Shown here: positions 1 to 64,000 of the stretch, piece by piece
Numbering within the stretch: the first letter of the stretch is position 1
Layout of the letters: every line of letters starts with the position of its first letter
From: Candidatus Buchananbacteria bacterium
Lineage (GTDB): Bacteria > Patescibacteriota > Patescibacteriia > 2-01-FULL-39-33
Reading direction: 5' to 3'
Length of the DNA stretch: 64,000 nt
Assembly: GCA_030650095.1 (NCBI GenBank)
Contig: JAUSEE010000033.1
Coordinates: 26,757 to 90,756, forward strand
Program-made: the position numbers and the translations under genes
The notes under the pieces: generated by a model
What the model saw: only the letters and a program-made list of their open reading frames with translations
Told to the model about the DNA's origin: nothing
Databases searched by the model: none

Positions 1-222
1 GAAGATAATCTAAGGCGCAGGCCAATTGAAGATATTTGGCATGATCCCAATCTCTTTGCTTATAATCGGCAATTTAAAGAGGCAGATTTAAATTCGGAGT
101 GTCAGAAATGCGAGGAAAAGGAAATTTGCCGCGGCGGTTGCAATTCCCAGTCATTTTCCATGACGGGCCGGTTTAATTGTTCGCCGTTTTGTTTTTTAAA
201 GGCAGTCAAAGGCAGTAGTTGA
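1..222 (+). CDS. Radical SAM/SPASM-domain protein, C-terminal fragment (5' end outside the window)
   Basis: Frame 1 is open from base 1 to TGA at 220-222. Translation ends ...SECQKCEEKEICRGGCNSQSFSMTGRFNCSPFCF, a Cys pattern (CxxCx5CxGGC, then more Cys) typical of SPASM/twitch auxiliary Fe-S domains. Confidence 0.45.
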   Translation, partial: EDNLRRRPIEDIWHDPNLFAYNRQFKEADLNSECQKCEEKEICRGGCNSQSFSMTGRFNCSPFCFLKAVKGSS

Positions 223-247
223 TACTGTTAAGAAAGGTGAGACTAAA

Positions 248-682
248 ATGATATCGTGTGAAAAGCTTGAAGGAGCAGAGGAAGGTGATTTGGTGTTAGT
301 TCTGCGCCATCTTAAACTGGCTAGCGATCAGGGAGACGGGCCAACTTTTATGGTTTTGGCGCGCATGGTTAAGTGGCATAAAAAGTATGCGATGAGTGGC
401 GATAGTCGTTACATGTTTGTGCGCGATCTCATTGTTTTATTGCCAGGATCATCCCTTAGATCTTTTCCTCAAATGTTTGATGATATTTCCGGCAGCGAAT
501 ATGTTTTTAGAAAGTATTGGTCTCCACCGATAACCCACGAATTATATATCCGCGATGATGAATATGTTCTGGGGCAAGAGAAAATTTTGGAGAAACTGGA
601 GAGTAATCCTTATTATGCGGCTCACGCGGCTACCATCAGAGCTTTGCTGGCTAAAGAACAAGCCACTGTTTTAGTTAAGTAG
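248..682 (+). CDS. Hypothetical protein (144 aa)
   Basis: Complete ORF directly downstream of the SPASM fragment; no recognisable motif. Confidence 0.4.
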   Translation: MISCEKLEGAEEGDLVLVLRHLKLASDQGDGPTFMVLARMVKWHKKYAMSGDSRYMFVRDLIVLLPGSSLRSFPQMFDDISGSEYVFRKYWSPPITHELYIRDDEYVLGQEKILEKLESNPYYAAHAATIRALLAKEQATVLVK

Positions 683-742
683 CTATCATTTTATGGTTAA
701 TAGTTAAAGCAGATCTGGAAAACCAGAAAGGTGGTGAGATAG

Positions 743-940
743 ATGAAAAAAATAAAGCCGTTGCCATCAGATCAATTTTCTGATGATCAATTCAAAACTC
801 CTACTAATGAAGAACTAATGGAGGAGTTGGAAAGATTGAGGCAGGAAGTAGAAAAGCTTAAAAGGTTGAATAAACCGAAGCCGAATCGGCCTTTTGGTCC
901 AGGCAGATTAATCAAGTATGCTCCTATTAAACCCAGATAA
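743..940 (+). CDS. Hypothetical small protein with coiled-coil (65 aa)
   Basis: ORF preceded by GGTGGTGAG (RBS-like); charged heptad-like segment EELMEELERLRQEVEKLKRL; terminator-like hairpin agaccgc...gcggtct follows. Confidence 0.35.
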   Translation: MKKIKPLPSDQFSDDQFKTPTNEELMEELERLRQEVEKLKRLNKPKPNRPFGPGRLIKYAPIKPR

Positions 941-1048
941 TTAACTAATAGATTTCAAAACAACAACAGCGCTTTTTTAAACAGTCAGACCGCTTTATAA
1001 CAAGGCGGTCTTATTTTATACTGAGTTTAAATTAACTCGGTTTTTTAT

Positions 1049-2179
1049 TTAGATATAATATCTAGGCAAGCTTTCTCGCAGCCTGGTAATAATTTCATAA
1101 TTGATAGTATCGGCCCAAATAGCTAATTGCTCTACAGTTATTTGTTCATTATCTTGTCGGCCGATTAAGACCACCTCATCACCGCTCGATATTTGGCCAC
1201 AATCAGTGATATCAATAATAGTAATATTCATACAAACTCGTCCCAAGATAGGCGCTCTCTGGCCACTTACTAGAGCATAGCCTTTGTTGCTCAATTTCCT
1301 ATCATAACCGTCGTAGTAGCCAACCGGAATCGTGGCTATAGTTGAAGGACGGCTGGTGGTATAAGCGCAGCCATAACCGACAAAACTGTTGGCCAGTATT
1401 TTTTTTATTTGGCCGATTATGGTTTTAAATGCCAAAGCCGGCTTTAAATTTATTCCTTTAGCTTTGGCTATCTCGGCTACTTCGCTACTGGGATAGTAAC
1501 CATAAGCAGAAATGCCCGGTCTGACTAAATTGGAAATGTGATTATCGTATACTAAGAGGGAAGCACTTTTATCGCAATGGATTATCAAATCATGGTTTGT
1601 GATATTTTTTATTTTAGAAACTATGCTAGTAAATTTTTCCAGTTGCTCATTAAAGTATGATGGGTTAGACGGCTCAGCGGAATTGGCAAAGTGAGTGGCC
1701 AAGCCCTCAATTTTAATATGAGGCAGATCGTTTATTTTTTTAGCCAATTCTTCCGCTTCCATCATTAAAACTCCATGCCGGTGCATGCCGGTGTCTATTT
1801 TCAAATGAATGTTGGCGATTTTATTTTTTGTTTGTCCTATTTTTGATAATTTTTCAGCGTAGTCAAAACTGCTGATGAATAATCTTAAATCCAGATCAAA
1901 AATCCGTTCTAATTCGTATTCGGCGACATGGCCGATAACTAAAATCGGCTGACCAAGGTCGGCTTGCCTGATTTTTTCCGCCTCTTCAATGGAATTAACC
2001 GACAGCCAATCGGCTCCGCCGCTTATAAATATTTTAGCTGTTTCAACTAGGCCATGTCCGTAGGCATTGGCTTTGATGCAAGGCGAAATAATAGCTTCTG
2101 GACAGGTTATTTGCCTGATTGTTTTAAGGTTGCTGATTAAATTATTTTTGGAAATTTCAATCCAGGAAAGGTTATTCAT
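1049..2179 (-). CDS. alr: Alanine racemase
   Basis: 376 aa; N-terminal PLP-lysine motif CIKANAYGHG (alanine racemase signature V/I-K-A-N-A-Y-G-H-G); overall length and C-terminal beta-domain pattern typical. Confidence 0.9.
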   Translation of the reverse strand: MNNLSWIEISKNNLISNLKTIRQITCPEAIISPCIKANAYGHGLVETAKIFISGGADWLSVNSIEEAEKIRQADLGQPILVIGHVAEYELERIFDLDLRLFISSFDYAEKLSKIGQTKNKIANIHLKIDTGMHRHGVLMMEAEELAKKINDLPHIKIEGLATHFANSAEPSNPSYFNEQLEKFTSIVSKIKNITNHDLIIHCDKSASLLVYDNHISNLVRPGISAYGYYPSSEVAEIAKAKGINLKPALAFKTIIGQIKKILANSFVGYGCAYTTSRPSTIATIPVGYYDGYDRKLSNKGYALVSGQRAPILGRVCMNITIIDITDCGQISSGDEVVLIGRQDNEQITVEQLAIWADTINYEIITRLRESLPRYYI

Positions 2180-2331
2180 TTTTGTTTGTATTTATTTGAT
2201 TTATTTTAATAGTAAACATCTTACTCCAATAAGCTAAAAAATCAATAATTTAAAACCACAGCTTTTTTATGGCTTAAAAATGAAAAAACCAAAATTCAAA
2301 AAATGAATTAAGGCCTGGTAAAAATATTAAA

Positions 2332-2847
2332 TTAAGTTTCCGAAAATAACCGGTTGATAAGCACCCCGGCAAAATAACTGACCACAATAACTATTGAAGC
2401 AATAAACAAATGTTCCGCTATTATGCCCAGCGGTTTTCTTTTTTGCGATTTGGCTATCATCAAGCTGATGATTGTTAAAAGAAATACGCCCCAAAGGCAG
2501 TTAATAATCACAGCCGATTTGATGTCTACTAAAATCACCGGCAAAATAAAAGTGATGGCAAAAAGAAATTTGGAGGCTAAAGTGGCAATAGTTGTTTGCC
2601 AGATTTCTTTTTGCTTGTCACCGTCTTTGGATTCCTCGGAAATGTGCATGCCCAAAGCATCGGAAAAGGCGTCGGCAATGGCGATGGTGAGTATGCCGCC
2701 CAAAACAGCTAATTTGGAACCAGTGCCTGCTAATAAGCCGATCATTAAGCCTAGGGTGGTAATGACAGCCGAAGTCAATCCAAAATTAAGCCCTGATTTG
2801 AAAGGATTTATTGATCCCTTTTTGGTTTTACGCTTTGACCAAACCAT
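2332..2847 (-). CDS. VIT1/CCC1-family (DUF125-like) membrane protein, putative Fe/Mn transporter
   Basis: 171 aa, ~5 TM helices; Gly-rich helix GLMIGLLAGTG and acidic loop ADAFSDALGMHISEESKD resemble the VIT family short form. Confidence 0.5.
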   Translation of the reverse strand: MVWSKRKTKKGSINPFKSGLNFGLTSAVITTLGLMIGLLAGTGSKLAVLGGILTIAIADAFSDALGMHISEESKDGDKQKEIWQTTIATLASKFLFAITFILPVILVDIKSAVIINCLWGVFLLTIISLMIAKSQKRKPLGIIAEHLFIASIVIVVSYFAGVLINRLFSET

Positions 2848-2913
2848 AGTTTTGATATTATACTTTCTAAGTATGGATATAGTTGTATTTTACCATAAAA
2901 TATAAAAAAATAC

Positions 2914-4059
2914 ATGAATAAAAAAGTAGCTATTGTAGTCTGCGCTTTTCCGCCCCAAGGCGGCGGCATTGGCAATAATGCTTATTATCATTTGCGGGAA
3001 TTAAAAAAAATCGGCTATGAAGCCAAGGTATTCACTCCCAAGTATAAGGATATAAAAAATATAAGCGGTGGAGATGTTGAATATTTGTCGGTTGTCTGGG
3101 CAGTGGGCAAAGCCGGATTTTTATTTTCACTATATAACAGATTAAAAGGATTTGATGTTATTCATTTGTATTATCCTTTTTTTGGCACAGATTTGATAGT
3201 GCTGATTTTTAAATTTTTCCATCCGCATAAGAAACTGGTTTTGCATTATCAAATGGACCCCATTGGTTACGGCTATAGGAAATTTATTTTTAAATTACAC
3301 CTAAAATTATTTTTGCCCTTTCTGATAATAATGAGTGAGAAAATAATCATGCTTTCCAAAGACAATGCCCAGCATAGCTACTTGAGAGGCTATATTAAAA
3401 AGTATAAAAATAAATTTGTCGCCATTTCTAATGGCGTTGATGCCACCGTTTTCAAACCGGCGTCTAAAAATTGGCAACTGGCAGAGCAATATCATATTTC
3501 AGAAAACGATCAAGTGATAGTTTTTGCCGGCGGCTTGGATGACCAGCATTTTTTTAAGGGCGTTGATGTTTTGCTAAAATCTTTTGCTCTCGTATCTCAA
3601 AAAAATAACAATGCCAAATTGATGGTTATCGGCGGTGGCAACAGAAGAAATTATTATGAAAAATTAGCTCAAGATCTTAATCTCTCAGAAAAAGTTATAT
3701 TCACCGGTTGGATAAATAACGAGGCTTTGCCGGATTATTATAACTTGGGAGATATTTTTGTTTTGCCTTCCACTGAAAAGACCGAAAGCTTTGGCATTGT
3801 TATAGCCGAAGCGCAAGCTTGCGGACTTCCGGCTCTAGTTTCCAATTGGCCGGGCAGCCGCTTGACCATAGAAGACAATAAAACCGGTTTTTTAGTAGAA
3901 CCAAAAAATGAACAAGACTTGTCAGAAAAAATAATTAAGCTGCTTAACGATGATGATTTAAGGAAAAAAATGAGCCAGAGCGCATCACTGCGAGCTAGGG
4001 AGAAATATTCTTGGGATTATGTTACTCTTAAAATAGATTCTCTTTATAAAGATTTATGA
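2914..4059 (+). CDS. Glycosyltransferase family 4 (GT-B, GT1/GT4 type)
   Basis: 381 aa; C-terminal GT4 signature ...ESFGIVIAEAQACGLPALVSNWPGS...; N-terminal GGG motif. Confidence 0.8.
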   Translation: MNKKVAIVVCAFPPQGGGIGNNAYYHLRELKKIGYEAKVFTPKYKDIKNISGGDVEYLSVVWAVGKAGFLFSLYNRLKGFDVIHLYYPFFGTDLIVLIFKFFHPHKKLVLHYQMDPIGYGYRKFIFKLHLKLFLPFLIIMSEKIIMLSKDNAQHSYLRGYIKKYKNKFVAISNGVDATVFKPASKNWQLAEQYHISENDQVIVFAGGLDDQHFFKGVDVLLKSFALVSQKNNNAKLMVIGGGNRRNYYEKLAQDLNLSEKVIFTGWINNEALPDYYNLGDIFVLPSTEKTESFGIVIAEAQACGLPALVSNWPGSRLTIEDNKTGFLVEPKNEQDLSEKIIKLLNDDDLRKKMSQSASLRAREKYSWDYVTLKIDSLYKDL

Positions 4060-4439
4060 AAAAAAATAATTTGAAAACATTTTATATAATTGCCAGCTTG
4101 ATTTGGATGGTGGCTATTTTTTGGGAATCTTCTATTGGAGATTATTCTTCCGTGCCCGGAGTAAAAGAAGGCCACAATGATTTATTATCTTCCATTGTCC
4201 ACATACTCTCGTATTTAATATTGTGCTTTCTGCTCATTAAATCATTTGTAGCCAGCGGAGTAAAAAATCATAAGGCCATATTGTACGGTTTTATTATAAC
4301 TGTTTTCTATGGCGCTACCGATGAATGGCATCAGCTTTTTGTGCTGGGCCGGGAAGCTCATGTTAGCGATTGGCTTTTGGATGTTTCCGGGGCTATTATA
4401 ACGGTTTATTTTTACAAATATTTTTATAATATTAAATAG
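4056..4439 (+). CDS. VanZ-like family membrane protein
   Basis: 127 aa, 4 TM helices, conserved YGATDEWHQLFVLGREAHVSDWLLDVSGA (VanZ D-E-x-H-Q...R...D motif); start overlaps the upstream stop (operon). Confidence 0.65.
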   Translation: MKKNNLKTFYIIASLIWMVAIFWESSIGDYSSVPGVKEGHNDLLSSIVHILSYLILCFLLIKSFVASGVKNHKAILYGFIITVFYGATDEWHQLFVLGREAHVSDWLLDVSGAIITVYFYKYFYNIK

Positions 4440-4458
4440 CCTGGTTTACTTGAGTGGT

Positions 4459-4487
4459 TGACAGATTCTGATTTGTGTGCTATTATT
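4459..4487 (+). promoter_or_regulatory. Sigma-70-like promoter (TTGACA-17 nt-TATTAT)
   Basis: TTGACA at 4459-4464, 17-nt spacer, TATTAT at 4482-4487. Read directly from the sequence. Confidence 0.5.
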
Positions 4488-4499
4488 ATCAAAGACAAT

Positions 4500-4735
4500 T
4501 TAAACAAACCATCTTCAGAAAGGAGACGATTTTGATCAGGCATGCCAAGCCGTCGGAAAATTCAGAAGTCCTGTGCGGAGCCAGTGGTGGTAATTGGGTG
4601 TTTATCCATTATTTCAGTTCTTTGCCACAAGAGGATCAATGTCCCGATTGCGCTCAGGCGATCAAAGAGCACCACAATTGATATTTTATCTTCCAAGCCA
4701 GGCTGTTTAAGCTGGCTTTTTGTTTTGACTCCTTA
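4500..4735 (+). ncRNA. Candidate small RNA or riboswitch/attenuator-like leader (unclassified)
   Basis: ~235-nt unit bounded by a consensus promoter and an intrinsic terminator. The only ORFs overlap each other or run through the terminator. Contains an RNase-P-CR-II-like string GAAGUCCUGUGCGGAGCC, but overall identity is unproven. Confidence 0.3.
4695..4726 (+). terminator. Intrinsic terminator hairpin (AAGCCAG...CUGGCUU + U-run)
   Basis: 7-bp perfect stem with 10-nt loop followed by TTTTGTTTT, 35 nt upstream of the next gene start. Confidence 0.55.
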
Positions 4736-4760
4736 TAGCGCTTAGTTTTATAATCAAATT

Positions 4761-6023
4761 ATGTCGGAAAATAAAAAATCAGCCAAAGGCAATTTAGCCC
4801 TAGGCCAGAAAATAGCTGTTATAAATTCAATTTACCAGCCCTACACCCGTGGCGGCGCCGAGGTGGTGGCGGGGAATATTGTAAGTGGCCTAAAAAATCA
4901 GGGCCATGATGTTTTTGTTATATCTTTGGGGTATGAGAATAAACTAAATTATATTGACGAAGTTAAATCTTGTCAGATCAAGCCTTTTAATTTTTTTAAT
5001 TTTTTGGATATCAACTTCCAGCCGGTTTGGCTTCGTTTTCTTTGGCATCCTCTTGATATGTTTAACGGTGTCCAAACTTGGCGTGTTTATAGGATTTTAC
5101 ATAAAGAAAAACCTGATTTGATTCTCACCCATAATTTGAAGGGGCTGGGCTATCTTCTTCCTTGGCTGATAAGAATGATGAAAATAAAGCACATCCACAG
5201 CATTCATGACATGCAACTTATTCATCCCTCCGGGCTTTTAAAAGAAGATGAAAAAATTAATTTTTTAGTGGCAATTTACTCTTGGCTCAACAAGCGATTA
5301 TTTAATAAGGTTGAATATGTTATTTTTCCTTCAAAGTATATAAAATCAATTTATGATAGATATAATTTTTTTAGCCAGGCTAATAAACTAGTCTTGGGGA
5401 ATCCGGTTATTATCCACCCCTTACCAAGGGGAGGGCGGGGAGGGGTTGCCGAAAGCATCGGTCAACCACCCCTTGCCACTCTTTGTAAAGAAGGGGATTT
5501 TCAAATTATTTTTTTAGGCCAAGTAGAGGAGTATAAGGGCATCTTTGATTTGATTGAAGCAGTCAAAAAAATAAAATCAAATTTTACCCTTCACATTGTG
5601 GGAGACGGTTCGGCTTTAGCTAGAGCTAAGGATGAAACCAAAGACGACGCTAGATTTAAGTTCCATGGGCGCTTATCTCACTCTGAATTGAAAGAAAAAA
5701 TTTGGCCCAATATTGATCTTTTGATAAATCCAACCAAAGTGGCGGAAAGTTTCGGTTTGGTTATTGTGGAAGCCTGGGTGTATCGCGTGCCGTCATTGGC
5801 TTCCAATATCGGAGCTATCCCCGAATTGATAGATGACGGCCAAACCGGCTGGCTGTTTGAATCTGGTGATATAGACGATCTTAGTAGCAAGATTAAAATC
5901 ATTTCCGACAATATTTGCGGCTTTCAAGCCATTGGCCTTTTAGGCCGGGAAAAAGCTAAGGAATTTAATATTGATAATTATTTGAACAGGCTGGAGGAAT
6001 TTGCTAAGATAAAACCAATTTAA
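4761..6023 (+). CDS. Glycosyltransferase family 4
   Basis: 420 aa; C-terminal ...ESFGLVIVEAWVYRVPSLASNIGAIPELIDDGQTGWLFESGDIDDL (GT4 E-x7-E region). Contains an unusual GC-rich in-frame segment (RGGRGGVAESIGQPPLA). Confidence 0.75.
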   Translation: MSENKKSAKGNLALGQKIAVINSIYQPYTRGGAEVVAGNIVSGLKNQGHDVFVISLGYENKLNYIDEVKSCQIKPFNFFNFLDINFQPVWLRFLWHPLDMFNGVQTWRVYRILHKEKPDLILTHNLKGLGYLLPWLIRMMKIKHIHSIHDMQLIHPSGLLKEDEKINFLVAIYSWLNKRLFNKVEYVIFPSKYIKSIYDRYNFFSQANKLVLGNPVIIHPLPRGGRGGVAESIGQPPLATLCKEGDFQIIFLGQVEEYKGIFDLIEAVKKIKSNFTLHIVGDGSALARAKDETKDDARFKFHGRLSHSELKEKIWPNIDLLINPTKVAESFGLVIVEAWVYRVPSLASNIGAIPELIDDGQTGWLFESGDIDDLSSKIKIISDNICGFQAIGLLGREKAKEFNIDNYLNRLEEFAKIKPI

Positions 6024-6166
6024 AAATGAACCCGTCCCCGCTCTAAAGAGCGGGGTATCTGGGCGGTTTCAAATGGAGGGTGTCGGCTCCGCCGACGTAT
6101 TTCTCCTCACACTGCCCTTCATCCCCTGGCTTAAAAGCCAGGGGTATTCGGGCAGCAACATTATAA
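6024..6166 (+). repeat. GC-rich three-hairpin intergenic repeat element, copy 1 (full length)
   Basis: Starts 1 nt after the stop of the 4761..6023 CDS. Hairpins ccccgctctaaagagcgggg, gtcggctccgccgac, cccctggcttaaaagccagggg. Near-identical reverse-complement copy at 55767-55912; short copy at 14996-15049. Confidence 0.8.
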
Positions 6167-6295
6167 ATTTAAATTATAGGAAAAATATTTTGGTGGTTTT
6201 AATTTCTATTGACGTATTATTCTATTTTTGCTAACATAATAAATAAGTCAATTTTAGGTGCATTATGATTGGTTGTAAACAACTGGAGAAAGGCC

Positions 6296-6499
6296 ATGAG
6301 TAAAGACAAAAACAAGATTAAGATTGGCACTTTGGTGAGCAACAATATCAGAGGCGAGGACTGGGATATTGGCAAGGTTATCGGGATGGAAAATTTGGAA
6401 TTAAGCGTCGGGCCGGTTCTGATTATTAGGGATGTTAGGACTGACAGGAAATACAGGGCGTTGGCGACGAATGTCTCCAAGTTAGTAGCAGAGCCATAG
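6296..6499 (+). CDS. Hypothetical small protein (67 aa; ORF track frame 6269..6499)
   Basis: ATG at 6296 is preceded by GGAGAAAGG (RBS). Followed by a hairpin + T-run terminator at ~6519-6547. Confidence 0.35.
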   Translation: MSKDKNKIKIGTLVSNNIRGEDWDIGKVIGMENLELSVGPVLIIRDVRTDRKYRALATNVSKLVAEP

Positions 6500-6518
6500 T
6501 TAAGAGAAGAGTTCTTTG

Positions 6519-6547
6519 TAAACGGTCAGAAATGGCCGTTTTTTTGT
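6519..6547 (+). terminator. Intrinsic terminator
   Basis: aaacgg...ccgttttttt hairpin plus T-run after the small ORF. Confidence 0.45.
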
Positions 6548-6601
6548 CGTTTGATATTTTGATATATTTCAGTTACAATAATTGTAATTCAACAAGTAAA
6601 T

Positions 6602-7690
6602 ATGGAAATTTTTTTAATTACTCTCGTGTTGATTTTACTGGCAATTATAATTGCTATGTTTTTAGTCTTCAATCGGAAGCTGTCAATGTTATCTAAACCG
6701 GCTGATGATAAATTGAATTTATTGTTGTTTGAACGTATTAAGGAATTAAACCAAACAATGGATTCCAGTCTCAAGGGTTTGAATCAAACGGTGGACAGCA
6801 AACTGGCCCAGTCCACTCAGCAGATGCAATCGCAATTCAACCAGAGCATCAGCATCGTCAAAGGTATTACGGAAAAGATGACAGAGCTTCAGGAGACCAA
6901 CAAGCAAGTGATGGGTTTTTCGGCCCAGCTTAAAAATCTGGAGAAAGTCTTGACGAGTCAGAAACAGCGTGGCAATTTAGGCGAGGCGGCCTTGCAATTG
7001 GTCTTGGAAAATATCTTGCCGCCGACATCATTTATGTTGCAATACAAGTTTGACGATGGCGACATCGTGGATGCAGTCATCAAGACCAAGGACGGCCTTA
7101 TCCCAGTGGATGCCAAGTTTTCTCTGGATAATTATAATCGCGTCATCAATGAAGATGACGAGGAAAAGCGCCTGGTTTATGAAAAAGAATTCAAGAATGA
7201 TCTGAAGAAGAGAATAGATGAAACCAGCAAGTATATAAAGCCGAGTAAGGGGACGATGGATTTCGCTTTTATGTTTATTCCCGCCGAGGCGATTTATTAT
7301 GATTTGCTGGTCAATGAAGTCGGCGCTATAAAAATAAATACCAGAAGTTTAATTGATTATGCGTTCAAAGAAAAACGAGTCATTATTGTGTCGCCCACGA
7401 CTTTCGCCGCTTATTTGCAAACTGTTTTGCAAGGGCTACGCGCGCTTAAAATAGAAGAGCAGACCAAACAGATTACCAAATGGGTGGAGATGCTGCAGAA
7501 ACACATTTCGGCTTATGATGATTATTTTAAGAAATTGGGCAACAGCTTAAATACAACTGTTAATGCCTATAATACTGCCGACAAAGAATTTAAGAAAATA
7601 GACAAAGACGTAGTTAAGATTACCGGTGTCGAAGGCGTTATCGAACCCCTGCAACTGGATGGGCCGAAGAAGGTTGATTCTAATGATTAA
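6602..7690 (+). CDS. rmuC: DNA recombination protein RmuC
   Basis: 362 aa; N-terminal TM helix, long coiled-coil, C-terminal RmuC nuclease-like core (IPVDAKFSLDNY, FMFIPAEAIYYDLL, VSPTTFAAYLQTV). Confidence 0.8.
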   Translation: MEIFLITLVLILLAIIIAMFLVFNRKLSMLSKPADDKLNLLLFERIKELNQTMDSSLKGLNQTVDSKLAQSTQQMQSQFNQSISIVKGITEKMTELQETNKQVMGFSAQLKNLEKVLTSQKQRGNLGEAALQLVLENILPPTSFMLQYKFDDGDIVDAVIKTKDGLIPVDAKFSLDNYNRVINEDDEEKRLVYEKEFKNDLKKRIDETSKYIKPSKGTMDFAFMFIPAEAIYYDLLVNEVGAIKINTRSLIDYAFKEKRVIIVSPTTFAAYLQTVLQGLRALKIEEQTKQITKWVEMLQKHISAYDDYFKKLGNSLNTTVNAYNTADKEFKKIDKDVVKITGVEGVIEPLQLDGPKKVDSND

Positions 7691-7757
7691 ATAAAACAAA
7701 TCTTATTTTTAATTTCGTTTGATTTAAAGTATAATCAAATCAATTAATCCCCAATTT

Positions 7758-8117
7758 ATGGATTACGCTAAACAATTTTTAGGCAAGACTGTTTCGGCCA
7801 AGATAGATAGGCCAATGGGCTCCCGCCATCCCAAACATGGTTTTGTCTATATGGTTAACTATGGTTTCATACCAGAAACCAAAGCGCCCGATGGCGAAGA
7901 GGTGGATGCTTATGTTTTGGGAGTTTTTGAGCCGCAGGATATGTTTACCGGTCGGTGCATTGCTATCATCCATAGAACCAATGATAATGATGACAAGGTG
8001 ATTATCGCTCCCGAGGGCGTGGACTACAGCGACAAACAAATAATGGCCTTAACCGAATTCCAAGAACGATTTTTTAAATCCAAAGTTATAAAAAGATCAA
8101 TAAGAATGATTAAATGA
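7758..8117 (+). CDS. Inorganic pyrophosphatase-like protein (family I fold, short/divergent)
   Basis: 119 aa; NYGFIPETKAPDGEEVDAYVLG aligns to the family I PPase core P-NYGFIP-T...DGDPLDVLV, but two Asp of D-x-D-P-x-D are replaced (DGEEVD). N-terminus is shortened. Confidence 0.5.
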   Translation: MDYAKQFLGKTVSAKIDRPMGSRHPKHGFVYMVNYGFIPETKAPDGEEVDAYVLGVFEPQDMFTGRCIAIIHRTNDNDDKVIIAPEGVDYSDKQIMALTEFQERFFKSKVIKRSIRMIK

Positions 8118-8470
8118 AAATTAATTGCGTATTATTTTTAATAATTTCACTCTTGGTTTTAGGCGGTTGCGTAAAGCAGAATACCAACCAGGCAAGTGAT
8201 AATACAATAATAGCTGATGAAAAATTCTGCATTGCCAAAACGCAGTCAAATATAAGCAGCGATGAAGCTTACGAGATTGCCAAACAAAGCGCTTGCGCTC
8301 AGGCCGGAATTGTAACCGAAGACTGCAATTGCGATAATAATACCTATACTTGTTCCTTTACCATAGAAACTGATAAGACAGATTGCCATCCGGTTTGCGT
8401 GGTTGACTTAAAAACCCAAAAAACAGAAATTGATTGGAACTGTAACGACGGCTCTAAAGCGAGCCCATAA
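8114..8470 (+). CDS. Cys-rich lipoprotein (hypothetical)
   Basis: 118 aa; lipobox LVLGGC at the signal peptide end; 10 Cys in the mature part. Confidence 0.5.
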   Translation: MKINCVLFLIISLLVLGGCVKQNTNQASDNTIIADEKFCIAKTQSNISSDEAYEIAKQSACAQAGIVTEDCNCDNNTYTCSFTIETDKTDCHPVCVVDLKTQKTEIDWNCNDGSKASP

Positions 8471-8560
8471 ATTTGCTTGTCGTGCATTTAAATAGGATTC
8501 CCGGTCTTGGCAGTTGGAGGCCGGGTTTTTCTTTTGTCTTTTTTTTGTTAGAATACGCCC

Positions 8561-9814
8561 ATGTCTTATAAAAAAATAATAATCATACTAACGCTTGTCT
8601 TGTTTCTGCTTTTTTTGGTTATTAATATTCCCACCCCCTTGAAAATCGAAGGGGACGGAGTTTTTTATTATAGCTGGTTAAGATCAGCTTTTTTCGATCA
8701 GGACTTTTATTTTTATAACGAATTAGAACATTTTTCTGCTTATGATGTTGGCAGCCGGTGGTTGTTAAATAGCAGTTTTAGAACCTATATCGGTAAAATA
8801 CCCAATCCCTATGCTTATGGCACGGGTTTATTGTGGTTGCCGTCTTTTATTTTAGCCGGTTTTCTGTCATTGATTTTTAATTTGCCGCCAGATGGCTACT
8901 CATTTTTTTATGTCTGGCTGCTAAATTTCTCCAGCTGGTTTTTTGGCCTGGCTTCGTTTTATATCGTTTATCTTAATCTAAAAAAATTCTTTAGCAACAC
9001 AATTTCGTTTTGGTCGTCCTTGGGCATTTATTTGGCTACGCCTTGGTTTTATTATCAATTTTTTGAGCCTTCTATGTCGCATATGGCTTCGCTGTTTATA
9101 GTTTGCTTGTTTTTTAATTTTGTCATTAAATTTTATAAGAAAGAAAGGGTTAATCTGTGGCTGTTTGCCCTGGCAATTTTTTTAATGCTAGCGGTGAGGT
9201 GGCAGAATCTTCTTTTTTTGCCAGTTGTGTTGCCGGTTTTGTTAAATCGCCGAGCGGAATTAAAATTAGTGGCCAAAAGATTATTGTCGATTGTGGCGCC
9301 AGCCGTTATTTTCTGGCTGACGCAATTTTTTCTGTGGCATCATCTTTACGGTTATTATTTTGTCCAACCGCAAGGCCGGGGATTTGTCAGATTTGATTGG
9401 CATGGCTTTTATGTTTTATTTTCCTCCAATCGTGGCTTGCTGTTATGGTCGCCATTATTAGTTTTAGCTTTCTGCGGTTTTTATTTTTTGTATAAAAAAT
9501 CAAAATTTTTATTTTTTATTTCTATTTCCGCTTTTTCCCTGCAGTGGCTGATAAACGGCTCTTTAAATGATTTGGGCGGAGGCGATGCTTATGGAGCTAG
9601 GAGATTCATTGAAACCCTGCCCTTTTTATCACTGGCTTTGGCGGCTTTTTGGTCTAAAATGAAAAATAAATGGCTAATCATTGCCCTTATAACTGTTTTT
9701 ATTATGTGGAATGCGGTTTTAATACAAAATTACCGTCTAGCGAAGATACCGCACCATGGTGAATTTGATGTGTTGAAAATTAATTATTTTAAAGATATAA
9801 TTCCTATTGATTAA
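8561..9814 (+). CDS. Polytopic integral membrane protein (possible GT-C-type glycosyltransferase; function unknown)
   Basis: 417 aa, >=10 hydrophobic helices, aromatic-rich; no definitive motif. Confidence 0.45.
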   Translation: MSYKKIIIILTLVLFLLFLVINIPTPLKIEGDGVFYYSWLRSAFFDQDFYFYNELEHFSAYDVGSRWLLNSSFRTYIGKIPNPYAYGTGLLWLPSFILAGFLSLIFNLPPDGYSFFYVWLLNFSSWFFGLASFYIVYLNLKKFFSNTISFWSSLGIYLATPWFYYQFFEPSMSHMASLFIVCLFFNFVIKFYKKERVNLWLFALAIFLMLAVRWQNLLFLPVVLPVLLNRRAELKLVAKRLLSIVAPAVIFWLTQFFLWHHLYGYYFVQPQGRGFVRFDWHGFYVLFSSNRGLLLWSPLLVLAFCGFYFLYKKSKFLFFISISAFSLQWLINGSLNDLGGGDAYGARRFIETLPFLSLALAAFWSKMKNKWLIIALITVFIMWNAVLIQNYRLAKIPHHGEFDVLKINYFKDIIPID

Positions 9815-9968
9815 AAGGTTAATATTACTATTAATTTGACAATAATATAAATTTTTAATACAATCAAAAGTTATCGGACTGCGTCAAAAAGGCGGTTTAG
9901 TCTGAATAAAGTTCTTTATAAATCAAACTGCCGACCGGAATTATTCCGGCGGCAACAAGGAGAAACTT

Positions 9969-11090
9969 ATGAGTAGTGGATTTTGGGCTGTAGTGGAAAA
10001 ATTATTTTCCGACGCCGGCATCGCCATAAATGGCAACAATTCCTGGGATATTAAAATACACAACGACAAGGTGTATAGGCGGTTTTTGGCCGGTGGTTCC
10101 CTGGCGCTAGGCGAATCTTATGTTGACGGTTGGTGGGATGTGGACAAATTGGACGATTTTTTTTATCGCATTTTCCAAACTGATTTGGCCGATAAAGTTA
10201 AAAACAACTGGTCGGCTATTAGCCATGTTATGCTGGCTAAAATTTTTAATTTTCAGAATAGAGCGCGTGCTTTTGAAATAGGCGAGCGCCATTATGATGT
10301 TGATGAGAGTGTTTATAGGGCCATGCTAGGTGAGAGTATGACTTACACTTGCGGTTATTTTTCGGCCGGGGCTGGCGATTTGGATCAGGCTCAACTGGCA
10401 AAATTGGATTTGGTCTGTAGAAAAATCGGTTTGAAGAAAGGTGATCGGGTTTTGGATATAGGTTGCGGCTGGGGCAGTTTTGCCAAATTAGCCGCCGAGA
10501 AGTATGGGGCAGAAGTGGTGGGTGTAACTGTCTCCAGAAATCAGGTTGAGTACGCCAAAGAAAAATATAATGGTTTGCCCATTGATATACGATTTCAGGA
10601 TTATCGGGATTTAAACGGGAAGTTTGACCATATAGTTTCGCTGGGTATGTTTGAGCATGTCGGGGTAAAGAATTACCGGATTTATATGGAAGTGGTTAAA
10701 AAATGCCTAAAAAAAGATGGTTTATTTTTGCTTCATACTATCGGTGGCAATCACTCTGTTAATAGTGTCGATCCTTGGGTTAATAAATATATTTTCCCTA
10801 ATGGCATGTTGCCGTCCATTAAACAAATCGGCCGATCCATAGAGAATTTATTTGTGATGGAAGACTGGCATAATTTTAGCGCCGATTATGACAAGACTTT
10901 GATGGCTTGGCATAGTAATTTTACCGCTAATTGGGTTAAGACCGGCGAAAATAGGGATCAGAGATTTATCCGGATGTGGAATTATTATTTGCTCTCTAGC
11001 GCCGCTTCGTTTAGAGCTCGTAGGAATCAATTGTGGCAGGTGGTTTTGTCGCCCGAGGGGGTTTTGGGCGGTTATAAATCTGTTAGGTAA
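9969..11090 (+). CDS. cfa: Cyclopropane-fatty-acyl-phospholipid synthase (SAM-dependent methyltransferase)
   Basis: 373 aa; SAM motif VLDIGCGWGSFA, CFA-synthase family blocks (GESYVDGWWD, MTYTCGYF, IVSLGMFEHVG). Confidence 0.85.
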   Translation: MSSGFWAVVEKLFSDAGIAINGNNSWDIKIHNDKVYRRFLAGGSLALGESYVDGWWDVDKLDDFFYRIFQTDLADKVKNNWSAISHVMLAKIFNFQNRARAFEIGERHYDVDESVYRAMLGESMTYTCGYFSAGAGDLDQAQLAKLDLVCRKIGLKKGDRVLDIGCGWGSFAKLAAEKYGAEVVGVTVSRNQVEYAKEKYNGLPIDIRFQDYRDLNGKFDHIVSLGMFEHVGVKNYRIYMEVVKKCLKKDGLFLLHTIGGNHSVNSVDPWVNKYIFPNGMLPSIKQIGRSIENLFVMEDWHNFSADYDKTLMAWHSNFTANWVKTGENRDQRFIRMWNYYLLSSAASFRARRNQLWQVVLSPEGVLGGYKSVR

Positions 11091-11168
11091 AACAAGATAA
11101 ATTAAAAGTCAGCCAAATTATTTAGGCTGATTTTTTTATGACACCAATATTTATGCTATAATAACTCC

Positions 11169-12158
11169 ATGAAAAATAAAAGAGTTGAGAAACTTATCCG
11201 TGATTTATCAGCCGATTATTTTGTCTTTGCGCCTCAAAAATTAGGCGCTGATTTGGCTCCGGGCTATGAATACGGCATCAGCGAAGTTAAGGATATAAAT
11301 AATATAGATTGGTCGGGGCGGGTGCCTTATGGCAATTGGAAAGAAGTTTTACTGCCTCATCATGAGCGTCTTTTTGATCTTAAAAATGGAGAACTAATTA
11401 AAGCCAAGGCTAATAGTCCGTTAATCGCTTGTCTGGGCATGAATATTTTGGATTTAAAAGCCCTCACTCTTTTTGAACAGGTTTTTGCCAATGATGTTTA
11501 TTATCAGGAACGCCGGCGCAATCTTTTGATTATAGGTTATAGCACCGGCTTGCCTAATGATTATAAAAAGAATAAAGTTTTTTCCCACAATTACAAAGAG
11601 GATATTTTAGAGCATGTTGTTTTTGATATTTTCATAACCAGCCAAAGCAATGGGAAAATAGCTCTTTATTCCGGCTCGGAGAAAGGCCAAAAAATATTGG
11701 AAAAATACGGCCTGGGTGATTATCAGCATATAGAATTTTCCGGTCCAGTGGCTGAAAGCGGACCGGATAAAAGAATGGCGTCTATTGCCAAAAAAATGGA
11801 AAATTCTTTCAACCATCCGGTGTGGGACGATTTGAATAAAAGATGCATCGCCTGCAGCAAATGCACCATTGCTTGCCCGACTTGCTTTTGTTTTGATCTG
11901 GAAGACAGGAATGATCCGGCGGATAAATCACGCAGTCGCAAATGGAGCTCCTGCTTTAACAGCGATTTCACTTTGATTGCCGGCGGCCAAGATGATTTGG
12001 ATACGGTTAAAAAGAAAATATTTTTTTGGTATTTCCATAAATTTGTCAGAATACCCAAAGAGTATTCACTGCCCGGCTGCGTGGGTTGCAATCGTTGCAC
12101 CCTAGCCTGCCCGGTAGGAATTGACATCAATAAGACAATTCAATCTTTGATGAAATAA
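11169..12158 (+). CDS. [NiFe]-hydrogenase (group-3-like) beta subunit / AsrA-like 4Fe-4S protein
   Basis: 329 aa; two ferredoxin-type motifs CIACSKCTIACP and CVGCNRCTLACP; architecture of sulfhydrogenase HydB / anaerobic sulfite reductase AsrA. Confidence 0.7.
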   Translation: MKNKRVEKLIRDLSADYFVFAPQKLGADLAPGYEYGISEVKDINNIDWSGRVPYGNWKEVLLPHHERLFDLKNGELIKAKANSPLIACLGMNILDLKALTLFEQVFANDVYYQERRRNLLIIGYSTGLPNDYKKNKVFSHNYKEDILEHVVFDIFITSQSNGKIALYSGSEKGQKILEKYGLGDYQHIEFSGPVAESGPDKRMASIAKKMENSFNHPVWDDLNKRCIACSKCTIACPTCFCFDLEDRNDPADKSRSRKWSSCFNSDFTLIAGGQDDLDTVKKKIFFWYFHKFVRIPKEYSLPGCVGCNRCTLACPVGIDINKTIQSLMK

Positions 12159-12164
12159 ATATCC

Positions 12165-12986
12165 ATGTTTAACATCTACCAGCCGCAAAAAGCCAAAATT
12201 ATCAGCCTCAATACGGAATCAACCGATACCAAACTTTTTCGTTTAGCCTTAACTGACAAGAAAAATCAAAAAGAATTTAATTTTTTGCCCGGCCAATTTG
12301 TGCAAATCGGCTTGCCCGGCTGGGGCGAATGCCCGATTAGTTTCGCCTCTTCACCCCATCAGTCTGATAAATATTTTGAATTGGCCATCAGAAAAGTTGG
12401 CCAGTTAACAGGCCAGCTGTCAGAACTTAAAAAAGGCGATTTAGTTGATATCCGCGGCCCCTTTGGCAATGGCTTTGATGCTGATTTATTTAAGGACAAG
12501 CCCCTTGTTTTGGTGGGAGGCGGTTGCGGTTTTGTGCCATTACGACCCTTGATAATGGATTATTTGGCTGACAAAATGGAAAATACGGTTTTGCAGATAT
12601 TTTATGGCTGTAAAAATGAAGACACGCTTTTGTTTAAAAAAGAGCATGCCAGCTGGAATCGCCAAGCTGAATTGAATGTTATTTTGGAAAAGCCGTCGTC
12701 AAAATGGGCGGGTAAAAAGGGCTTGATAACCGATCTGTTTAAAAATAGAGTGATCACTTCCAATTCCATTGCTGTTTTGGTCGGACCGCCGTTAATGTAC
12801 CGCTTTGTCATTGCCGAACTGAAAAAAAGACAAATTACTGATGAGAATATTTATTTATCCCTGGAGAAAAAAATGTATTGCGGCGTCGGCGTTTGCCAGC
12901 ATTGCGCTATTGGGCCATATTACGTTTGCAAAGACGGGCCGGTTTTTAGATGGTCTGACATAAAAGACATTAACAATATTATTTAA
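12165..12986 (+). CDS. [NiFe]-hydrogenase gamma subunit / FAD-NAD(P)-binding oxidoreductase with C-terminal 2Fe-2S (HydG/AsrB/PyrK-like)
   Basis: 273 aa; FNR-like fold, GGGCGFVPLRP NAD-binding loop, C-terminal CGVGVCQHC...C cluster. 6 nt after the beta subunit. Confidence 0.7.
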   Translation: MFNIYQPQKAKIISLNTESTDTKLFRLALTDKKNQKEFNFLPGQFVQIGLPGWGECPISFASSPHQSDKYFELAIRKVGQLTGQLSELKKGDLVDIRGPFGNGFDADLFKDKPLVLVGGGCGFVPLRPLIMDYLADKMENTVLQIFYGCKNEDTLLFKKEHASWNRQAELNVILEKPSSKWAGKKGLITDLFKNRVITSNSIAVLVGPPLMYRFVIAELKKRQITDENIYLSLEKKMYCGVGVCQHCAIGPYYVCKDGPVFRWSDIKDINNII

Positions 12987-13015
12987 AATATTAATAATTA
13001 ATAACAATTAAAAGT

Positions 13016-13156
13016 ATGGTAGGAGCAGGACTAGTGGTTATAGGTATAATATTCCTATTGAAGAATCTGGGCATTATGCCGGATATTGCTTGGGACATCA
13101 TTTGGCCGATAATTCTGATAGTTATCGGTTTGACTATGATTTTTAAGAAGAAATAA
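13016..13156 (+). CDS. Small two-helix membrane protein (46 aa), tentative
   Basis: ORF below the 60-aa track cutoff: MVGAGLVVIGIIFLLKNLGI...WDIIWPIILIVIGLTMIFKKK. Fills the gap between the gamma subunit and hypC. Confidence 0.3.
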   Translation: MVGAGLVVIGIIFLLKNLGIMPDIAWDIIWPIILIVIGLTMIFKKK

Positions 13157-13159
13157 ATT

Positions 13160-13351
13160 ATGTGTTTGACAATTCCGCTGCAAATACGATCCATTGAAAA
13201 AACCATGGCTAATCTTTCTGATGGCCGTCAAGTCAGTTTGGCTTTGATAAAAAATCCCCAACCAGGGGATTGGGTTTTAACCAATGCTGATTTGGCTATT
13301 TCCAAAGTTTCAGAAGAAGAAGCCAAAGAAATTAACAACTATTTAAAATAA
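13160..13351 (+). CDS. hypC: Hydrogenase maturation factor HypC/HupF
   Basis: 63 aa; starts MCLTIP (HypC signature MC[LI][AG][IV]P with essential Cys2); length and GDWVL segment typical. Confidence 0.75.
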   Translation: MCLTIPLQIRSIEKTMANLSDGRQVSLALIKNPQPGDWVLTNADLAISKVSEEEAKEINNYLK

Positions 13352-13353
13352 AT

Positions 13354-14256
13354 ATGAGAAAAGGCATTTATCTGGTTTTAATCACGGCCGTGATTTCCGG
13401 CCTGTCAATTTTTTTTAATAAGTTTGCCTTAGAGGCTTTGGGTAAAAATGCTTACCAGTATACCACTTTAAAAAATATCATTCCGGCCGTTTTGTTATCA
13501 TTTCTAATTCTAACGCCGTTTATTTTTCCCAAGCTTAAAAAGTTAAATAAAGGCCAGTGGCTAAAATTATTTTTAATCGGCTTAATCGGCGGCAGTGTTC
13601 CGTTTTTATTATTTTTTAAGGGTATGAGCCTAACCTCGGCGGTTGGTGCTGCCTTTATCCATAAAACCCTTTTCATTTGGGTCGCCATACTGGCTTGGCC
13701 GCTGCTTAAAGAAAAACTGGGAAAGATACAGCTTCTGGCTCTTTTGATACTTGTTGGCAGTACTTTTATTTTCGGCGGATTTAAATATTTCAGCTGGGGG
13801 TATGCGCATAGCTTAATTTTAGCGGCCACTGTCTTGTGGGCGGTTGAAAGCATAATAGCTAAAATTATCCTGCGCGATCTTGATTATCTTTTAGTGGCTT
13901 GGGGACGGATGTTTTTTGGTTCGCTTATTTTAATCGGATTTTTAGTATTTACCAAAAATACCGGCGGCCTTTTGACAATTGATTTATCCCAATTTCTCTG
14001 GCTGGGTTTGGTAGGGCTATTTTTAACCGGTTATGTTATTAGCTGGTATAGCGCTCTGCAAAAATTGCCGGTAACGGTGGTGTCATCATTTTTAGTTTTG
14101 GCTTCGCCTCTAACCACCTTGTTGAATAATTTATTTATCACTCATCAATTTCCCAGCAAAGATATTTTAGGACTGGCAACTGTCCTGGTCGCTCTTATTT
14201 TATTATGGCAATTTAAACCGATAAAAAAATATGAATTCAATACCAAGTCAATTTGA
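13354..14256 (+). CDS. EamA/DMT-family transporter (10-TM permease)
   Basis: 300 aa, two tandem 5-TM EamA-like halves. Confidence 0.55.
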   Translation: MRKGIYLVLITAVISGLSIFFNKFALEALGKNAYQYTTLKNIIPAVLLSFLILTPFIFPKLKKLNKGQWLKLFLIGLIGGSVPFLLFFKGMSLTSAVGAAFIHKTLFIWVAILAWPLLKEKLGKIQLLALLILVGSTFIFGGFKYFSWGYAHSLILAATVLWAVESIIAKIILRDLDYLLVAWGRMFFGSLILIGFLVFTKNTGGLLTIDLSQFLWLGLVGLFLTGYVISWYSALQKLPVTVVSSFLVLASPLTTLLNNLFITHQFPSKDILGLATVLVALILLWQFKPIKKYEFNTKSI

Positions 14257-14995
14257 CGGCACAATTCTAGCCGCTCGCTACGCTTTTATGCCCAATAAAT
14301 TAAGGTATTGCGGCGGCGATAAAAACAGCGATATTTTTGATTATGTGACCCAAGATTCAAGCGACGGCGGCTTAAATGAACTGCTGAAGGAATTTGCCAC
14401 CATGTATCCGTATTTAAGATTGATTGCCGAGTCCAGTGGCATAATCAATCCTTTTGATTATAGAGTGGTCGAAGCTTATTGGCTGGGCAATGATCTTTTA
14501 AATAATGTGGATATGAAGAATTTTTATCGCTATATGATAGATGAACAAAAGTTAAAAAAAAGTTTCAAACCGAAATTACTTGATAAAGTTTTTGGCAAAA
14601 TTCCCTTGGGAGCCAAGCCGCACCATAGCTGGCATGTTTTAAATATCCCCAAGCGTACTGGCCATTACCCCGTTGAGCATACACTAGAAACTATGGATAA
14701 ATGCCGTATTAGCTGGGGCAAGATAAAAGAAATAAAATCCGATTCCGGTGATTTGACCACTAAGGCTATAGTTGAATACGAGCCGCTGGTTATTAAAGAA
14801 AACAGATTGGTTTTGGGCGATCTAATCGATAAAGAGGTTTGGCTGGGCTGGGACAAAAAAACATTTATCAATACTGCTAAGCCTGGTGATTTGGTTTCTA
14901 TCCATTGGGATTGGGTTTGTGATTATTTGACAGCCGGCCAATTTAATAATTTAAAAAAATGGACTCAGTATAATCTGAATTTAAGCAATCTGTAA
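14231..14995 (+). CDS. Hypothetical protein (254 aa)
   Basis: Overlaps the upstream gene by 26 nt; no recognisable motif; lies inside the hydrogenase neighbourhood. Confidence 0.45.
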   Translation: MNSIPSQFDGTILAARYAFMPNKLRYCGGDKNSDIFDYVTQDSSDGGLNELLKEFATMYPYLRLIAESSGIINPFDYRVVEAYWLGNDLLNNVDMKNFYRYMIDEQKLKKSFKPKLLDKVFGKIPLGAKPHHSWHVLNIPKRTGHYPVEHTLETMDKCRISWGKIKEIKSDSGDLTTKAIVEYEPLVIKENRLVLGDLIDKEVWLGWDKKTFINTAKPGDLVSIHWDWVCDYLTAGQFNNLKKWTQYNLNLSNL

Positions 14996-15049
14996 AAATG
15001 AACCCGACCCCGCTCTAAAGAGCGGGGTATTCGGGCAGCAACATTATAA
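14996..15049 (+). repeat. GC-rich repeat element, short copy (first hairpin + 3' tail only)
   Basis: aaatgaacccgaccccgctctaaagagcggggtattcgggcagcaacattataa equals copy 1 minus the internal segment bounded by the ggggtatYYgggc direct repeat. Immediately after the stop of the 14231..14995 CDS. Confidence 0.75.
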
Positions 15050-15053
15050 AAAA

Positions 15054-15075
15054 AGCTGCTATTTTTCTAGCAGCT
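15054..15075. terminator. Palindromic hairpin (agctgcta...tagcagct), probable bidirectional terminator
   Basis: 8-bp perfect stem flanked by A-run (5') and T-run (3'), between convergent genes. Confidence 0.4.
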
Positions 15076-15634
15076 ATTTGCTTGTTTTTTTGATGACGAT
15101 TTGATAGTGGTAATCAATGCCCGACCAAATACACACGAGCGATAATAATATTCCGCCTATCCAGTAGAAAAAGCCGTTTAAGAAATGAAATATTTCAAAG
15201 TTGCCGTTTTCCACCGGCATCAAAAAAATAAAAATACACATCAAAGGCAAGCTAACGGCTGTTTTGATTCTGCCTGATAGTTTGGCCGGAATCGGTTTAC
15301 TGGACACACTCCTTAAATGAGTTGAGGTGATATCTTTAAGAAATAGCAAGGCCACCGGGATAAAATGGATCATACTCATAGCCACTAGCGGCAAGTAAAG
15401 AGTTGTCAGCCACTTATCAGCCAAAGGATCATAGGTTTTTCCGAAATCGGAAATGCAATTGAATTTTCGAGCATACCAGCCGTCCAGACAATCAGTCAAA
15501 CAAACTACTAATACTAGAAATATGACCAAGAGATGTATTTTAGGCGATGTCTGGGCAAAATAAAGCAGTATTAAAAGGGGCGGGGTTAAAATTAACCGCG
15601 TTGTAGTTAAAATATTTGGTATCTGGTTTTTCAA
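15074..15634 (-). CDS. CDP-alcohol phosphatidyltransferase (PgsA-like)
   Basis: 186 aa; motif DCLDGWYARKFNCISDFGKTYDPLADK = D-x2-D-G-x2-A-R-x8-G-x3-D-x3-D. Confidence 0.8.
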   Translation of the reverse strand: MKNQIPNILTTTRLILTPPLLILLYFAQTSPKIHLLVIFLVLVVCLTDCLDGWYARKFNCISDFGKTYDPLADKWLTTLYLPLVAMSMIHFIPVALLFLKDITSTHLRSVSSKPIPAKLSGRIKTAVSLPLMCIFIFLMPVENGNFEIFHFLNGFFYWIGGILLSLVCIWSGIDYHYQIVIKKTSK

Positions 15635-15752
15635 AGTACCGTCTCCTATAGTGTGAAAAGCCTAGTTAATTTTATATACTTATTTGACGGATATGTCAAT
15701 TTAAGAAAAAAAGAAAAATCTGTTATAATAAGATAGTTTTATAACTATCCCA

Positions 15753-16565
15753 ATGTATCTGTTAAATATGATTAGAAACCGCCGAACTAAAAAGCCCAAA
15801 GTGGCCATTGTTTCTTTAACCTCCTGCGAGGGTTGCCAGTTTGTGATGCTGGATCAGGGGCAAAGGTTTTTGGATTGGCTAAAAAAAACCAATCTGGAAG
15901 AATTTCGGTTGGTAGAGGATGAGCCCATGACGGCCAAGCATTATGATATTTGTTTTATTGAGGGCAATCCGGTAACCAGAGACAATATCAAATTATTAAA
16001 ACACCTGAGAAAAACTTCTGATCTCTTGGTAGTGGTTGGCAATTGCGCGGCCTTGGGTGGTGTTTGGGAGGTAAAGAATTACCAGTCTAAGCAGAAAACC
16101 ATTAAACAAGTCTATAAAAAGTTAAAAGTAGAAAATCCCGACATCAAAGAAGTTAATAATTTTGTCAAAGTTGATTTCACTATTCCCACTTGCCCTATTG
16201 ACGGCGATGAATTTATGAGGATAGCCAATAACCTGATTGATGGCTTAGATCCTAAAATACCTCAAAATCCGGTTTGTTACGAGTGCCAGACCAGCGGTTA
16301 TGAATGCCTGCTCCTAAAAGGTGAAATATGCTTGGGCCCCATTACTTTGGCCGGTTGCAAAGCGGTTTGCTTAAAAAGCAAGCAGGCTTGCTGGGGTTGT
16401 CGTGGCTTGTTTGATAACGCCAAGGTTTTTAATTTTATGACTCATTTGCTTAATAATTTCCCGCGCGAGCAAGTTTACCGGGTTATGGAAGTATTCGGCG
16501 CCAAAGACACTATTATGGCAGAATTAGCCAGAGAGCAAAAAATAAAAATACCAATTAAAAAATAA
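15753..16565 (+). CDS. [NiFe]-hydrogenase small (delta) subunit
   Basis: 270 aa; proximal-cluster Cys motifs SLTSCEGCQ and VVGNCAALGG; further CxxC pairs in the C-terminal ferredoxin-like part. Confidence 0.8.
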   Translation: MYLLNMIRNRRTKKPKVAIVSLTSCEGCQFVMLDQGQRFLDWLKKTNLEEFRLVEDEPMTAKHYDICFIEGNPVTRDNIKLLKHLRKTSDLLVVVGNCAALGGVWEVKNYQSKQKTIKQVYKKLKVENPDIKEVNNFVKVDFTIPTCPIDGDEFMRIANNLIDGLDPKIPQNPVCYECQTSGYECLLLKGEICLGPITLAGCKAVCLKSKQACWGCRGLFDNAKVFNFMTHLLNNFPREQVYRVMEVFGAKDTIMAELAREQKIKIPIKK

Positions 16566-16721
16566 AATTATGTCTTTAATAAGATTTTTCAGAAGATTAA
16601 GCGGTCTAGTGCGTGGCAGTGCCATCATCCAAGCTCCGCCAACTCATGAGCGTTCACTGGCCGTAGCAGAGAAACCGGGACAAAAATTGCCGGAAAGCAA
16701 TGTGGTAAGGAAAAAAAAGGA

Positions 16722-17021
16722 TTGGCGTTTTTCCAAAGACGAATATTAATTAATTTTATAAATATGGGACCAGAATTATTAGAATCATTACCCGTGGATC
16801 AACTTGATTTAAAACATCACAACGGCTTACAGCTGGAATTAATGCATCAAATGATCGGCGAAAATCATTCTCGGCAGAAACAACAGGCTTGGGTTTTAAA
16901 ATACAGCCCAAAATTCAGAGAGTTAATCAACAACCCCGAGTATGATGAAATAAGAGCCCTGGCCTTAGGAGATGATTACAAGCAAGCAGCCGAACTTCTT
17001 CGCCCCCTTTTAGAAGAATAA
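16722..17021 (+). CDS. Hypothetical protein between hydrogenase small and large subunit genes
   Basis: 99-aa ORF (more likely start ATG 16764, 86 aa); helical, no motif. Confidence 0.3.
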   Translation: MAFFQRRILINFINMGPELLESLPVDQLDLKHHNGLQLELMHQMIGENHSRQKQQAWVLKYSPKFRELINNPEYDEIRALALGDDYKQAAELLRPLLEE

Positions 17022-17031
17022 AAATCAAGAA

Positions 17032-18333
17032 ATGAAAATTCAAATAAATCATATCGGCAAAATGGAGGGTCATGCTGATTTTGTGGCCGAGATATTAAGA
17101 GGCGATGTTAAATCAGCTAAATTGATTACCACCGAGGGTGCCAGGCTTATCGAGGGGATTTTAATCGGCCGACATTTTAGCGAAGCTCCGATTATTACTT
17201 CCAGAATCTGCGGTATTTGCCCGGTAGTCCATAAATTGTCTTCTATTAAAGCCATTGAAAATGCTTTCGGCTTAAAGCCGTCTCTTCAAGTCGTTAAGCT
17301 GAGGAAAATCATGAACTTATCGCAGTTGATCCATAGTCATGCGCTTCATTTGTTTTTTTTGTCATTGCCTGATTTTTTTGCCATTGAAAATGATTTGAAT
17401 TTCATAAAAAAATATAAAAAGGAAACCGAATATGCCATCAGAGTAAGGCAATGGGCTCTTAAAATAATAGAAACCATCGGCGGTCGAGCCGTGCATCCTA
17501 TTGCTTGCGAAGTGGGTGGTTTTAAAGTCTTGCCAGCTAAAAATGAATTAGTAAATTTACTTAATAATTATGAGAGTGTGTTAAAAGATGCTTTGGGGTT
17601 GGTTAATCTGGTTTTGAAAATAAAATTGCCTAAATTCAGCCGGCCTACGACTTTTGTCAGTTTAACTAACAAAGATGAATACGCTTATTATAGCGGTGAT
17701 ATTAAAGTAACCAGGCCGGACGGATCGGTAAAACACATTAAAGATTCTGATTACACCAAAAATATAAAAGAAATAGAAGAACCCTATCGAGCCGCCAAAT
17801 CGGCCACGCTAAATGGCGAGCCATTTATGGTTGGCGCTATTGCTAGAATTAATAACAATCACACCCAACTCAATCATTTAGCCAAGGGAATTTTAAAAAG
17901 CTTGAAATGGCAGTTTCCGCAATTGAATAGTTTTGAGAATATAACCGCCCAGGCCATTGAAATTGTCCACGCTTTGGAAGAGATAAACAGCTTGATAAAA
18001 GATTTGTCTAGTGATTATAATGAAAAGGAAAAAAGTTTATCAGCTGGCTTGGGAGTGATTGCCGATTCCAATCCTTTAAGTAAAGAAACCATTGGCATTG
18101 ATGCCATTGAAGCTCCGCGAGGCACCTTGTATCATTACTATAAGATTGATAAAAACGGCTATATAACCGATTGCAATATAATTACTCCCACCGTTTGTTA
18201 TCTTAAGAATATTGAAGAAGATGTTAAGGCCTACATACCGGATTTAAGCCAGTTGAGCGCTAAAAAACGAACCATTAAAATACGAGGCCTAATCAGGGCT
18301 TATGACCCTTGTATTGCCTGCGCCACCCATTAA
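17032..18333 (+). CDS. [NiFe]-hydrogenase large (alpha) subunit
   Basis: 433 aa; N-terminal Ni-binding motif RICGICPVVH (R-x-C-G-x-C-x3-H) and C-terminal DPCIACATH (D-P-C-x2-C-x2-H). Protein ends immediately after the His. Confidence 0.9.
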   Translation: MKIQINHIGKMEGHADFVAEILRGDVKSAKLITTEGARLIEGILIGRHFSEAPIITSRICGICPVVHKLSSIKAIENAFGLKPSLQVVKLRKIMNLSQLIHSHALHLFFLSLPDFFAIENDLNFIKKYKKETEYAIRVRQWALKIIETIGGRAVHPIACEVGGFKVLPAKNELVNLLNNYESVLKDALGLVNLVLKIKLPKFSRPTTFVSLTNKDEYAYYSGDIKVTRPDGSVKHIKDSDYTKNIKEIEEPYRAAKSATLNGEPFMVGAIARINNNHTQLNHLAKGILKSLKWQFPQLNSFENITAQAIEIVHALEEINSLIKDLSSDYNEKEKSLSAGLGVIADSNPLSKETIGIDAIEAPRGTLYHYYKIDKNGYITDCNIITPTVCYLKNIEEDVKAYIPDLSQLSAKKRTIKIRGLIRAYDPCIACATH

Positions 18334-18336
18334 TTC

Positions 18337-19500
18337 ATGAAAAATTTTGAAACAGGAGTAGAAAAAATAGAACCAAGAGAACTAGATGCCGAAGAGAAAA
18401 AACAATTGGGCCAAGTTTGGTCGCAGGTAATTTTAGGCCGCAGTGTTAAGCCAGAGAAGATAGAGGAAATGTCTAATGATGAACTTAAAGATTGGCTGTC
18501 GTCATCGCTTATGTCAGAAATCAGAATTTTAGCTGATGAGTGGGGCATTGCGCCTGATCAAAAATTAATTGAAGAAACCAAGGAAGATATTGAGGCGGCA
18601 GAAAAATCTAAGAGGCAGATGGCTTATATTCAAAAGTGTTTGGAAAATATTAATGAATTTGCCGAGCAAGATAGGGAAGAAAAAAGACAAAGAAGCCAAC
18701 ACTGGGATTCCTGGCCAGAAACCATGAGAGAAAATAAAGATTTTAATTGCGTGGGTGCTTCCATGCTTGGAGCTGACTTGCTTGATAGAGCTGAAATAGA
18801 AAATTATTATGGCAATCCATCCGGCCATATTATGAATGTGGTTAAATTGGCCGATGGGCGATTGGTTTATGCTGATTTTAGAAACGATCTTGTAACTGAA
18901 ATTAATCCGGAGGAAGTAGAAGTAGCGGGAATAAGAACTTTAAAAATTGATAATGATCTAATTGATTATCAATTAATTCCAGTAGTTGATAAAAATGGTT
19001 TGGCCGAAGCGGCTCTGGGCAATTTAAGTTCGCTTATCAAAGAAGCCAGTGAGAGCGATGTTTCTAACTTGAATCCGCATGAAAAAGAAGCTAGAAGGGT
19101 GGCCCAACAACACCAAAACCTTATTGAAGATGTAAGTGTCTATGATATCTATCATACTGTTTTTTCCGACAACATGTCTTTTCATAGTTCACTGGAAATG
19201 CAGGCCGAGGCGGAGAGAGTCCAATTAATCTATGATTTTGAAGATTCTTTAAAAGAATTGACAGCGGAAATAATAAATAGCCTTGGCCAAAAAGAATCTT
19301 TAAAATTAATGCTGGATAATGTTGATCAAATAGAAGAGTATCTGTCTGGAGCGGGGGAATTATCAAGCTTGCCTGATTTTTTAGGTGAAATTTTTAAAAA
19401 GGTTAAAGAAGCTTTGGCCGAATTGGCGCAAAAAGATGAAAAACTAGCCCTTAGAATGCAAAGTAAAATAATAGGGCGCATTAAAATAAATAATAAATAA
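18337..19500 (+). CDS. Hypothetical acidic protein (387 aa)
   Basis: Starts 4 nt after the large-subunit stop; Glu/Asp-rich helical N-terminus; no motif. Confidence 0.45.
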   Translation: MKNFETGVEKIEPRELDAEEKKQLGQVWSQVILGRSVKPEKIEEMSNDELKDWLSSSLMSEIRILADEWGIAPDQKLIEETKEDIEAAEKSKRQMAYIQKCLENINEFAEQDREEKRQRSQHWDSWPETMRENKDFNCVGASMLGADLLDRAEIENYYGNPSGHIMNVVKLADGRLVYADFRNDLVTEINPEEVEVAGIRTLKIDNDLIDYQLIPVVDKNGLAEAALGNLSSLIKEASESDVSNLNPHEKEARRVAQQHQNLIEDVSVYDIYHTVFSDNMSFHSSLEMQAEAERVQLIYDFEDSLKELTAEIINSLGQKESLKLMLDNVDQIEEYLSGAGELSSLPDFLGEIFKKVKEALAELAQKDEKLALRMQSKIIGRIKINNK

Positions 19501-19504
19501 TTTT

Positions 19505-19762
19505 ATGCACGATTTTCATTTGGCCGATCAGATTTATAAAACAATCATGGACTACGGCCAGAAAAACGGCTTAAAAAAAATAACTAAAGCCGAGATAGAA
19601 CTGGGTTCACTAGTAGAGCATGGAGAAGAAATTTTACCAGCCAATTTGGATTTTAATATTAAAATGCTGGCCGAGGGGGGCATAGCTGATGGTTTGGAAA
19701 TAAGTATCAAGAGAACGGTTGGCAATTCTTGGACGCTAAAAAACATAGAAGGAGACAAATAA
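19505..19762 (+). CDS. HypA-like protein, N-terminal (Ni-binding) domain only
   Basis: 85 aa; MHDFHLADQIYKTIMDYGQKNGLKKITKAEIELGSLVEH parallels HypA N-terminus (MHE motif and helix). The CxxC...CxxC zinc-finger half is absent. Confidence 0.45.
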   Translation: MHDFHLADQIYKTIMDYGQKNGLKKITKAEIELGSLVEHGEEILPANLDFNIKMLAEGGIADGLEISIKRTVGNSWTLKNIEGDK

Positions 19763-19766
19763 ATTT

Positions 19767-20945
19767 GTGAAAATAAAATCCCTAAAAGAATTAAAAAACA
19801 TAAAAGGCCAGAGAATTCTGTTGCGGGTTGATTTTAATGTGCCTATTTCCAGTGGCGGTAAAATTGACAAGAGCGAAGATTACCGCATCGTTCAAACACT
19901 GCCCACTATAAAATATCTGATTAAAAATAAAGCTAAAATAATCATAATGGCGCATCTTGGCCGCCCCGACGGCAAGGTGGTTGAAGCTCTAAGATTAGAT
20001 CCAGTGGCTGTGAGGCTATCGCACTTGCTTAAAAAAGGTATTTATAAGAGCCAGGATATTTTAGGCCAAGAAGTAGAAAAACATATAAGTGAAATGAAAG
20101 ACGGTGATATTTTAATGTTAGAAAATGTCCGTTTTGACAAGCGCGAAGAAAAGGGAGATAAAAAATTTGCTCAAGAGCTGGCCAAGTTAGGCGACATTTA
20201 TATCAATGATGCTTTTGCCGTTTGCCATCGCGATCAAGCATCGGTTTCTACTATTGCCGATTATTTGCCATCGTATGCCGGTTTTTTGCTGGAGGATGAA
20301 TTGAATAATTTAAGCGCTGTTATAAATAAGCCTATTAAACCGCTAACCGTTATAATCGGCGGAGCCAAAATATCAACTAAAATACAATTAATAAAAAGGT
20401 TTTTGACTCTGGCCGACAGCGTTCTGTTGGGCGGAGCCCTGGCTAATACTGTTTTAAATGTCATGGGTGTTACAACCGGCAAATCGCTGGTTGAGCCAAA
20501 GATGTACCCGATCATCAAAAAAATAAAATTAACCGATAATAAATTGCGTGTCCCGGTTGACGGTGTCATGGCTAAAAATTATGAGGCTAAAATTGGCCGG
20601 CTGGATGCCTTAGCCGATGTTAGACCAGAGGAGTTGATTTTAGACATTGGACCAGATACAATAAAGCTGTACGAGAAAATCATAAAATCGTCTAAAATGG
20701 TGGTTTGGAATGGGCCAATGGGATTGATTGAAACGCCTTTTTTCGCCAAAGGAACAGAGGACTTGGTTAAAATCCTGGCCAAATCCAAGGCTTATACGGT
20801 AGCCGGCGGCGGTGAAAGCGTGCAGGTAATTCGCCGTCTGGGCCTGGAAAAAAAGTTTAATTTTGTTTCCACCGGCGGAGGAGCCATGCTGGAATTTTTA
20901 GAGGGCAAAAAGTTGCCCGGTTTGAAAAAAATATTAATTAAATAA
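19767..20945 (+). CDS. pgk: Phosphoglycerate kinase
   Basis: 392 aa, GTG start; N-terminal RVDFNVP and full PGK architecture. Confidence 0.9.
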   Translation: MKIKSLKELKNIKGQRILLRVDFNVPISSGGKIDKSEDYRIVQTLPTIKYLIKNKAKIIIMAHLGRPDGKVVEALRLDPVAVRLSHLLKKGIYKSQDILGQEVEKHISEMKDGDILMLENVRFDKREEKGDKKFAQELAKLGDIYINDAFAVCHRDQASVSTIADYLPSYAGFLLEDELNNLSAVINKPIKPLTVIIGGAKISTKIQLIKRFLTLADSVLLGGALANTVLNVMGVTTGKSLVEPKMYPIIKKIKLTDNKLRVPVDGVMAKNYEAKIGRLDALADVRPEELILDIGPDTIKLYEKIIKSSKMVVWNGPMGLIETPFFAKGTEDLVKILAKSKAYTVAGGGESVQVIRRLGLEKKFNFVSTGGGAMLEFLEGKKLPGLKKILIK

Positions 20946-21935
20946 GTGAATATTATGAGAAGTAAAATTATTGTTTTCGCACCTTTGTTTTTGCTTTTAG
21001 CTCTTTTTTTGTTTCCCAGCATTAGCTTAGCGGCTGATGCTGACCTATCTGTTGAGAGCGTTTCTTTTTCACCGGCCCAGCCGCTTGTAAATCAAACGAC
21101 TAAAATAATAGTCAGAATAAAATATACGGGCAGTTCTTCTTTGACCAGTAATTCATCTGTAAACAGCTTGGCTTTTGCTCATAATGATTTCCAGCAGATT
21201 ACCAGTCCAGAGACCGGCGCATCTGTTAACCCCTCCAGTTCCAATCCGCTTTATTCGGGCACTTATTTCACTTATACTGTGGTGGGCAAATTTATTAATG
21301 CTGGCACAAAAACATTATCTCTCAAAATTGACTGGGCTAATAGTTTAGATGAATCCAATGAAAATAATAATCTGATTATGCCTAAGGTTGATGTTTTAAA
21401 ATCAGGCGACTTGATTAAATTGCCCAATGACTCGGCCATTTATTTGATTAAAGCTGATAATCAGAAGCACTTATTTGTTAACGGCCCGACTTTTTGGAGT
21501 TACCATCGTGGCAATTGGGGCGCTATAAAATTAGACGGCTCTCTGGTTTATATCCAACAAATTTCTCAAACAGCCTTTGATTCCATTGCTACCGGCAGCA
21601 ATATAGGCGTTAAGTCCGGTTCTAGGCTGATTAAATTCCAGAACAGTTCCAGGATTTATACTGTTTTCGGGCTGTCAAAGATTAAATTAATATCCGATCA
21701 AACGGCTCTAAGCTTGTACGGTTCAAAATGGAAAGATAAGGTTGTAACCATTCAAAATGGTTTTGAAGCTGATTACATCAGAGCTGATCAGGATTTCTTT
21801 GATAGCGACAGCGATGGCCTGTCCGATGAAGACGAGCGCAATGTTTATTATACCAATCCTTATAATAACGATAGCGATGGCGATAGTTACAAAGATGGTT
21901 CTGAAGTGTTTTTTGACTATAGCCCAAGTATATAA
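20946..21935 (+). CDS. Secreted protein with CARDB-like N-domain and C-terminal Asp-rich (TSP3-like Ca-binding) repeats
   Basis: 329 aa; signal peptide; DSDSDGLSDEDE and NNDSDGDSYKDGSE repeats at the C-terminus. Confidence 0.45.
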   Translation: MNIMRSKIIVFAPLFLLLALFLFPSISLAADADLSVESVSFSPAQPLVNQTTKIIVRIKYTGSSSLTSNSSVNSLAFAHNDFQQITSPETGASVNPSSSNPLYSGTYFTYTVVGKFINAGTKTLSLKIDWANSLDESNENNNLIMPKVDVLKSGDLIKLPNDSAIYLIKADNQKHLFVNGPTFWSYHRGNWGAIKLDGSLVYIQQISQTAFDSIATGSNIGVKSGSRLIKFQNSSRIYTVFGLSKIKLISDQTALSLYGSKWKDKVVTIQNGFEADYIRADQDFFDSDSDGLSDEDERNVYYTNPYNNDSDGDSYKDGSEVFFDYSPSI

Positions 21936-21959
21936 AATTAAATAATAATCATAAAATTT

Positions 21960-22754
21960 ATGCATGAAGACTGTTGCCAGGGTGAGCGTCATGCCCTGAA
22001 AAAAATATTAATGCCGATTGTCGGCATTGTCTTGGCTCTTTTGGGAGTTTATCTAATCTCTTTAACCAGGAATTCGCTTAAAAATTACGATTATATCGGC
22101 AAATCACCGGAATTCAAGAATATTATAACAGTTGATGGCACAGGCAAGGTAACCGCCAAATCAGATATTGCCATTATCAATGCCGGAGTTTTGACTGAAA
22201 AAGTTACAGTCGCTGCCGCTCAAAAGGAAAACACCGAAAAAATGAATGCGATTGTTAAATCACTTAAAGATGACTTTAAGATTGATGGCAACGATATCAA
22301 AACCAGCCAATACAATATTTATCCCCGCTATGATTGGACTAATGGCTCGCAAAGAATCATTGGTTATAGCGTGAGCCAATCGGTGGAAATAAGAGTGCGG
22401 GATTTTGATAAGATTGGCAATATTTTAGCCAAAGCCGCCGAACTGGGCACTAACACCTTAAACGGACCAACCTTTACTATTGATGATCCGGAAGTCTATA
22501 AGGCACAAGCCAGGGAAAAGGCTATTGCCCAAGCTAAAGAAAAAGCCAAAGTCTTGGCTGATCAAGTTGGCATTAAATTGGGAAACATTATAAACTTTTC
22601 TGAAAATTTCGGTTATCCTATTGCAAACACTTACAGTAACGATATGGCGTTTGGATTGGGCGGCGGAACAGAAAAATCCTTGCCGGCTCCAGATATCCAA
22701 GCGGGCAGTGAAGAAATCAATGTTACCATCAATATTAGTTATGAAATAAGGTAA
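21960..22754 (+). CDS. SIMPL/DUF541-family periplasmic protein
   Basis: 264 aa; N-terminal TM anchor; two-lobe pattern with a conserved coiled stretch AQAREKAIAQAKEKAKVLADQVG typical of DUF541. Confidence 0.6.
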   Translation: MHEDCCQGERHALKKILMPIVGIVLALLGVYLISLTRNSLKNYDYIGKSPEFKNIITVDGTGKVTAKSDIAIINAGVLTEKVTVAAAQKENTEKMNAIVKSLKDDFKIDGNDIKTSQYNIYPRYDWTNGSQRIIGYSVSQSVEIRVRDFDKIGNILAKAAELGTNTLNGPTFTIDDPEVYKAQAREKAIAQAKEKAKVLADQVGIKLGNIINFSENFGYPIANTYSNDMAFGLGGGTEKSLPAPDIQAGSEEINVTINISYEIR

Positions 22755-22783
22755 CAAATAGGTTTTATCAAAATAAAAGAAAT

Positions 22784-23398
22784 ATGATCTTAAAACCAAA
22801 AAGTATTGCATTGGTAGTCGCCGTAGTTGTAATTTTGATTGTCGGTGGAGTTTATGTTTGGCAGAAATTTAATAATTCAATTAAAGTATCACATCCAGCG
22901 GTAGTTGTTGGTGATAAATATATTCTTGATAAAGTAGGTAGTAATTATAATAAACTTTTTGAATACCAAGAAGGGTATTGTGGTTTAAATCCAAACTCAA
23001 ATCAGAAAGAATGTACCCTTATTTATGATTTTAAAGGAGTGGATGAAGACTTTGATATTCAATTTAGTATAACTGAAAATTATGAGGTAACAACTCAGGC
23101 TAATTATATTAAAATACCAAACTGCTTATCCTATCCAGAGAAATGCACTATTATACCCAAGTCAAAAGCAATAAAGATTGCTCAAGAGAATAAATTTGAG
23201 GGAGATGAAAAATTGTGGACGGTTAATTTTGATTGGGATGCACATTACAATACGGATGCTTATGTTTGGCAAATTTTTGTCACGACAGGACCCGGTCCAT
23301 GCGGTAAAAATGGACAAAATGTCGGTAAAGTAATGATAATTAGTGCGTATTCTGGAAAAGTTTTAGGTATAGAGAATACCGGCGGCGCCTGTTATTAA
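22784..23398 (+). CDS. Membrane-anchored secreted protein, paralog 1 of 3 (MILKPK family)
   Basis: 204 aa; N-terminal MILKPKSIALVVAVVVILIVGGVYVWQK is identical at DNA level (100 nt including 5'UTR) to paralog 2; variable Cys-containing ectodomain. Confidence 0.6.
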   Translation: MILKPKSIALVVAVVVILIVGGVYVWQKFNNSIKVSHPAVVVGDKYILDKVGSNYNKLFEYQEGYCGLNPNSNQKECTLIYDFKGVDEDFDIQFSITENYEVTTQANYIKIPNCLSYPEKCTIIPKSKAIKIAQENKFEGDEKLWTVNFDWDAHYNTDAYVWQIFVTTGPGPCGKNGQNVGKVMIISAYSGKVLGIENTGGACY

Positions 23399-23418
23399 TA
23401 AATCAAAATAAAAGAAAT

Positions 23419-23802
23419 ATGATCTTAAAACCAAAAAGTATTGCATTGGTAGTCGCCGTAGTTGTAATTTTGATTGTCGGTGGAGTTTATGTTTGGCAGA
23501 AGTCAACTCTTTCAGATCTGAAAGGGGCAAAAGAATTAGATAATGAAAGAGCTGAATGTGAGCTAAAAGGAGGCAAATGGATTAATCATGGAGATTTGTA
23601 TCCACCAAAACCGGTCTGTAATTTGCCAACAGCTGATGCCGGGAAAAAATGCACTGATTCTGATCAATGTGAAAGTTATTGTCAGGCACCAAAGAATTCT
23701 AAAATCGGAGTAAACACTACCGGTACATGTTATGAATGGAAACTTGCAGAATGTATGCAAGAAGTCAAAGACGGTAAAGCTGAAGCCACATGGTGTTATT
23801 AG
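23419..23802 (+). CDS. Membrane-anchored Cys-rich secreted protein, paralog 2 of 3
   Basis: 127 aa; same signal-anchor; 8 Cys in an ~95-aa ectodomain; ends WCY. Confidence 0.6.
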   Translation: MILKPKSIALVVAVVVILIVGGVYVWQKSTLSDLKGAKELDNERAECELKGGKWINHGDLYPPKPVCNLPTADAGKKCTDSDQCESYCQAPKNSKIGVNTTGTCYEWKLAECMQEVKDGKAEATWCY

Positions 23803-23850
23803 GGTATGAATTATTAATTAAAAACTGATTAAAAATTAATAATTGTTTCT

Positions 23851-24348
23851 ATGATCTTAAAACCAAAAGTATTGATTGCAGTAGTCATTATTATTTTGTT
23901 GTTAGTAGGAGGAATATTTCTTTATCGCCAGTACTCGATAAATACCGTGGCGGGAAATTATAATTTAGATGAGATGGAATGTAAATCAAATGGCTGGAAG
24001 TGGGTATCTAAATCAAGTGAATGTAATACGCCAAGAAGTAAACTTTGTCAGGAAAATTCAGATGGTACGCGTGATTGTATCAAAGATTGTGTCGAAGTAA
24101 AAAATTATGACGGCTGTAACAATTGCCAAGTGAAGGACAAAAAATTGGTAAATTGCACTTCTTGGGATTGCGCGCTTTACCAGGATCCTATATGCATTAA
24201 AAATAGACCAATAACTGAATCTTATTGTGCTGGATTTAACTATCAAAACTGCCCAAATGGTTGTGAGACGGGACCGTCGTGTTCAATATGTACGGATATT
24301 GGATGTCATATAGAAGGGTACCGAAATAATGCTGAATATTGGAAATAA
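23851..24348 (+). CDS. Membrane-anchored Cys-rich secreted protein, paralog 3 of 3
   Basis: 165 aa; MILKPKVLIAVVIIILLLVGG anchor (first 18 nt identical); >20 Cys. Confidence 0.6.
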   Translation: MILKPKVLIAVVIIILLLVGGIFLYRQYSINTVAGNYNLDEMECKSNGWKWVSKSSECNTPRSKLCQENSDGTRDCIKDCVEVKNYDGCNNCQVKDKKLVNCTSWDCALYQDPICIKNRPITESYCAGFNYQNCPNGCETGPSCSICTDIGCHIEGYRNNAEYWK

Positions 24349-24445
24349 TTACATAACTTTTTATTATAATTTTTTCTTCTATTGGTTACAAAAATAAAGA
24401 ATATTCCTAATTATTTAATGATCAAAAATAGAACCAATCAAATAA

Positions 24446-25717
24446 ATGTCTAAAATAAAAAAATTCATGGCAAAAATAAAATCAATCAAAGGACGTGAAA
24501 TATTGGATTCCCGCGGCAATCCGACTGTAGAAGTGGAAGTTGTTTTAGACAATGGCAAAAAAGCTTGGGCCGGTGTTCCATCAGGCGCTTCTACTGGGTC
24601 TTACGAGGCTTTGGAACTGCGAGATGGCGATAAAAAAAGATACGGTGGCAAAGGTGTTTTAAAAGCGGTTAACAATATCAATAAAAAAATAGCGCCCAAG
24701 CTGATAGGCTTAGATCCAACCAAACAGACAGAAATTGATAAACTAATGATTAAACTGGACGGAACAGAAAATAAATCTAATTTGGGAGCTAATGCTATTT
24801 TAGGAGTTTCTTTGGCCGTAGCCAGATGCGGCGCTTTTTCTACCGGTAAGCCGCTTTATGTCTACCTTAGAAAAAAATTCTGGCCCAAGGAAAAGCAGTG
24901 GAAATTTCCGGTGCCCATGATGAACATCTTAAATGGCGGCGCTCATGCAGGCTGGTCTATTGATATCCAGGAATTTATGGTTACGCCGCAGCAGAAAAAT
25001 ATAAAGGAAGCCGTCAGATGCGGCGCGGAGATTTTTCAATCTTTAAAATCAATTTTAAAAGATATGGGCTATCCGACGACCGTGGGCGATGAGGGCGGTT
25101 ATGCCCCATCTTTGCCCGGCAATGACAAAGCTTTATCTATTATGTCCCAAGCGATTAAAAAAGCCGGCTATGGCTTTGGCCAGGATGTTAAAATTGCCAT
25201 TGATGCCGCTTCCTCGGAATTTTTTAAGGATGGCCGATATGAAATGAAAGCCGACAAAAAAAATAGGACAGCGCCAGAGATGGTTAAAATGTATCAAAAT
25301 TGGCTGGCCAAATACCCCATTGAATCAATAGAAGACGGCTTATCAGAAGATGATTGGTCTGGCTGGAAACAGTTAACCAAACAATTGGGCCAGAAAGTCT
25401 CTTTGGTGGGCGATGATTTATTTGTGACCAATGTTAAAAAATTGAAAGAAGGCATAGCTAAAAAAATTGGCAATGCTATTTTGATCAAATTGAATCAAAT
25501 CGGCAGCGTGACCGAAACCGTGGAAGCGATAAAATTGGCGCAGAAAAATAAATATAAAATTGCCGTTTCACACAGAAGCGGGGAGACAGTTGATGATTTT
25601 ATCGCTGATTTGGCGGTGGCTTGCGGAGCGCAGTATATCAAGACCGGTTCTCTTTCACGCGGTGAAAGAGTGGCCAAATACAACAGATTGATGGAAATCT
25701 GGGATGAAGTAAAATAA
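24446..25717 (+). CDS. eno: Enolase
   Basis: 423 aa (alternative start at 24467 MAKIKSIKG); [17 protein letters not shown]-terminus and full enolase pattern. Confidence 0.9.
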
Positions 25718-25730
25718 TTTTAATTAAAAA

Positions 25731-25760
25731 ACAGTCCAGCCAAGGCGGGACTGTTTTTTA
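25731..25760 (+). terminator. Intrinsic terminator (acagtcc-agccaaggcg-ggactgt + U-run)
   Basis: 7-bp stem then TTTTTT, 13 nt after the eno stop; near-identical module at 58281-58308. Confidence 0.6.
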
Positions 25761-25907
25761 ATTGACAAAATCGTTTCTTTATGAGAAAATCCGGTTGTTA
25801 TAAGTTTAACATTAGTTCATTTAAAAATTTATTTAATAATCAGAAGCAGCCATTTAAATCAAAGACCAAATGATTTTTAAAGGATAACCCAGAAGGAGGG
25901 TGCCAGA

Positions 25908-27488
25908 GTGCTAGAAAATAATCACTATGACGCTGTAATTATCGGCGGCGGACACAACGGACTGGTTTGCGCCGCTTATTTGGCCAAGCACGGCCTTAAA
26001 GTTATAGTGCTCGAGCAAAGGCATATTTTAGGCGGAGCTTGCATTACGGAAGAAATAGCCGGCTGTAAGGTCAGCCGCGCTTCTTATGTTTATAGTTTGT
26101 TTTCGCCTAAAGTTGTTTCCGATCTCGGCCTTATCGCCAATGGCTTGGAGATTTTAGAAAGAGATCCACCTTCTTTTACGCCCATGCTGGATGGCCGTTA
26201 TTTGATATTGCATCAGGATATGAAAAGAAGCCAGGCGGCTATAGCTAAGTTTTCCAATTCGGATGCCCAGGCTTATCCGGTTTATGAGGCAATGTTAGAC
26301 AGGATTGTTCGATTTATTGAGCCGATTCTTCACCGAACACCGCCTGATTTTAACAATAAAAGGGATTGGTTTAAATTGTTACAATTAGGTTTTGACACAT
26401 TGAAATTAAAAAAAGATTTGCCAGTTTTGGCCGAACTGTTCAGTTTGAGTGCTTATGATTTTGTCACAAAATATTTTGAAAGCGAACCCCTAATTTCCAC
26501 TCTTTGCACCGATGGCATCATCGGCAGCATTGGCGGTCCCATGACGGCTGGCACAGCTTATGTCCTACTTCATCATGTAATGGGAGAGGTTAACGGTCAT
26601 CGTGGGCGTTGGGGTTATGTGAGAGGAGGCATGGGCGGTTTAACTGAAGCCATTTTGAAAACTTTTATCGTACATGGCGGCCAGTATCTTACCCAAGCCG
26701 ACGTGGCTAAAATCCTGATCAGAAACAGCCGAGCCGTTGGAGTGGTTTTAAAAGATGGCCGAATAATTAATTCTAAAATCGTTATTTCCAGCGCCGATCC
26801 TCATAATACTTTTTCGGTTATGATTGATCCAAAAGAATTGCCTAATGATTTTGAGACAGCTGTAAATAAAATTAATTATGCCAGCGCCACTTCTAAAATA
26901 AATTTAGTGATTGATGGCTATTTGCAGTTCCATTGTTATGCTGGCATTGTTTCTGGCACTTTCCACATCGGAGAAACATCCAAGGAAATGGAGAAAGCGG
27001 CTGATGATGCCAAGTATGGACGCATTTCCGATAATTTGATTTTGGAAGGCTGCGTGCCATCTGTAGTTGATAATACATTAGCTCCCGTTGGCCGGCATAT
27101 TATCAGCTTGCTGGTGCAATATACGCCCTACAAATTAGCCGATGGTGTGTGGAGCGATAGAAAATCAGAGTTGCTTCTTAAAACCATAGACCGATTAGCT
27201 CTCTATACCAATATCAATAAATTGGGTATTTTAGCAGCCGACGTGCTTACTCCAACTGATTTGGAAAATGATTTCAGATTGACCGGCGGCAATTTATTCC
27301 ATGGCCTAATGAACCCAAGCCAGCTCTTCAGTTTTAGGCCGGTTTCTGGTTTTGCTGATTATCGCACGCCCATTGCCGGACTGTATCTTTGCGGTTCCGG
27401 CACTCATCCCGGCGGCGGCATAACCGGCATACCCGGACATAATGCCGCCAAAGAAATTATCAGAGACAAAAAATGGTTCAAAAAGTAG
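25908..27488 (+). CDS. FAD-dependent oxidoreductase, phytoene desaturase (CrtI)/amine-oxidase family
   Basis: 526 aa, GTG start after AGGAGGG; dinucleotide-binding DAVIIGGGHNGLVCAAYLAKHGLKVIVLE and CrtI-like C-terminus. Confidence 0.65.
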   Translation: MLENNHYDAVIIGGGHNGLVCAAYLAKHGLKVIVLEQRHILGGACITEEIAGCKVSRASYVYSLFSPKVVSDLGLIANGLEILERDPPSFTPMLDGRYLILHQDMKRSQAAIAKFSNSDAQAYPVYEAMLDRIVRFIEPILHRTPPDFNNKRDWFKLLQLGFDTLKLKKDLPVLAELFSLSAYDFVTKYFESEPLISTLCTDGIIGSIGGPMTAGTAYVLLHHVMGEVNGHRGRWGYVRGGMGGLTEAILKTFIVHGGQYLTQADVAKILIRNSRAVGVVLKDGRIINSKIVISSADPHNTFSVMIDPKELPNDFETAVNKINYASATSKINLVIDGYLQFHCYAGIVSGTFHIGETSKEMEKAADDAKYGRISDNLILEGCVPSVVDNTLAPVGRHIISLLVQYTPYKLADGVWSDRKSELLLKTIDRLALYTNINKLGILAADVLTPTDLENDFRLTGGNLFHGLMNPSQLFSFRPVSGFADYRTPIAGLYLCGSGTHPGGGITGIPGHNAAKEIIRDKKWFKK

Positions 27489-27597
27489 CTAGTTATCAAA
27501 GCTCGCGTCTAAAACACGCGAGTTTTTATTTTTACCAGCTGTGGTTATCAATTGGTTTATTTGTGCTATAATAAATACAAATAATATCATTCAAATA

Positions 27598-29169
27598 ATG
27601 ACTAAAAAAGCAGGTTCTAAAACAAAAAAGCTACCTAAAAAAGTAGTTTTGCTTATTTTAGACGGTTGGGGTTTGGGAGAGGAAAATGAGGGCAACGCCA
27701 TTTACTTGGCTAAAACGCCGTTCATGGATTCCCTTTATAAAAAATACCCCTGGACGAAAATCAATGCTTCCGGTAAATATGTCGGCTTGCCGGCTAATCA
27801 GGTAGGTAATTCCGAAGCCGGCCATATTAATATTGGCGCCGGCCGCATTGTTGATCAGGATGTGGTAAAAATTTCCAAGCAAATTAACACCGGTGAATTT
27901 TTCAAGAATCCGGCTTTTGTCGCGGCTATTAATCATATCAAAAAAGAAAAATCGGCTCTGCATATCATAGGCATGATTTCCAATAATCAAAGCCCTCACA
28001 GTGATCCCAATCATTTGCTGGCTTTGCTTTCTTTGGCGCGCCAACATAAAGTTAAAAATATTTATTTGCATCTTTTTACTGATGGCCGCGATTCTCCGCC
28101 TCGTTCCTCGCTTAGATTAATTGAAGCTTTGGAAAGACAGTTAAAGCCCAATGAAATAATTGCCACAGTTATCGGCCGTTTTTATGCCATGGATAGGAAA
28201 AAGAATTGGTCGAGCACTTGGTGGGCTTATGAGGCGATGACCAGCGGTCAAGGGCATAAAGCCAAGAGTCCGCAAGAAGGCATTACCAGAGCTTATAATG
28301 CCGGAATCACCGATGAATTCATAGAACCGATAGTACTTTATAAAAATGGCAAAATAATTAAAAGAATTTCTAACAATGACGCTATTATATTTTTTAATTT
28401 AAGATCTGATCGGGCCAGACAAATGGCTAAACCCTTTGTTCAATCTGACTTTGAAAAAAATAATCTCTCGGCTCTAAAACGTAAAAAGGTTTTAAAGAAT
28501 ATTGTTTTTGTAGCCATGACTGATTTTGGGCCGGACCTGGATAGTATTTTAACCGCCTACCCATCTGAAGATATCAAGGATTCATTGCCGGTACTATTAA
28601 AACACAAAACCCAAATTTATATAGCGGAAAAGGAAAAATATGCTCATGTGACTTATTTTGTCAATGGCGGTTATGCTGATCCGGTCAATGGCGAAAAAAG
28701 GCTGGTGTTGCCTTCGCCATCGGTGCCTTCTTACGAAAAGACTCCAGCCATGTCTACGCCCAAAGTCGCCCAAGCGGTTATAAAAAATATAAAAAAATAT
28801 GATTTTATCTGCGCCAATATCTCCTCGCCCGATATGATCGGCCATACCGGCAATTTAAAGGCTGGCATTAAGGCGGCGGAAATAGTTGATAAATATATTA
28901 AAAAAATTTATCAAGTGGCTATGAAAGAAAAAACCATCTTGATTATTACGGCTGATCATGGTAATTTAGAGTACATGCTTGATGTAAAAACCAGGGAAGT
29001 CGTTACCGAACACACTAGTAATCCGGTGCCTTTTATTTTGATTGATAACGGCGCTTTAAGGCATAAAAAATTAAAGGCCGGCGGTTGCCTTAGTGATATT
29101 GCTCCGACAATTCTTAAAATTTTTGATATTAAAAAAAGCAAGTTAATGAAAGGGGATAGTTTAATTTAG
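27598..29169 (+). CDS. gpmI: 2,3-bisphosphoglycerate-independent phosphoglycerate mutase, paralog 1
   Basis: ORF track 27541..29169; likely start M at 27598. LILDGWG, catalytic-Ser loop GNSEAGHINIGAG, ITADHGN. Confidence 0.85.
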   Translation: MTKKAGSKTKKLPKKVVLLILDGWGLGEENEGNAIYLAKTPFMDSLYKKYPWTKINASGKYVGLPANQVGNSEAGHINIGAGRIVDQDVVKISKQINTGEFFKNPAFVAAINHIKKEKSALHIIGMISNNQSPHSDPNHLLALLSLARQHKVKNIYLHLFTDGRDSPPRSSLRLIEALERQLKPNEIIATVIGRFYAMDRKKNWSSTWWAYEAMTSGQGHKAKSPQEGITRAYNAGITDEFIEPIVLYKNGKIIKRISNNDAIIFFNLRSDRARQMAKPFVQSDFEKNNLSALKRKKVLKNIVFVAMTDFGPDLDSILTAYPSEDIKDSLPVLLKHKTQIYIAEKEKYAHVTYFVNGGYADPVNGEKRLVLPSPSVPSYEKTPAMSTPKVAQAVIKNIKKYDFICANISSPDMIGHTGNLKAGIKAAEIVDKYIKKIYQVAMKEKTILIITADHGNLEYMLDVKTREVVTEHTSNPVPFILIDNGALRHKKLKAGGCLSDIAPTILKIFDIKKSKLMKGDSLI

Positions 29170-29173
29170 AAAT

Positions 29174-30757
29174 ATGACCACCGAAAGACAAAAACCCATT
29201 GTGCTTATAATTTTAGACGGTTGGGGCGTTGCTCCGCCATCTAAAAGCAATGCTATCAGCTTGGCTAAAACTCCAACCTACAATAGTTTGGTAAAAAATT
29301 ATCCGGCCATGACTTTGCAGGCTTCCGGCGAATCAGTCGGCTTGTCTTGGGGCGAAATAGGCAATAGCGAGGTCGGCCATCTTAATATCGGATCAGGAAA
29401 ATTAGTTTATCAGAATCTGCCGAAAATAGACAAGGAAATAACTTCCGGTTCTTTTTTTTCCAACCCTACTTTGCTTAAAGCCATGGCTCAAGCCAAAAAA
29501 AATAAAAAAGCTGTTCATTTGATGGGCTTGTTTACCAGCGGTGGAGTTCATGCCTCCATAAATCATTTTTATGCTTTAGTTGAAATGTGCAAAAAAGAAA
29601 AGATTAAGGATGTTTTCGTCCATGCTTTTTTAGACGGCCGTGATATGCCTTATAATTCCGGCATTGATTTAATAGCTAAGGCCCAAGAGAAATTAAAAGA
29701 AAATAAAATCGGCCAAATAGCTTCTATCTCCGGTCGGTATTATGCCATGGATCGAGATAACCATTGGGAAAGGATAGAATTGGCCTACAAAGCTATCGTT
29801 AAGGGTGAATCTATTGATAAATTTGATGATCCGATTAAAGCGGTGCAAGCTTCTTATGATAAGAAAGTTTACGATGAAGAGTTTGTTCCGGTTGTCATAA
29901 CCGAAAAGGGCCAGCCCATAACTACCGTTGGAGCGGGCGATAGTGTCATCTTTTTTAATTTTCGTTCTGATCGAGCCAGGCAATTGACTAAAACTTTTGT
30001 TTTGCCCGGCTTTGAAAAATTTAAAAGGGATTATTTGAATAATTTATATTTTGTGACCATGACCGAATATGAAAAAGATTTGCCGGTAGAAATAGCTTTC
30101 CCGCCCGATCTGGTGACAGAACCGTTATCTAAAGTGATTTCCGATGCCAAGTTGAAACAGCTTCATATTGCCGAAACAGAAAAATACGCCCATGTAACTT
30201 TCTTTTTCAATGGCGGCCGGGAAGAATCGTATCCCGGGGAAGATCGGGTGCTGATTCCTTCGCCGCGCGTGGCTTCTTATGATCAGAAGCCGGTTATGTC
30301 AGCTAAAGAAATCACCAAAAAACTAACCGAGGTCATTATGAAAAGTGAGTATGATTTTATCGTGGTTAATTTTGCCAACGCCGATATGGTTGCTCACACC
30401 GGAGATCTCAAGTCTTCAATCAAGGCCTGTGAGATAGTTGATGATTGTTTGAAACAATTGACTGAAGTTATTTTAGGCAAAGGCGGCATTGCGTTAATAA
30501 CGGCCGATCATGGCAACGCTGAAGAACTTATGAACATGCAATCCGGCAAAATTGATAAGGAGCATAGCACTTATCCTGTGCCTTTTATCATTGTCGGCCA
30601 GAAGTGGGAAGGGAAAACCGCCGGCTTGCCGGATGGTCCTAATTCGGATTTGAGCTTAGTCCAGCCGTCCGGCCTGCTTTCTGATGTGGCCCCCACCATA
30701 CTCAAGCTTATGAATCTGGAAAAGCCCAGTGATATGACAGGAAAAAGCTTGATTTAA
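29174..30757 (+). CDS. gpmI: 2,3-bisphosphoglycerate-independent phosphoglycerate mutase, paralog 2
   Basis: 527 aa; LIILDGWG, GNSEVGHLNIGSG, ITADHGN; 4 nt after paralog 1. Confidence 0.85.
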   Translation: MTTERQKPIVLIILDGWGVAPPSKSNAISLAKTPTYNSLVKNYPAMTLQASGESVGLSWGEIGNSEVGHLNIGSGKLVYQNLPKIDKEITSGSFFSNPTLLKAMAQAKKNKKAVHLMGLFTSGGVHASINHFYALVEMCKKEKIKDVFVHAFLDGRDMPYNSGIDLIAKAQEKLKENKIGQIASISGRYYAMDRDNHWERIELAYKAIVKGESIDKFDDPIKAVQASYDKKVYDEEFVPVVITEKGQPITTVGAGDSVIFFNFRSDRARQLTKTFVLPGFEKFKRDYLNNLYFVTMTEYEKDLPVEIAFPPDLVTEPLSKVISDAKLKQLHIAETEKYAHVTFFFNGGREESYPGEDRVLIPSPRVASYDQKPVMSAKEITKKLTEVIMKSEYDFIVVNFANADMVAHTGDLKSSIKACEIVDDCLKQLTEVILGKGGIALITADHGNAEELMNMQSGKIDKEHSTYPVPFIIVGQKWEGKTAGLPDGPNSDLSLVQPSGLLSDVAPTILKLMNLEKPSDMTGKSLI

Positions 30758-30811
30758 GGCTAATTTATTCTCGAGCAAAATAAGCAGGCCCAGCCTGTTT
30801 TTCTTGATTTT

Positions 30812-32341
30812 TTGCCGAAAAAATGTTATTTTAAACTTGATAATATGAAAAAATCCACTGTCAAAAAAATAACAGAAATATTTCCGGCCGCTCTGGTTTG
30901 GCTGACTCTTTTAGCGGTTGTGATTTTATCTTTTGCCCGCCCGCTTTGGGCCATTTATTTCATTTTAGTTTTTGTGGTTTATTGGATAGTGCGTCTTTTT
31001 TATATGCTGGTCTGGCTTTTGATTTCTTGGTTTAAATATTATCGCGATATAAAAATAGATTGGTTGGAAAAAATAAAAAAGTTGGATAAAAATTATCTGG
31101 AATATTACCATATTATAGAATACCCGGCTTGCGGCGAGCCTTATGAGGTGGTGGAAAGATCGCTTGATGAACTTTTAAAAACACATTATCCCAAAGATAG
31201 AATGATTGTTGTCTTGGGCGGAGAGGAAAGAAAAGGGGAGCAGTTTCAAGAAGTTGCCAAAAAAATAACAGAAAAATTCGGCCACCAATTTTTTAAACTC
31301 CTGGTCACTGTCCATAAATTGCAGCCGGATGAGTTGCAAGGCAAGGGAGCTAATGTCCATCACATGGAATTGGAAATTAAAAAATTAGTCGATGAACTTG
31401 CCTTGCCTTATGAAAAACTAATTGTTTCTTCTTTTGATATAGAAACTTTGCCTCACAAACAGTATTTTTCCTATCTAGCTTACAAATATCTAACCCATCC
31501 CAATCCCACTCATGCCAGCTATCAGCCGCTTATTTTGTATAACAATAATATTTGGCAATCAAGTCCGATCATCAGGGTAGTGGCCTCGGCTACAACCTTT
31601 TGGCTTTTAACCGATTTGTCACGTCCTGAAAAATTATTAACCTTTTCTTCGCACAGCATGAGTTTTAAAATGTTGGTGGATGTAGGCTTTCATGATAACA
31701 CCATAGTAACCGAGGACTCACGCATTTGCCTGCAAGGCCTGCTCAAATACGACGGCAAGTATGAAGTTGTGCCCATGTTCATCACTTTGTCCATGGACAC
31801 AGTGTACATCGGAAAATTTTGGCAGAGCATTAAAAATCAATATAAGCAAATGAGACGCTGGGCTTGGGGAGTGGAACATTTTCCCTGGATGTGGGAAAAT
31901 TTTTTCGGTCAAAATGCCAACAAGAATATTTCTTTTAAAAAAAGGCTTCAGTATCTTTGGAATCAGACCGAGGGCATGTATTCTTGGGCTGTGGCTCCGC
32001 TTCTAATCCTGATAGTTGGCCGTTTGCCCCTGTATTTAGCCTCTGATGCCGATAAGGCTACTGCTTTTTTTCAAAATGCCCCTCGCATGCTGGAAAATTT
32101 GATGTTTGTCGGTATGGTGGGATTGATTTTAAATTCCATCATGTATACATTGATGCTTCCGACTAAACCTAAGAATTACTCCTGGTGTAACTATTTAATC
32201 ATGGTAGCTCAATGGGTTGTTTTTCCTGTCACCATGATAATTTTCGGATCCGTACCGGCTATTGATGCTCAAACCAGATTGATGCTGGGTGGCAAATATA
32301 AATTGGGTTTTTGGGTAACCGAAAAGAAAATTGAAAAATAA
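30812..32341 (+). CDS. Membrane-embedded family-2 glycosyltransferase (processive synthase-like, QxxRW)
   Basis: 509 aa (alt start 30845); N- and C-terminal TM bundles flank a cytoplasmic domain with YKQMRRWAWG (Q-x-x-R-W). Confidence 0.5.
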   Translation: MPKKCYFKLDNMKKSTVKKITEIFPAALVWLTLLAVVILSFARPLWAIYFILVFVVYWIVRLFYMLVWLLISWFKYYRDIKIDWLEKIKKLDKNYLEYYHIIEYPACGEPYEVVERSLDELLKTHYPKDRMIVVLGGEERKGEQFQEVAKKITEKFGHQFFKLLVTVHKLQPDELQGKGANVHHMELEIKKLVDELALPYEKLIVSSFDIETLPHKQYFSYLAYKYLTHPNPTHASYQPLILYNNNIWQSSPIIRVVASATTFWLLTDLSRPEKLLTFSSHSMSFKMLVDVGFHDNTIVTEDSRICLQGLLKYDGKYEVVPMFITLSMDTVYIGKFWQSIKNQYKQMRRWAWGVEHFPWMWENFFGQNANKNISFKKRLQYLWNQTEGMYSWAVAPLLILIVGRLPLYLASDADKATAFFQNAPRMLENLMFVGMVGLILNSIMYTLMLPTKPKNYSWCNYLIMVAQWVVFPVTMIIFGSVPAIDAQTRLMLGGKYKLGFWVTEKKIEK

Positions 32342-32354
32342 TTTTTTATTATAA

Positions 32355-33395
32355 ATGAGTTTGCCAAAAGTCACAATTCAAATAGTCACTTGGAACAGCC
32401 TGAAATATTTGCCCTTTGTTTTGGAGTCTATTTTTAATCAGACTTATAGAGATTTTCAAGTTTTGGTCATAGATAATAATTCCCAGGATGAAACAGTTGA
32501 TTTTATCAGAAAAAATTATCCCGAGGTGACGGTTTTTAAAAATAAGAAGAATCTGGGTTTTGCCAAAGCCAACAACCAAGGCATAAGACTGCTCCATTCG
32601 CCTTGTATTATTCTTTGCAATCAGGATATAGTGTTAGAAAATAATTGGTTGGAGATTATTATGTCAAAAGTAGAATCTGATGACTATGAAGATGTTGGCA
32701 GCTTTGGCGGCAAATTGCTTAAATTAAAGCCCAGCAATGGTGAAATTGATCAGACCAGTAAAACCAATACCATCGATTCTTGCGGCTTAAAAATTAATAG
32801 GCACAGAAGAATTACAGAAATCGGAGCCGGTGAAGATTCTGGCAAATTCAATGAAGACCGGGAAGTCTTTGGCTGTTCCGGGGCATTGGTTTTATACCGC
32901 AGGGATCTATTGGAAGATTGTTTGATTAAAACCAAAAACAATCCCCAGGGAGAATATTTTGATGAAGATTTCATTTCTTATAAAGAAGATGTTGATTTAG
33001 CTTGGCGGGCCAGGATCTTGGGCTGGAAATCGATGTTTATAAGTTCTGCCATCGCTTACCATGTGCGTTCCGTTTCCGGTTCAGAAAATAATGTTTTAGT
33101 TGAAATTATAAAAAACAGAAAAAAACAATCTTCTTTGGCTAAATATTATTCTTATCGCAATCACTTTCTTTTGCTGATTAAAAATGAGTTTACCCGTAAT
33201 TTTTTCCATGATTTTTGGCAGATAAAATGGTTTGAAGTCAAAAAAGCCGCTTATATTTTTATTTTTGAAGTTAAAAACATAAAAGCCTGGCTGGCAGTAT
33301 TGGTTCTTCTGCCGAAGATGCTGGCTAAAAGAAAAGAGATTTTTAAAAAAGCCAAGGTGGATTACGGGCAGATGTCTAATTGGCTAAAAAAATAA
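32355..33395 (+). CDS. Glycosyltransferase family 2
   Basis: 346 aa; VTIQIVTWNSLKYL...VLVIDNNSQDETV (GT2 DxD region). Confidence 0.75.
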   Translation: MSLPKVTIQIVTWNSLKYLPFVLESIFNQTYRDFQVLVIDNNSQDETVDFIRKNYPEVTVFKNKKNLGFAKANNQGIRLLHSPCIILCNQDIVLENNWLEIIMSKVESDDYEDVGSFGGKLLKLKPSNGEIDQTSKTNTIDSCGLKINRHRRITEIGAGEDSGKFNEDREVFGCSGALVLYRRDLLEDCLIKTKNNPQGEYFDEDFISYKEDVDLAWRARILGWKSMFISSAIAYHVRSVSGSENNVLVEIIKNRKKQSSLAKYYSYRNHFLLLIKNEFTRNFFHDFWQIKWFEVKKAAYIFIFEVKNIKAWLAVLVLLPKMLAKRKEIFKKAKVDYGQMSNWLKK

Positions 33396-33396
33396 A

Positions 33397-34212
33397 ATGG
33401 AAATATCAATAATAATAAATAATTATAAAACCAAAGGTCTGCTTAAGCAATGCTTAAGGGGCATTTACGCTTATCCACCCAGTGTTGATTATGAAATCAT
33501 AGTGGTTGATAATAATTCTAAGGATGGATCAGTGGAAATAGTCAAAGAGCAATTTAAGCAGGTAAAACTAATTGAAGCCCGGGAAAATCTCGGCCATCAT
33601 AAGGGCAATAATTTGGGCATTAAAAATTCCAGCGGCAGATATATTCTAATTCTTAACACCGATATAGCTCTTTTGGATAATTCCGTTGATAAGATGTACC
33701 AGTTTATGGAATCTCATCAGGCAGCGGCCTTAGTCGGACCCAAGTTAAAAAATCCCGACGGTTCCACGCAGTTGTCTTGCATGAGGTTTCCCAGCAAGCT
33801 GGTGCCAATTTATCGCAGGACGTTTTTAGGCAATTTTGCCTTTGCTAAAAAAGAAATTGATTATTATCTGATGAAAGATTTTGATCATCTGTCAACCCGC
33901 GAAGTCGATTGGATTCTGGGCGCTTGTGTTTTGGTGAGAAAGGCAGCGATTGATAAAGTCGGCTTGATGGATGAGGATTTATTTCTGTATTTTGGGGATA
34001 TCGCTTGGTGCAATAAATTCTGGGAATTTAATTATAAGGTTTATTATTTTGTCGATGCTGATATCGTCCATTATCATAAGCGCGAATCGGCTCAAAGCGG
34101 TATTTTCTCTTTCGTTTTCTGGATCCATATAATCGACTGGATAAGATATTTAAAAAAATATTCTTCTAAACCCAATGCTAAAAAATTACAATCCATTTCA
34201 CCCAGAACCTAA
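33397..34212 (+). CDS. Glycosyltransferase family 2
   Basis: 271 aa; ISIIINNYKT...EIIVVDNNSKDGS, ILNTDIAL. Confidence 0.7.
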   Translation: MEISIIINNYKTKGLLKQCLRGIYAYPPSVDYEIIVVDNNSKDGSVEIVKEQFKQVKLIEARENLGHHKGNNLGIKNSSGRYILILNTDIALLDNSVDKMYQFMESHQAAALVGPKLKNPDGSTQLSCMRFPSKLVPIYRRTFLGNFAFAKKEIDYYLMKDFDHLSTREVDWILGACVLVRKAAIDKVGLMDEDLFLYFGDIAWCNKFWEFNYKVYYFVDADIVHYHKRESAQSGIFSFVFWIHIIDWIRYLKKYSSKPNAKKLQSISPRT

Positions 34213-36115
34213 GCCTAAAAAAACTTTAGGATTCAAAGCCTTTGTTTCAATAGCGGTTGTTTTTTTGGCGTTTCTAATTATTCTATTTACGCCCTTTATT
34301 TTTCATGGCCTTAAAGCTTCTTCTTATGCCGTTGCTTCTTTAGGCGAGGCGCGCGGTTTGCTTGACAGTATTCAAGCAAACAGATGGTCGGAGGCCGCTT
34401 TAAAATCAAATTCTATTAGTATTAATCTGGAGAAATTAAATTATGAAATAAGCCGTCTTGGACCGCTGAGTCGCTTGCCCAAATTAAAAAATGATTTTAT
34501 TGCCGCTCGTCAATTCATAGGCGTAGCCCAGTCTTTAATGTCCGGCTATTCTCAAACGCTTAGTATTTTTGAAGAAGTGGAGAAATCAGGAGTTTTAATT
34601 GATCCCGCCACTTTGCTGGAAAACAAAGAAGCTTTAGGCTTGATTGGCGAGAATAAAGACAAGCTGGCTCTGGCCCAGAAAAATCTTGATCAAGCCAATG
34701 CCAGATTCAGAGAAATTAATACCAGTGAATTTTCTGGCTTCTTCTCCAAATATTTGATTAAGGCCCATGATCAACTCGGCCAGATTTTGGATAGCACCAA
34801 TATCGCCATTCCGGCTATCGGGCTTCTGACTGATTTTCTGGGCTATGAGAATGAGAAGCATTATTTACTGGTCTTTGAAAATAACATGGAGCTAAGGCCG
34901 ACAGGCGGATTTATAGGTTCTTATGGCATCATTACCGTCAAAGATGGAAAAATAAAAGATATTTTTACCGATGATGTTTATAATCTGGATAAATTGTCTG
35001 AAGGCAAAATGACAGAGCCGGCTCCCCGTCCCATGGCTCTTTATAATAATCAGAAATATTGGTATATGCGTGATGCCAATTGGTTTCCTTCTTGGCCTGA
35101 TTCGGCTCAAAAAATAGTTGAGTTTTTCCATAAGGAAAGAGCCAATGCTAACTTGCCGGATCAAAAAATAGACGGAGTGATTGCTATTACGCCTGATTTC
35201 ATAGCCAACCTTTTAGAAGTTCTGGGCCCGATTGAAATCCATGGCATCAAATTTTCTTCTAATAATTTTGCCATGGATTTGGAGAAATTCGTGGAAGGCG
35301 GCTTTGAAGAAAAAAATATTCCCTATGAAGAACGCAAAGCAATCATCGGCTTTTTGTCGCAGACTATAATCGAGAGGGCAGAAAAAGTAAAATCAACTGA
35401 TTTTACCAAACTCTGGCTGGCCTTTAAAAAGAACATAGATCAAAAAAACATTTTGGTTTATATTTTTGATGACAAATTGCAAAAGTATTTTTCGGATAGG
35501 AATTGGGCCGGTGAAATCAGGCAGACCGAGGGTGATTATTTGATGGTTATCGACAGCAATCTGGCCTCACTAAAAACAGATTCGGTTATGGCCAGATCCA
35601 TTAAAAGAAGTTTATCATTAAATCAATCAGGCGATTTAATAGCGCGACTGGAAATAACTTATAAACACAATGGGCAATTTGTGCGTAATTTAATTACCAG
35701 ATATCGCACTTATGCAAAAGTTTATGTGCCCGAAGGTTCTTGGTTTGAAAGCGGATCAATCAAATCTGGCAATGAAGAAACTAAAATAAACATGTCTAAA
35801 GATTTGGAATACGGCGCAGAATACAATAAATCATACGCTGCTTATTTTTTAATAATCGAACCCGGGATGTCTAAAACGGTCATTTTAAATTACAAATTGC
35901 CGTCTGCCCTTAAAAAACAGTCTGAAGCTGGCATTTACAGCTTATTAGTTCAAAAGCAACCTGGCACCATTGGACATAAATTAGTAATTGATTTAAACTT
36001 GAGTAGAGAAATTTCCGCTTATCAATCAGCCTCCTGGCCCGATTATTACAATAAAAAATCAATCGGTTGGCAAAGCGATTTGTCTGTTGATAGGGGATAT
36101 AAATTAAAATTTTAA
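34175..36115 (+). CDS. Membrane-anchored large extracytoplasmic protein (hypothetical; envelope polysaccharide cluster member)
   Basis: 646 aa; single N-terminal TM; overlaps upstream GT2 by 38 nt. Confidence 0.45.
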   Translation: MLKNYNPFHPEPKPKKTLGFKAFVSIAVVFLAFLIILFTPFIFHGLKASSYAVASLGEARGLLDSIQANRWSEAALKSNSISINLEKLNYEISRLGPLSRLPKLKNDFIAARQFIGVAQSLMSGYSQTLSIFEEVEKSGVLIDPATLLENKEALGLIGENKDKLALAQKNLDQANARFREINTSEFSGFFSKYLIKAHDQLGQILDSTNIAIPAIGLLTDFLGYENEKHYLLVFENNMELRPTGGFIGSYGIITVKDGKIKDIFTDDVYNLDKLSEGKMTEPAPRPMALYNNQKYWYMRDANWFPSWPDSAQKIVEFFHKERANANLPDQKIDGVIAITPDFIANLLEVLGPIEIHGIKFSSNNFAMDLEKFVEGGFEEKNIPYEERKAIIGFLSQTIIERAEKVKSTDFTKLWLAFKKNIDQKNILVYIFDDKLQKYFSDRNWAGEIRQTEGDYLMVIDSNLASLKTDSVMARSIKRSLSLNQSGDLIARLEITYKHNGQFVRNLITRYRTYAKVYVPEGSWFESGSIKSGNEETKINMSKDLEYGAEYNKSYAAYFLIIEPGMSKTVILNYKLPSALKKQSEAGIYSLLVQKQPGTIGHKLVIDLNLSREISAYQSASWPDYYNKKSIGWQSDLSVDRGYKLKF

Positions 36116-36124
36116 TGATTTTAA

Positions 36125-37132
36125 ATGTTTTTAAGAAGAATAGGAATTGATTTGGGGACGACTAATATTTTAGTTCATGTGCCGAAAAGGGGGGTAGTTA
36201 TCAATGAGCCATCGGTAGTGGCCATTTCTAATATTGATAAAAAAATTATTGCTGTCGGCGCCGAAGCCAAAGAAATGCTGGGCCGAACGCCTGATACTAT
36301 TATTGCCCGGCGCCCGCTAAAAGATGGCGTGATTGCCGATTATAAAACCACCGAAGCTATGTTGAGATATTTTATCAATAAAGCTTTGGGCGGGGTGAGG
36401 ATTTTTAGGCCAGAGGTGATGGTGGCTGTTCCCGCTGGCATCACATCCACCGAAAGGCGCGCCGTTATTGATGCTACTATTGCCGCCGGAGCCAAAGCTG
36501 CTTACATTATCAAAGAGCCAATCGTAGCCGCCATTGGCGCCAATATTCCCATTGGCAGCGCTTCCGGACATATGATTATCGATATTGGCGGCGGCACTTC
36601 GGAAATTGCCGTTATTTCCTTGGGTGGCATAGTTTCTTCCACTTCGGTTAGGATAGGTGGCAACAAATTGGATATAGCGATTACTGAACACATTAGAAAA
36701 AAATATGGCCTGGCTATCGGCGAGATGACAGCCGAACGGGTTAAAATCAGTATCGGCTCAGCCTTGTATTTGGATGAAAAGCTTTATATGGATGTCAGAG
36801 GACGGGATATGATTACCGGACTGCCAAAAACCATCAGTGTGTCATCTGATGATGTTACCGATGCTATTCAAGCTGAACTCGAGGGCATCAGCAGTGCGGT
36901 TAAAAATGTTTTGTATAAAACTCCGCCGGAGTTATCGGCTGATGTGATTGATAAGGGGATTGTTATGTCTGGTGGCACCAGCTTGCTTAGAAATATTGAT
37001 AAAATGGTTTCTTTGACAACTGGCGTGTCCGCTTATGTAGCTGATGATGCTCTTTATTGCGTAGCCAAAGGCACAGGCATTGCGCTGGATAATTTAGAGA
37101 GTTATAAGAGATCAATTTTGGCGACAAAATAG
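36125..37132 (+). CDS. mreB: Rod shape-determining protein MreB (actin-like ATPase), paralog A
   Basis: 335 aa; IGIDLGTTN phosphate-1, DIGGGTSE phosphate-2, MSGGTSLLRNIDK adenosine motif. Confidence 0.85.
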   Translation: MFLRRIGIDLGTTNILVHVPKRGVVINEPSVVAISNIDKKIIAVGAEAKEMLGRTPDTIIARRPLKDGVIADYKTTEAMLRYFINKALGGVRIFRPEVMVAVPAGITSTERRAVIDATIAAGAKAAYIIKEPIVAAIGANIPIGSASGHMIIDIGGGTSEIAVISLGGIVSSTSVRIGGNKLDIAITEHIRKKYGLAIGEMTAERVKISIGSALYLDEKLYMDVRGRDMITGLPKTISVSSDDVTDAIQAELEGISSAVKNVLYKTPPELSADVIDKGIVMSGGTSLLRNIDKMVSLTTGVSAYVADDALYCVAKGTGIALDNLESYKRSILATK

Positions 37133-37140
37133 TTTTTGGC

Positions 37141-37168
37141 TTGTTACGTAGCCTGCTACGTAACAAAG
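37141..37168. repeat. Perfect hairpin TTGTTACGTAGC-ct-GCTACGTAACAA
   Basis: 12-bp perfect stem 8 nt after the mreB stop; no clean U-run. Confidence 0.6.
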
Positions 37169-37249
37169 TAGGTAATTGATTTTCTTTGGTATTTTTTTAC
37201 AATAAATTGTTTATAGCAACTTTTTGGTATCAAAAAGTTGCGCAAAAAA

Positions 37250-37386
37250 TACGAGCGATGAAAATTTGGCGCTTCAAGTAAAATTCTAACAAAGTTTTTA
37301 GACTCGTCCGCCTTGGGCGGACTCAAACAGTAAAAACTTTGTAACTCATTTTACTTTCCGCTTAATCCAAATTTTCATATGCTCGA
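37250..37386. repeat. Long imperfect inverted repeat (~50-nt arms) around central hairpin GTCCGCC-ttgg-GCGGAC
   Basis: Arms cgagcgatgaaaatttgg...acaaagttttta / taaaaactttgt...ccaaattttcatatgctcg match at ~75%. Confidence 0.5.
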
Positions 37387-37569
37387 ATCATTAGGTGTTT
37401 ATAAAAATATAATAAAATATGGCGAACATTAAAAAATATTGTGCTAATTTTATATTAAAGTGAGCGTTAAGAAGTCAATATTCTGTTGCTATTTTGATTA
37501 TTGGCTTTAGCGAGCTTATATAAAATTAGCCATGATTTTTTACGTTCGCGAGTTTTGGGGAAACCTTTT

Positions 37570-37655
37570 GCGGTCAAAAGGTTTCAAGAAGATATTTGGC
37601 GGTCCAAAAGTAACAAGAGAAATATTTTAAGGCTAAAAAGTAACAGAGAATATGA
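37570..37655 (+). repeat. Three tandem imperfect ~28-nt direct repeats (gcggtcaaaag-N-agaaatatt)
   Basis: gcggtcaaaaggtttcaagaagatattt / ggcggtccaaaagtaacaagagaaatatttt / aaggctaaaaagtaacagagaatatg. Confidence 0.45.
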
Positions 37656-37742
37656 TTGTGGAGCTTGTTCCGAGCATAGCGAGGAATCTCTCTCGCAATG
37701 ACAGAAAGAATAAATTATAATTATTATTAAAATAATATAGAA

Positions 37743-37788
37743 ATATCTCCGCACACATCTCCGGAGATATGTGCGGAGATATTTCTAT
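37743..37788. promoter_or_regulatory. 46-nt near-perfect palindrome overlapping the promoter/5' region of the GT4 gene (candidate operator)
   Basis: gaaatatctccgcacaCatctccggagatAtgtgcggagatatttc: 16+5 bp arms around CCGG with a single mismatch pair. TATAAAAT follows at 37787-37794, and the ATG is at 37803. Confidence 0.5.
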
Positions 37789-37802
37789 AAAATCATTTGC
37801 TT

Positions 37803-38918
37803 ATGATTATCGGCATAGACGCTTCGCGCGCCAACAGGCCAAATAAAACAGGCGTGGAATGGTACTCCTACCATTTAATCCAAGAATTAAAAAAAATTAC
37901 TCCGGAAAATATCCAGGTTCTTTTGTATGCCAATGAAAAATTAGTCAACGGTTTAGAAGATTGTCCGGCTAATTTTAAGGAAAAAATTTTAAGCTGGCCG
38001 CCAAAATATTTATGGACGCAAATCCGCTTGGCTTGGGAATTATCTTTGCATGCGCCCGACGTTTTGTTTGTGCCGGCTCATACCATTCCTTTTTGGCCAA
38101 TAAGACGTAGAACCAAAGTTTATGTTGTGGTTCATGACGTCGGTTTTAAAAGGTATCCTGATTTATATAAAAAAATACAGTTTTATTATCACGATCTTAC
38201 CATGAAAGCTATCAAGCGCCGGGCTGATAGAATAATCACTATCTCTGATTTTTCTAAAAAAGAAATCATGGATTTATACCAGGTTAATGCCGATAAAATA
38301 ATTGTTATACCTCTAGGCTATGACGAAAACAAATACAACACTGGTGTTTTAGAAAATAAAAATGTTTTAGATAAATATAAAATCAGCCAGCCCTATATTT
38401 TGTATGTCGGCCGTTTGGAAAAAAAGAAAAATATCGGCAACATTGTAAAATCATTTGCTTATGCTAAAACTTCAAATCCTGATTTAAAGCTGGCTTTAGC
38501 CGGCCAAGCCGGCAATGAATACGAGGCTATTGCCAAAATAATTTCCAGCCATAAATTGGAAAATGAAATCCTGCTGCCTGGTTATATTGATGAAGATGAT
38601 TTGCCGGCGGTTATGAAGATGGCGGAAATATTTTTATTTCCCACTCTCTATGAAGGTTTTGGCTTGCCAATTTTACAAGCCATGGCCTTGGGCACGCCGG
38701 TTGTAGCTTCCGATATCGAACCTCATAAATCAGTCGCCGGCCAGGCGGCGGCCTTGGCTGATCCAAAAAATCCGGAAAATATTGCCCAGCAAATAAATAA
38801 AATCATCAAAGATAGGGAATTTAAAGACGAGCTTAAAGTTCGAGGACTCAAAAGAGCGGCTGAATTTTCTTGGACTAAAACAGCTGTTAAAACATTAGCG
38901 GTTATAGCCAAAAAATAA
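37803..38918 (+). CDS. Glycosyltransferase family 4
   Basis: ORF track 37797..; probable start MIIGIDAS at 37803; C-terminal EGFGLPILQAMALGTPVVASDIEPH. Confidence 0.8.
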   Translation: MIIGIDASRANRPNKTGVEWYSYHLIQELKKITPENIQVLLYANEKLVNGLEDCPANFKEKILSWPPKYLWTQIRLAWELSLHAPDVLFVPAHTIPFWPIRRRTKVYVVVHDVGFKRYPDLYKKIQFYYHDLTMKAIKRRADRIITISDFSKKEIMDLYQVNADKIIVIPLGYDENKYNTGVLENKNVLDKYKISQPYILYVGRLEKKKNIGNIVKSFAYAKTSNPDLKLALAGQAGNEYEAIAKIISSHKLENEILLPGYIDEDDLPAVMKMAEIFLFPTLYEGFGLPILQAMALGTPVVASDIEPHKSVAGQAAALADPKNPENIAQQINKIIKDREFKDELKVRGLKRAAEFSWTKTAVKTLAVIAKK

Positions 38919-38985
38919 AATTGGTTAAGTGTCATTATTTAATCAGTTTTTTATTCAATCAATGGTTGTCTTGTTGGGCTGATTT

Positions 38986-40032
38986 GTGTTAAAATTTAAA
39001 GTAATGAAACAGATCAGTAGCCGTCAGTTTAATTGGGATGTGTGTGGACATGATAAAATTGTCCATTTTTTGCAGTCGGCCATTTTAAGCGGCAATTTAA
39101 CCCAGGCCTATTTATTTTCCGGTCCCAGCGGCTTGGGAAAAAAGTTTGTGGCCAGTAAGCTGATAGCTTCAATTTTATGCCAAAACTTGGAAAAGCCTGT
39201 TCCTTGCGGGGTTTGCTCCAGTTGCCAGCAGGTGGCAAATGGGCTTCATCCGGATTTTTATACTGTTAACCAGGAAATAAACGAAAAAACAGGCAAGTTA
39301 AGCCGTGGCATTATAATTGATCAGATTAGGAATTTAAAATATAAGTTGCAACAGGGCACTTTGCTCAACGGTTATAAGGTGGCTTTGATTAGTGATGCTC
39401 ATTTGATGAATTTAAACACCTCAAACGCGCTTCTTAAGATATTAGAAGAGCCGACTTCCAATACGGTCATTATACTTTTAGCCGATGATGTTTCGTATCT
39501 GCCCCAGACGATTTCTTCCCGTTGCCAAATTGTAAGATTTTTGCCGGTGGCGACTTCTGATATAAAATCATATTTGGAAAACAGAGGAGTCTTCGATTCC
39601 GGCCTGATCGCCAGACAGGCTAACGGCCGTCCCGGAGTGGCTATTGATTTGTCTAATAATAAAGAGTTAGCCGATGGCGTTAAAAATAATATTGACGGAT
39701 TTTTCAAAATAATTGAAGCTGATTTGAATTCCAGATTCGAAATAGCCGATAAAATAATCAGCTGGGATAAAGACGAGTATATTAATATTTCTTCTTTAAA
39801 TAACTTAATGCACAATTGGCAATTGGCCTTAAGAGACGTGATGCTAATCAAAAGCGACAACGAACAATTAGTTTCCAATATAAATTATCTGGATAAACTG
39901 AAAGAGCAGGCTGAAATTTTAGACTTTCTTAAAATCAAAACAATTTTAAGAAAAATAAATCAAGTTGATGATTACGCCAAACATAACATTAATTCCAAAT
40001 CAATTTTAGAAAATTTAATCATAAATTTATGA
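38986..40032 (+). CDS. holB: DNA polymerase III delta-prime subunit
   Basis: 348 aa (alt start 39004); AAA+ P-loop SGPSGLGKKF, zinc module CGVCSSCQQVANGLHPDF, sensor motifs. Confidence 0.75.
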   Translation: MLKFKVMKQISSRQFNWDVCGHDKIVHFLQSAILSGNLTQAYLFSGPSGLGKKFVASKLIASILCQNLEKPVPCGVCSSCQQVANGLHPDFYTVNQEINEKTGKLSRGIIIDQIRNLKYKLQQGTLLNGYKVALISDAHLMNLNTSNALLKILEEPTSNTVIILLADDVSYLPQTISSRCQIVRFLPVATSDIKSYLENRGVFDSGLIARQANGRPGVAIDLSNNKELADGVKNNIDGFFKIIEADLNSRFEIADKIISWDKDEYINISSLNNLMHNWQLALRDVMLIKSDNEQLVSNINYLDKLKEQAEILDFLKIKTILRKINQVDDYAKHNINSKSILENLIINL

Positions 40033-41102
40033 GACTTAAAAAAATAATGTTTTTTTCTTTTTTGGCGCTGACCGCTGTCCTAGTTAGCGGTTGCACCATT
40101 AAGATCGGCAATGGCAAAGCCACAGCTGTTGATGGCGGTGTTTTTAAATCCACCGACGGCGGACAAGTTTGGGCTCAAGTGGCCTCAGTCCCATCTTCTG
40201 GCGGTAAAATAGCCAGTATAGCCAATGTAGATATTCGGCGCATGGTTTTTGATCCATCTGATTACAATACTATTTACTTGTCAACCGAAAAGAATGGCGT
40301 TATTTATACCAATGACAGCGGCGCCAATTGGCATCAGTTTAAGCAGTTTGTCGGCGCTAAAATCAATGCCGTGGCTATTGATCCAAACGATAAATGTAAT
40401 CTATATGTTTTGTATGCCAATAAAATATATAAGTCCACCGATTGCGGCCGGTTTTGGGATGATATTTATGTCCATCAAAATACCGGAGTTATTCTATCTG
40501 ACATAGTTGTTGATTATGTTAATAGCTCCATTGTTTATATTACTACCAATGTCGGTGAAATATTAAGGAGTAATGATGGTGGCAGTAATTGGGCCACAGT
40601 TAATCGCGTTAATAAAGGTGTTTTCTTGGATTTAGTGATGGACGCTAAAGATAGCAGAATAGTTTATGCCGCTACGCAAAAAAGCGGTGTTTATAAAACA
40701 ACAGACAGCGGCAAAACATGGAATAGTTTGGGTGATGGGCTTAAAGCCTATTCCGGCAGTCAGGAGTATAAAGGCTTGATAATAAGTCCATCAGTCAAAG
40801 ACGGTTTGATTTTAATCTCAAAATTTGGCATGCTAAGGACTTCGGATGGCGGAGCCAACTGGGAAGTGGTAGAATTATTGCCAGCTTCCAAACAAACCAC
40901 AATTTACTCTGTGGCTGTTAATCCCAAAGATAGCAGTGAAATTTATTATGCGACTAGGACAACTCTTGTCAAATCAGTCGATAGCGGCAAAACTTGGTCA
41001 TCACAAGCCTTGCCTACTAGCCGTATAGCCAATCGCCTGATTATCAATCCCGATAACCCCCTAACAATTTATTTAGGAACATCAAAACCCAGCGAAAAAT
41101 AA
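40029..41102 (+). CDS. Lipoprotein with BNR/Asp-box repeats (beta-propeller, Ycf48/sortilin-like)
   Basis: 357 aa; lipobox LVSGC; seven S/T-x-D-x-G-x-x-W motifs (STDGGQVW, TNDSGANW, STDCGRFW, SNDGGSNW, TTDSGKTW, TSDGGANW, SVDSGKTW). Confidence 0.6.
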   Translation: MRLKKIMFFSFLALTAVLVSGCTIKIGNGKATAVDGGVFKSTDGGQVWAQVASVPSSGGKIASIANVDIRRMVFDPSDYNTIYLSTEKNGVIYTNDSGANWHQFKQFVGAKINAVAIDPNDKCNLYVLYANKIYKSTDCGRFWDDIYVHQNTGVILSDIVVDYVNSSIVYITTNVGEILRSNDGGSNWATVNRVNKGVFLDLVMDAKDSRIVYAATQKSGVYKTTDSGKTWNSLGDGLKAYSGSQEYKGLIISPSVKDGLILISKFGMLRTSDGGANWEVVELLPASKQTTIYSVAVNPKDSSEIYYATRTTLVKSVDSGKTWSSQALPTSRIANRLIINPDNPLTIYLGTSKPSEK

Positions 41103-41127
41103 ATATCATTAATATAAGTTAAAAAAT

Positions 41128-41679
41128 ATGAGTATAGTGGATAATCATAAGATTGATTTCAATAAAACCATGGATCATTTTGTCAGCGATATGGCCACGC
41201 TTAAAACCGGACGAGCCAATCCGGCGGTTTTAGATTCCATTAAGGTGGAGGCTTATGGTTCTTTTGTGCCTATCAATCAGGTGGCTTCTATTGCCGTGCC
41301 GGAAGCCAGATCAATTATAATCCAGCCTTGGGATAAGAGTGTTATTAACAATATAGACAAAGCTATTAGGGAATCTGATTTGGGGCTAAGCCCGATAAAC
41401 GAAGGAGATAAGATCAGAATATCTATTCCGCAAATGACCGAGGAATCAAGAAAAGAAATAGTTAAAAATTTAAACAAAAAAATGGAAGATGCCCGTATTG
41501 CTATTAGGGGAGTGCGCGATGAAATAAAAGAAGAGATTTTGACCGCCGAAAAGAATAAGGAATTCGGCGAAGATGAAAAGTACAGCTTAATCGAGCAGTT
41601 AGACAAGATGACTGGCGATTTCAACAATAAAATAAAAGAGTTGGGGGATAAAAAAGAAAAAGAAATAATGACTGTTTAA
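41128..41679 (+). CDS. frr: Ribosome recycling factor
   Basis: 183 aa; RRF pattern ...IRISIPQMTEESRKEIVK..., three-helix bundle + beta domain. Confidence 0.9.
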   Translation: MSIVDNHKIDFNKTMDHFVSDMATLKTGRANPAVLDSIKVEAYGSFVPINQVASIAVPEARSIIIQPWDKSVINNIDKAIRESDLGLSPINEGDKIRISIPQMTEESRKEIVKNLNKKMEDARIAIRGVRDEIKEEILTAEKNKEFGEDEKYSLIEQLDKMTGDFNNKIKELGDKKEKEIMTV

Positions 41680-41680
41680 T

Positions 41681-42853
41681 ATGATTATTACCATAATAGT
41701 ATTCGCCTTAGTTTTGTCGGTGATTGTTTTTGTCCATGAACTGGGACATTTTTCTACTGCCAGAAAATTAGGCGTTAAGGTGGATGAATTCGGTTTGGGC
41801 TTGCCGCCCAGGATTTTTGGCTTAAGGAAGATTGATGGCAAATTCAAATTAGTGTTTGGGAAGAAGCCCATAGAAAAAGACGGTCCGACAATTTATTCCT
41901 TGAATTGGATTCCGGTTGGCGGTTTTGTTAAAATAAAAGGCGAATCCGGCGAAGAAGCCGAGGCTAGTGACAGTTTTGCCGGCAAAGCTATTTGGAAAAG
42001 GGTGGTGATGATCGTGGCGGGCGTAGTGATGAATGTTATTTTGTGCATGATTCTTCTATCTATCGGTTTTGGTTTTGGCATGCCGGCTTCTTTGGATGAT
42101 AACCTAAGCAGTCGAGCGATAGTATCTAATAAAAGCTTGCAGATAATCCAACTTATGCCGGAAGGCCAAGCTAAAATAGCCGGCGTTCAGGTTGGTGATG
42201 TGATTGCCAAGGTTGACGGCCGGGAATTTGAAACTATCAGCGAACTAAACACTTTTCTTTCGTCTAATAATGATAAGGAACTTAATTTTGAATTTATCAG
42301 GCGAGGCGAGGCTATAGAAAAGAAAATAAAAATCAGCCCCTATTCTTTTGAGGAGAGGGAAGTAATAGGCATTGGCATAGGACTGATAGAAACAGCCACA
42401 GTGCGCTATCCTTGGTATTTGGCCGTTTATAAGGGTATTGTGGCTACCTTTGTTTGGATGTTGGCTATTGTTGTCGCTTTTGCCACGGTTATAAAGAATC
42501 TCATCATTGGCGTTCCAACCGGCGTGGAAGTTGCCGGACCGGTGGGCATAGCAGTTTTAACCGGCCAAGCGGCTAAGATGGGCGTTATTTATTTGTTGCA
42601 ATTTACGGCTTTATTGTCCTTGAATCTGGCGATTATTAATATCCTGCCTTTTCCGGCGTTGGACGGCGGACGATTATTATTTTTAATTTTGGAAAAGATA
42701 AGAGGCAAAGCGGTTAAGCAGGAATGGGAGAATCTGGCGCATAACATCGGCTTTTTAATTTTAATGGGCTTGGTTTTACTGGTGACATTTGGCGATATCG
42801 TAAAATATGGCGGTGGACTTTTTGGATTCATCAAGAATATATTCGGTCTTTAA
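41681..42853 (+). CDS. rseP: RIP zinc metalloprotease RseP (site-2 protease)
   Basis: 390 aa; HELGH in TM1, PDZ domain (IAGVQVGDVIAKVDG), NILPFPALDGG LDG motif. Confidence 0.85.
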   Translation: MIITIIVFALVLSVIVFVHELGHFSTARKLGVKVDEFGLGLPPRIFGLRKIDGKFKLVFGKKPIEKDGPTIYSLNWIPVGGFVKIKGESGEEAEASDSFAGKAIWKRVVMIVAGVVMNVILCMILLSIGFGFGMPASLDDNLSSRAIVSNKSLQIIQLMPEGQAKIAGVQVGDVIAKVDGREFETISELNTFLSSNNDKELNFEFIRRGEAIEKKIKISPYSFEEREVIGIGIGLIETATVRYPWYLAVYKGIVATFVWMLAIVVAFATVIKNLIIGVPTGVEVAGPVGIAVLTGQAAKMGVIYLLQFTALLSLNLAIINILPFPALDGGRLLFLILEKIRGKAVKQEWENLAHNIGFLILMGLVLLVTFGDIVKYGGGLFGFIKNIFGL

Positions 42854-42865
42854 TCTGTTAAACCT

Positions 42866-43213
42866 ATGAAGATACAAATACAGCTAAATATTAATGCTGA
42901 TTTGATCATGCGGCGGAGCGGCTATGGCTATCTGCGCGATAGAAACACCGGCCAAGGCAGTTATGCCCGCCGGCTGGGCAACGGTTTTTATCCCCGCTTC
43001 CATGTTTACATAGAAGGGGCTAGTATTAATCTCCACTTGGATCAAAAGCAAGCCAGCTATGAGGGCACATCGGCCCACAGCGGGGAGTATGATGGCGAAG
43101 TGGTGGAAAGGGAGGGGGAGAGAATAAAAAATATCATGTCCGGATTGCTAGTTTCCGAAAAAGAGCCAGAGGCAGAGGAAAATAAAAGTTTTTGGAAAAA
43201 ATTATTAGGCTAA
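42866..43213 (+). CDS. Hypothetical protein (115 aa)
   Basis: ORF only. Confidence 0.3.
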   Translation: MKIQIQLNINADLIMRRSGYGYLRDRNTGQGSYARRLGNGFYPRFHVYIEGASINLHLDQKQASYEGTSAHSGEYDGEVVEREGERIKNIMSGLLVSEKEPEAEENKSFWKKLLG

Positions 43214-43279
43214 TAAACTGCTACGCCCTTACGGACGTAATATTTTACAATTCAAACTTTGCTTGTCCATGTCTTTTCT

Positions 43280-43357
43280 GTCATTGCGATGGAGCTCAAG
43301 CGACTAAAGCAATCTCGTATTCCATAAACATGGGATTGCTTCGTTCCTCGCAATGAC
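43280..43357. repeat. Nested-hairpin repeat, family B copy 1 (GTCATTGCGA...AAGCAATC...GATTGCTT...TCGCAATGAC)
   Basis: Outer 10-bp perfect stem and inner 8-bp stem. Related copy at 63084-63149; half-copy at 37693-37702. Confidence 0.7.
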
Positions 43358-43477
43358 AAATAAAGGTGGATCTACTGCCTAACTGGCAGTCAAGCTCGAC
43401 TACGCTCGGGATGACAAGTAAAGGAAGGGAGTGGAAAATTATTTCAGCTATGGGCTAAAGCCAATAGTATTTCGTGG

Positions 43478-43516
43478 GTAAAATAAAAACCGCCATCTTT
43501 CAGGCGGTGTTTTTTA
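43478..43516. terminator. Bidirectional terminator (aaaaaccgcc...ggcggtgtttttt)
   Basis: GC stem flanked by A-run and T-run between convergent genes. Confidence 0.5.
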
Positions 43517-43529
43517 AAAATGATTTGTT

Positions 43530-43826
43530 TTAGCCGTTAATATATCCCGATGCCAATTCTTCGAATTCTTTTAAAGAATTGAATGTTGGAGCTTCTATAG
43601 AAACATGATTAGAATCAAAACCAATCATTATGTGTAGATTTTTAAAAACCAAATATCCTATTTGTGAAAAATACAATTTAGACATAGTTTCGGAAAAGAT
43701 AAAAATTTCCTTGCTGGCCACCAAGCTCTTAAAAAGACTTAGCAGCCGAGCGGCTTCTAACAGCTCTTCTTTATTCTTGATCATTTTTTCTTTCTCCTTT
43801 TTATGGTTCAACCGCTTTAGCTTCAA
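43530..43826 (-). CDS. Hypothetical protein (98 aa)
   Basis: ORF; overlaps the start region of the upstream (minus-strand) membrane protein gene by 26 nt. Confidence 0.35.
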   Translation of the reverse strand: MKLKRLNHKKEKEKMIKNKEELLEAARLLSLFKSLVASKEIFIFSETMSKLYFSQIGYLVFKNLHIMIGFDSNHVSIEAPTFNSLKEFEELASGYING

Positions 43827-44241
43827 CCATTGAAACTGGCGTCGGTTCTTGGGGAAAATAAATCAGGTATTGCTTATTAAAATTATTAACTCTGGCAGAT
43901 ACTTCTCTCTCGTCTAAATTATACTTTTTGGCCAGTGTCTTTATGGCCAGCTCTCTCTCTGGCATATTATAATCCAGCACCCAGAAAGCCTCGGATAAAG
44001 TTACAGGCTGGCCGTCGTAGAATTGCTTCATGATTTCCACTTGACTGTTTGTAGAATTAGCCACTACTGAATCAACAATTTCTGATTTTCCAATAACAAT
44101 AGACAAAAAGCCAAACCCCAGATACATAACAAACAAATATCTGGCTAATCCTTCATTATCATTATAAAGTAAATCATAAGCGCCCTTGATAACACACGCT
44201 ACGCCGATAAAAATTATGGCCACAGGAAATATCGAATGCAT
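43801..44241 (-). CDS. Hypothetical membrane protein (146 aa, 2 TM)
   Basis: Two N-terminal hydrophobic helices. Confidence 0.4.
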   Translation of the reverse strand: MHSIFPVAIIFIGVACVIKGAYDLLYNDNEGLARYLFVMYLGFGFLSIVIGKSEIVDSVVANSTNSQVEIMKQFYDGQPVTLSEAFWVLDYNMPERELAIKTLAKKYNLDEREVSARVNNFNKQYLIYFPQEPTPVSMVEAKAVEP

Positions 44242-44533
44242 AACTAGATCTCCTTATTAGGTTTTTTGGTTTTTAGGTACGAAAGTCAGCTGGCTGGCTA
44301 ACTGCTAATTGTATCATATATTTGTTAAATTGTCAATTATTTTGAATAATTTTTGTTAAGATTAAAATCTAATCACTGCTTTGAATTTTATCGTATTTTA
44401 GGGTATGATTTAATAAGAAACAGTAAAAATAACTGGCTTGTGGCCAGCTTGATTTAAGCCGGCTGCGGTTTTTATCCGGCACTTGATTAATCCTGCCAAT
44501 ACTATAAAATATCATTAAATTAATCACATTCCC

Positions 44534-45760
44534 ATGAGACAATCAAAACTCTTCGCTAAAACTAGAAACACAGCTCCCAAGGATGCCGTCAGCGCTTCGC
44601 ATAAATATTTAAGCCAAGGCGGGTTTGTGGATATGCTGATGGCCGGCGTTTACACCTATCTGCCACTGGGTTACCGAGTCATAAATAATATTTCCAATAT
44701 CGTTAGAGAGGAAATGAACTCTACCGGAGCACAGGAAATGCTGATGCCGGTTTTACAGCCTAAAAATATTTGGGATGAAACCGGCCGCTGGGAAAGTTTA
44801 CGGGAGGTGATGTATCAATTTAAAGATCGTTCCGGCAAGGAAACCGGTTTGGCCGCCACTCATGAAGAAGTGATTTATGATATCGTCCGGCGCAACATTA
44901 ATTCTTATAAGGACTTGCCGCTGGCGGTTTATCAGATTCAAAATAAATTCAGAAACGAGCTTAGAGCCAAGGGCGGCTTAATACGCGGTCGTGAGTTTAT
45001 GATGAAGGATTTATACAGTTTTCATCTTTCACCAGAGGATTTGGATGATTATTACAACCAAATGATAGAAGCTTACAAGCGGGCTTATAACCGTTGCGGC
45101 TTGGAAGTAAAGGTGGTAGAGGCTTCCGGCGGCATTTTCACCAAAAAATATTCCCATGAGTTTCAGATTATCTCTCCAGCCGGAGAGGACACTATAATTT
45201 ATTGTTCCAAGTGTGATTTTGCCCAAAACGAGGAAATCTCTAAATTAAAAGCTGGCGACAATTGTCCCAAATGCGAATCAGTTTTGGAAAACGGCAAAAG
45301 CATCGAAGCCGGCAATATTTTTCAATTCGGGGATCAATACGCCAAAGACATGAAAGGCTATGCTACCGATAAGGATGGAGAAAAAAAGCCTATCCTCATG
45401 GCCAGCTATGGCATTGGTATCAGCCGTTTGGTGGCTACCATAGCCGAGGTTTATCATGACGACAAAGGCATTATTTGGCCTAGCAGCGTAGCGCCTTTTA
45501 TGGTTCATTTGATTTCTTTGAATAAAAACGAGGCGGCTGATGATATTTATGAACAATTAACCAATCAAGGCCTAGAAACGCTTTATGACGATCGGGATAT
45601 TTCCGCCGGAGAAAAATTTGCCGATGCCGATTTGATAGGCTTGCCCTATCGCTTGGTTATCAGTTCTAAAACCGGCGATCAGATTGAAGTTAAGGCCAGA
45701 AACAAAGACCAGGGAGCATTGAAATCGTTTAAGGAGGTTATTGATTTACTGAAGAAATAA
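44534..45760 (+). CDS. proS: Prolyl-tRNA synthetase, short form without editing (INS) domain, with CxxC...CxxC insertion
   Basis: 408 aa; bacterial ProRS N-terminus (AGVYTYLPLGYRV), class II motifs 2 (FRNELRAKGGLIRGREF) and 3 (SYGIGISRL), C-terminal anticodon-binding domain; CSKCD...CPKCE between motifs 2 and 3. Confidence 0.8.
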   Translation: MRQSKLFAKTRNTAPKDAVSASHKYLSQGGFVDMLMAGVYTYLPLGYRVINNISNIVREEMNSTGAQEMLMPVLQPKNIWDETGRWESLREVMYQFKDRSGKETGLAATHEEVIYDIVRRNINSYKDLPLAVYQIQNKFRNELRAKGGLIRGREFMMKDLYSFHLSPEDLDDYYNQMIEAYKRAYNRCGLEVKVVEASGGIFTKKYSHEFQIISPAGEDTIIYCSKCDFAQNEEISKLKAGDNCPKCESVLENGKSIEAGNIFQFGDQYAKDMKGYATDKDGEKKPILMASYGIGISRLVATIAEVYHDDKGIIWPSSVAPFMVHLISLNKNEAADDIYEQLTNQGLETLYDDRDISAGEKFADADLIGLPYRLVISSKTGDQIEVKARNKDQGALKSFKEVIDLLKK

Positions 45761-46798
45761 ATGTTTAAAAAATTATCCAGAAAATTAAACAAGGGTTTAG
45801 GTGTGGATTTGGGCAGCACCAAAACCATGATTTATCAGCAGGACAGGGGCATAGTGGTCAATGAATCATCGGTGGTAGCCATTAACAACCGCACCGATCA
45901 AATTTTAGCCGTGGGCGATGAAGCCAGAAAAATGGTAGGCAAGACTCCGCCTCACATCAATGCTTCAACTCCCTTGTTTCATGGCATTATTTCTGATTTT
46001 GAAATTACCGAAAAGATGCTTAAATATCTTATGGATAAGGTTCGCGCCGGACGGTTTTCTTTTTCTACCAAGCCTATGGTGGTTGTAGGCATACCGCTGG
46101 ATGTAACCGAAGTGGAGAAGAAAGCGGTGGAGGATGTGGTTATGTCGGCTGGCGCCAGCCAAGTCTATTTGGTGGAAAATATCATGGCGGCGGCGGTCGG
46201 AGCCAGAATACCCATTCAAGACCCTTCCGGCAACATGATTATTAATTTAGGCGGCGGCTTAACGGAAATTGCGGTTATCTCCTTGGACGGCATAGTTAAT
46301 TGGAAGGTTACCAGGACTGCCGGTTTAACTTTGGATCGTGATATCATAAAATTCGCCCGAGATGAATTTAATCTGGTCTTGGGAGAAATGGTGGCCGAAG
46401 ATATCAAAAGAAGAATCGGTTCTGCTTTGGAATTGGAAGAGCCGGTAATTATGCAAATGCGCGGACGAGACGTGATGACAGGTTTGCCCAAGGAATTTGA
46501 TGTCAATGATTCGCAAATAAGAGAAGCGTTACACAAATCAGTTCAGCATATTTTAGATACTATTAAGGCAACTTTAGAAACCACGCCGCCGGAACTGGTG
46601 GCTGATATTTACCAAAAAGGCATCATCTTAACCGGCGGGGTAGCTATGCTTAAGAATATTGATAAGTTTATTGCCCGTGGCATCGAAATTCCGGTGCATA
46701 TCGCCGACGATCCCCAAACCTGCACGGTTAGAGGCATGGGAGTTATTTTAGAGGATGAAATCCTGCTTCAGGATATAGTTATACCGTCGTCACAGTAA
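45761..46798 (+). CDS. mreB: Rod shape-determining protein MreB, paralog B
   Basis: 345 aa; LGVDLGSTKT, NLGGGLTE, LTGGVAMLKNIDK; followed by mreC/mreD/PBP2. Confidence 0.9.
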   Translation: MFKKLSRKLNKGLGVDLGSTKTMIYQQDRGIVVNESSVVAINNRTDQILAVGDEARKMVGKTPPHINASTPLFHGIISDFEITEKMLKYLMDKVRAGRFSFSTKPMVVVGIPLDVTEVEKKAVEDVVMSAGASQVYLVENIMAAAVGARIPIQDPSGNMIINLGGGLTEIAVISLDGIVNWKVTRTAGLTLDRDIIKFARDEFNLVLGEMVAEDIKRRIGSALELEEPVIMQMRGRDVMTGLPKEFDVNDSQIREALHKSVQHILDTIKATLETTPPELVADIYQKGIILTGGVAMLKNIDKFIARGIEIPVHIADDPQTCTVRGMGVILEDEILLQDIVIPSSQ

Positions 46799-46828
46799 AG
46801 ATGTAATTAAAATTATTAGCGTTTAATT

Positions 46829-47623
46829 ATGAACAATTTTTTTAAATTGGTGATTTTAGGCTTGATTGTTATTTTTTTGCTGTCAACGTTGCATTATGTT
46901 AATTTATTCAATCCCATTGAGAGTTCGATTATTAAATTATTAAGTCCGGTGCAAGAAAAAATTTATTCCCTGGTCATCAGTCTTAAAGACTTTAATAATA
47001 AATGGGTGGCCAAAAGGGATTTGATGGCTGAAAATGAGAGCCTGCAGCAAAAACTGAAAGAACTGCGGGTTGATAAATCAAAAGTTAACAGTTTAGAAAA
47101 TGAAAATCGCCTGTTAAAAGAAGAACTGCGCTTTACCAAGGAATCCAAATTAAACACCGTGGCGGCTAAAATAATAACCGGTGTTTCCGATTCGCTCTCA
47201 AAATCGGTTATTATCAATCGGGGATCGGAAAGCCAAGTAGCAGAAGGCATGGCGGTGGTATCGGGCGATGGTGTGATGATAGGCAAGATTTATGAAGTTT
47301 ATAACGGCTACAGCAAGGTTCTTCTTTTGACTGATAATAAAAGCCGGGTAGCGGCCACTATCCAGAATTTAGATAAGACGACGGGTTTGATTGAAGGCCA
47401 ATTCGGCTTAAGCTTTTCCATGACTAATATTCCGCAGGATCAGGAAATAAAGGAAGGGGATTTGATTGTTACTTCGGGCCTAGAGGGAAAAATACCCAAA
47501 GATCTTTTGATTGCCCGAGTGGAAAGCATTAATCAGATAGAAAGCGAAATTTTTAAAACCGCTCTTTTAAGCCCCATTGTTTCGTTGGATAATTTAAGTT
47601 ATGTTTTAGTAATTGTCCCTTAA
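46829..47623 (+). CDS. mreC: Rod shape-determining protein MreC
   Basis: 264 aa; N-terminal TM + coiled-coil, C-terminal MreC beta domain (VVSGDGVMIGKIYEV, IVTSGLEGKIPKDLLIARV). Confidence 0.75.
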   Translation: MNNFFKLVILGLIVIFLLSTLHYVNLFNPIESSIIKLLSPVQEKIYSLVISLKDFNNKWVAKRDLMAENESLQQKLKELRVDKSKVNSLENENRLLKEELRFTKESKLNTVAAKIITGVSDSLSKSVIINRGSESQVAEGMAVVSGDGVMIGKIYEVYNGYSKVLLLTDNKSRVAATIQNLDKTTGLIEGQFGLSFSMTNIPQDQEIKEGDLIVTSGLEGKIPKDLLIARVESINQIESEIFKTALLSPIVSLDNLSYVLVIVP

Positions 47624-47631
47624 ATTGTGTT

Positions 47632-48153
47632 ATGTGGTATAAAATTATAATTTATACAATTCTCATGGCCCTTTTGGCTACAGTCCAAATAACTTTATTT
47701 GGTAGTTTTGGCGATTATTTTAACAGCTTTAATTTTTTATTGGCGGCTTTGGTTATTTTGCTTTTCTTGGTTGATTTTAAATGGATAGTTTATTTTACCA
47801 TCTTGTCCGGATTGATCTTGGATATTTACTCTTCACTGCCATTTGGCATATTCCTACTCTCTTTTTTTTCGGCTGTTTCCATTTCCGATTTTCTGCTCTC
47901 TAACTTTTTTACCAACAGATCTTTTTACTCGGTTATTTTTCTGGGTTTGTCGGCCGTTTTGTCTTTTAATCTTGTTTTTTTAATTACTTCCGGCTTATTT
48001 TATTTGCTGGGTATCAGTGATTTTTATATTGACCAAGGCTACTGGTGGAAATTATTTTATCAAATAATAAATATCTCCTTGGTTTTAAGCGCGTTATTTT
48101 TTATTATTAATTCTGTTTCCCGAAAGTTCAAGCCCAATTTTATCAGATCATAA
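47632..48153 (+). CDS. mreD: Rod shape-determining protein MreD (putative)
   Basis: 173 aa, ~5 TM, position after mreC. Confidence 0.5.
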   Translation: MWYKIIIYTILMALLATVQITLFGSFGDYFNSFNFLLAALVILLFLVDFKWIVYFTILSGLILDIYSSLPFGIFLLSFFSAVSISDFLLSNFFTNRSFYSVIFLGLSAVLSFNLVFLITSGLFYLLGISDFYIDQGYWWKLFYQIINISLVLSALFFIINSVSRKFKPNFIRS

Positions 48154-48202
48154 TCGTCTGGGATCGGGTCTTAAAATTATTTGAAAAATTTATTTCAAAA
48201 TT

Positions 48203-50152
48203 GTGAAAAATTATCATCAAGCAAATATTCAGCAACCAGCTAAAAATAAAGATTTTTTTATTGTTGAAAACATAAACATCGGCCGAAAAGATTCTCTTAA
48301 TTGGGTTGAAGATAGTTTTAACTCGGAATCAAGAGATGACCCGGATAGAAAGCAATTTTTAAGCTTGTCGCTGGGAGAAAAAAAAATAAAATTTTTTTTA
48401 ATTTTTCTGATGTTGGGCATCATGATTCTTCTGGGAAAAAGCTTCTACTTACAAATTATCCGTGGCCATAGTTATTTTGCTTTGGCCGAGGATAATAGAA
48501 TCAGGACAAAATATGTCAAAGCGCAAAGAGGCATTTTTTATGATGCCAGCGGAGAAGTCTTGGTACGCAATATTTCCGGATTTTCCTTGTTTATAACGCC
48601 ATCGGATTTGCCCAGGGACAACAGGGAAAGGCAGGCGGTGATAGAACAAATTTCTTCCATTATCGGTTTAAGCAGTCAAGAAATAATAGATAAATTGTCT
48701 GATTATCGATATTTTTTTCAACCGATTGCCATTGAAACCGGCATTGATTACCAAAGAGCCATGGCTCTTAAGATTGTCAGTGCTGATTTGCCGGGCATTA
48801 CTCTGGAAGTAGACACTTGGCGCCAGTATTTGGGCGGTAACAGCTTCTCCCATCTTTTAGGCTATGTGGGCAAAATCAGTCCCGAGGAATATGAATCGGA
48901 TAAGACGGATTATTTGCTAAGTGATAATATCGGCAAAACCGGCTTGGAAAAATCATATGAAGAATTGCTGCGAGGCGAGCATGGTAAAAAATTAATAGAA
49001 GTTGATGCCCTTGGCCAAGAAAAAAAGGTTATTTCCAGAACTGATTTTTCACCCGGTGATGATTTGGTCTTAGCCATTGACGCTAAATTACAAAGAAAAG
49101 TTTATGAAATATTGGATGATAAATTAAAAAATCAGAAAGCGGCTGTGGTGATAATTTCCAATCCTAAAAATGGAGAAATATTATCTCTGGTTGATTATCC
49201 CAATTACGATAATAATCTTTTTGCTTTAGGCATAGATTTGGAAAGTTATAAAAAATTAATCGATGATCCACGTAATCCGCTATTTATGCGTTCAATTTCG
49301 GGCGAGTATCCTTCTGGTTCAACTGTTAAGATAGTTATTGCCGCTGCCGCCTTGGAAGAAAATATCGTAACTAAAAATACAACCGTCAACAGTACTGGCG
49401 GCATTAGCGTCGGCCAATGGTTTTTCCCCGATTGGAAAGGCGGCGGTCATGGCGTGACTAATATTATTAAAGCCATTGCCCAGTCGGTCAATACTTATTT
49501 TTACTACATTGGCGGCGGCTATGGAGACTTTAAGGGTTTAGGAGTAGAGCTCTTGGGTAAATATATGAAACTTTTTGGCTTAGGCCAAAAATTAGGCATT
49601 GATTTGCCAGATGAAAAAGACGGCTTTGTGCCGACCCAGAAGTGGAAAAATGAAGTTAAAAAAGAGCCCTGGTACATAGGGGATACCTATCACTTGTCCA
49701 TTGGCCAAGGAGATTTACTGGTTACGCCGTTGCAGGTTAATTTTTATACCAATGTCATTGCCAGTGGCGGTACGCTTTATAAGCCTAAATTAGTCAAGGA
49801 AGTAATCCACAATGATGGCGAGCGGGAAATTTTAATGCCGGAAGTGATTAGGAAAGATTTTATCAGCGCCCAAAATATAAATATTGTCAGGGAAGCCATG
49901 AGGGAAACCGTAATTTCCGGATCGGCCAGAAGCCTTAATTATCTGCCGATAAAAGTAGCCGGAAAAACTGGCACCGCCCAATGGCATAGCACCAAGGAAA
50001 ACCATGCTTGGTTTACCGGTTTTGCGCCCTATGATAATCCCAATTTTACCATTACTGTTTTAGTGGAAGAGGGGGGCGAAGGCAGTAGCATAGCTACGCC
50101 GATTGCCAGGGAAATATTAACTTATTGGTTCAATCGGCCAGCTGGGGGTTGA
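48203..50152 (+). CDS. mrdA: Penicillin-binding protein 2 (elongasome transpeptidase)
   Basis: 649 aa; N-terminal TM, dimerisation domain, transpeptidase SGSTVK (SxxK) and KTGTAQ (KTG); directly after mreBCD. Confidence 0.85.
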   Translation: MKNYHQANIQQPAKNKDFFIVENINIGRKDSLNWVEDSFNSESRDDPDRKQFLSLSLGEKKIKFFLIFLMLGIMILLGKSFYLQIIRGHSYFALAEDNRIRTKYVKAQRGIFYDASGEVLVRNISGFSLFITPSDLPRDNRERQAVIEQISSIIGLSSQEIIDKLSDYRYFFQPIAIETGIDYQRAMALKIVSADLPGITLEVDTWRQYLGGNSFSHLLGYVGKISPEEYESDKTDYLLSDNIGKTGLEKSYEELLRGEHGKKLIEVDALGQEKKVISRTDFSPGDDLVLAIDAKLQRKVYEILDDKLKNQKAAVVIISNPKNGEILSLVDYPNYDNNLFALGIDLESYKKLIDDPRNPLFMRSISGEYPSGSTVKIVIAAAALEENIVTKNTTVNSTGGISVGQWFFPDWKGGGHGVTNIIKAIAQSVNTYFYYIGGGYGDFKGLGVELLGKYMKLFGLGQKLGIDLPDEKDGFVPTQKWKNEVKKEPWYIGDTYHLSIGQGDLLVTPLQVNFYTNVIASGGTLYKPKLVKEVIHNDGEREILMPEVIRKDFISAQNINIVREAMRETVISGSARSLNYLPIKVAGKTGTAQWHSTKENHAWFTGFAPYDNPNFTITVLVEEGGEGSSIATPIAREILTYWFNRPAGG

Positions 50153-50224
50153 CATAACTTTTAATAACTTATATACTGGAAACTATATTGATTTTAAAAA
50201 ATATAGAAATTAAGAATTTAAAAC

Positions 50225-50686
50225 ATGAAAGATAACTACATTTCCAAGGAAGGCTTGAAGAAAATAAAAGATGAATTGGAAGAATTAAAAAATATTAAAC
50301 GGCCATTTGTGATTGATAAGATTGCCCGAGCCAGAGAGCAAGGCGATCTTTCCGAAAATGCCGAATACCATGAAGCTCGCGAAGAGCAGAGTTTTATCGA
50401 AGGTAAAATCAAGGAATTAGAGTTTTTGATTAAGAATTCCATTGTTATTAAGAGCGATAAAAAATCAGATGTGGTAGGTATCGGCTCAACTGTTCATGCC
50501 ACTTGCGACAATGGTCTGAAAATAAAATACACTATTGTCGGTCATGCCGAAGCCGATCCGGCCAGTGGCAAGATTTCCAATGAATCTCCCCTGGGCAAAG
50601 CTTTTATAGGCAAGGCCGTCGGCCATGAATTCGAACTGAATATCCCGGCCGGAAAAATAAAATGTAAAATTGATAAAATAGATTAA
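50225..50686 (+). CDS. greA: Transcription elongation factor GreA
   Basis: 153 aa; coiled-coil with DLSENAEYHEAREEQ acidic tip, FKBP-like C-domain. Confidence 0.9.
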   Translation: MKDNYISKEGLKKIKDELEELKNIKRPFVIDKIARAREQGDLSENAEYHEAREEQSFIEGKIKELEFLIKNSIVIKSDKKSDVVGIGSTVHATCDNGLKIKYTIVGHAEADPASGKISNESPLGKAFIGKAVGHEFELNIPAGKIKCKIDKID

Positions 50687-50838
50687 TATAATTTAAAACC
50701 GCCTCATCTTGGGACGGTTTTTTTGTTGAAAGATCTTTTATTGACACATAGAAACTAATAGTGCTAACATAATCTTTGATCTGTTCTACGGTTAAATAGC
50801 TCATTTAAAATCTTCATAGAAAAAGAAAGGAGCCATTT

Positions 50839-51573
50839 GTGGCTAGCCAAAAATCATATCAAGAAGTCACTCTAAATGATTTAAAGGGGTATTTTCTGGG
50901 ATTGAACCCAGGGGAATTATCAGAAATTATTATCGCTGAAATCAATAAAAAAAATCCTAATTTAAAGCTTCTTAGATTTTTAATGTCTCGCCGGAATGAT
51001 CTTGGCGGTATGCCTATTATTAATAATTTTTATTTTATACCGATGGCCTTGGCTATTTCTGGCGGCCATTTGGCGGTGGTAACTCTTCTAGTGGAATTCA
51101 GTGGCATTAACGATTATTATTTTGACCGCGGCACTCCTCTGCATTTGGCTGCCCAGCACGGCCAAAAAGACATCCTTCAATTTTTTATTGATCAAGGCGT
51201 CAACTTTGATCTTAAGGGTTTGGGCGGAGCTACGCCCCTTCATTATGCGGCCAGATCAGGACACATTGAGATTGTGAACTTACTACTGGATTTGGGCGCT
51301 GATATAAATAGCGAGTCGGCTTATAGCACGCCTCTTTATTGGGCGGTCATGGGCAATCAGGTGGAGGCGGTGAAACTCTTGATTGAGCGCGGGGCTGATT
51401 TGGCAGTTATCTATCATGGCTTTGACGGTTACGGCGGTGAAAATCACAACCTAGTCCAAGCCGCTATCACTGCCAGTTTCGATATCAGTATGCCTCATGA
51501 GGTTAGCGATAAAAGCTGGAAGATTGTTGATCTCTTGGAAAAAGCCGGAGATCAGGCTTTAACTGTAAAATAA
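50839..51573 (+). CDS. Ankyrin-repeat protein
   Basis: 244 aa, GTG start after AAAGGAG; >=4 ANK repeats (GTPLHLAAQHGQKDILQFFIDQGVN; GATPLHYAARSGHIEIVNLLLDLGAD; TPLYWAVMGNQVEAVKLLIERGAD). Confidence 0.7.
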   Translation: MASQKSYQEVTLNDLKGYFLGLNPGELSEIIIAEINKKNPNLKLLRFLMSRRNDLGGMPIINNFYFIPMALAISGGHLAVVTLLVEFSGINDYYFDRGTPLHLAAQHGQKDILQFFIDQGVNFDLKGLGGATPLHYAARSGHIEIVNLLLDLGADINSESAYSTPLYWAVMGNQVEAVKLLIERGADLAVIYHGFDGYGGENHNLVQAAITASFDISMPHEVSDKSWKIVDLLEKAGDQALTVK

Positions 51574-51619
51574 TTTTAGTTTAAGAACATAGTTTCTAAA
51601 CCAATACAAGGAGAAAGAC

Positions 51620-51808
51620 ATGCCTAGAAAAAAGCCTAAGTTGGATGTTTATTCGGATAGAATCGGTGTTGACGGAGAATCAATGACCATAGGAGAGTGG
51701 GATAAGGCCATGTCCAAATTAAGTCCAAGTGACAAAAGAAGGCTATTTGATCAATTGCAAAAAGAGGTTGCACCTTCTCCAGGTTTGGCGGGATTCTCCA
51801 GACGATAA
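51620..51808 (+). CDS. Hypothetical small protein (62 aa)
   Basis: ATG preceded by AAGGAGAAAG. Confidence 0.3.
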   Translation: MPRKKPKLDVYSDRIGVDGESMTIGEWDKAMSKLSPSDKRRLFDQLQKEVAPSPGLAGFSRR

Positions 51809-51871
51809 TTAAAAACAAAACAAACAGCTGCCGGCAAAACCGACAGCTTTTTAATTATTCCTCATTATTTT

Positions 51872-53596
51872 TTACCAGCCGCCGCCACCACCGCCACCAC
51901 CGCCACCACCAGAAAAACCGCCGCCGCTACTGCCAGAAGAGGAGGGTGATGAAGCCATGGCGGAATTCATATTACTAGTGAGCTGGCTGATAGAACTGCT
52001 AAAGTTATCAATATTAAAACCAGATGATGTGGCGCCATAAAACCAAGCTGCTTGGTATTTATTAAAATAATCATCGCCATAAATTTCTTTTATTTTTTTA
52101 ATCCATAATTTTACCAAGCCGAAGATTATGGCATAGGGCAGTATTTTTTCAAAAATATTTTCTCGTTCATTAAATTCCTGACGATATTTCTCGGCTGTTT
52201 TAATGTATAATTTAAAGCCTTTTATTTTCCATAAAGCCTCGGATCCCTTGGCGGTTAATTTAACCATAATAGCGGCAAAGAAAAATATTATAAAGGTGAC
52301 CACAACCGTATCGGCTATAATAAGCAGCTGACTTAAAAAAATAGATAGACCGATTCCCAAAAAGAGAGCTAGTAATCCGCCAGCAAAAAACAGGCCGGTA
52401 TATTTAAAACCGCGCTCATCAAAAAAACCGTCGGTGACCATTTGTTCTTTAATGGATTTATTTATAACTTTTATTTTTGTATAGAACTTATTCTTCAGAT
52501 AGTCCAATTTTACTTCTTGGTTGGGAATAAGATTTTCAAATATACCATTCATAATTATTTTTTCGTATTCTTTCAGCTGGCTTATGTCCGGGTTGGTTAA
52601 GACGAATTTATATTTTCCTTTGCTGATTTCTTCTATTTTAATGAAGCCCCTAATAGCCAAATCAACAATTGAGGCGGTTGTAAATCTAATATTTGGTTTA
52701 CTGGCGGTATAAATAAAACCAACTTCCATGGGGGACAAGTTATAGGGTGGTTCGTATTCGGCGATAATAGTCTTTTTAAAAGGCAGATCATGGCCGTATT
52801 TGCGCCATATTTTTAGGCAGACAACCAGAGTGATGATTGGCGGCAGTAAAAACAATACAAAATAGACATAATAACTTATCTTTTCCCAGAAAGTGGGCTG
52901 GTAGGGCAGAATTATGCCCTTGGGAAAGGTTAAGGATATAGTAATACCGTCGCCGGGGTTTAGGATTGATTTGCTCCTTACGACGATGGAATGATTTTCG
53001 CTATTCCAACGATAGTCGGCCAGACCGCTGTCTTTTTGTTCGAATCTCCCGCTGTAAAGATTTATTTCGGAATTAGCCGGGGTTATTTCTTTGGGTAAAA
53101 AAATTTCGGCGCTGTAGTTGTTAATTGATATTTCCCAAAAATTGCCGTTTAAGTTCCAATACAATTCGTCAAAATTGTTATTTTGAAAACGGATAGTGTT
53201 TTTGTAATTATATTTGATCAGGTAGTTATTTTCTCCTTGGACGGTTTTATTCTTGTCGCCGATTTTAAGAGTTTGAGTGTAATTATAATAATCTTTTATA
53301 ATCTCATAGTTTAGCGGATTATTTTCAAAATCAGTTATAGTAATTGAATTCAAACCCATTTTTATTTTTTGCTTGTCGTCCGGGTAATAAACGGTGGGTA
53401 GTATTCTAAAAATGCCATGCTTATCTGGCAAGTTGCCGGCATCAGCGATGATCTTTTCGCTGATGTTTAAGCTGGAATCGTAATTAACCGTGATTTGGCT
53501 CTCAAAAGACTTTATATACCAGTCATCGGTTTGAGCCAAAACAAAAAAAGGCAACAATAATATCAAAAAACATATTGTTGTCACCTTTTTATTCAT
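51872..53596 (-). CDS. Membrane protein with extracytoplasmic N-domain and poly-Gly C-terminal tail (DUF2207-like)
   Basis: 574 aa; signal peptide, ~250-aa ectodomain, several TM helices, C-terminus SSGSSGGGFSGGGGGGGGGGGW. Confidence 0.45.
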   Translation of the reverse strand: MNKKVTTICFLILLLPFFVLAQTDDWYIKSFESQITVNYDSSLNISEKIIADAGNLPDKHGIFRILPTVYYPDDKQKIKMGLNSITITDFENNPLNYEIIKDYYNYTQTLKIGDKNKTVQGENNYLIKYNYKNTIRFQNNNFDELYWNLNGNFWEISINNYSAEIFLPKEITPANSEINLYSGRFEQKDSGLADYRWNSENHSIVVRSKSILNPGDGITISLTFPKGIILPYQPTFWEKISYYVYFVLFLLPPIITLVVCLKIWRKYGHDLPFKKTIIAEYEPPYNLSPMEVGFIYTASKPNIRFTTASIVDLAIRGFIKIEEISKGKYKFVLTNPDISQLKEYEKIIMNGIFENLIPNQEVKLDYLKNKFYTKIKVINKSIKEQMVTDGFFDERGFKYTGLFFAGGLLALFLGIGLSIFLSQLLIIADTVVVTFIIFFFAAIMVKLTAKGSEALWKIKGFKLYIKTAEKYRQEFNERENIFEKILPYAIIFGLVKLWIKKIKEIYGDDYFNKYQAAWFYGATSSGFNIDNFSSSISQLTSNMNSAMASSPSSSGSSGGGFSGGGGGGGGGGGW

Positions 53597-53605
53597 GGCT
53601 TTAGT

Positions 53606-55669
<2,064 letters not shown>

Positions 55670-55766
55670 TTAGACCTTATTTTACTAATAATTTATGGTT
55701 TAATTTTATCAAATTCAAGAGTTTTCAGCAAGTCTAAAATACCCCCATAATCACTTATAAAACAGC

Positions 55767-55912
55767 TTATAATGTTGCTGCCCGAATACCCCTGGCTTTT
55801 AAGCCAGGGGACGGGGGGCAGTGTGAGGAAAAATACGTCGGCGGAGCCGACACCTTCCATTTGAAACCGCCCGGATACCCCGCTCTTTAGAGCGGGGTCG
55901 GGTTCATTGAAA
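55767..55912 (-). repeat. GC-rich three-hairpin repeat element, copy 3 (full length, reverse orientation)
   Basis: Reverse complement matches 6024-6166 over ~140 nt with a few substitutions. Lies directly after the stop of the minus-strand CDS 55996..56430 and upstream of gyrB. Confidence 0.8.
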
Positions 55913-55995
55913 TTCTTATTTCAAATAAAAAATGCCAACTTGGTTGGCATTATGGTTTATGTCTTAGAGCGCGAATGTCTCTGATTCAATTAGTT

Positions 55996-56430
55996 TTATT
56001 CTTTTTCAGTTTCAGGCCCTTTCCTGGCCCGCCTTTTTTTAGGGCCAGCATCGTTTTTTGGGTCTGCTGTTTCAAACTTGGCTACCGAAAGTTGAATGAA
56101 ATTGTCTTCGCTAGCCGGTTTTATAGCCCAACCCGCCTGTTTTAAAACTCTTATTACTTTGGTTCTTTCATCCCTTTGCTTCGGGCTGATAGCTAAAACC
56201 GCCAGAGTCATCGGTTCCGGATTTTCCGGATTGATTACAACCAGGGCGTTACGTCTGTTTATTTCTATCTCCAAAGCCAAAGAAAACATCAAGCGAGTCA
56301 GCATTTTGGGCGCTTCCGCCTGCTCCAATAATTCGGCTTTATTTATCAATTCGGGAAATGTTCTTAGTAAATCACCCGGATTTATAATGGTATCCGGTTT
56401 GATATTATTGTAGGAATCATTGTACTTCAT
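55996..56430 (-). CDS. Hypothetical protein (144 aa), basic C-terminus; located just upstream of gyrB
   Basis: ORF; position equivalent to DUF721/DciA-type genes that often precede gyrB, but no motif confirmed. Confidence 0.4.
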   Translation of the reverse strand: MKYNDSYNNIKPDTIINPGDLLRTFPELINKAELLEQAEAPKMLTRLMFSLALEIEINRRNALVVINPENPEPMTLAVLAISPKQRDERTKVIRVLKQAGWAIKPASEDNFIQLSVAKFETADPKNDAGPKKRRARKGPETEKE

Positions 56431-56546
56431 GATAGGCTCCTTTCTGCCATTTAAGGTGCGGATAATGTCTTATGTTAGAGCATAGAGCCTGGTTTTGTCA
56501 ATTTATAGTGGTGATATAAAAAATAGATTTATGGTATAATAAAAAT

Positions 56547-57404
56547 ATGCCTAGTAATCAGAATTACAATTTTACAGACAAGGAATTAAAATTCAGTTAT
56601 TGGTATGTCACCAATAAACTGCTCTTAAAAAGAATTTTAGCGATTTTTTTGGCTTTGGTTGGCTTTTTTCTTTGGCTTTATCTTATTTGGCAATTGGTTT
56701 TTTTCGGCCTCTATTTTAGCCAAGAAAGCTATCAGTTAAAAAAATTGGTTTTTGGGGATAATTTAGCCCTTAGCGTCATAGGCCAATTGCAGCCGACATC
56801 CCTACAGGTAAGCGATCCGGTTTCTTTGGCCGGAGAAGGGAGTAGGAATGATTATTTTGCCGAAATATCAAACAATAATAGCAATTGGCTGGCTACTTTT
56901 GATTATATTTTTGATGGTGTAAGTAAATCAGCCAACTCTCGCAAAGGATTTTCTTTGCCGCTGGAAAAAAAATATCTGATGAATTTGGGTGTTGAGGGAT
57001 CGATTTCGCAGTTGAATATTTCCAATGTAAAATGGCAAAGGATTGATAATCCACAGACTATCTACCAAGAAAGATATAAATTTAAAATAGAAAACAGTAA
57101 TTTTACTCCAGGCTCGAACGCGGGCGATCCCGGCATTTTAGGTTTTGATATTACCAATGAATCAGCCTTCAATTATTGGCAAGTTGGCGTTGCTGTTTTC
57201 CTCTACAGCGGCGGCAATATTGCCTCTGTTAATTATATAGCTTTAGAACAGTTAAAAGCCGGTGAAAAGCGCCATGTCCAGCTTAATTTCAGCAATAAAC
57301 TGCCAAAAATAAGCAATATAGAAATTCTTCCAGAAATTAATGTCTTTGATGAAGATAATATTATGCCTCAAACAGCCCCGGTTGATTTTCCTATTACTCC
57401 CTAA
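56547..57404 (+). CDS. Hypothetical membrane-anchored protein (285 aa)
   Basis: One N-terminal TM helix (ILAIFLALVGFFLWLYLIWQLVFFGLYF) then a soluble domain. Confidence 0.4.
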   Translation: MPSNQNYNFTDKELKFSYWYVTNKLLLKRILAIFLALVGFFLWLYLIWQLVFFGLYFSQESYQLKKLVFGDNLALSVIGQLQPTSLQVSDPVSLAGEGSRNDYFAEISNNNSNWLATFDYIFDGVSKSANSRKGFSLPLEKKYLMNLGVEGSISQLNISNVKWQRIDNPQTIYQERYKFKIENSNFTPGSNAGDPGILGFDITNESAFNYWQVGVAVFLYSGGNIASVNYIALEQLKAGEKRHVQLNFSNKLPKISNIEILPEINVFDEDNIMPQTAPVDFPITP

Positions 57405-57409
57405 GCATT

Positions 57410-58267
57410 ATGAAAAAAATATTTTCTTTTAATCGGTTGCTGGTTATGGCTTTGTTTTTTTTGTTGGCTTTTCTTTATTTCAAGTTAGGCCCTAATAATT
57501 GGCTGATAGTGTCGGAAGTTGATAAACCGCAAATTGAAAAAGGCTGGGGCGAACCTCAAAAAGTTGGCATAAACACCGACAAATGGGAAGGCGGAGCTTA
57601 TGTTTCCGGCGATGGAGAGGCTCTTTTTTATTCTTATTATCCAGGCGATTTAATTTCTGATATGGCCCTTGGCCAACTTAAAGAAGACATTGATATTTAT
57701 TACAGCCTAAAGCCGTTTAATCAAATTAAAAAGCATGCCCTGTCAGAGGATAAATGGTCTGAAGGCGGTGTGATGGTATCGGGCAGCGACGTTTATTATA
57801 TGTCTGATCGTTACCACTTCAATAGCTATGATTTGTATAAAAACGGGCATGTGATATTTAATACGCCGGATAAATCAGAAAAAGATCCCTATTACTGCGC
57901 TCAAAATGACGAGCTTTACTTTACAATTGACGGAGTTATTTATGTTTACAAAAAAGATAAAACAACGGCTTTGCCGGCGCCCATAAACGATGGCAGTTTT
58001 AACGGCCAGCCGTTTTTAACTTTAGATTGTAAGAAGATATATTTTTCTTCCACCAAAGGCGATGGCATTTCTAAGATATTAAGAGCGGAAAAAATATCAG
58101 AAAAATCATGGAGCGAGCCGGCAGTGGTGGTTCAGAGCAGATACGGGGTAATGGAGCCGGCTTTAACTGACAATGGCCAAATCATGTTTTTTGCTCAAGT
58201 TTTGAAATCGGCCAAGGGAGTAGTGAACTCTGATATATTTTATATAGAAAAAGAAAAAAATAATTAG
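57410..58267 (+). CDS. Secreted protein with PD40/TolB-like beta-propeller repeats (tentative)
   Basis: 285 aa; signal/anchor; recurring D-K-W-x-GG-x-x-VSGDG...Y motifs. Confidence 0.4.
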   Translation: MKKIFSFNRLLVMALFFLLAFLYFKLGPNNWLIVSEVDKPQIEKGWGEPQKVGINTDKWEGGAYVSGDGEALFYSYYPGDLISDMALGQLKEDIDIYYSLKPFNQIKKHALSEDKWSEGGVMVSGSDVYYMSDRYHFNSYDLYKNGHVIFNTPDKSEKDPYYCAQNDELYFTIDGVIYVYKKDKTTALPAPINDGSFNGQPFLTLDCKKIYFSSTKGDGISKILRAEKISEKSWSEPAVVVQSRYGVMEPALTDNGQIMFFAQVLKSAKGVVNSDIFYIEKEKNN

Positions 58268-58280
58268 CTTATTTTTTTAA

Positions 58281-58308
58281 ACAGCCCCGCCAAGGCGGGA
58301 CTATTTTT
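58281..58308 (+). terminator. Intrinsic terminator (acagccccgccaaggcgggact + U-run)
   Basis: CCCGCC-aa-GGCGGG stem and TATTTTT; shares 25/29 nt with the eno terminator. Confidence 0.55.
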
Positions 58309-58375
58309 ACATTTGACAAAGTTATAAACATGCGCTAATAATAGCAGCAGTACACAACCAAGGAGGTAAAATATC

Positions 58376-58711
58376 ATGGTTTATCCGGAAGGTTTTATAG
58401 CTAGAGTAAAATCAGCCCTTCCTGATGCAAAAGATCTACATCATGTTCTTGGCAATGATTATAATCATGTCGTCGGACGATTTCTTGAATCACTCTGTGT
58501 CATCTCAATGTCGCCGAAAGAAATTGTTGAGGCCCTAGAAGAGGGACGCATACAAGATGTTATAGATTCAGCCAACAGAGCTGATAAATTTGTTCAGTTA
58601 TATAATGAGTGGCTCATTATTGATGAGCAGGATTCTATTCAACAACTAAAGCAATGGCAAGAATGGAATGAACAGCTTGATAGTTATCCATTTAGACACA
58701 GGATAGAATAG
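58376..58711 (+). CDS. Hypothetical protein (111 aa)
   Basis: ATG preceded by AAGGAGGT. Confidence 0.35.
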   Translation: MVYPEGFIARVKSALPDAKDLHHVLGNDYNHVVGRFLESLCVISMSPKEIVEALEEGRIQDVIDSANRADKFVQLYNEWLIIDEQDSIQQLKQWQEWNEQLDSYPFRHRIE

Positions 58712-58754
58712 CCATAATCCATAGACAGCCTTAAAATAGGGCTGTTTTATTATA

Positions 58755-58784
58755 CTTGACATCTTTTTCAAAAGAACTTATATT
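58755..58784 (+). promoter_or_regulatory. Sigma-70-like promoter of hrcA operon (TTGACA-17/18-TTATATT)
   Basis: TTGACA at 58755-58760; TATATT at 58779-58784. Confidence 0.55.
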
Positions 58785-58788
58785 GTAA

Positions 58789-58815
58789 TTAGCACTCTAC
58801 ATAGATGAGTGCCAG
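58789..58815 (+). promoter_or_regulatory. CIRCE operator (HrcA binding site)
   Basis: TTAGCACTC-tacatagat-GAGTGCCAG versus consensus TTAGCACTC-N9-GAGTGCTAA (7/9 in the right arm), immediately downstream of the -10 and 34 nt upstream of the hrcA ATG. Confidence 0.8.
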
Positions 58816-58848
58816 AAATGGCGCTCGGTAGAAAATTAAAGGCAGATT

Positions 58849-59541
58849 ATGAATTTAGACGAAAGACAAAACAATCTACTTAGGATAGTGGTGGAAGAAT
58901 ATGTGGATTCGGCCAGTCCCGTTGGTTCCGGTCTTATTGTCAGCAAATACTTTAAAGATTTGAGTTCGGCCACCATTAGAAACGATATGGCTGAACTGGA
59001 AAAACAAGGTTTGATTTCCCAGCCCCATACTTCAGCCGGTCGCATTCCCACAATTTCCGGTTATCGCAAGTATCTAAACAGTCTTTCAGCCAAAGGCAAT
59101 CTCACCAAAAGCGAGATGAATAAATTAGCCAGAGTTGAATCAGAAGATTTAAAAACCAGAACCAAAAACATTGCTCGGATTATTGCTGATTTATCCGATA
59201 GCGCCGTCTTTGTCAGTTTTGGCGAAAGTGAGTTTTTTTACACCGGCATTGCCAATTTATTCCGCCAGCCGGAGTTTGCCGAGATGGATTATCTTCATAC
59301 CATGTCCGAAGCCATTGATCATATGGATGAAGCTATTAATTTGATGTTTGATCAATTAGAAATTGGCGAAATACAAACCCTTATCGGCCGTGATAATCCC
59401 TTTGGCGAGGTCACTTCCGTTGTGGTTTCAAAATGCGAGATTGATGGGCAAACCAGTTTAATTGGTATTTTGGGGCCCAATAGGCTGGATTATCGCAAGT
59501 GTTTAAGCTTAGTTGATTATTTTAACAAATTATTTTCCTAA
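58849..59541 (+). CDS. hrcA: Heat-inducible transcription repressor HrcA (short form)
   Basis: 230 aa; N-terminal w[11 protein letters not shown]...[35 protein letters not shown]; C-terminal [11 protein letters not shown]. The middle domain is shorter than in ~340-aa HrcAs. Confidence 0.8.
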
Positions 59542-59560
59542 AAAATAATATATATATAAA

Positions 59561-60049
59561 ATGGATAAAGAAGATAATATAAAAGACGCCAGTTCTTTAC
59601 AAGAAGAATTAGAAGAGGCCAAAATACAAATAGCAGAAAATTTGGCCGGTTGGCAAAGAGCCCAAGCTGATTATGCTAATTTCAAAAAAGAAACGGAGAG
59701 CAGGCAAAAAGATGTTATTGAATTTGCCAACGCCGCTTTTATGGCCGAAGTTTTACCAATTTATAATCATTTTAAATTAGCTCTGGGGCATATACCTAAA
59801 GAGCAAATGAAATTGGATTGGGTGGTGGGGCTAGCTCATATTAAAAAGCAATTTCAGGATTTTTTAAGAAAATATAAAATAGAAGAAATCAAGACAATTG
59901 GAGAAAAATTTGATCATAATTTTCATGAAGCAGTGGCCTATGAGGAAAAAGAGGGTTATGAGAGTGATATAGTTTTTGCCGAAGTCCAGCCGGGCTATAC
60001 ACTGGGAGATAAAATTCTGGTGCCGGCTCAAGTTAAAGTGGCCAAGTAA
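59561..60049 (+). CDS. grpE: Nucleotide exchange factor GrpE
   Basis: 162 aa; coiled-coil N-term, LRAQADYANFKKE..., C-terminal beta domain. Confidence 0.85.
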   Translation: MDKEDNIKDASSLQEELEEAKIQIAENLAGWQRAQADYANFKKETESRQKDVIEFANAAFMAEVLPIYNHFKLALGHIPKEQMKLDWVVGLAHIKKQFQDFLRKYKIEEIKTIGEKFDHNFHEAVAYEEKEGYESDIVFAEVQPGYTLGDKILVPAQVKVAK

Positions 60050-60057
60050 TTTAAAAA

Positions 60058-60085
60058 TAAAAAACCCCAACAAGTTGTTAGGGTA
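60058..60085 (-). terminator. Intrinsic terminator for acpP (ccctaacaacttgttgggg + U-run on minus strand)
   Basis: Hairpin followed by TTTTTTATTTTT when read on the minus strand. Confidence 0.5.
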
Positions 60086-60094
60086 TGAGAGCTG

Positions 60095-60331
60095 TTAAAT
60101 TCGTTTTTTGATGTAAAGGATAAGGTCGCCCACGGTTTCGATAGGATTCTCTTTATTGTCAATTTCAATATCAAGATCGAATTCCTCTTCCAAAGACATT
60201 ATAAGTTCGGTGATATCAAGCGAATCAGCCCCAAGATCCTTGGCAAAAAGGTCTGGATCTTCTACATTTGGCCGGTCAAAATGTCTGGCTACAATAGCTC
60301 TTATTCTTGATTCAACTGGTTCTTCGGACAT
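60095..60331 (-). CDS. acpP: Acyl carrier protein
   Basis: 78 aa; phosphopantetheine-attachment motif DLGADSLDITELIM, acidic helical bundle length. Confidence 0.8.
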   Translation of the reverse strand: MSEEPVESRIRAIVARHFDRPNVEDPDLFAKDLGADSLDITELIMSLEEEFDLDIEIDNKENPIETVGDLILYIKKRI

Positions 60332-60433
60332 TCCTTTGCTCCTGGTGTTGGGAATTTAAAAAGTACCAAAAACTCATATATATGTTAGCCAAATTAAAAT
60401 AAATAGTCAAATTAATAATAAATTTAAAAAAAT

Positions 60434-62362
60434 ATGGGAAAAATCTTAGGCATTGATCTTGGCACAACCAATAGCGCCATAGCAATAATGGAGGGTGGAC
60501 AACCAAAAATATTAGAAAACAGCGAAGGGGCCAGAACAACACCATCTATCATAGCCACTTCCAAAGCAGGCGAAAGATTAATAGGCATTTCCGCTAAAAG
60601 GCAGGCTGTTACCAATCCGGCCAATACTTTATTTTCGGTTAAAAGATTAATCGGCCGGAAATGGACAGATGAAGAAGTGCAAAAAGATTTGAAATCTTTG
60701 TCTTTTGAAATTAAGAAATCAGGCGAGGGAGTTAAAGTGGTGATGAACGGCAAAGAGTACAGCCCGCAGGAAATTTCGGCCATGGTTTTGCAGAAATTAA
60801 AAGCCGACGCGGAAAGCAAAACCGGCGAAAAAATAACCGAAGCGGTTATTACAGTGCCGGCTTATTTTGACGACAGCCAAAGGCAGGCGACTAAAGATGC
60901 CGGAGAAATTGCCGGTTTGACTGTTAAAAGAATCATCAACGAGCCGACAGCGGCGGCTTTGGCTTATGGTTTTGAAAAGAAAAAAGGCCAACAGATAGCC
61001 GTTTATGATTTGGGCGGTGGCACTTTCGACATCTCCATTTTAGATGTGGCTTCCGATACGGTGGAAGTTAAATCCACCAACGGCGATACCCACTTGGGCG
61101 GAGATGATTTCGATCAGATCATTATGAACTACATTTTAGATGAATTTAAAAAGCAAGAAGGCGTTGATTTGTCCAAAGATCAAACTTCTCTGCAACGAGT
61201 GAAGGAAGCGGCGGAGAAAGTTAAAATAGAGCTTTCCACTCAAATGGAATCGGAAATAAATCAGCCTTTTATCACTCAAGGCAGTGATAGCTCTCCTAAG
61301 CATTTGACCATGAGGATAACCAGATCACAACTGGAAGTCTTAGTGGAAGGTTTGGTGGATAAGACTTTTGAACCGGTTAAAAAAGCTTTGTCTGACGCCG
61401 GTCTGACCACCGCGCAAATTGAAGAAGTTATCCTGGTCGGCGGTATGACCAGAATGCCTTTGGTGCAAAAGAAAGTTGAAGCCTTTTTTGGCAAGAAGCC
61501 GAATATATCGGTTAATCCGGATGAGGTGGTGGCACTAGGCGCAGCCGTGCAGGCTGGCGTGCTTCAAGGCGATGTCAAAGATGTATTGCTTTTAGATGTT
61601 ACTCCTCTTACTTTAGGCATTGAAACATTGGGCGGGGTGGCTACTCCGTTAATTGAAAGAAACACCACTATCCCAACTTCCAAATCGCAAATATTTTCTA
61701 CTGCCGCCGATAATCAGCCGGGCGTGGAAATCCATGTTTTGCAAGGCGAGAGGCCGATGGCTAGCGATAATAAAACTCTGGGTAAATTTATGCTGGATGG
61801 CATTCCGCCAGCGCCCAGAGGCGTACCGCAAGTGGAAGTGACTTTTGATATTGATGCCAACGGCATTTTAAATGTCAAAGCCCAGGATAAAGCCACTGGT
61901 CGGGAACAGAAAATAACCATTACTTCTTCCAGCGGTTTGTCGAAGGAAGAAATTGAAAAAATGAAACGCGATGCCGAAGCTCATGCCGAGGAAGACAAGA
62001 ATAAGAGGGAACTGATAGATATTAAAAACCAAGCCGAGAGTTTGATTTTTAGCACCGAAAAAACCCTCAAAGATGCCGGCGATAAAGTTGAGGCCGATAC
62101 CAGAAAAAATGTGATGGATAAAATGGAAGATTTGAAAAAAGCCAAAGATGGCAGTGACAAAGATTTGATCCAGAAAAATTATGATGCCTTGTCTTCTGAA
62201 ATCCAGAAAGTTGGCGCGGCTATGTACCAATCCGCCCCAGGCGGATCCGCCTCGGGCGGACAGCCTGAAGCAGCCACTCCCGGGGCTGAAGTTCCAGCAG
62301 GCGAACAGCCGAAAGCCGAAGGCGAGCCGGTGGAGGCTGAATTTGAAGAAGTGAAGAAATAA
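60434..62362 (+). CDS. dnaK: Chaperone DnaK (Hsp70)
   Basis: 642 aa; [27 protein letters not shown]-terminal lid and acidic EEVKK tail. Confidence 0.95.
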
Positions 62363-62425
62363 GAATATTTTTTAAATTAAAAAAGCCCCGATTGGATCAG
62401 GGCTGTAATGGCGGTGTAATAAAAT

Positions 62426-62689
62426 TTATTCTGTTAGTTTCAGACAATCAATCGGCAAATGCATCCAAGATTTAACATTGGTTTTCTGACGGGTAACTAC
62501 AATTTCTATTGCTAAATTGTCGCCAAAACCAGAAATTGGATAAAGCGGCATTGGCATTCCTTTAATAACCGTAAAAGAAAAAGCGTAATAAATTGTGCCA
62601 TAAGGAATTAATCGGCCGTCAAGGTTGATTTCTTTGATAGTCCGCAGTTTATCACCATTTAATATAACTCTAACATTTTTAGCTATCAT
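62426..62689 (-). CDS. Hypothetical protein (87 aa)
   Basis: ORF between dnaK and dnaJ on the opposite strand. Confidence 0.3.
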   Translation of the reverse strand: MIAKNVRVILNGDKLRTIKEINLDGRLIPYGTIYYAFSFTVIKGMPMPLYPISGFGDNLAIEIVVTRQKTNVKSWMHLPIDCLKLTE

Positions 62690-62783
62690 TTATTTATCCT
62701 CCGTTAACTGGTTGTGAATGTGCTCTAAATTAACATTTAACTAAAAATAGACTTTATTAAATAATTATAATTTTGTCAAGTTT

Positions 62784-63074
62784 ATGGAAAATCAAAATCA
62801 ACCTCCAGTTCAAGAAATTAAAATCGCTGATAATTTGGCCGGCGGCGAATATGCCAATGCCATGCAAGTGGCGCACACCAAAGACGAAGTGCTCTTAACT
62901 TTTTTTAATATTATTTCGCCATCAGGCCGTGTTTGTGCTAAAATTATTACCAGTCCGGGACACTTGAAGCGCATGATCGCTGCTTTAAATGAAAATTTAA
63001 AAAGATACGAAGAAAAGTTTGGCCTAGTTGAGGCATCTGAAAGTCCCAAGGAGAGCATAGGGTTTAAGGTTTAA
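62784..63074 (+). CDS. Hypothetical protein (96 aa)
   Basis: ORF; no motif. Confidence 0.35.
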   Translation: MENQNQPPVQEIKIADNLAGGEYANAMQVAHTKDEVLLTFFNIISPSGRVCAKIITSPGHLKRMIAALNENLKRYEEKFGLVEASESPKESIGFKV

Positions 63075-63083
63075 TGTTTAATC

Positions 63084-63149
63084 GTCATTGCGAGCCTGCG
63101 AAGCAATCCCAGGGGATCGCCACGGTCGCTTGCGCTCTCTCGCGATGAC
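63084..63149. repeat. Nested-hairpin repeat, family B copy 2 (GTCATTGCGAGC...AAGCAATCC...TCGCGATGAC)
   Basis: Same outer stem as 43280-43357 (one G-U change) and the same AAGCAATC inner motif; 10 nt before the dnaJ ATG. Confidence 0.7.
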
Positions 63150-63159
63150 ATATTAAGTT

Positions 63160-64000
63160 ATGGCAAAAGACTATTACGCTATTTTGGGTGTTAAGAAAGA
63201 TGCGACTCAAGATGAAATAAAAAAAGCTTTTCGGAAATTGGCTCATGAGCATCACCCGGATAAGGAACATGGCAACGCTGATAAATTCAAAGAAATAAAC
63301 GAAGCCTATCAGACAGTTGGCCATGAAGAGAAAAGAAAGCAATATGATCAATTCGGTTCGGCTTTTTCCGGCACTGGATCGGGCGGTTTTTCTAATTATC
63401 AAGATTTTGCCAGAGCTCAAGGGGGCAATCCTTTCGGCCAAGGTGGATTTTCCCAAGGCAATGTCAATTTTGATTTTGGCGATATGGGAGATTTGGGAGA
63501 TATTTTTGGCAGCTTTTTTGGCGGCAGTAGATCACAAGCCAAACAAGCCAAAGGTTCGGATATTGAAACAGAATTAAGCATTGATTTTGAAGAATCGGTT
63601 TTTGGCGTAGAAAGAAACATAGAATTAGCCAAAAGAATAATTTGCAAACATTGCCAAGGCAATGGAGCCGAACCAGGATCAAAAATAAACACTTGTAATA
63701 ATTGCCACGGCAGCGGAAAGATATCATCGGTCCAGCAAACTATTTTGGGCGCTTTTCAAACCCAAAGAGTTTGTCCCAATTGCCAAGGAGAGGGCAAGAC
63801 TTATGAAAAAAAATGCAAAATTTGCAGCGGCAGCGGCGTGGAATACGGCCAGGAACAGATAAAAATAAAAATTCCAGCCGGCATTGAAGACGGCCAGCAA
63901 ATCCGTTTGTCGGGCCGAGGGGAGTCTAACCCCAAAGGCTCGGCTGGCGATTTATATATAAATATACGAGTCAAAAAGAATCCCAAATTTAAAAGAAACG
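63160..64000 (+). CDS. dnaJ: Chaperone DnaJ (partial, 3' end beyond window)
   Basis: Not in ORF track (no stop in window). MAKDYYAILGVKKDATQDEIKKAFRKLAHEHHPDK J-domain with HPD, G/F-rich linker, CxxCxGxG repeats (CKHCQGNG, CNNCHGSG, CPNCQGEG, CKICSGSG). Confidence 0.85.
   Translation, partial: MAKDYYAILGVKKDATQDEIKKAFRKLAHEHHPDKEHGNADKFKEINEAYQTVGHEEKRKQYDQFGSAFSGTGSGGFSNYQDFARAQGGNPFGQGGFSQGNVNFDFGDMGDLGDIFGSFFGGSRSQAKQAKGSDIETELSIDFEESVFGVERNIELAKRIICKHCQGNGAEPGSKINTCNNCHGSGKISSVQQTILGAFQTQRVCPNCQGEGKTYEKKCKICSGSGVEYGQEQIKIKIPAGIEDGQQIRLSGRGESNPKGSAGDLYINIRVKKNPKFKRN

Follow-up and report, generated by a model that had tools for sequence, protein, structure and literature searches.

The IS200/IS605 insertion sequences and their gene-less derivatives are the described systems closest to the repeat considered here. 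In IS608, cleavage takes place on the left at TTAC, 19 nt 5' of the hairpin at that end, and on the right at TCAA, with a right spacing of 10 nt; a guide tetranucleotide located 5' of the hairpin foot, AAAG at the left end, recognises each of these sites (PMC3201880). PATEs, which consist of a left end and a right end with no genes, have been described in haloarchaea and Geobacillus (PMC4615843, PMC10055086), and they are said often to encode omega-RNAs, which are used in trans by TnpB (PMC10055086). PATE-derived RNAs, the tnpB-associated sotRNAs (RF02656) and the HgcC RNAs have a structural motif in common (PMC4615843), and HgcC RNAs have been reported in Thermococcus as transcripts within IS605-type transposase genes (PMC4247193).

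In this study we analysed a small palindromic repeat in a window of 64 kb (the whole stretch of DNA under analysis, G+C content 39%). We consider it highly probable that this repeat is a non-autonomous IS200/IS605 derivative, i.e., a PATE-type MITE that uses a TTTAT target and is composed of left and right ends only, without a gene. The preliminary description of this DNA had reported two near-identical full copies and a third, shorter copy, and this was borne out: copies 1 and 2 are 95% identical over 142 nt, the short copy 3 has both ends in common with them, and the 23-mer CCCCGCTCTAAAGAGCGGGGTAT around hairpin 1 and the 26-mer of the tail each occur exactly three times in the window and in 0 of 100 shuffles. 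The repeat is real, with a chance expectation of none for any copy. Its features are given below, with the strand being the putatively active ("top") strand, which is the reverse complement of the orientation used previously.

6026 to 6162, minus strand: copy 1, full 137-nt element, AATGTTGC...GGGTTCAT
6163 to 6167, minus strand: flanking target TTTAT of copy 1 (ATAAA on plus), outside the element
6123 to 6144, minus strand: left-end subterminal hairpin of copy 1 (hairpin 3 of the preliminary description), with compensatory changes in locus L001
6145 to 6148, minus strand: putative left guide tetranucleotide AATA of copy 1
6080 to 6098, minus strand: internal hairpin of copy 1 (hairpin 2 of the preliminary description), with an outer GGAG/CTCC stem
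6036 to 6055, minus strand: right-end subterminal hairpin of copy 1 (hairpin 1 of the preliminary description)
6056 to 6059, minus strand: putative right guide tetranucleotide GATA of copy 1
6026 to 6035, minus strand: 10-nt tail of copy 1, ACGGGTTCAT, which terminates in the putative cleavage motif TCAT
55771 to 55907, plus strand: copy 2, full 137-nt element
55766 to 55770, plus strand: target CTTAT of copy 2 (ATAAG on the opposite strand)
14998 to 15045, minus strand: copy 3, 48-nt one-hairpin derivative, in which the left leader up to AATA is joined directly to the right hairpin and tail
15046 to 15050, minus strand: target TTTAT of copy 3, which is the T-tail of the terminator hairpin 15054 to 15075

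The boundaries of the copies were fixed by analogy with filled/empty site comparisons in a 108-nt sister family (described below), and because of these comparisons the ATAAA beside the window copies (ATAAG at copy 2) is taken as pre-existing target and not as part of the element. The foot of the left hairpin of copy 1 is then 18 nt from the target. The three hairpins previously proposed for each full copy agree with the predicted folds, in which copy 1 reaches a minimum free energy of -70.6 kcal/mol (z = -7.9) and copy 2 one of -70.0 kcal/mol (z = -6.2), both z-scores being relative to dinucleotide shuffles, with three strong hairpins each. Between these two copies, hairpin 2 shows a G-C to A-U change in its stem extension with the pairing kept. 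A covariation check, as had been recommended, gave four base pairs with double compensatory changes, located in the left hairpin and its outer stem (RNAalifold, five window-type sequences). Since the left hairpin was misaligned in its 3' arm when MAFFT was applied to the window type and the sister family together, the covariation of this hairpin was taken from unique sequences and from RNAalifold on the window type only, while the right hairpin is invariant because it served as the search key.

Copy 3 equals a full copy minus all sequence between its two GGGGTATYYGGGC repeats, exactly as expected from the deletion between direct repeats that had been suggested earlier, and it is probably an immobile one-hairpin deletion product. 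It may represent a dead-end that arose when the two GCCC(R)RATACCCC segments, which lie ahead of the hairpins and are nearly identical, recombined or slipped. A tiny ORF (ATGAACCCG...) was also considered and rejected, as its frame is not kept in locus L003.

Further copies, which the preliminary description had proposed to look for, were found in other genomes. A scan with the hairpin-1 23-mer, limited to one genome per species, returned four loci, whose records are labelled Patescibacteria, Candidatus Buchananbacteria and Gammaproteobacteria (two low-G+C MAGs), and three of the four carry a window-type element at 82-88% identity. These relatives are set between unrelated housekeeping genes (FtsZ/ribonucleotide reductase, FemAB/LeuRS, RuvC/GalT) with dissimilar flanks. 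The element is present in at least four genomes, in intergenic settings that are unrelated to one another. Identity among copies of the window (95%) exceeds their identity to window-type copies elsewhere (82-88%), a pattern that recent transposition would produce. A window-type variant of 197 nt was also observed (L004:1030-1232, also in L098 and L122), with an extra internal segment of about 60 nt that has hairpins of its own (TCCCGA.../...TCGGGA). The hairpin 23-mer had no match in a scan of viral contigs, and in BLAST searches of phages and plasmids the window element had chance-level matches only, with no significant direct match to an annotated IS.

Most of what can be said about target and mobility comes from the sister family, which accounts for most of the at least 120 loci obtained in a metagenome scan with the hairpin-1 key. 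Read on the strand of the preliminary description, sister and window type have the same first hairpin, the ATGA start and the TTATAAA end, and they differ in the middle; the last (left-end) hairpin of the sister family is variable, with at least six different versions, all perfectly paired. The target is strict. At least 63 distinct sister insertion sites were found, every one 3' of TTTAT, and among the matches listed TTT occupies positions -5 to -3 in 63/63 distinct sites, the AT at -2/-1 being imposed by the site-finding pattern. Window-type sites have TTTAT in five cases and CTTAT in the sixth, with positions further out unconstrained.

Six independent filled/empty pairs were recovered among the loci retrieved, all of the sister family and none of the 137-nt window type (e.g., L025 vs L023/L045, and L009/L071 vs L018/L070). 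They are seamless: the filled allele is the empty allele plus exactly 108 nt, placed immediately 3' of TTTAT, with the element reading AAC...GTCAT on the strand opposite to that of the preliminary description. One of the readings offered there, a miniature mobile element with target preference, fits well with the unrelated contexts in at least four genomes, the TTTAT flank and this filled/empty polymorphism of the sister family. For copy 1, the proposed model would predict an empty allele in which ...TTTAAAA is joined directly to ATAAATTT...; no such allele was recovered via the two flanking genes of copy 1, which were found in the same sample only, on contigs broken at the repeat. Two short-read contigs of that sample (L128 and L129, SRR13727527) break within copy 1, L128 ending 22 nt after hairpin 1, which agrees with an element that has several copies in that genome and fragments assemblies.

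Rickettsia palindromic elements (RPE) are palindromic elements of about 100 nt, with a length that is a multiple of three, which lie in frame inside essential genes. The 108 nt of the sister element equal 36 codons, and the element is open in one frame on each strand. In-frame sister inserts are present in TsaD, BacA/UppP, GATase, GT2 and ATP-grasp genes (L043:1277-2443; L025:3276-4274 vs L023; L089, L077 and L050; none in the window). The Pfam match of the TsaD carrying the insert is split around it, and BacA/UppP has two inserts in one allele and one in another. The sister element also brings stops into 13 of 25 sites where its removal restores a long ORF, and the five restored ORFs checked against Pfam are all real genes: MFS transporter, radical SAM/SPASM, HsdS, methyltransferase and HAD (gene-disrupting copies in L067, L079, L014, L099, L115 and others). 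The MFS gene is uninterrupted in other samples (L019/L084), which indicates recent activity of the sister family.

Before the origin of the element is discussed, its position relative to genes has to be considered, as the preliminary description had also raised a 3'UTR element and had stated that all copies begin 1-3 nt after a stop codon. In such a reading, the repeat would be a cis-acting module (a terminator, an mRNA stabiliser or a REP-like sequence) selected for its place after the stops of co-oriented genes. The statement is correct for copies 1 and 3, which begin 2 nt past the stops of co-oriented genes (the GT4 glycosyltransferase gene 4761-6023, with the stop ending at 6023, and the DUF6390 protein gene 14231-14995, with the stop ending at 14995), but not for copy 2, which lies 88 nt beyond the nearest upstream ORF, 55996-56430 (minus), and upstream of gyrB, 53606-55663 (minus), with the terminator-like hairpin 55931-55951 separating it from that ORF. 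The very stable hairpins would suit a 3'UTR module, and so would hairpin 2 with the T-rich run that follows it, which scores as terminator-like. However, the window-type copies in L001 and L003 are antisense to both of their neighbours, the orientation relative to neighbouring ORFs is mixed across the 73 distinct related sites among the matches listed, with neither position nor orientation fixed, and sister copies lie inside genes and disrupt them. With its orientation mixed and its sites scattered, the element is a dispersed repeat, and a 3'UTR module defined by its position does not describe it. Copies 1 and 3 are close to stops because the target ATAAA is common in A-rich sequence after TAA and in the T-tails of terminators, and the TTTAT target fully accounts for their position, so we regard a cis-acting 3'UTR function as very unlikely and do not uphold it as the defining property of the repeat.

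Several observations on the surroundings of the copies can be added. Copy 3 follows exactly on the TTTAT with which the terminator T-tail of the convergent gene 15074-15634 (minus) closes, and the hairpin and T-tract of this terminator are intact. GC skew is positive in 15 of 16 4-kb bins, the sole dip being over the minus-strand gyrB block at 52-56 kb, which suggests that the whole window belongs to a single replichore whose leading strand is plus. For IS200/IS605 elements, the top strand would be expected preferentially on the lagging-strand template; the top strand of the window copies is on minus in two cases and on plus in one (n = 3), and no consistent orientation with respect to the direction of replication deduced from GC skew is seen in these three copies. 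A second small repeat, unrelated to the first, was noticed at window positions 63079-63150 (plus), with terminal inverted repeats GTCATTGCGAG...CTCGCGATGAC, flanked by ORF 62784-63074 and a dnaJ-like ORF starting near 63160. An 87% identical copy of it (L003:4221-4296) lies within a FemAB-family ORF of an unrelated MAG, and it is probably a classical inverted-repeat MITE.

The anatomy of the ends relates the element to IS200/IS605, and the earlier statement that it is unrelated to any element that can be named is therefore not retained, given this anatomy together with weak Rfam matches to HgcC (see below). On the top strand, the order in the window type is: TTTAT target, 18 nt ending in AATA, left hairpin, GATGAA, internal stem, GATA, right hairpin, and a 10-nt tail ending in TCAT. 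Subterminal imperfect palindromes are present at both ends in the same orientation, and terminal inverted repeats are absent. The left hairpin foot is 18 nt away from the target in the window type, as against 17 nt in the sister family; at the other end, 10 nt separate the right hairpin foot from the element end.

When the sister element was compared with plasmids by BLAST, its right end matched more than 1,100 records. The best match was in Halorussus halophilus (NZ_CP044525, 89.5% over 38 nt, E = 3e-3), covering the right-end hairpin of the sister family and AGGATGTCAT; it begins 14 nt after an annotated tnpB stop, downstream of an IS200/IS605 tnpA, in the orientation predicted. The left end of the Halorussus element consists of TTAC, 19 nt ending in AAAG, a hairpin and ATGAAG, and its right end of GAAT, CCCCGCGCTTTAGCGCGGGG and AGGATGTCAA, with a right spacing of 10 nt. 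The left-end motif of a hairpin followed by GATGAA is common to the Halorussus element as well. The right hairpin here differs from that of Halorussus in one compensated pair (CCCCGCTC/GAGCGGGG vs CCCCGCGC/GCGCGGGG). The 10-nt tail is near-identical to that of Halorussus in the sister family, whereas the window type has that hairpin but not that tail; the tie of the window type to a tnpA-tnpB element is thus indirect, via the sister family, with which it has an identical right hairpin, the target and the TCAT tip in common. As a side observation, a Klebsiella pneumoniae plasmid (CP031372.2, 178169-178206, L125) carries an unannotated remnant of a tnpB 3'-end (...DVNDAKNILAAG...) followed by a right-end hairpin and AGGATGTCAA; the same tnpB-remnant/right-end, which resembles the right end of the present elements, is found on about 975 other Klebsiella plasmid records.

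The putative guides and cleavage motifs can be compared in the same way. TTAT and AATA pair at 4 of 4 positions, and TCAT and GATA at two positions plus one wobble. The pairs are TTAC/AAAG and TCAA/GAAT in Halorussus vs TTAT/AATA and TCAT/GATA here, with the fourth position changed from C-G to T-A at the left end and from A-T to T-A at the right end. Guide and cleavage motif thus covary, which matches the prediction of the guide/cleavage-site pairing rule.

By analogy with IS608, we infer that a TnpA acts on the element in trans by a single-stranded route. A Y1 HUH transposase (TnpA) supplied from elsewhere would bind both subterminal hairpins on the single-stranded top strand, and the 4 nt located 5' of the hairpin feet (AATA at the left, GATA at the right) would serve as guides by base-pairing to the motifs that are cleaved, i.e., TTAT of the flanking target and TCAT of the right tip. 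The strand would then leave as a circle and be pasted 3' of another TTTAT, without duplication.

No gene for such an enzyme was detected close to the copies. In tblastn of Halorussus TnpA and TnpB against the 64-kb window and about 930 kb of related loci there was no homolog (best E = 0.22), and neither a zinc-finger screen of long ORFs nor a HUH/Y motif screen of the window and related loci revealed an autonomous partner. HMMER with the 41-residue top-strand frame of copy 1, in which a TnpB C-terminus had been hoped for, gave nothing relevant against the full library; it matched four long proteins only (856-1656 aa), three of them in 4-5 separate stretches.

Short, GC-rich, palindromic, multi-copy repeats with no transposase nearby also bring to mind REP/REPIN sequences, which would be moved by a RAYT, a domesticated Y1 transposase, and would not be IS-derived. 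As RAYTs are likewise Y1 HUH enzymes, much of the chemistry would be alike. However, the two hairpins are in direct and not inverted orientation, the asymmetric geometry of 18 and 10 nt fits IS ends, the right end resembles the end of a tnpA-tnpB element, a conserved GTAG-type head is not seen, and a search of the window and the roughly 930 kb of related loci for RAYT-like genes was negative. A REP/REPIN origin therefore seems quite improbable to us, and derivation from IS200/IS605 ends is preferred.

With regard to RNA families, Rfam at gathering thresholds gave no match over the whole window, and ARAGORN found no tRNA or tmRNA. At permissive settings, HgcC (RF00062) matched the two full window copies at full length on the predicted strand with 22.3 and 16.7 bits (E = 0.002 and 0.06), and the sister family, likewise at full length and on the predicted strand, with 30.5 bits (E = 1.3e-5). 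The same elements follow in the same order on the same strand: hairpin, GAUGA..GAAC, internal stem, CCCCGC.CUUUAG.GCGGGG, and AGGA.GUCA. However, HgcC is archaeal, and scores of 16.7-30.5 bits compare with a gathering threshold of 50, so the likeness to HgcC and omega-RNA predicted in this way is one of architecture and not of membership. The complete Halorussus element gave no Rfam match at E <= 0.01, which suggests that HgcC-type models need both ends adjacent. If the top strand is transcribed, the product may be an HgcC-like or omega-RNA-like RNA for TnpB in trans. A sigma-70-like promoter match (TTAAAA, 18 nt, TATAAT) is located in the flanking DNA at 6173-6202 (minus) and directed into the top strand of copy 1; it could drive such a transcript, or it is possibly a chance match in AT-rich DNA.

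These RNA-like traits might alternatively mean that the repeats are copies of an HgcC-like small ncRNA gene kept for a cellular function, and not transposon copies. The weak full-length HgcC matches, the covarying stems and the promoter-like site just upstream of the top strand of copy 1 are in line with this, but the filled/empty polymorphism and gene disruption show mobility, the window copies are 95% alike vs 82-88% to copies of other genomes, a 48-nt truncated copy exists, and every score is under the Rfam threshold, so that we give this explanation very little weight. The filled/empty junctions formally fit a 2-bp AT target duplication and no duplication alike, but a classical cut-and-paste MITE of a DDE transposon with such a duplication is hardly credible, as terminal inverted repeats are lacking at the ends (AATGTTGC... 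and ...GGGTTCAT), conservation of the flank is asymmetric with TTTAT on one side only, and the hairpin/guide architecture and the IS200/IS605 right-end similarity point elsewhere.

With the IS200/IS605-derived element as the preferred reading, an anonymous repeat becomes an element with a defined TTTAT target, defined ends and a testable mechanism. For annotation, this means that its copies are better treated as mobile DNA and masked, instead of being called as small ORFs or regulatory RNAs, and for assembly, that it is a cause of breaks in these metagenomes, where same-sample contigs end inside copy 1. The sister family is a clean natural experiment on the tolerance of hairpin transposons in essential genes of reduced genomes. 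If a partner TnpA or TnpB is found, the repeat family would offer a natural IS608-like system with altered TTAT/TCAT specificity.

To speculate further, and with rather less than even confidence, the repeats could belong to an active, undescribed IS200/IS605-derived PATE lineage of small low-G+C genomes (some labelled Patescibacteria) that uses a TTTAT target. Its 108-nt form would persist as an in-frame insert of 36 residues in TsaD and BacA/UppP, as RPEs do, its copies might supply omega-RNA-like guides to TnpB in trans, and the 137-nt window copies would be an intergenic branch.

Compared with RPEs, the likeness is limited to the sister family, with its in-frame inserts of 108 nt, a multiple of three, in the essential genes TsaD and BacA. 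In contrast, the full window copies have 137 nt and none of the three window copies lies within a gene, so that they do not resemble RPEs in this respect. The sister family disrupts the gene in roughly half of the cases where it has inserted into one and, unlike in RPEs, its origin from IS200/IS605 ends is evident. With IS608 and the Halorussus element, the repeat has in common the hairpins at both ends, the specific short target and the insertion 3' of it without duplication; it differs in having no tnpA or tnpB and only 137 nt in total, in its TTAT/TCAT cleavage motifs instead of TTAC/TCAA, with matching changes of the guides, in a target extended to TTTAT, and in its hosts, which include low-G+C Patescibacteria-type MAGs. 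The likeness to PATEs lies in the fused left and right IS200/IS605 ends, the multi-copy state, the presumed movement in trans and the potential as a source of omega-RNA-like transcripts, whereas the sequence family and the host group are new, and a 48-nt one-hairpin derivative is present.

Follow-up and report, generated by a model that had tools for sequence, protein, structure and literature searches.

How is the metal centre of a [NiFe]-hydrogenase assembled in a genome-reduced bacterium whose large subunit ends at its last metal-binding motif and whose HypA has no zinc domain? The question is raised by a 64-kb stretch of DNA from Candidatus Buchananbacteria, a member of the Patescibacteria (CPR), here called the window. 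All features described below lie on the forward strand unless specified otherwise. Pfam and NCBIfam profile searches located every gene listed in the original prediction; for gyrB, dnaK, the pair of iPGM-like ORFs and two short ORFs at the 3' end, assignment relied on inspection or synteny rather than on the Pfam scan. Related loci were covered over 10 kb on each side.

The hydrogenase and its locus

The window encodes a group-3b-type, four-subunit cytoplasmic [NiFe]-hydrogenase, as had been predicted. The beta subunit (11169–12158) is AsrA/ShyB-like, contains two 4Fe-4S CxxCxxCxxxCP motifs and matches Pfam Fer4_22 (6.7e-27) and NCBIfam AsrA (1e-29) and ShyB (8e-29). The gamma subunit (12165–12986) combines FNR-type FAD/NAD(P) domains with a 2Fe-2S domain (Pfam FAD_binding_6, NAD_binding_1 and DHODB_Fe-S_bind) and belongs with the NCBIfam families 'hydrogenase subunit gamma' (2e-69) and ShyC (8e-61). 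The small (delta) subunit of 270 residues (15753–16565) matches PF01058 (1.5e-20), ShyD (2e-44) and HydD (2e-42), and the large subunit of 433 residues (17032–18333) matches PF00374 (3e-41) and sulfhydrogenase HydA (1.3e-70). The nearest solved structures of the large subunit are Thermococcus kodakarensis HyhL (5yxy; 2e-60) and Pyrococcus furiosus sulfhydrogenase I. Both archaeal enzymes (9e1j, 9e15, 9nez and 5yxy) consist of the same four subunits with an AsrA-like beta and an AsrB-like gamma subunit, and their large subunits, the best NCBIfam and PDB matches, align with the window protein from end to end. However, the archaeal large subunits extend four residues beyond the final histidine (His424 of 428), whereas the window enzyme has none.

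By its sequence, the window enzyme is the Patescibacteria 'hyd1' type of group-3b hydrogenase, with which it shares clade and architecture (Jaffe et al. 2020, BMC Biol, PMC7304191). Homology and gene context suggest that electron transfer between NAD(P)H and H2 is its most likely activity, possibly with polysulfide as a further electron partner. The position of its genes inside a lower-glycolysis cluster makes H2 the probable outlet for fermentative reducing power. For the CPR hydrogenases in general, we infer activity, cofactor content and nickel delivery alike.

The original prediction drew attention to the separation of the beta and gamma genes from the small and large subunit genes. This split is present but not peculiar, given that the published CPR hyd1 loci include some whose beta and gamma genes lie apart from small and large, with a hypC-like family in the vicinity (Jaffe et al. 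2020, PMC7304191). The split results from the insertion of accessory genes between gamma and small, an arrangement that synteny shows to be preserved across relatives, and the beta–gamma pair itself occurs in 11 of 19 distinct CPR loci. Together with one unrelated convergent gene, these additions apparently divide the locus into two transcription units. The convergent gene encodes a pgsA-like CDP-alcohol phosphatidyltransferase (15074–15634, reverse strand; PF01066, 4.2e-26); it is missing from the gamma–small slot of L002, L004 and L006 and is an interposed gene outside the hydrogenase system. Between it and the DUF6390 gene, the last of the accessory genes, lie two hairpins (15001–15075); one of them, a terminator-like stem-loop at 15054–15075 detected on both strands, marks a bidirectional terminator-like site. 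A promoter-like site (TTAAGA-17-TATAAT with an upstream TG; 15701–15729), which is a consensus match only, ends 24 nt 5' of the small-subunit gene and is consistent with a second transcription unit. The repeat element that had been reported in this gap was not recovered: only chance AT-rich matches occur between 12900 and 17100.

Other slots of the locus carry variable cargo. The small–large spacer (16570–17021) contains ORFs of 59 and 99 residues without a family match in the NCBIfam search; of the relatives, only the closest, L001 and L008, also have the 99-residue ORF, and unrelated genes fill the slot in other genomes. The large-subunit gene is followed by an acidic protein of 387 residues (18337–19500) without a Pfam or NCBIfam match, which is found only in L001, from the same organism; relatives carry unrelated small genes in this slot or leave it empty. 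The gamma–small cargo also varies among relatives, including L002, L004 and L006, and L002 has a CbiM-type metal transporter there. The framework is nevertheless stable. The order beta-gamma-[accessory]-small-large-hypA-pgk-enolase is preserved in L002, L004–L006, L008–L011, L020 and L021, and the order hypA-pgk-SIMPL-enolase-iPGM-iPGM in L002, L004 and L006; in the window, phosphoglycerate kinase (PF00162) lies at 19767–20945 and enolase at 24446–25717.

A tail-less large subunit and a one-domain HypA

The large subunit contains both canonical motifs that had been noted, RxCGxCx3H as RICGICPVVH and DPCxxCxxH as DPCIACATH, and the stop codon directly follows the terminal histidine. The predicted absence of a protease-cleaved tail extends to the entire clade. 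Not one of the 118 full-length close homologues or of the 22 CPR loci has any tail, whereas 64 of 65 non-CPR 3b loci encode 5–24 extra C-terminal residues, usually with a HycI-type protease gene nearby. That gene accompanies 64 of 87 tail-bearing loci and none of 35 tail-less loci (Fisher p = 2e-15), although such tests overstate independence because the tail-less clade is probably the product of one evolutionary event. No maturation endopeptidase gene was found among the window ORFs with Pfam or with phmmer searches of the six-frame ORFs of the 64 kb using HycI, again as predicted. By comparison across loci, and as far as the genes tell, the whole Patescibacteria clade has lost the 5–24-residue C-terminal peptide together with the neighbouring HycI-type protease gene, and translation yields the large subunit at its mature length; a proteolytic check after nickel insertion would therefore be absent. 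Large subunits that terminate at the last metal-binding motif or close to it, and that mature without an endopeptidase, are known from groups 2b, 2d, 4c and 4e, including the regulatory hydrogenase, CooH and Ech (reviewed in PMC12134894). These groups are sensory or membrane-bound and energy-converting, whereas the window enzyme is a cytoplasmic 3b hydrogenase. Group 3b is not among the published extension-less groups, and the loss described here concerns one clade inside 3b.

The gene at 19505–19762 encodes a cysteine-free protein of 85 residues that starts with MHD, hereafter HypA-dZn. The protein had been described as a HypA nickel domain whose zinc module was replaced by a short tail. Its relationship to HypA stands: positions 1–68 of the 112-position PF01155 profile are matched, although the score of 27.4 bits falls just below the gathering score of 28.9; the family profile matches T. 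kodakarensis HypA at 4e-10; and the AF2 model (pLDDT 88.9) retrieves T. kodakarensis HypA (3a43 and 5yxy) as top Foldseek matches with a TM score of 0.84. The replacement tail does not stand. According to the model, the chain skips the zinc domain between the final two strands yet retains the last beta-strand of the nickel domain, indicating internal excision. The streamlined or atypical maturation that had been proposed is partly supported, in the loss of the tail, the protease gene and the zinc module.

HypA-dZn shares with HypA/HybF (T. kodakarensis 3a43, H. pylori 6g81) a Met-His start, the alpha/beta fold of the nickel domain and a gene that adjoins the large-subunit gene. In contrast to HypA/HybF, it begins with MHD instead of MHE, lacks the zinc domain with its two CxxC pairs and contains a four-residue insertion with E38-H39, a lineage-specific, invariant loop. 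The family comprises at least 127 clusters of 82–102 residues, nearly all of 83–85; L33, G34, E38, H39 and W76 are among its invariant residues, and conservation reaches at least 90% at M1, H2 and D3. HypA-dZn occurs in 18 of 19 distinct CPR loci, and its presence follows the state of the large subunit. Tail-less large subunits accompany cysteine-less HypA in 29 cases and tailed ones accompany CxxC-bearing HypA in 12, with two exceptions, one of which is a spurious large-subunit fragment. Zinc-less HypA is not confined to this lineage, as it turns up once in an Acidobacteriota locus (L069) and once on a high-GC metagenome contig (L152). A gene for the partner protein HypB was found neither in the window nor in any of the 19 distinct CPR loci. 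The hydrogenase section of the study that described CPR hyd1 is silent on the C-terminus, HypA and DUF6390, and the word 'maturation' is absent from that paper (Jaffe et al. 2020, PMC7304191).

HypC*, the EamA permease and DUF6390

The most unusual parts of the region are a HypC without His51 that is paired with a DUF6390 protein, and an EamA permease between them. HypC* (13160–13351; 63 residues) is a member of PF01455 (5.3e-17; TIGR00074, 9e-16) that starts with MCLTIP and keeps the N-terminal cysteine of HypC/HybG/HupF, but it carries asparagine at the position of their His51. HypC* is strongly conserved in the alignment. His51 is kept in 16 of 16 HypC proteins encoded beside HypD, in 8 of 56 beside DUF6390 and in none of three radical-SAM fusions. 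Directly 5' of hypC lies a gene for a LiaF/LiaI-type transmembrane peptide of 46 residues (13016–13156; Pfam LiaI-LiaF-like_TM1, 6.8e-10), which is also upstream of hypC in L004–L006. The gene for the EamA/DMT-family permease (13354–14256; PF00892, 3.6e-32) starts 3 nt past hypC and shares its last 26 nt with the DUF6390 gene.

What is the protein at 14231–14995, formerly regarded as hypothetical? It is a member of Pfam DUF6390 (PF19927; 5.8e-55), a family of 1037 representative clusters, and its AF2 model (pLDDT 94.3) consists of a helical N-domain and a C-terminal HypC-like OB domain. In hhalign, residues 157–240 align with HypC at a probability of 95.9% (E 5.7e-9), placing C158 on HypC Cys2 and H225 on HypC His51. 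As judged by this alignment, the C-terminal domain of DUF6390 is a HypC homologue that retains the Cys/His pair, with an internal cysteine where that of HypC is N-terminal. C27, H132, C158, H225 and W226 are invariant in the family, and H135 is at least 90% conserved. Comparison with HypD revealed no similarity. Towards its C-terminal end, the HypD alignment conserves the columns of a four-Cys [4Fe-4S] cluster, none of which has a counterpart in DUF6390.

DUF6390-anchored metagenome loci of at least 8 kb contain EamA in 26 of 27 cases, HypC in 18 and [NiFe] subunit genes in 21, and looser neighbour clustering places a HypC-family ORF in 77 of 92 DUF6390 loci. This tight hypC–DUF6390 adjacency mirrors the usual hypC–hypD adjacency of the HypC–HypD scaffold. 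One representative, P0244, is an EamA–DUF6390 fusion that adjoins the [NiFe] large subunit of a hyd2-type hydrogenase. In several others DUF6390 is fused to HTH domains, an arrangement equally compatible with a sensor and with a carrier. High-GC bacteria, too, encode DUF6390, there beside hypA, hypB and large subunits of 650 residues. The HypC*/DUF6390/EamA module is previously undescribed, and we found no paper naming DUF6390 or the HypC–radical-SAM fusion. The His51-less HypC, the HypC-like domain of DUF6390 and the linkage of DUF6390, EamA and HypC to [NiFe] genes go beyond the original prediction.

Assembly of the metal centre

The absence of hypB, hypD, hypE and hypF from the window, as predicted, was borne out both by the Pfam scan of its ORFs and when E. 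coli Hyp proteins served as phmmer queries against all six-frame ORFs of the 64 kb. Moranbacteria-type Patescibacteria encode hypC-hypD-hypE and a short hypF beside the same kind of tail-less enzyme. In the CPR loci with this canonical set (L012, L013, L016 and L170), the genes adjoin the enzyme and DUF6390 is absent. The placement of hypD, hypE and hypF elsewhere in the genome is an assumption here, because the Moranbacteria genes adjoin their enzyme. Of the 120 sequences most closely related to a CPR HypD, none is named Buchananbacteria or lies on a long contig bearing a window-type hydrogenase, a result that weighs little because the list stops at 62% identity. In the sister lineages L004–L006, HypC at the same position is fused to a HydE-like radical-SAM enzyme, which scores 267 bits against the HydE equivalog cut-off of 254.6 and shares the CxxxCxxC motif and BATS domain of this [FeFe] maturase. 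Unlike HydE, the protein is fused to a [NiFe]-type chaperone in a [NiFe] locus and has no HydF or HydG nearby. The window lacks this fusion, and no radical-SAM gene is present among its ORFs scanned with Pfam.

In the route that we propose, the large subunit would be synthesized at mature length with neither tail nor protease step, and nickel would most likely be handed over by HypA-dZn, cut to its nickel-binding domain alone. The Fe(CN)2CO group would most likely pass through the HypC*/DUF6390/EamA module, acting as a hydrogenase-specific carrier and insertion pair, and cyanide and CO would be synthesized by the products of hypD, hypE and hypF genes located outside the window. This combined account of a hyd1 3b enzyme with shortened maturation, the HypC*/DUF6390/EamA carrier and distant hypD/E/F is, as a whole, moderately probable. 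Weighing against it are the internal position of the cysteine in the HypC-like domain of DUF6390, the HTH fusions, which would suit a sensor equally, and the failure to find hypD, hypE or hypF in the window or in 26 DUF6390 loci of at least 15 kb.

A more radical reading, which we consider rather unlikely, is that the module stands in for HypD, and perhaps for HypE and HypF too, as the HypC–HydE-like fusion would in the sister lineages; if so, the iron-carbonyl-cyanide moiety is built or imported without canonical HypCDEF. Favouring this reading, hypD, hypE and hypF are absent both from the window and from 26 DUF6390 loci of at least 15 kb, compared with hypD in 14 of 65 non-CPR 3b loci anchored on the large subunit, and CPR with adjacent hypCDE and hypF lack DUF6390. 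The frequent loss of His51 from DUF6390-linked HypC, the conserved Cys and His residues of DUF6390 (the invariant pair of its HypC-like domain, and C27, H132 and H135 in the other domain), the HydE-level score of the radical-SAM fusion and the empty literature point the same way. However, HypC, D, E and F are required by every [NiFe]-hydrogenase studied to date (PMC12134894), and the module resembles no carbamoyl transferase, dehydratase or HydG-type CO/CN lyase. Moreover, the loci represent 10 kb on each side and not whole genomes, the high-GC bacteria with DUF6390 likely possess a full Hyp set, and some DUF6390-linked HypC proteins keep His51. It is improbable that EamA and DUF6390 form a transporter/regulator pair, for example in nickel or metabolite homeostasis, with no role in cofactor assembly. 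The fusions to HTH DNA-binding domains and once to EamA, the CbiM-type transporter of L002 and the variable cargo of this slot would suit such a pair, but the C-terminal domain of DUF6390 is a HypC homologue with both iron-ligand positions kept, a HypC gene is usually adjacent, and the matching loss of His51 in HypC looks like partner co-evolution rather than hitch-hiking.

The missing tail, the missing zinc domain and the altered HypC could also be steps of gene loss in a decaying or non-catalytic relic, given that CPR genomes are reduced and that CPR Ehr-type group-4 relatives have lost metal-binding cysteines (Jaffe et al. 2020, PMC7304191). This is very improbable: the four active-site Cys motifs do not vary across 16 aligned sequences with identities as low as 53%, RxCGxCxxxH occurs in 119 and DPCxxCxxH in 118 of 120 close homologues, HypA-dZn and HypC* are themselves strongly conserved, and gene order is stable over many lineages. 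The earlier caveat that a frameshift, an assembly error or gene calling produced the missing extension and the short HypA has a negligible chance of being correct and is refuted by the end point shared among 118 independent protein clusters and 22 loci that come from different studies, by the near-uniform length of the 127 short-HypA clusters and by a HypA model that folds confidently as a complete domain. The proposed route, with its tail-less large subunit, one-domain HypA and HypC*/DUF6390/EamA carrier, would show how far [NiFe] metal-centre assembly can be simplified or rewired in ultra-small Patescibacteria.

Class and layout of the hydrogenase locus

Comparison of the four predicted subunits with known families identifies the window enzyme as a group-3b-type [NiFe]-hydrogenase. 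The large subunit carries the motifs RICGICPVVH and DPCIACATH, of the N-terminal RxCGxCxxxH and C-terminal DPCxxCxxH types, respectively, and both are invariant in the alignment. We assign the enzyme to group 3b because the large subunit best matches the sulfhydrogenase alpha models HydA (1.3e-70) and ShyA (3.8e-66), ahead of VhuA and FrhA, and because its top PDB matches are T. kodakarensis HyhL (5yxy) and P. furiosus SHI. The small, beta and gamma subunits match the corresponding delta, beta and gamma sulfhydrogenase models, and the AsrA-like (beta) and AsrB-like (gamma) diaphorase subunits of a heterotetramer are both encoded. The hyd1 clade of CPR bacteria (Patescibacteria) likewise falls as 3b-related in the published tree (Jaffe 2020, PMC7304191).

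ORF listing and family scans recovered every gene named in the original prediction at its position. The beta (11169-12158, + strand) and gamma (12165-12986, +) genes are followed by a 46-aa LiaF-type membrane peptide and hypC (13160-13351, +). An EamA permease gene lies between hypC and the gene for a 254-aa protein of the Pfam family DUF6390, with a gap of 2 nt between hypC and eamA and an overlap of 26 nt between eamA and the DUF6390 gene. A convergent, pgsA-like CDP-alcohol phosphatidyltransferase gene, whose presence on the opposite strand is specific to the window lineage, also belongs to this gap, in which the predicted repeat element was not found between gamma and small. Then come the small (15753-16565, +) and large (17032-18333, +) subunit genes, an acidic 387-aa protein without a family match (18337-19500), the 85-aa HypA-like gene (19505-19762, +) and, 3' of it, phosphoglycerate kinase from 19767 onward. 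The window is AT-rich (GC 0.36-0.44) and coding is nearly all on the + strand. The 85-aa protein is 100% identical to the Q7K65_02855 product of a Candidatus Buchananbacteria MAG, and the large-subunit homologues bear the names Patescibacteria, Buchananbacteria or Parcubacteria.

The beta/gamma pair, with both diaphorase genes present, is separated from small/large by 2.7 kb, as predicted. This split arrangement is real, and relatives share the order beta-gamma-[accessory genes]-small-[variable]-large-[variable]-hypA-pgk-SIMPL-enolase-iPGM-iPGM, but it is not new. The split and the nearby hypC are known features of the clade, because both were described for hyd1, in which beta/gamma are at times not directly 5' of small and a hypC-like family is close by (Jaffe et al. 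2020, PMC7304191). The locus seems to be read as two transcription units, given the terminator-like hairpins at 15001-15075 and the promoter-like site at 15701-15729. Neither the 387-aa protein nor the ORFs that separate the small and large subunit genes are conserved accessory genes; they are lineage-specific fillers of variable slots. The 387-aa protein was seen elsewhere only in L001, a locus of the same organism, and the slot between large and hypA holds small methyltransferase-like genes or a 23S_rRNA_IVP gene in relatives, or is empty. In one relative, L002, a CbiM-type metal (Ni/Co) uptake gene and a 132-aa gene of no named family lie between gamma and hypC (L002:4950-6036), and a flavin reductase gene directly precedes the small subunit.

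Gene order across relatives places the hydrogenase locus in conserved synteny with glycolysis genes, and the enzyme is probably active, venting glycolytic reducing power as H2. In the window, the neighbouring lower-glycolysis genes (19767-30757) comprise pgk, enolase (24446-25717) and two tandem ORFs (27541-29169 and 29174-30757) that are assigned as cofactor-independent phosphoglycerate mutase paralogues by synteny with L002, L004 and L006. In the loci that carry hypCDE and a short hypF, here called Moranbacteria-type, TIM, FBA and GAPDH genes stand beside the enzyme in place of this set.

The C-terminal peptide, its protease and HypA

[NiFe]-hydrogenase maturation is regarded as a fixed pathway of six proteins, HypA-F, that closes with a nickel-dependent proteolytic check. 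The short C-terminal peptide cleaved by a HycI/FrxA-type protease, which is typical of group 3b without formally defining it, is not in the window enzyme: as predicted, the stop codon stands straight after DPCIACATH. The same terminal His is the last residue in each of the 118 close homologues (52-100% identity) whose sequence extends to the motif. A survey of eighty loci around more distant relatives, taken from species-representative genomes, gives a tail of zero residues in 22 of 22 Patescibacteria loci, the window counted (39-100% identity). Among 65 non-CPR 3b loci (DPANN, Bathyarchaeia, Actinomycetota, Planctomycetota, Acidobacteriota and others), 64 have 5-24 residues past the His, with nine typical (FLKLxIERx). 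A frameshift or assembly error as the cause of the missing tail is excluded by the concordant ends of the 118 homologues and the 22 CPR loci.

The absence of a maturation endopeptidase gene also held: an E. coli HycI query found no match in the window. HycI-type proteases, collected by iterative search after one neighbour had been recognised by Pfam, are encoded in 64 of 87 tail-bearing loci versus none of 35 tail-less loci (Fisher p = 2e-15). As the tail-less clade is probably monophyletic, the counts stem from a single event or a handful, not from numerous separate ones. These comparisons indicate that the clade lost the C-terminal peptide along with the neighbouring protease gene. Extension-less [NiFe] enzymes are listed only for groups 2b, 2d, 4c and 4e (review PMC12134894). 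The window enzyme shares this property with those groups but not their family, its best matches being 3b, and the tail-less clade extends a known phenomenon to group 3b.

HypA appears here as a conserved one-domain protein. The 85-aa protein scores 27.4 bits against a PF01155 gathering threshold of 28.9 and covers profile positions 1-68 of 112. Its family, HypA-dZn, comprises at least 127 clusters, nearly all of 83-85 aa, with L33, G34, E38, H39, N47, N51, W76 and L78 invariant. Where HypA has the nickel-binding start Met-His-Glu, these proteins start with MHD; M1, H2, D3 and H5 are shared by at least 90% of the members. Cys is absent from the 85-aa protein and from 36 aligned family members, and the two-CxxC zinc domain is missing. 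The sole PDB match of the family profile is T. kodakarensis HypA (4e-10). An AlphaFold (AF2) model (pLDDT 88.9) has the topology helix-strand-helix-strand-strand, and its significant Foldseek matches are all HypA structures (E 1.6e-6, TM 0.84), with an alignment spanning the whole 118-residue chain. The model thus retains the predicted fold of the HypA nickel-binding domain. The original prediction of a HypA N-domain without its zinc module is borne out, but not the view that a tail replaced the module; the model topology and the Foldseek alignment show that the zinc domain was excised between the last two strands, with the final strand of the nickel domain kept. The invariant E38-H39 lies in a four-residue insertion that sets the family apart from T. 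kodakarensis HypA, and this loop may supply a nickel ligand. A truncated pseudogene is excluded by the 127 conserved clusters and the confident, complete fold. We infer that the short HypA delivers nickel without HypB.

HypA-dZn occurs in 18 of 19 distinct CPR loci and had no match outside Patescibacteria in the loci L023-L087, which were anchored on the large subunit. Over all fetched loci, 29 pairings are of a tail-less large subunit with a Cys-less HypA and 12 of a tailed subunit with a CxxC HypA; of the two exceptions, one is an Acidobacteriota locus whose Cys-less HypA is independent, and the other is a spurious fragment. Zinc-less HypA is not unique to CPR, given single Cys-less genes in L069 (Acidobacteriota) and L152 (a high-GC contig). 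These independent HypA-like genes outside Patescibacteria (L069:10181-11020 and L152:4848-5159) encode proteins of about 90 aa with an MHE start, and one of them adjoins an Acidobacteriota 3b large subunit that keeps a 9-residue tail.

HypC, DUF6390 and HydE-like fusions

The window HypC is a clear family member (PF01455, 5.3e-17; TIGR00074, 57.5 bits against a cut-off of 48) that starts with MCLTIP. It keeps the N-terminal Cys and has Asn at the position of His51, the second iron-ligand position of HypC. The residue at this position varies with the neighbouring gene in the fetched loci: His is found in 16 of 16 HypC proteins beside hypD versus 8 of 56 beside DUF6390, where N, Q, Y, D, R or L otherwise occurs. 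No hypD was found in the 64-kb window or in the loci of the closest relatives. The pattern marks a distinct HypC subtype tied to DUF6390 and EamA.

What kind of protein is DUF6390? The window protein matches PF19927 at 5.8e-55 over profile positions 4-238 of 244 and belongs to a family of 1037 representative clusters in which C27, F55, G86, H132, C158, H225 and W226 are invariant. The predicted structure (pLDDT 94.3) consists of a helical domain, a beta domain and a terminal helix, and comparison with the PDB yields weak OB-fold matches only. Profile-profile comparison aligns residues 157-240 with HypC (probability 95.9%, E 5.7e-9) such that C158 meets HypC Cys2 and H225 meets HypC His51, both invariant in DUF6390. 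DUF6390 thus contains a HypC-like domain as judged by this alignment. It is not a divergent HypD (hhalign probability 0.1%). The His-less HypC and DUF6390 probably work as a pair that carries or inserts the iron moiety.

Eighty metagenome loci were anchored on DUF6390, and linkage was counted in the 27 of at least 8 kb. EamA is present in 26 of them, HypC in 18, [NiFe] large or small subunit genes in 21 and hypD in none. From all sources, 26 DUF6390 loci reach 15 kb or more, and none of them has hypD, against 14 of 65 non-CPR 3b loci anchored on the large subunit. The partner enzymes vary: some are 3b-like with tails of 7-9 residues, some have 650-aa large subunits encoded in DNA of GC about 0.7, and one has a large subunit of 500 aa with a tail of 28 residues. 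An EamA-DUF6390 fusion adjoins a large subunit of hyd2 type and a small subunit of 168 aa. Several high-GC organisms encode DUF6390 with an N-terminal HTH (clusters P0252, P0256, P0257, P0286 and P0305), XRE-, PadR-, GntR- or ArsR-like by eye, which hints that the same domain is used for ligand or metal sensing.

In three relatives with 67-72% large-subunit identity, HypC is fused to a radical-SAM/BATS enzyme 3' of the LiaF-type peptide (L004:7936-9201, L005:7936-9201 and L006:5175-6455; about 421-426 aa). The L005 fusion scores 267.1 bits against the HydE equivalog TIGR03956 (cut-off 254.6), and the CxxxCxxC motif reads CKNDCLYC. HydE is an [FeFe]-hydrogenase maturase. The fusion occupies the place in these [NiFe] loci that holds hypC-eamA-DUF6390 in the window, EamA and DUF6390 are absent from the three loci, and the HypC part has Thr at the His51 position in all three. 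No HydE-like radical-SAM gene was found in the window.

Cofactor assembly and its implications

The prediction that hypB, hypD, hypE and hypF are missing from the window agrees with our searches, in which the E. coli HypB, D, E and F queries had no match there; together with HycI, they had none in six closely related loci either. Pfam scans of the window ORFs, which left out two iPGM-like ORFs, gyrB, dnaK and two short 3'-end ORFs assigned by eye or synteny, revealed housekeeping genes only (cell wall, glycolysis, chaperones, MreBCD, glycosyltransferases) and no further maturation genes. Among the other window genes are three in tandem (22784-24348; 204, 127 and 165 aa) with a near-identical N-terminal signal/anchor, MILKPK...VVAVVVILIVGGVYVWQK, followed by differing Cys-rich sequences without a Pfam match. 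Two MreB paralogues lie at 36125-37132 and 45761-46798, the second followed by mreC, mreD and a PBP2-type transpeptidase gene. An ankyrin-repeat protein (50839-51573) and a short prolyl-tRNA synthetase (44534-45760, 408 aa) are unrelated to the hydrogenase finding.

How, then, would the CN and CO ligands be supplied? The conventional answer, hypD, hypE and hypF elsewhere in the genome, is reasonably probable. Patescibacteria as such do possess these genes: Moranbacteria-type loci (L012, L013, L016 and L170) encode a His51 HypC, HypD, HypE and a short HypF of Kae1-like domains only, adjacent to small, tail-less large, short HypA and GAPDH genes, with beta/gamma not near the enzyme. The short HypF is about 385-420 aa long (L016:7842-9056, L013:7482-8843 and L170:11994-13151, all on the - strand), and Pfam detects no acylphosphatase, zinc-finger or YrdC domain in those of L016 and L170. 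A CPR HypD search returned at least 120 matches (down to 62% identity), and all those listed are of the Moranbacteria/Parcubacteria type; none of the matches listed (62% identity or more) is on the long contigs carrying window-type loci. That DUF6390 or the HydE-like fusion provides a route independent of HypD seems unlikely. In such a route, DUF6390, with its HypC-like Cys/His domain and its Cys/His-bearing helical domain, would act as a scaffold together with the His-less HypC and the DMT permease, and the HypC-HydE-like radical-SAM fusion would do the scaffold's job in sister lineages. Its general form, which we hold to be improbable, is that window-type Patescibacteria and other organisms with the module, among them some DPANN archaea and Dehalococcoidia, are without HypD, HypE and HypF, and would build or salvage Fe(CN)2CO via the new DUF6390 scaffold or, in sister lineages, the HypC-HydE-like fusion. 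If true, the [NiFe] cofactor would have a second, HypD-independent origin, and this would link its assembly mechanistically to the maturation of [FeFe]-hydrogenases.

Neither the class of the hydrogenase nor its split layout is new, and the main value of the locus is in its maturation genes, more than in the split emphasized originally. The lack of both tail and protease within group 3b appears to be undescribed, as do the family of zinc-less HypA proteins, the HypC without His51, the DUF6390/EamA module and the HypC-HydE-like fusions; nothing was found in the open-access literature on CPR hyp genes, a HypC-HydE fusion, DUF6390 or zinc-less HypA. With tail and protease both gone, a whole group-3b clade is without the proteolytic check, and a HypA cut to its nickel domain, combined with the lost peptide, is a natural experiment on the roles of the zinc domain and the C-terminal peptide. 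In several phyla, the genes of DUF6390, a widespread and undescribed family, are linked to those for a His-less HypC, a permease and [NiFe]-hydrogenases. It is an open question in the field where CO comes from in the absence of oxygen (review PMC12134894), and DUF6390 and the HypC-HydE-like fusions are concrete, clonable candidates for unexplained steps of cofactor assembly. These genes are relevant to heterologous minimal hydrogenases and to how episymbiotic, genome-reduced bacteria retain a complex metalloenzyme.

Follow-up and report, generated by a model that had tools for sequence, protein, structure and literature searches.

A shared 5' leader module on differing ectodomains in a three-gene islet of a Candidatus Buchananbacteria genome, and its probable recent duplication or conversion

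Within a 64-kb genomic window of a Candidatus Buchananbacteria bacterium (the window being the whole stretch of DNA analysed, 64,000 nt), two neighbouring genes for Cys-rich, putatively membrane-anchored proteins begin with the same 100 nt, and a third gene begins with a diverged form of the same sequence. This raises the question of how one leader came to head three different protein bodies. Attachment to other cells is the presumed way of life of CPR bacteria, and very little is known of how their surface proteins originate. The organism is a member of the CPR, and the window proteins have their NCBI counterparts (locus tags Q7K65_02880 and Q7K65_02885) on a 126.5-kb contig of a Candidatus Buchananbacteria MAG. 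Our analysis points, with a probability of roughly 0.7, to a modular leader on unrelated ectodomains in a small genomic islet, in which the leader copies of the first two genes (g1 and g2) were recently duplicated or gene-converted.

Comparison of the window with itself confirmed that positions 22767-22866 and 23402-23501 are identical base for base over exactly 100 nt, of which 17 nt precede the ATG and 83 nt are coding, as the original prediction had claimed. The edges of the repeat are sharp, with no extension on the left side and a difference (A versus G) at base 101. Copy 1 (22767-22866, + strand) supplies the A-rich 17-nt initiation region and codons 1-28, the putative signal anchor, of g1. 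Copy 2 (23402-23501, + strand) starts 3 nt past the g1 stop codon and heads g2. The two proteins have 28 residues in common, which read MILKPKSIALVVAVVVILIVGGVYVWQK, since the last of these codons, AAA in g1 and AAG in g2, specifies the same residue. The third gene, g3, carries a diverged leader copy at 23850-23931 (+ strand), whose first 19 nt (TATGATCTTAAAACCAAAA, the T before the ATG plus the first 18 coding nt) are common to all three genes. The g3 leader is identical to those of g1 and g2 at 57 of 84 nt (68%), and at about 59% of positions after codon 6. In the corresponding protein comparison, the similarity of the g3 anchor to those of g1 and g2 had a z score of 10 and stood above 2000 of 2000 composition-preserving shuffles. 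The three N-terminal anchors are homologous, in line with the expectation that the third gene had kept the first 18 nt and a similar anchor.

Further copies of the cassette, for which the original prediction had proposed a search, were sought at the DNA level in the window and at the protein level in sequence clusters. A 40-nt probe from the repeat, allowing up to three mismatches, has two sites only in the 64-kb window, where shuffled sequences gave an expectation of 0. No inverted copy was found with 14-18-nt seeds on the reverse strand of the window, which also holds no relevant inverted repeat, and no leftover DNA similarity to the cassette was detected in the bodies of g2 or g3. A decayed fourth copy in the spacer between g3 and the enolase gene was considered and rejected, the similarity not being significant (p = 0.17). 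In the GTDB representative genomes, a collection that does not contain the source MAG, a 19-mer of the cassette gave 21 matches, all of them chance matches in unrelated taxa with no leader-like ORF. A search of 5.8 billion protein clusters with g1 returned only g1 itself and, through the leader, g2; although the NCBI proteins of this MAG are included in these clusters, no further leader-bearing protein is known.

The original prediction had named an assembly artefact (a collapsed or chimeric repeat) as a possible refutation. In such a case, two strain alleles of one locus (leader plus g1 body and leader plus g2 body), or the parts of a chimeric join, would have been stitched in tandem through the 100 nt. 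Two circumstances favour this: the sequence comes from a MAG, and 100 nt is less than a read pair spans. The possibility was tested against an independent assembly, the Logan contigs of run SRR13727527, two of which (_97339 and _22107) agree with the window at 100% identity along 7.8 and 10.9 kb, respectively, and speak against stitching. Contig _97339 (L024) corresponds to window positions 15025-22796 and ends 42 nt past the stop codon of the upstream SIMPL gene, exactly 30 nt into copy 1. Contig _22107 (L023) starts at 23472, so that it takes in exactly the last 30 nt of copy 2, and continues through the g2 body, g3 and the enolase gene. If Logan contigs are built with k = 31, a unitig ends k-1 = 30 nt into any stretch with several neighbours in that direction. 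On this assumption, contigs that end 30 nt inside the repeat mean that the reads contain the cassette with two different contexts on its left and two on its right. The Logan graph at the cassette has two in-edges and two out-edges only, the number expected of a static tandem repeat. Allele collapse is unlikely because two alleles sharing one locus would give one left context only, with the contig of the SIMPL gene reaching 22866, whereas it actually ends at 22796. The start of copy 2 just past the g1 stop codon is also a sensible gene spacing. On the other side, exact look-ups of the cut g1 product, full g1 and full g2 gave no record, while a control with the cut g2 product succeeded. Because the g1-body unitig is without a record in the Logan index, which would suit an artefact, the junction between the end of g1 (the 3' end of which reads …GCCTGTTATTAATAA) and the cassette rests on the graph topology and the MAG. 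The 100-nt repeat is a true two-copy repeat and not a collapsed allele, and we regard an artefact as highly unlikely.

Upstream of the three genes are pgk (19767-20945), a gene for a secreted CARDB protein (20946-21935) and one for a membrane-anchored SIMPL/DUF541 protein (21960-22754); downstream are the enolase gene (24446-25717) and, 3' of it, a gene for an amine-oxidase-like flavoprotein and then two genes for iPGM. When JGI metagenome contigs were scanned with the SIMPL protein, 54 related loci were obtained. Enolase follows the SIMPL gene directly in 11 of them (SIMPL identity 41-80%). The three closest loci (L026, L027 and L028, 72-80% identity) have the order pgk-CARDB-SIMPL-enolase, with a SIMPL-enolase spacer of 23-49 nt, and the spacer reaches up to about 150 nt in the others. 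Because related loci have SIMPL and then enolase with nothing between them, the segment carrying g1-g3 (22755-24445, + strand) represents a derived, lineage-specific insertion of about 1.7 kb. The GC content of the insertion is 0.30-0.37, compared with 0.38-0.46 in the flanks, and the GC3 values of g1, g2 and g3 (0.23, 0.27 and 0.30) are 1.8-3.0 standard deviations lower than the mean of 55 window ORFs (0.395, sd 0.053). The three genes are co-oriented on the + strand with 20-48 nt between them; no terminator-like site was found between them on this strand, and the promoter/terminator scan gave nothing above shuffles. They may well be co-transcribed. Neither a recombinase nor an integrase or transposase was found among the scanned window ORFs, for which Pfam showed housekeeping genes; this search comprised a Pfam scan of ORFs with 100 aa or more outside 15-36 kb and the precomputed Pfam annotation of the Logan contigs for 15-34 kb. 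The locus is best read as a small accessory islet, specific to its lineage, within the core genome of a CPR bacterium.

The leader itself combines features of translation initiation and of membrane targeting. SD-like motifs precede only 9 of 55 window genes, and the A-rich 17 nt upstream of the ATG therefore represent a normal initiation context in this genome. The encoded peptide has a short basic N-terminus (K4 and K6) within its MILKPK start, followed by a hydrophobic run of approximately 20 residues, and contains no Cys. As read from the sequence, the hydrophobic run has no AXA-like site and is followed by WQK, and AF2 modelled a confident helix over residues 5-34 of g3, the anchor region. 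The original prediction described the three proteins as secreted. A hydrophobic stretch of 20 residues lacking an AXA-type site rather resembles an uncleaved signal anchor, and the leader most likely acts as such an anchor of single-pass proteins in the N-in/C-out orientation, with the ectodomain outside the cell; release as secreted proteins appears less likely than membrane anchoring. A reading of the cassette as an RNA element was also considered and was rejected: it folds no better than shuffled sequences (z = -0.78) and matches no Rfam family, which makes a dedicated RNA element unlikely.

The bodies that follow the leader differ in nature. The g1 product (22784-23398, + strand) is an anchored protein of 204 aa with 6 Cys and a C-terminal PepSY-like domain at aa 124-197. 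The match to the Pfam PepSY model (PF03413) covers profile positions 2-60 of 60 and is marginal, with 25.6 bits against a gathering cut-off of 24 (E = 1.5e-5). An N-terminal single transmembrane helix combined with PepSY is a common architecture among PepSY proteins, and g1 resembles these membrane-anchored proteins in having both parts. It differs from them in the marginality of the match, in a stretch of 95 residues between the anchor and PepSY that has no match, and in having no close homologue; nor was a PDB sequence match found for g1. The NCBI product name for g1 is 'PepSY domain-containing protein'.

The g3 product (23851-24348, + strand) is an anchored orphan of 165 aa with 16 Cys, for which the search of 5.8 billion clusters gave a self-match only. 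The Cys counts of the three proteins are hence 6, 8 and 16, and not the '4 to >20' given originally. Scoring of g3 against the profile of the g2 family described below, with filters off, gave -8.8, and g3 is not a member of that family. In shuffle tests, the ectodomains of g1 and g2 (p = 0.28) and those of g1 and g3 (p = 0.46) are unrelated, as had been stated; for g2 and g3, the statement holds less firmly, the comparison being marginal (z = 2.3, p = 0.03) with mainly EC-x3-G-x-KW aligned. Scans of viral contigs with g1, the g2 family and g3 gave nothing but one 32-residue match without weight (L080). Structure prediction, another check that had been proposed, was informative for one of the two proteins modelled: the AF2 model of g2 is confident (43 sequences, pLDDT 90.8, pTM 0.77), and that of g3, from a single sequence, is poor except for the helix (pLDDT 43).

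The g2 product (23419-23802, + strand) is an anchored protein of 127 aa with 8 Cys, in which aa 43-127 form a conserved C-terminal domain. A word-indexed search with g2 returned a single homologue (P0002, 52% identical), which has a lipobox signal and whose contig also encodes the archaeal ribosomal protein S3Ae. At E<=1e-3, a full HMMER profile search recovered representatives of 939 clusters, of which 154 also pass E<=1e-10. For the family HMM, 43 members were used; g2 matches it with 122 bits (E = 2.5e-39), and the match covers model positions 2-86 of 86. The domain has about 85 residues and is located almost always at the extreme C-terminus. Seven of its Cys are invariant and one nearly so, T45, D47, S55 and S60 are conserved as well, and the core motif reads C-x3-GG-x-W … CNLPTSDAGKxCxDSSQCESYCQA … TGxCY … CMQEV-NG … WC. 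The ectodomain of g2 is a full-length member with all eight Cys and the CNLPT-DAGK-C-DS-QCESYC core. It is also a minimal one, consisting of anchor and domain only, whereas other members carry an S8 protease, metallo-beta-lactamase, PKD, PG_binding_1 or DUF333 domain in front. Because the partners of the domain include S8 peptidase, metallo-beta-lactamase, PKD, PG_binding_1, DUF333 and Emfourin, and members also have lipoboxes or signal anchors, the domain is extracytoplasmic. Members with a taxon name belong to Woesearchaeota (DPANN) and Woesebacteria (CPR), and without exception their annotation is 'hypothetical'. No match to g2 was found among Pfam or NCBIfam models, PDB sequences or known folds. 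DUF333 (PF03891), considered for the C-x3-GG-x-W start of the g2 and g3 ectodomains, matched neither g2 nor g3 at E<=1; in family member P0010, the 8-Cys domain is preceded by a distinct DUF333 domain.

This 8-Cys family is large, widespread in the CPR, DPANN and other archaea, and unnamed, with neither a Pfam or NCBIfam model nor a solved structure. The g2 ectodomain is not hypervariable and belongs to a large and well-conserved domain family. The original prediction had also considered that the three proteins might have clear, separate housekeeping homologues, which would have refuted it; no such homologues were found, the searches returning only the marginal PepSY match for g1 and the unnamed family for g2.

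How, then, did the leaders of g1 and g2 become identical? The g3 leader homology spans about -1 to +81 and starts and stops near the limits of the 100-nt identity. Because it covers the same span, the module of initiation region plus anchor is older than the identity between g1 and g2; and because g1 and g2 show 0 differences in 100 nt, compared with a divergence of 32% in g3, their copying must have been very recent. Identity at all 27 synonymous sites could also reflect continuing conversion or selection. We therefore propose that one homologous 5' module of approximately 100 nt, consisting of an A-rich, SD-less initiation region, the MILKPK start and a hydrophobic helix some 20 residues long, would have been joined to three bodies, a PepSY-like one in g1, the 8-Cys domain in g2 and the 16-Cys orphan in g3. 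A very recent event at the DNA level would then have made the g1 and g2 modules identical, either because the module was duplicated onto another ORF body or through conversion between adjacent paralogous leaders, in which case the tract would have been limited by the ends of homology. The module would supply translation initiation and Sec/SRP targeting with membrane anchoring, and the ectodomains might act at the cell surface, perhaps in binding or in protease control. Duplication or conversion is the probable cause of the identity, and a single genome fits both alike. The proposal in the original prediction that gene conversion or shuffling maintains a common export leader is thus reasonable, recent conversion or duplication being its simplest reading.

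Two other causes deserve attention, both of them less likely than duplication or conversion. The cassette could be a recombination site at which ectodomain bodies are swapped or deleted behind one expressed leader, leading to phase or antigenic variation in the manner of the mycoplasma vsp, vpma and vsa loci. The layout invites this comparison, because in M. bovis vsp, M. agalactiae vpma and M. pulmonis vsa the clustered genes have a highly conserved 5' UTR and signal-peptide region and mature parts without significant homology (PMC2268961). In g1 and g2, 100 of 100 nt of the 5' region are identical, the g3 anchor is homologous and the ectodomains differ, and the organisms share small genomes and dependence on a host. 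In addition, the direct repeats would allow the 635-bp g1 unit to loop out. CPR bacteria presumably rely on cell-surface contact with their hosts. However, the mycoplasma proteins are lipoproteins with a lipobox, whereas the leader described here contains no Cys. The mycoplasma genes are arranged in both orientations with one promoter and have an adjacent Xer-type recombinase that acts on sites in the 5' UTR, whereas g1-g3 are co-oriented with their own starts, the scanned ORFs of the 64-kb window include no recombinase of the tyrosine or serine type, no integrase and no transposase, and no inverted copy of the cassette is present. Because each of the three genes has its own complete start, none of them is a silent cassette. 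Identical copies number two, no other leader-bearing protein appears in the database, and a deletion between direct repeats would be irreversible. The locus is not a vsp/vpma-type system, since recombinase, inverted sites and silent cassettes are all lacking, and programmed variation is very unlikely. The 'variable effector family' of the original prediction is likewise not supported, with three leader genes only, no recombinase, no inverted cassette and a conserved g2 domain.

The other cause would be selection on the nucleic acid itself, the 100 nt serving as a shared regulatory or targeting element (a site for an sRNA or a protein, or mRNA-encoded membrane targeting) in which synonymous changes are not tolerated. 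The complete lack of differences, synonymous sites included, would fit this idea, as would the identity of the first 18 coding nt even in the diverged g3 leader. Against it, the folding and Rfam results given above offer no sign of such an element, and the sharp edges coincide with the ends of the module and not with a motif. Most of the element is also free to change, because the g3 leader is only about 59% identical after codon 6. We consider this explanation as improbable as an assembly artefact, and recent duplication or conversion remains the preferred reading.

A further known system with a partial resemblance is the lpl cluster of tandem lipoprotein-like paralogues in Staphylococcus aureus (genomic island nuSa-alpha), in which a highly conserved nucleotide segment in each ORF is a site of homologous recombination that reshuffles the variable parts (PMC2568036). 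Both are tandem clusters of exported proteins that share a conserved segment. In lpl, however, the segment lies in the middle of genes that are homologous along their whole length, and many copies are known from many strains, whereas the present locus has a conserved 5' module, unrelated bodies and one known genome, and it is not a member of the lpl system. A literature search on Buchananbacteria and on anchored Cys-rich proteins of the CPR gave nothing relevant. The arrangement is thus of a known kind, in a new example from a CPR genome, and the locus in itself is a three-gene curiosity in one MAG, with a dedicated mechanism lacking support. Its value lies in being a clean case of a modular leader on unrelated ectodomains, within an insertion for which sister genomes provide a means of dating. 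The most novel by-product of the analysis is the g2 domain family: disulfide-rich, extracellular, found in both the CPR and DPANN and confidently modelled with no known fold match, it merits a name and a structure.

A minor feature of the g1 body lies at 23224-23271 (+ strand), where two 12-mers in a patch match the 3' half of the cassette exactly and in collinear order. They are 36 nt apart, compared with 22 nt in the cassette, and one is in a different reading frame. A first-order Markov model puts the chance that the g1 body and the cassette share at least two 12-mers at about 1e-4, and duplication or conversion as proposed above leaves the patch unexplained. In a more speculative picture, which we consider rather unlikely, the leader would be a portable export head that the CPR lineage copies onto newly acquired or arisen ORF bodies for surface display, with g1 and g2 as an event caught in the act, the patch as a trace of template switching, and the 8-Cys domain of g2 as a host-attachment or surface-binding module of ultra-small episymbionts. 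Taken by itself, the patch may be a trace of template switching or of patchy conversion.

The second of the three neighbouring plus-strand genes with a shared leader, g2, encodes a C-terminal extracellular domain with eight cysteines (amino acids 43–127, window positions 23545–23799), which belongs to a large, unnamed family of 939 cluster representatives (P0002 and P0005–P0154 among the members). Domains of this type are hosted by CPR bacteria and by DPANN and other archaea. The domain was modelled confidently by AF2 (pLDDT 91). Neither Pfam nor NCBIfam contains a model for the family, and no significant match was detected when the fold was compared with those in PDB and BFVD. We regard the family as a candidate new domain family.

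The g2 ectodomain has its nearest homologue, at 52% identity, on the metagenome contig L001 (JGI 3300054698, 3674 bp). This homologue adjoins genes for archaeal ribosomal proteins (S2 and S3Ae) and carries a lipobox as its export signal, in place of the MILKPK anchor. This setting hints that archaea and CPR bacteria have exchanged the 8-Cys domain. The window encodes a further small, exported Cys-rich protein at 8114–8470 (118 amino acids, 10 cysteines, with a lipobox-like LVLGGC signal). This protein has no Pfam match and was not matched by the profile HMM built from 43 members of the g2 family.

Within the PepSY-like part of g1, the region at 23224–23271 contains two exact 12-mers, TAATTTTGATTG and TTATGTTTGGCA, arranged in the same order as in the 3' half of the cassette, the 100-nt stretch that is identical at the starts of g1 and g2. 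The reading frame differs for one of the two 12-mers, and the probability of the pair arising by chance was estimated by simulation to be ~1e-4.

Next to the insertion that carries the three genes, the start of the enolase gene contains an imperfect 21-nt tandem duplication (24440–24481; TRF score 56). Because the enolase N-terminus in relatives (MAKIKS…) matches the second ATG of this ORF, at 24467, its first start codon, at 24446, may be a duplicated pseudo-start at the insertion's right-hand border. Among loci related through the SIMPL gene, the 5' neighbour of g1, the metagenome contig L053 contains an exact 107-nt direct repeat (3190–3296 and 4114–4220) on both sides of that gene (3344–4105). 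L048 and L063 also have long exact direct repeats, of 119 nt and 299 nt respectively.

Immediately 5' of pgk lies a NiFe-hydrogenase gene set (15753–19500) encoding an Oxidored_q6 small subunit, a NiFeSe large subunit and HypA. A 4Fe-4S dicluster protein is encoded still further 5' (11169–12986), along with an FAD/NAD-binding protein that bears an Fe-S domain. The window also encodes two tandem paralogues of cofactor-independent phosphoglycerate mutase (iPGM; 27541–30757), two MreB paralogues (36125–37132 and 45761–46798) and an ankyrin-repeat protein (50839–51573). Throughout the window, an SD-like motif is present upstream of only 9 of the 55 ORFs, and the starts are preceded by A/T-rich sequence rather than SD.

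Follow-up and report, generated by a model that had tools for sequence, protein, structure and literature searches.

Hairpin-forming repeats at the mreB-GT4 junction in a Candidatus Buchananbacteria genome

Patescibacteria (CPR) have small, densely packed genomes whose non-coding DNA has hardly been studied. In other bacteria, several kinds of hairpin-forming repeats are well described. REPINs are doublets of REP sequences that form hairpins and are mobilised by RAYT transposases. ERIC/IRU elements of enterobacteria are imperfect palindromes of about 127 nt. Intercistronic stem-loops, such as the malE-malF REP and RNase III sites, give genes of one operon unequal mRNA stability or processing. 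General background on bacterial MITEs can be found in PMC3184786, PMC10969869 and PMC11602168. Here we analyse the gap between mreB and a GT4 glycosyltransferase gene in a 64-kb window, that is, the whole stretch of DNA under study. We found no published description of the repeats it contains, and literature matches to the repeat core sequence were unrelated primer coincidences. In our assessment, the gap is probably a lineage-specific stack of non-autonomous hairpin-forming repeats, MITE- or REP-like, at a permissive operon junction. Three kinds of elements are stacked: a composite (hp2-LH-B-r1), one unit of a repeat designated REP-B and a locus-specific palindrome, P. The features referred to below, with homologous loci denoted by L numbers, are as follows.

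36125..37132, + strand: mreB, flanking the insertion on its upstream side; Pfam MreB_Mbl, E = 1e-128
37141..37166, unstranded: hp1, arms 37141-37152 and 37155-37166 of 12 nt, 100% complementary, 2 nt between them
37178..37200, + strand: hpA remnant, only the left arm of the outer left-end hairpin GATTTTCTTTGGTATTTTTTTAC, assigned by eye
37216..37241, + strand: hp2, arms 37216-37226 and 37231-37241, 11 bp perfect, loop GTAT
37216-37585: composite hp2-LH-B-r1, 370 nt here and 887 nt in L002 including a passenger ORF
37250..37388, unstranded: LH, a 135-nt imperfect long hairpin with homologues in L082, L097, L002 and L093
37400..37413, + strand: AT-rich centre of the composite, with TATAAA (37400-37405) and TATAAT (37408-37413), putative -10-like boxes 7-8 nt before B
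37421..37552, + strand: B core, a conserved 132-nt hairpin, 81-90% identical to L002, L097, L093, L092 and L091
37560..37585, + strand: r1, right terminal hairpin, 11 bp perfect, with orthologues in L002, L097, L093, L092 and L091
37566..37650, + strand: r1-r2-r3 tandem array (TRF: period 29, 2.9 copies, 75% matches, score 79)
37654..37704, - strand: REP-B, a single complete unit with the exact 11-mer GTCATTGCGAG at 37692-37702 of the minus strand
37698..37727, + strand: promoter-like site ATGACA-18 nt-TATTAT, 10/12 matches in a consensus scan, a consensus match only
37736..37789, + strand: P, a 54-nt palindrome/hairpin with 13 nt between its end and the GT4 ATG
37803..38918, + strand: GT4 glycosyltransferase gene, flanking the insertion on its downstream side; Pfam Glycos_transf_1 and Glyco_transf_4

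The composite resembles MITEs in being small, non-coding and intergenic, in having terminal inverted repeats and long hairpins, and in occurring at several unrelated loci in either orientation, with empty or short sites in L096, L003 and at window positions 941-1048. However, its copy number is very low, about one per genome (the window; the 565-kb contig of L002), and neither a target-site duplication nor a parent IS or transposase was found in the DNA examined. It also differs from MITEs in that its interior, not just its ends, is conserved between genomes with saturated synonymous sites, and in that the ends themselves are perfect palindromic hairpins. REP-B is like REPs and REPINs a short imperfect palindrome, extragenic and multi-copy, whose inverted doublets, mostly of 78-92 nt, make a larger hairpin. 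In contrast to them, its sequence is unrelated to the enterobacterial and Pseudomonas REPs, it covers many Patescibacteria and contigs classed as viral, its doublet in L082 holds 308 nt of cargo and its copy in the gap is a single unit. With ERIC/IRU elements, the modules of the gap share the form of long imperfect palindromes between co-directional genes, strong conservation across species despite being non-coding, low to moderate copy number, and size variants due to insertions at fixed internal sites (nested hairpins in L091 and L093). They are unrelated to ERIC/IRU in sequence and phylum, and they pair LH and B inside a unit with terminal inverted repeats. Finally, P and another hairpin, H (L002, L006, L085, L097), lie between co-directional genes of a conserved cluster and keep their pairing while the sequence changes, as intercistronic stem-loops do. 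Unlike those, P lacks a U-tract and its near-perfect duplex of 25-27 bp is much longer than typical stabilisers.

The mreB-GT4 gap and its counterparts in relatives

The gap measures 664-670 nt in a window with a coding fraction of 0.90 (greedy ORF map). The original prediction, made before any comparison with other genomes, took it for the longest non-coding stretch of the window. This was borne out, as the runner-up has 367 nt compared with 664 nt for the gap. All six elements that the prediction had listed in the gap are real, with several coordinates or sizes slightly off. The entire 670 nt are predicted to fold at -219.6 kcal/mol vs -137 +/- 6 for shuffled sequences (z = -13.7). As for the flanking genes, the mreB product is 96% identical at the amino acid level to that of L002. 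An exact-sequence look-up returned no record for the MreB protein and an identical sequence already on record for the GT4 protein.

The gap is non-coding. It contains no ORF longer than 66 aa, and the 66-aa ORF has no Pfam hit. None of the window's gap ORFs is conserved in L002, where the 66-aa ORF is interrupted. Across six copies, the conserved block has five 1-nt indels, and its substitutions show no 3-periodicity. Searches for described RNAs were also negative: Rfam gave zero hits in the whole 64-kb window at gathering thresholds, and over the gap, with E-values up to 10, there were generic miRNA-precursor matches on the palindrome, far under gathering scores. No tRNA or tmRNA was detected in the window. 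A tRNA-like stretch noticed in L095 was dropped, as ARAGORN made no call there. In a scan for intrinsic terminators, hp1, hp2 and r1 were not flagged on the plus strand and the palindrome was flagged on the minus strand only. Canonical terminators are in use elsewhere in the genome. BLAST searches of the gap against phage and plasmid collections gave no match. The Pfam scan of ten neighbouring ORFs (32355-42853) revealed neither a DNA-binding regulator domain nor an integrase, and the cumulative GC skew climbs steadily across the region with no inflection.

About 60 out of 80 loci from related Patescibacteria keep the gene order DUF4012-mreB-GT4(-holB), with mreB and GT4 adjacent and the gap mostly 3-20 nt long. 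Within the same subclade, the spacer has just 49 AT-rich nucleotides in L096 (94% identity in MreB and 72% in GT4) and 13 nt in L003. Because mreB and GT4 are adjacent with short gaps in relatives, the block can be placed as an insertion restricted to a narrow subclade of Buchananbacteria. Judged by these sequence comparisons, it entered a spacer that was ancestrally very short. A comparison with orthologous loci had been proposed as a check on presence or absence, and it indeed finds the block absent from most relatives. In the window, L097 and L002, the gap is collinear over its entire length, while many further relatives have an unrelated long hairpin in the mreB-GT4 spacer. Some relatives have ORFs in the gap, of 150 aa (L002), 101 aa (L082), 203 aa (L086), 115 aa (L089) and 225 aa (L094). 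They were considered as homologues and rejected, being unrelated both mutually and to the window (blastp, tblastn). Five of six small ORFs of relatives have no Pfam family, and a 92-aa ORF beside B in L091 yielded only weak sub-threshold matches, e.g. to DUF4190. This one junction of the DUF4012-mreB-GT4-holB envelope cluster repeatedly takes insertions, both hairpin elements and domain-less small ORFs. At four-fold degenerate sites, the flanking genes have reached saturation (33-56% identity between genomes), compared with 81-90% identity of the modules. Part of the gap DNA is, in other words, more conserved than the synonymous sites of adjoining essential genes.

The composite and its terminal hairpins

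At the left side of the gap, hp1 directly follows the mreB stop codon. Since its arms are 2 nt apart, the effective hairpin has about 11 bp and a 4-nt loop. No second copy of hp1 was found in the window or in the loci compared, and in L002, L082 and L097 its position is occupied by a REP-B unit (GTCATTGCGAG). The hpA remnant resembles, by eye, positions 8629-8658 of L093 (TTTTCTCTTTGGTACTTTTTTAC) and L097 from 141 onward. The left terminal hairpin of the composite is hp2, which lies within a terminal inverted repeat of about 30-55 nt. Its stem is perfect in different genomes and its sequence differs: GCAACTTTTTG in the window, GCTCCTTTTG in L082, GCTACTTTTTG in L097 and GGTACTTTTTT in L002. 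Its inverted-repeat partner is r1. The terminal inverted repeats score 38 in L097 (about 55 nt) and 34 in L002 (about 32 nt), with 0/500 shuffles as high in either case. The window scores 17, a value reached by 26/500 shuffles, which points to decay of the terminal repeats here. The flanks of the composite are AT-rich and inversely similar (TTTTA...TAAAA), and a clean target-site duplication was not readable in the window, L002, L093 or L082. The idea that hp2/r1 might be a genome-wide REP was abandoned, as within 64 kb they are confined to the mreB-GT4 gap; a stricter hp2/r1 pattern had no matches in related loci.

The r1-type terminal hairpin is single in every other copy and is followed in the window by r2 and r3. 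Both bear a AAAAGTAACA(A)GAGAA tail, of which the L092 and L093 copies each have one, at their right end. A repeat search resolves the array into three 24-nt units, starting at 37563, 37592 and 37622, with 71-75% identity. The tandem direct repeats had been correctly counted as three, with a period of 28 nt instead of the 29 nt reported by TRF. They had also been suggested to be protein-binding iterons, which does not agree with their origin as triplicated, decaying copies of the terminal hairpin of the composite.

A scan of another metagenome revealed B at three unrelated loci without adjoining mreB or GT4 (L091-L093), and the full composite is present in L093. Window positions 941-1048, orthologous to one L093 flank, hold just a 108-nt spacer with a plain terminator. 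In L002, the 150-aa ORF is placed between LH and B. In L082, L085, L091 and L092, modules have undergone rearrangement, inversion or truncation: LH+hp2 runs opposite to B in L082, a reversed B adjoins GT4 in L085, and GC-rich hairpins are nested in the L091 and L093 copies. We also considered a simple invertible promoter switch for the reversals in L082 and L085. It seems less likely, since they do not represent one clean inversion between identifiable repeats and a recombinase is absent nearby. A decayed MITE/IS terminal structure, one of the options offered for this region at the start, gained support from the terminal inverted repeats of the composite and its presence at other loci in both orientations.

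Both long hairpins of the composite show signs of maintained pairing. The LH core (37252-37385) has a minimum free energy of -51.7 kcal/mol (z = -9.6; 0/200 shuffles equally stable), and compensatory changes occur at 12 of its predicted pairs. In L082, LH is reversed and 84.5% identical. For B, the alignment supports 44 pairs with 96% of cells paired and compensatory change in six pairs (0/500 shuffles as high), including a paired insertion in L097. The apical loop of B is variable and two large insertions lie outside its helices. Conservation is nearly even along B and not concentrated in stems, a pattern that suggests that the copies share a recent ancestor. The plus strand of B folds better by 7-12 kcal/mol in each of the six copies, two of which are at reversed loci. 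RNAalifold gives -37.8 kcal/mol for this preferred strand vs -31.8 kcal/mol for the opposite one, on which its G-U pairs become A-C mismatches. A TATAAA/TATAAT box lies 5-8 nt 5' of B in 6/6 copies (alignment, by eye). Whole LH as the reverse complement of B was unsupported in the window past the terminal segment (202/500 shuffles as high). The window has one copy each of B and LH, and a 21-nt B pattern matches the L002 genome once within its 565-kb contig. Neither covariance model R1 (B) nor nhmmer profiles (B and LH) detected more copies in Patescibacteria loci totalling about 1 Mb, and two B patterns had zero matches in IMG/VR.

The REP-B repeat and palindrome P

The REP-B unit reads GTCATTGCGAG...GCAATC. 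In the window, GTCATTGCGAG has six matches vs 0.62 expected, a number that 0/100 shuffles reach. The unit in the gap is 83.7% identical over 49 nt to L092 2792-2839. It had been described as a half-copy of a repeat family; membership in the family is correct, and the unit is whole (37654-37704). Its outer end coincides with the ATGACA -35-like hexamer of the promoter-like site at 37698..37727. REP-B occurs in 11 of 81 related loci, and a pattern with 22 specified bases matches 82 IMG/VR stretches, often several on one contig. Plus-then-minus pairs number 44 and are mostly 78-92 nt long, as exemplified by window positions 43280-43357 and 63084-63149, L043 and L055. The L082 pair is an outlier at 368 nt, its foreign cargo being flanked by 37-nt, 92%-complementary GTCATTGCGAG terminal repeats. 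In its doublet architecture, REP-B is REP/REPIN-like.

The arms of P (37736-37762 and 37763-37789) are 27 nt each. The single mismatch and the CCGG centre agree with the palindrome predicted originally, which at 46 nt fell short of the full 54 nt. P is kept in the same place in L082, L086 and L097, with 25 pairs, 92% of cells paired and nine compensatory pairs (0/500 shuffles as high). The outer 12 bp of each arm are wholly replaced in L097 but still complementary, which marks a base-paired hairpin rather than a protein half-site. Four lineages conserve the central 22 bp, CACAYATCWCCGGAGATATGTG, and all four have kept a TATAAA/TATAAT box on the 3' edge of P (TATAAA at 37786 in the window), so P may also have a promoter or operator role. 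Reading the sequence, we found no acceptable -35 at 17 nt from this box. In L002, L085 and L006, the place of P is taken by hairpin H (ACACTTCACAC...), and L097 has both. The half-site of P has four matches in the window vs 1.05 expected, the sole extra one having two mismatches and lying inside another repeat. In 98 related loci it occurs only at the orthologous position, and the core of P has zero matches in IMG/VR. Recurrence of the half-site, which had been proposed as a way to define a regulon, was thus no higher than chance in the 64-kb window, limited to the orthologous position in related loci and nil in IMG/VR.

Weighing the possible explanations

The main rival to a stack of mobile repeats is that B, and possibly LH, are genes of undescribed structured small RNAs of about 130-190 nt, held by purifying selection at mreB-GT4 and duplicated elsewhere in some genomes, the flanking hairpins being part or boundaries of the transcript. 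We regard this as possible, if rather unlikely. The identity of 81-90% among genomes with saturated synonymous sites speaks for it, as does the collinearity of the window, L097 and L002. Such vertical inheritance under purifying selection, implying a host function, fits the data at least as well as selfish spread. Moreover, the one-sided folding of B, with which its G-U pairs agree, and the upstream -10-like box in all six copies are what an RNA gene would show. The compensatory changes, with the paired insertion of L097, and the placement of variation in the apical loop and of large insertions beyond the helices point the same way. Yet single-stranded-DNA transposon ends would give equal strand asymmetry, the conservation of B is nearly uniform rather than stem-focused, and the unit is bounded by terminal inverted repeats, with its modules rearranged, inverted or truncated in L082, L085, L091 and L092. 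In addition, a convincing -35 element is lacking, no Rfam family matches, and B has no canonical terminator (r1 lacks a U-tract), although the genome has canonical ones. A more specific version, in which B, perhaps with LH, would form an undescribed strand-specific RNA family transcribed outward from the AT-rich centre under purifying selection, as a regulatory RNA or a guide/scaffold for a protein encoded elsewhere, seems to us a little more doubtful still. The mobile reading has weak points of its own. The low copy number of B and LH argues against it, as high-copy MITEs and REPs behave otherwise, and so does the fact that no transposase, autonomous partner or target-site duplication was identified in the DNA examined.

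The remaining explanations have considerably less in their favour. P had been put forward as a dimeric-repressor operator over the GT4 promoter, with promoter and upstream regulatory DNA making up the remainder of the gap. The conserved central 22 bp and the invariant box, both in four lineages, and the locus-specific position of P, always 5' of GT4, are consistent with this. Nevertheless, we consider it improbable: the half-site shows no recurrence above chance in the window, none in 98 loci apart from the orthologous position and none in IMG/VR, the ten ORFs nearby have no regulator domain, and the outer 12 bp of each arm are replaced in L097 but complementary, with nine pairs of P covarying, which operators do not need. 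Its 27-nt arms also far exceed typical half-sites, a different hairpin stands in its place in L002, L085 and L006 (both in L097), and the box has no acceptable -35 at 17 nt. A missed or decayed protein-coding gene might be supposed from the small ORFs in the gap of five relatives (L002, L082, L086, L089, L094). However, these are mutually unrelated and without a Pfam family, the longest ORF of the window (66 aa, also without a Pfam hit) is interrupted in L002, and the conserved block has 1-nt indels and no codon periodicity, so that this explanation is close to refuted. Least credible of all are two further ideas, an integron-like cassette junction with attC sites and an iteron-bearing replication origin. 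Unrelated, variable small ORFs beside long imperfect hairpins at one locus would suit the former, and three tandem repeats adjoining AT-rich DNA the latter. But RYYYAAC/GTTRRRY cores are absent from the ends of LH and B (by eye), no integrase is encoded by the ten neighbouring ORFs, the tandem units derive by decay from a terminal hairpin present just once in every other copy, and the GC skew rises without inflection.

We return to the favoured explanation, a stack of MITE/REP-like repeats. The elements would spread, now or once, through transposition or recombination with an enzyme whose gene lies elsewhere. In the window, the right terminal hairpin of the composite has been triplicated and its terminal repeats have decayed. 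Once resident, the elements may act as single-stranded hairpins, most likely in the plus-sense transcript. They could interrupt or insulate the co-transcription of mreB and GT4, and P, which would lie at the 5' end of the GT4 message or close to it, might be a hairpin for processing or stability. These organisms have at least one widespread REP/REPIN-like family and one narrow composite with terminal inverted repeats. Should the modules turn out to be RNAs, they would join a short list of candidate CPR-specific non-coding RNAs; as mobile DNA only, they would represent ordinary biology in an under-described phylum.

In the homologous region of L097, gene callers put unsupported small ORFs. The repeats also break short-read assemblies: two Logan contigs end within them, L001 at window position 37674 and L085 inside B, as is expected of multi-copy sequence.

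The mreB–GT4 gap and its counterparts in relatives

As originally noted, the gap between mreB and the GT4 glycosyltransferase gene is the longest non-coding stretch of the window (664 nt versus 367 nt for the runner-up). Folding of the entire 670 nt gives z = -13.7. Every repeat reported earlier was found to be present.

Features of the gap and its flanks (window coordinates)
36125-37132, + strand: mreB, upstream flank
37141-37166: hp1, short hairpin with 12-nt arms
37216-37241: hp2, short hairpin with an 11-bp stem
37252-37385: LH, long quasi-palindrome (-51.7 kcal/mol, z = -9.6)
37566-37650: tandem array (period 29, 2.9 copies, 75% matches)
37654-37704: one whole REP-B unit
37692-37702, minus strand: GTCATTGCGAG motif
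37736-37789: P, palindrome of 54 nt (27-nt arms, one mismatch)
ATG 37803, end 38918, + strand: GT4 gene, downstream flank

The palindrome before GT4 is real, but measures 54 nt rather than 46 nt. The three tandem 'iterons' are likewise genuine repeats, but they represent the short hairpin r1 followed by two decaying copies. These copies (r2 and r3) carry a AAAAGTAACA(A)GAGAA tail, which other copies show once, at their right end. The gap is non-coding: its small ORFs are unconserved, and its conserved block contains 1-nt indels and lacks codon periodicity. No Rfam family at threshold and no tRNA was detected across all 64 kb, and the gap sequence has no match in phage and plasmid collections.

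The best relatives of MreB come from Candidatus Buchananbacteria and other Patescibacteria. The DUF4012-mreB-GT4(-holB) synteny is kept in ~60 of 80 loci, and the mreB–GT4 spacing is most commonly 3-20 nt (80 loci). Junctions of the close subclade, whose GT4 proteins are 71-79% identical, differ extremely in content.

Content of the mreB–GT4 junction in the close subclade
L096: AT-rich spacer of 49 nt
L003: 13 nt
L089, L094 and L086: ORFs of 115, 225 and 203 aa, respectively, mutually unrelated
Window, L002, L082, L097 and L085: hairpin-repeat modules

The variable content and the short spacers in relatives show that the window block is an insertion and the junction a permissive one. Since many relatives bear an unrelated long hairpin of some kind in this spacer, a hairpin between mreB and GT4 seems to be tolerated or useful.

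Small insertions recur along the gene cluster. At locus L082, frr and rseP of the same conserved cluster are separated by an inserted 70-aa gene (7974-8186) that matches the Pfam family 23S_rRNA_IVP; an ORF resembling it by eye lies in the 647-nt mreB–GT4 gap of locus L075 (7009-7651). The gap upstream of GT4 in locus L095 (~425-495) contains a stretch resembling a tRNA, including a GGTTCGACTCC T-arm motif; ARAGORN makes no tRNA call there, and the stretch may represent either a fragment or a tRNA of unusual form.

Architecture, distribution and conservation of the composite

The window and some relatives contain a composite, hp2-LH-B-r1, in which B is a 132-nt hairpin. L097 (GT4 74%) and the window are collinear over the entire gap; the L097 order is REP-B unit, outer hairpin, hp2, LH, B, r1, a further small REP, AT-rich DNA, P-like palindrome, H (a second hairpin) and the GT4 ATG. 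L002 (MreB 96%) shows the same order with a 150-aa hydrophobic ORF added between LH and B; H is present and P absent. Other copies are rearranged. In L082, 37-nt, 92%-complementary GTCATTGCGAG terminal repeats flank 308 nt consisting of the first half of B, then LH and hp2 reversed relative to the window. In L085, B is reversed and lies ~65 nt from GT4, the contig end falling inside B. The composite is bounded by terminal inverted repeats, each made up of the hairpin, a CAAAA linker and the first part of the LH/B closing stems. They are clear in L097 (~55 nt) and L002 (~32 nt), with 0/500 shuffles as high in each, and decayed in the window (26/500).

A 21-nt degenerate B pattern matched four stretches of JGI metagenome contigs, namely the L002 contig and three loci of one sample, none adjoining mreB or GT4.

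B away from mreB–GT4
L093: full composite, between convergent genes
L092: B and r1, reversed, upstream of glyA (named by eye from the translated N-terminus)
L091: B and r1, reversed, downstream of a 92-aa membrane ORF

One L093 flank is orthologous to window genes 1049-3651, where the window spacer is only 108 nt with an ordinary terminator. A B covariance model and nhmmer profiles of B and LH revealed no further copies in ~1 Mb of Patescibacteria loci and the rest of the window; therefore, the B/LH family is narrow and low-copy.

The copies of sample Ga0210057 carry small GC-rich palindromic hairpins (CCTGCC...GGCAGG types) nested at fixed points in B and LH (L091 9735-9907; L093 8690-8735 and 9079-9122; L092 322-372), a second layer of insertion in an AT-rich element. 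Two independent Logan contigs with GT4 or a homologue break in repeat modules (L001 starts at window 37674, L085 inside B), as expected for multi-copy or polymorphic sequences in those samples.

At four-fold degenerate sites, mreB and GT4 of the window share 33-56% identity with those of L082, L002 or L086, which means saturation. Identity reaches 84.5% for LH plus hp2 (194 nt), 81-88% for B and 84% for the P region. Unusually, these low-copy non-coding modules are more conserved than synonymous sites of neighbouring essential genes. Pairing is preserved as well: hp2 occurs as four different sequences with perfect stems in each, and LH has compensatory changes in 12 pairs. For the 44 pairs of B, 96% of cells are paired and 6 pairs show compensatory change (0/500 shuffles as high); slid controls reach 27-45%, although some of this advantage is inherent, as the structure was derived from the same sequences. 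The same element strand of B folds 7-12 kcal/mol better in 6/6 copies, including the two reversed loci. RNAalifold agrees (-37.8 versus -31.8 kcal/mol), and where the favoured strand forms G-U pairs, the opposite strand has A-C mismatches. Neither LH nor P consistently favours one strand. By eye, the alignment places a TATAAA/TATAAT box 5-8 nt upstream of B in 6/6 copies.

REP-B, the hairpins before GT4 and the nature of the gap

In contrast to B and LH, REP-B is very widespread. It has 6 matches in the window (0.62 expected), occurs in 11 of 81 related loci and matches 82 stretches of viral contigs in IMG/VR, where one contig often has several. Its usual form is an inverted doublet of 78-92 nt. 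Two complete REP/REPIN-like inverted doublets of GTCATTGCGAG...GCAATC, each a ~70-80-nt hairpin in an intergenic gap, lie at window 43280-43357 and 63084-63149.

In the sequences searched (window, related loci and, for P, IMG/VR), P and H are confined to sites upstream of GT4. Of the 25 pairs of P, 9 are compensatory and 92% pairing is retained (0/500 shuffles as high); the central 22 nt are conserved, while the outer 12 bp are entirely replaced in L097. H (GAACACTTCACAC...GTGTGAAGTGTTC), absent from the window, is a conserved hairpin that directly precedes the GT4 start in four lineages (L006 3676-3711; L002 8020-8046; L085 72-100; L097 746-774). In one of the four, a distant lineage (GT4 58% identical), it takes up the full 36-nt spacer, with a T-run after it. 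H may be the ancestral intercistronic hairpin.

On balance, we favor the view that the gap consists of stacked palindromic repeat elements, all non-autonomous, at an operon junction that is permissive. The stack would comprise a low-copy MITE-like composite with terminal inverted repeats, one unit of REP/REPIN-like type and, before GT4, a hairpin specific to this locus; for the host, it would separate mreB from GT4 and put stable hairpins in the + sense transcript. The main rival, under which purifying selection would maintain B, and perhaps LH as well, as small-RNA genes, seems to us rather doubtful. It is favoured by the low copy number and the collinearity, by conservation that persists where synonymous sites are saturated, by folding that depends on the strand and by the -10-like box upstream of B. 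Against it stand the terminal inverted repeats, the existence of copies that are rearranged, reversed or truncated, the missing terminator and the near-uniformity of conservation. That P is the operator of a GT4 promoter, as originally proposed, is improbable. Its conserved centre and a TATAAA box speak for this reading. Against it, the half-site does not recur beyond chance in the window, nor at other positions of the related loci or in IMG/VR, none of ten neighbouring ORFs scanned encodes a recognisable regulator, and covarying 27-nt arms are hard to reconcile with an operator. It is also unlikely that the gap represents a missed gene, attC sites or a replication origin.

Being akin to MITE, REP/REPIN and ERIC-like intergenic palindromes, the elements are familiar in kind. 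The particular families appear undescribed, since they have no Rfam match and our literature search found no relevant paper on Patescibacteria repeats or the repeat core sequence.

Other repeats in the window

Additional repeats (window coordinates)
6025-6166 and 55767-55908 (inverted): 142-nt GC-rich repeat
14997-15049: short version of the 142-nt repeat
22767-22879 and 23402-23514: 113-nt direct repeat, 95% identical
22783, 23418 and 23850: 19-nt motif

The two full copies of the 142-nt repeat, 49.6 kb apart, are 95% identical; the repeat is predicted to form three hairpins (-70.6 kcal/mol, z = -7.3), of which the third copy lacks the middle one. All three are intergenic. No Rfam family matched this repeat at threshold, the best being HgcC (22 bits versus a gathering score of 50). 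Three consecutive ORFs (204, 127 and 165 aa) each have a copy of the 19-nt motif at their start. The location of this motif and the 113-nt repeat at ORF starts suggests a small tandem paralogous gene family with common 5' ends.
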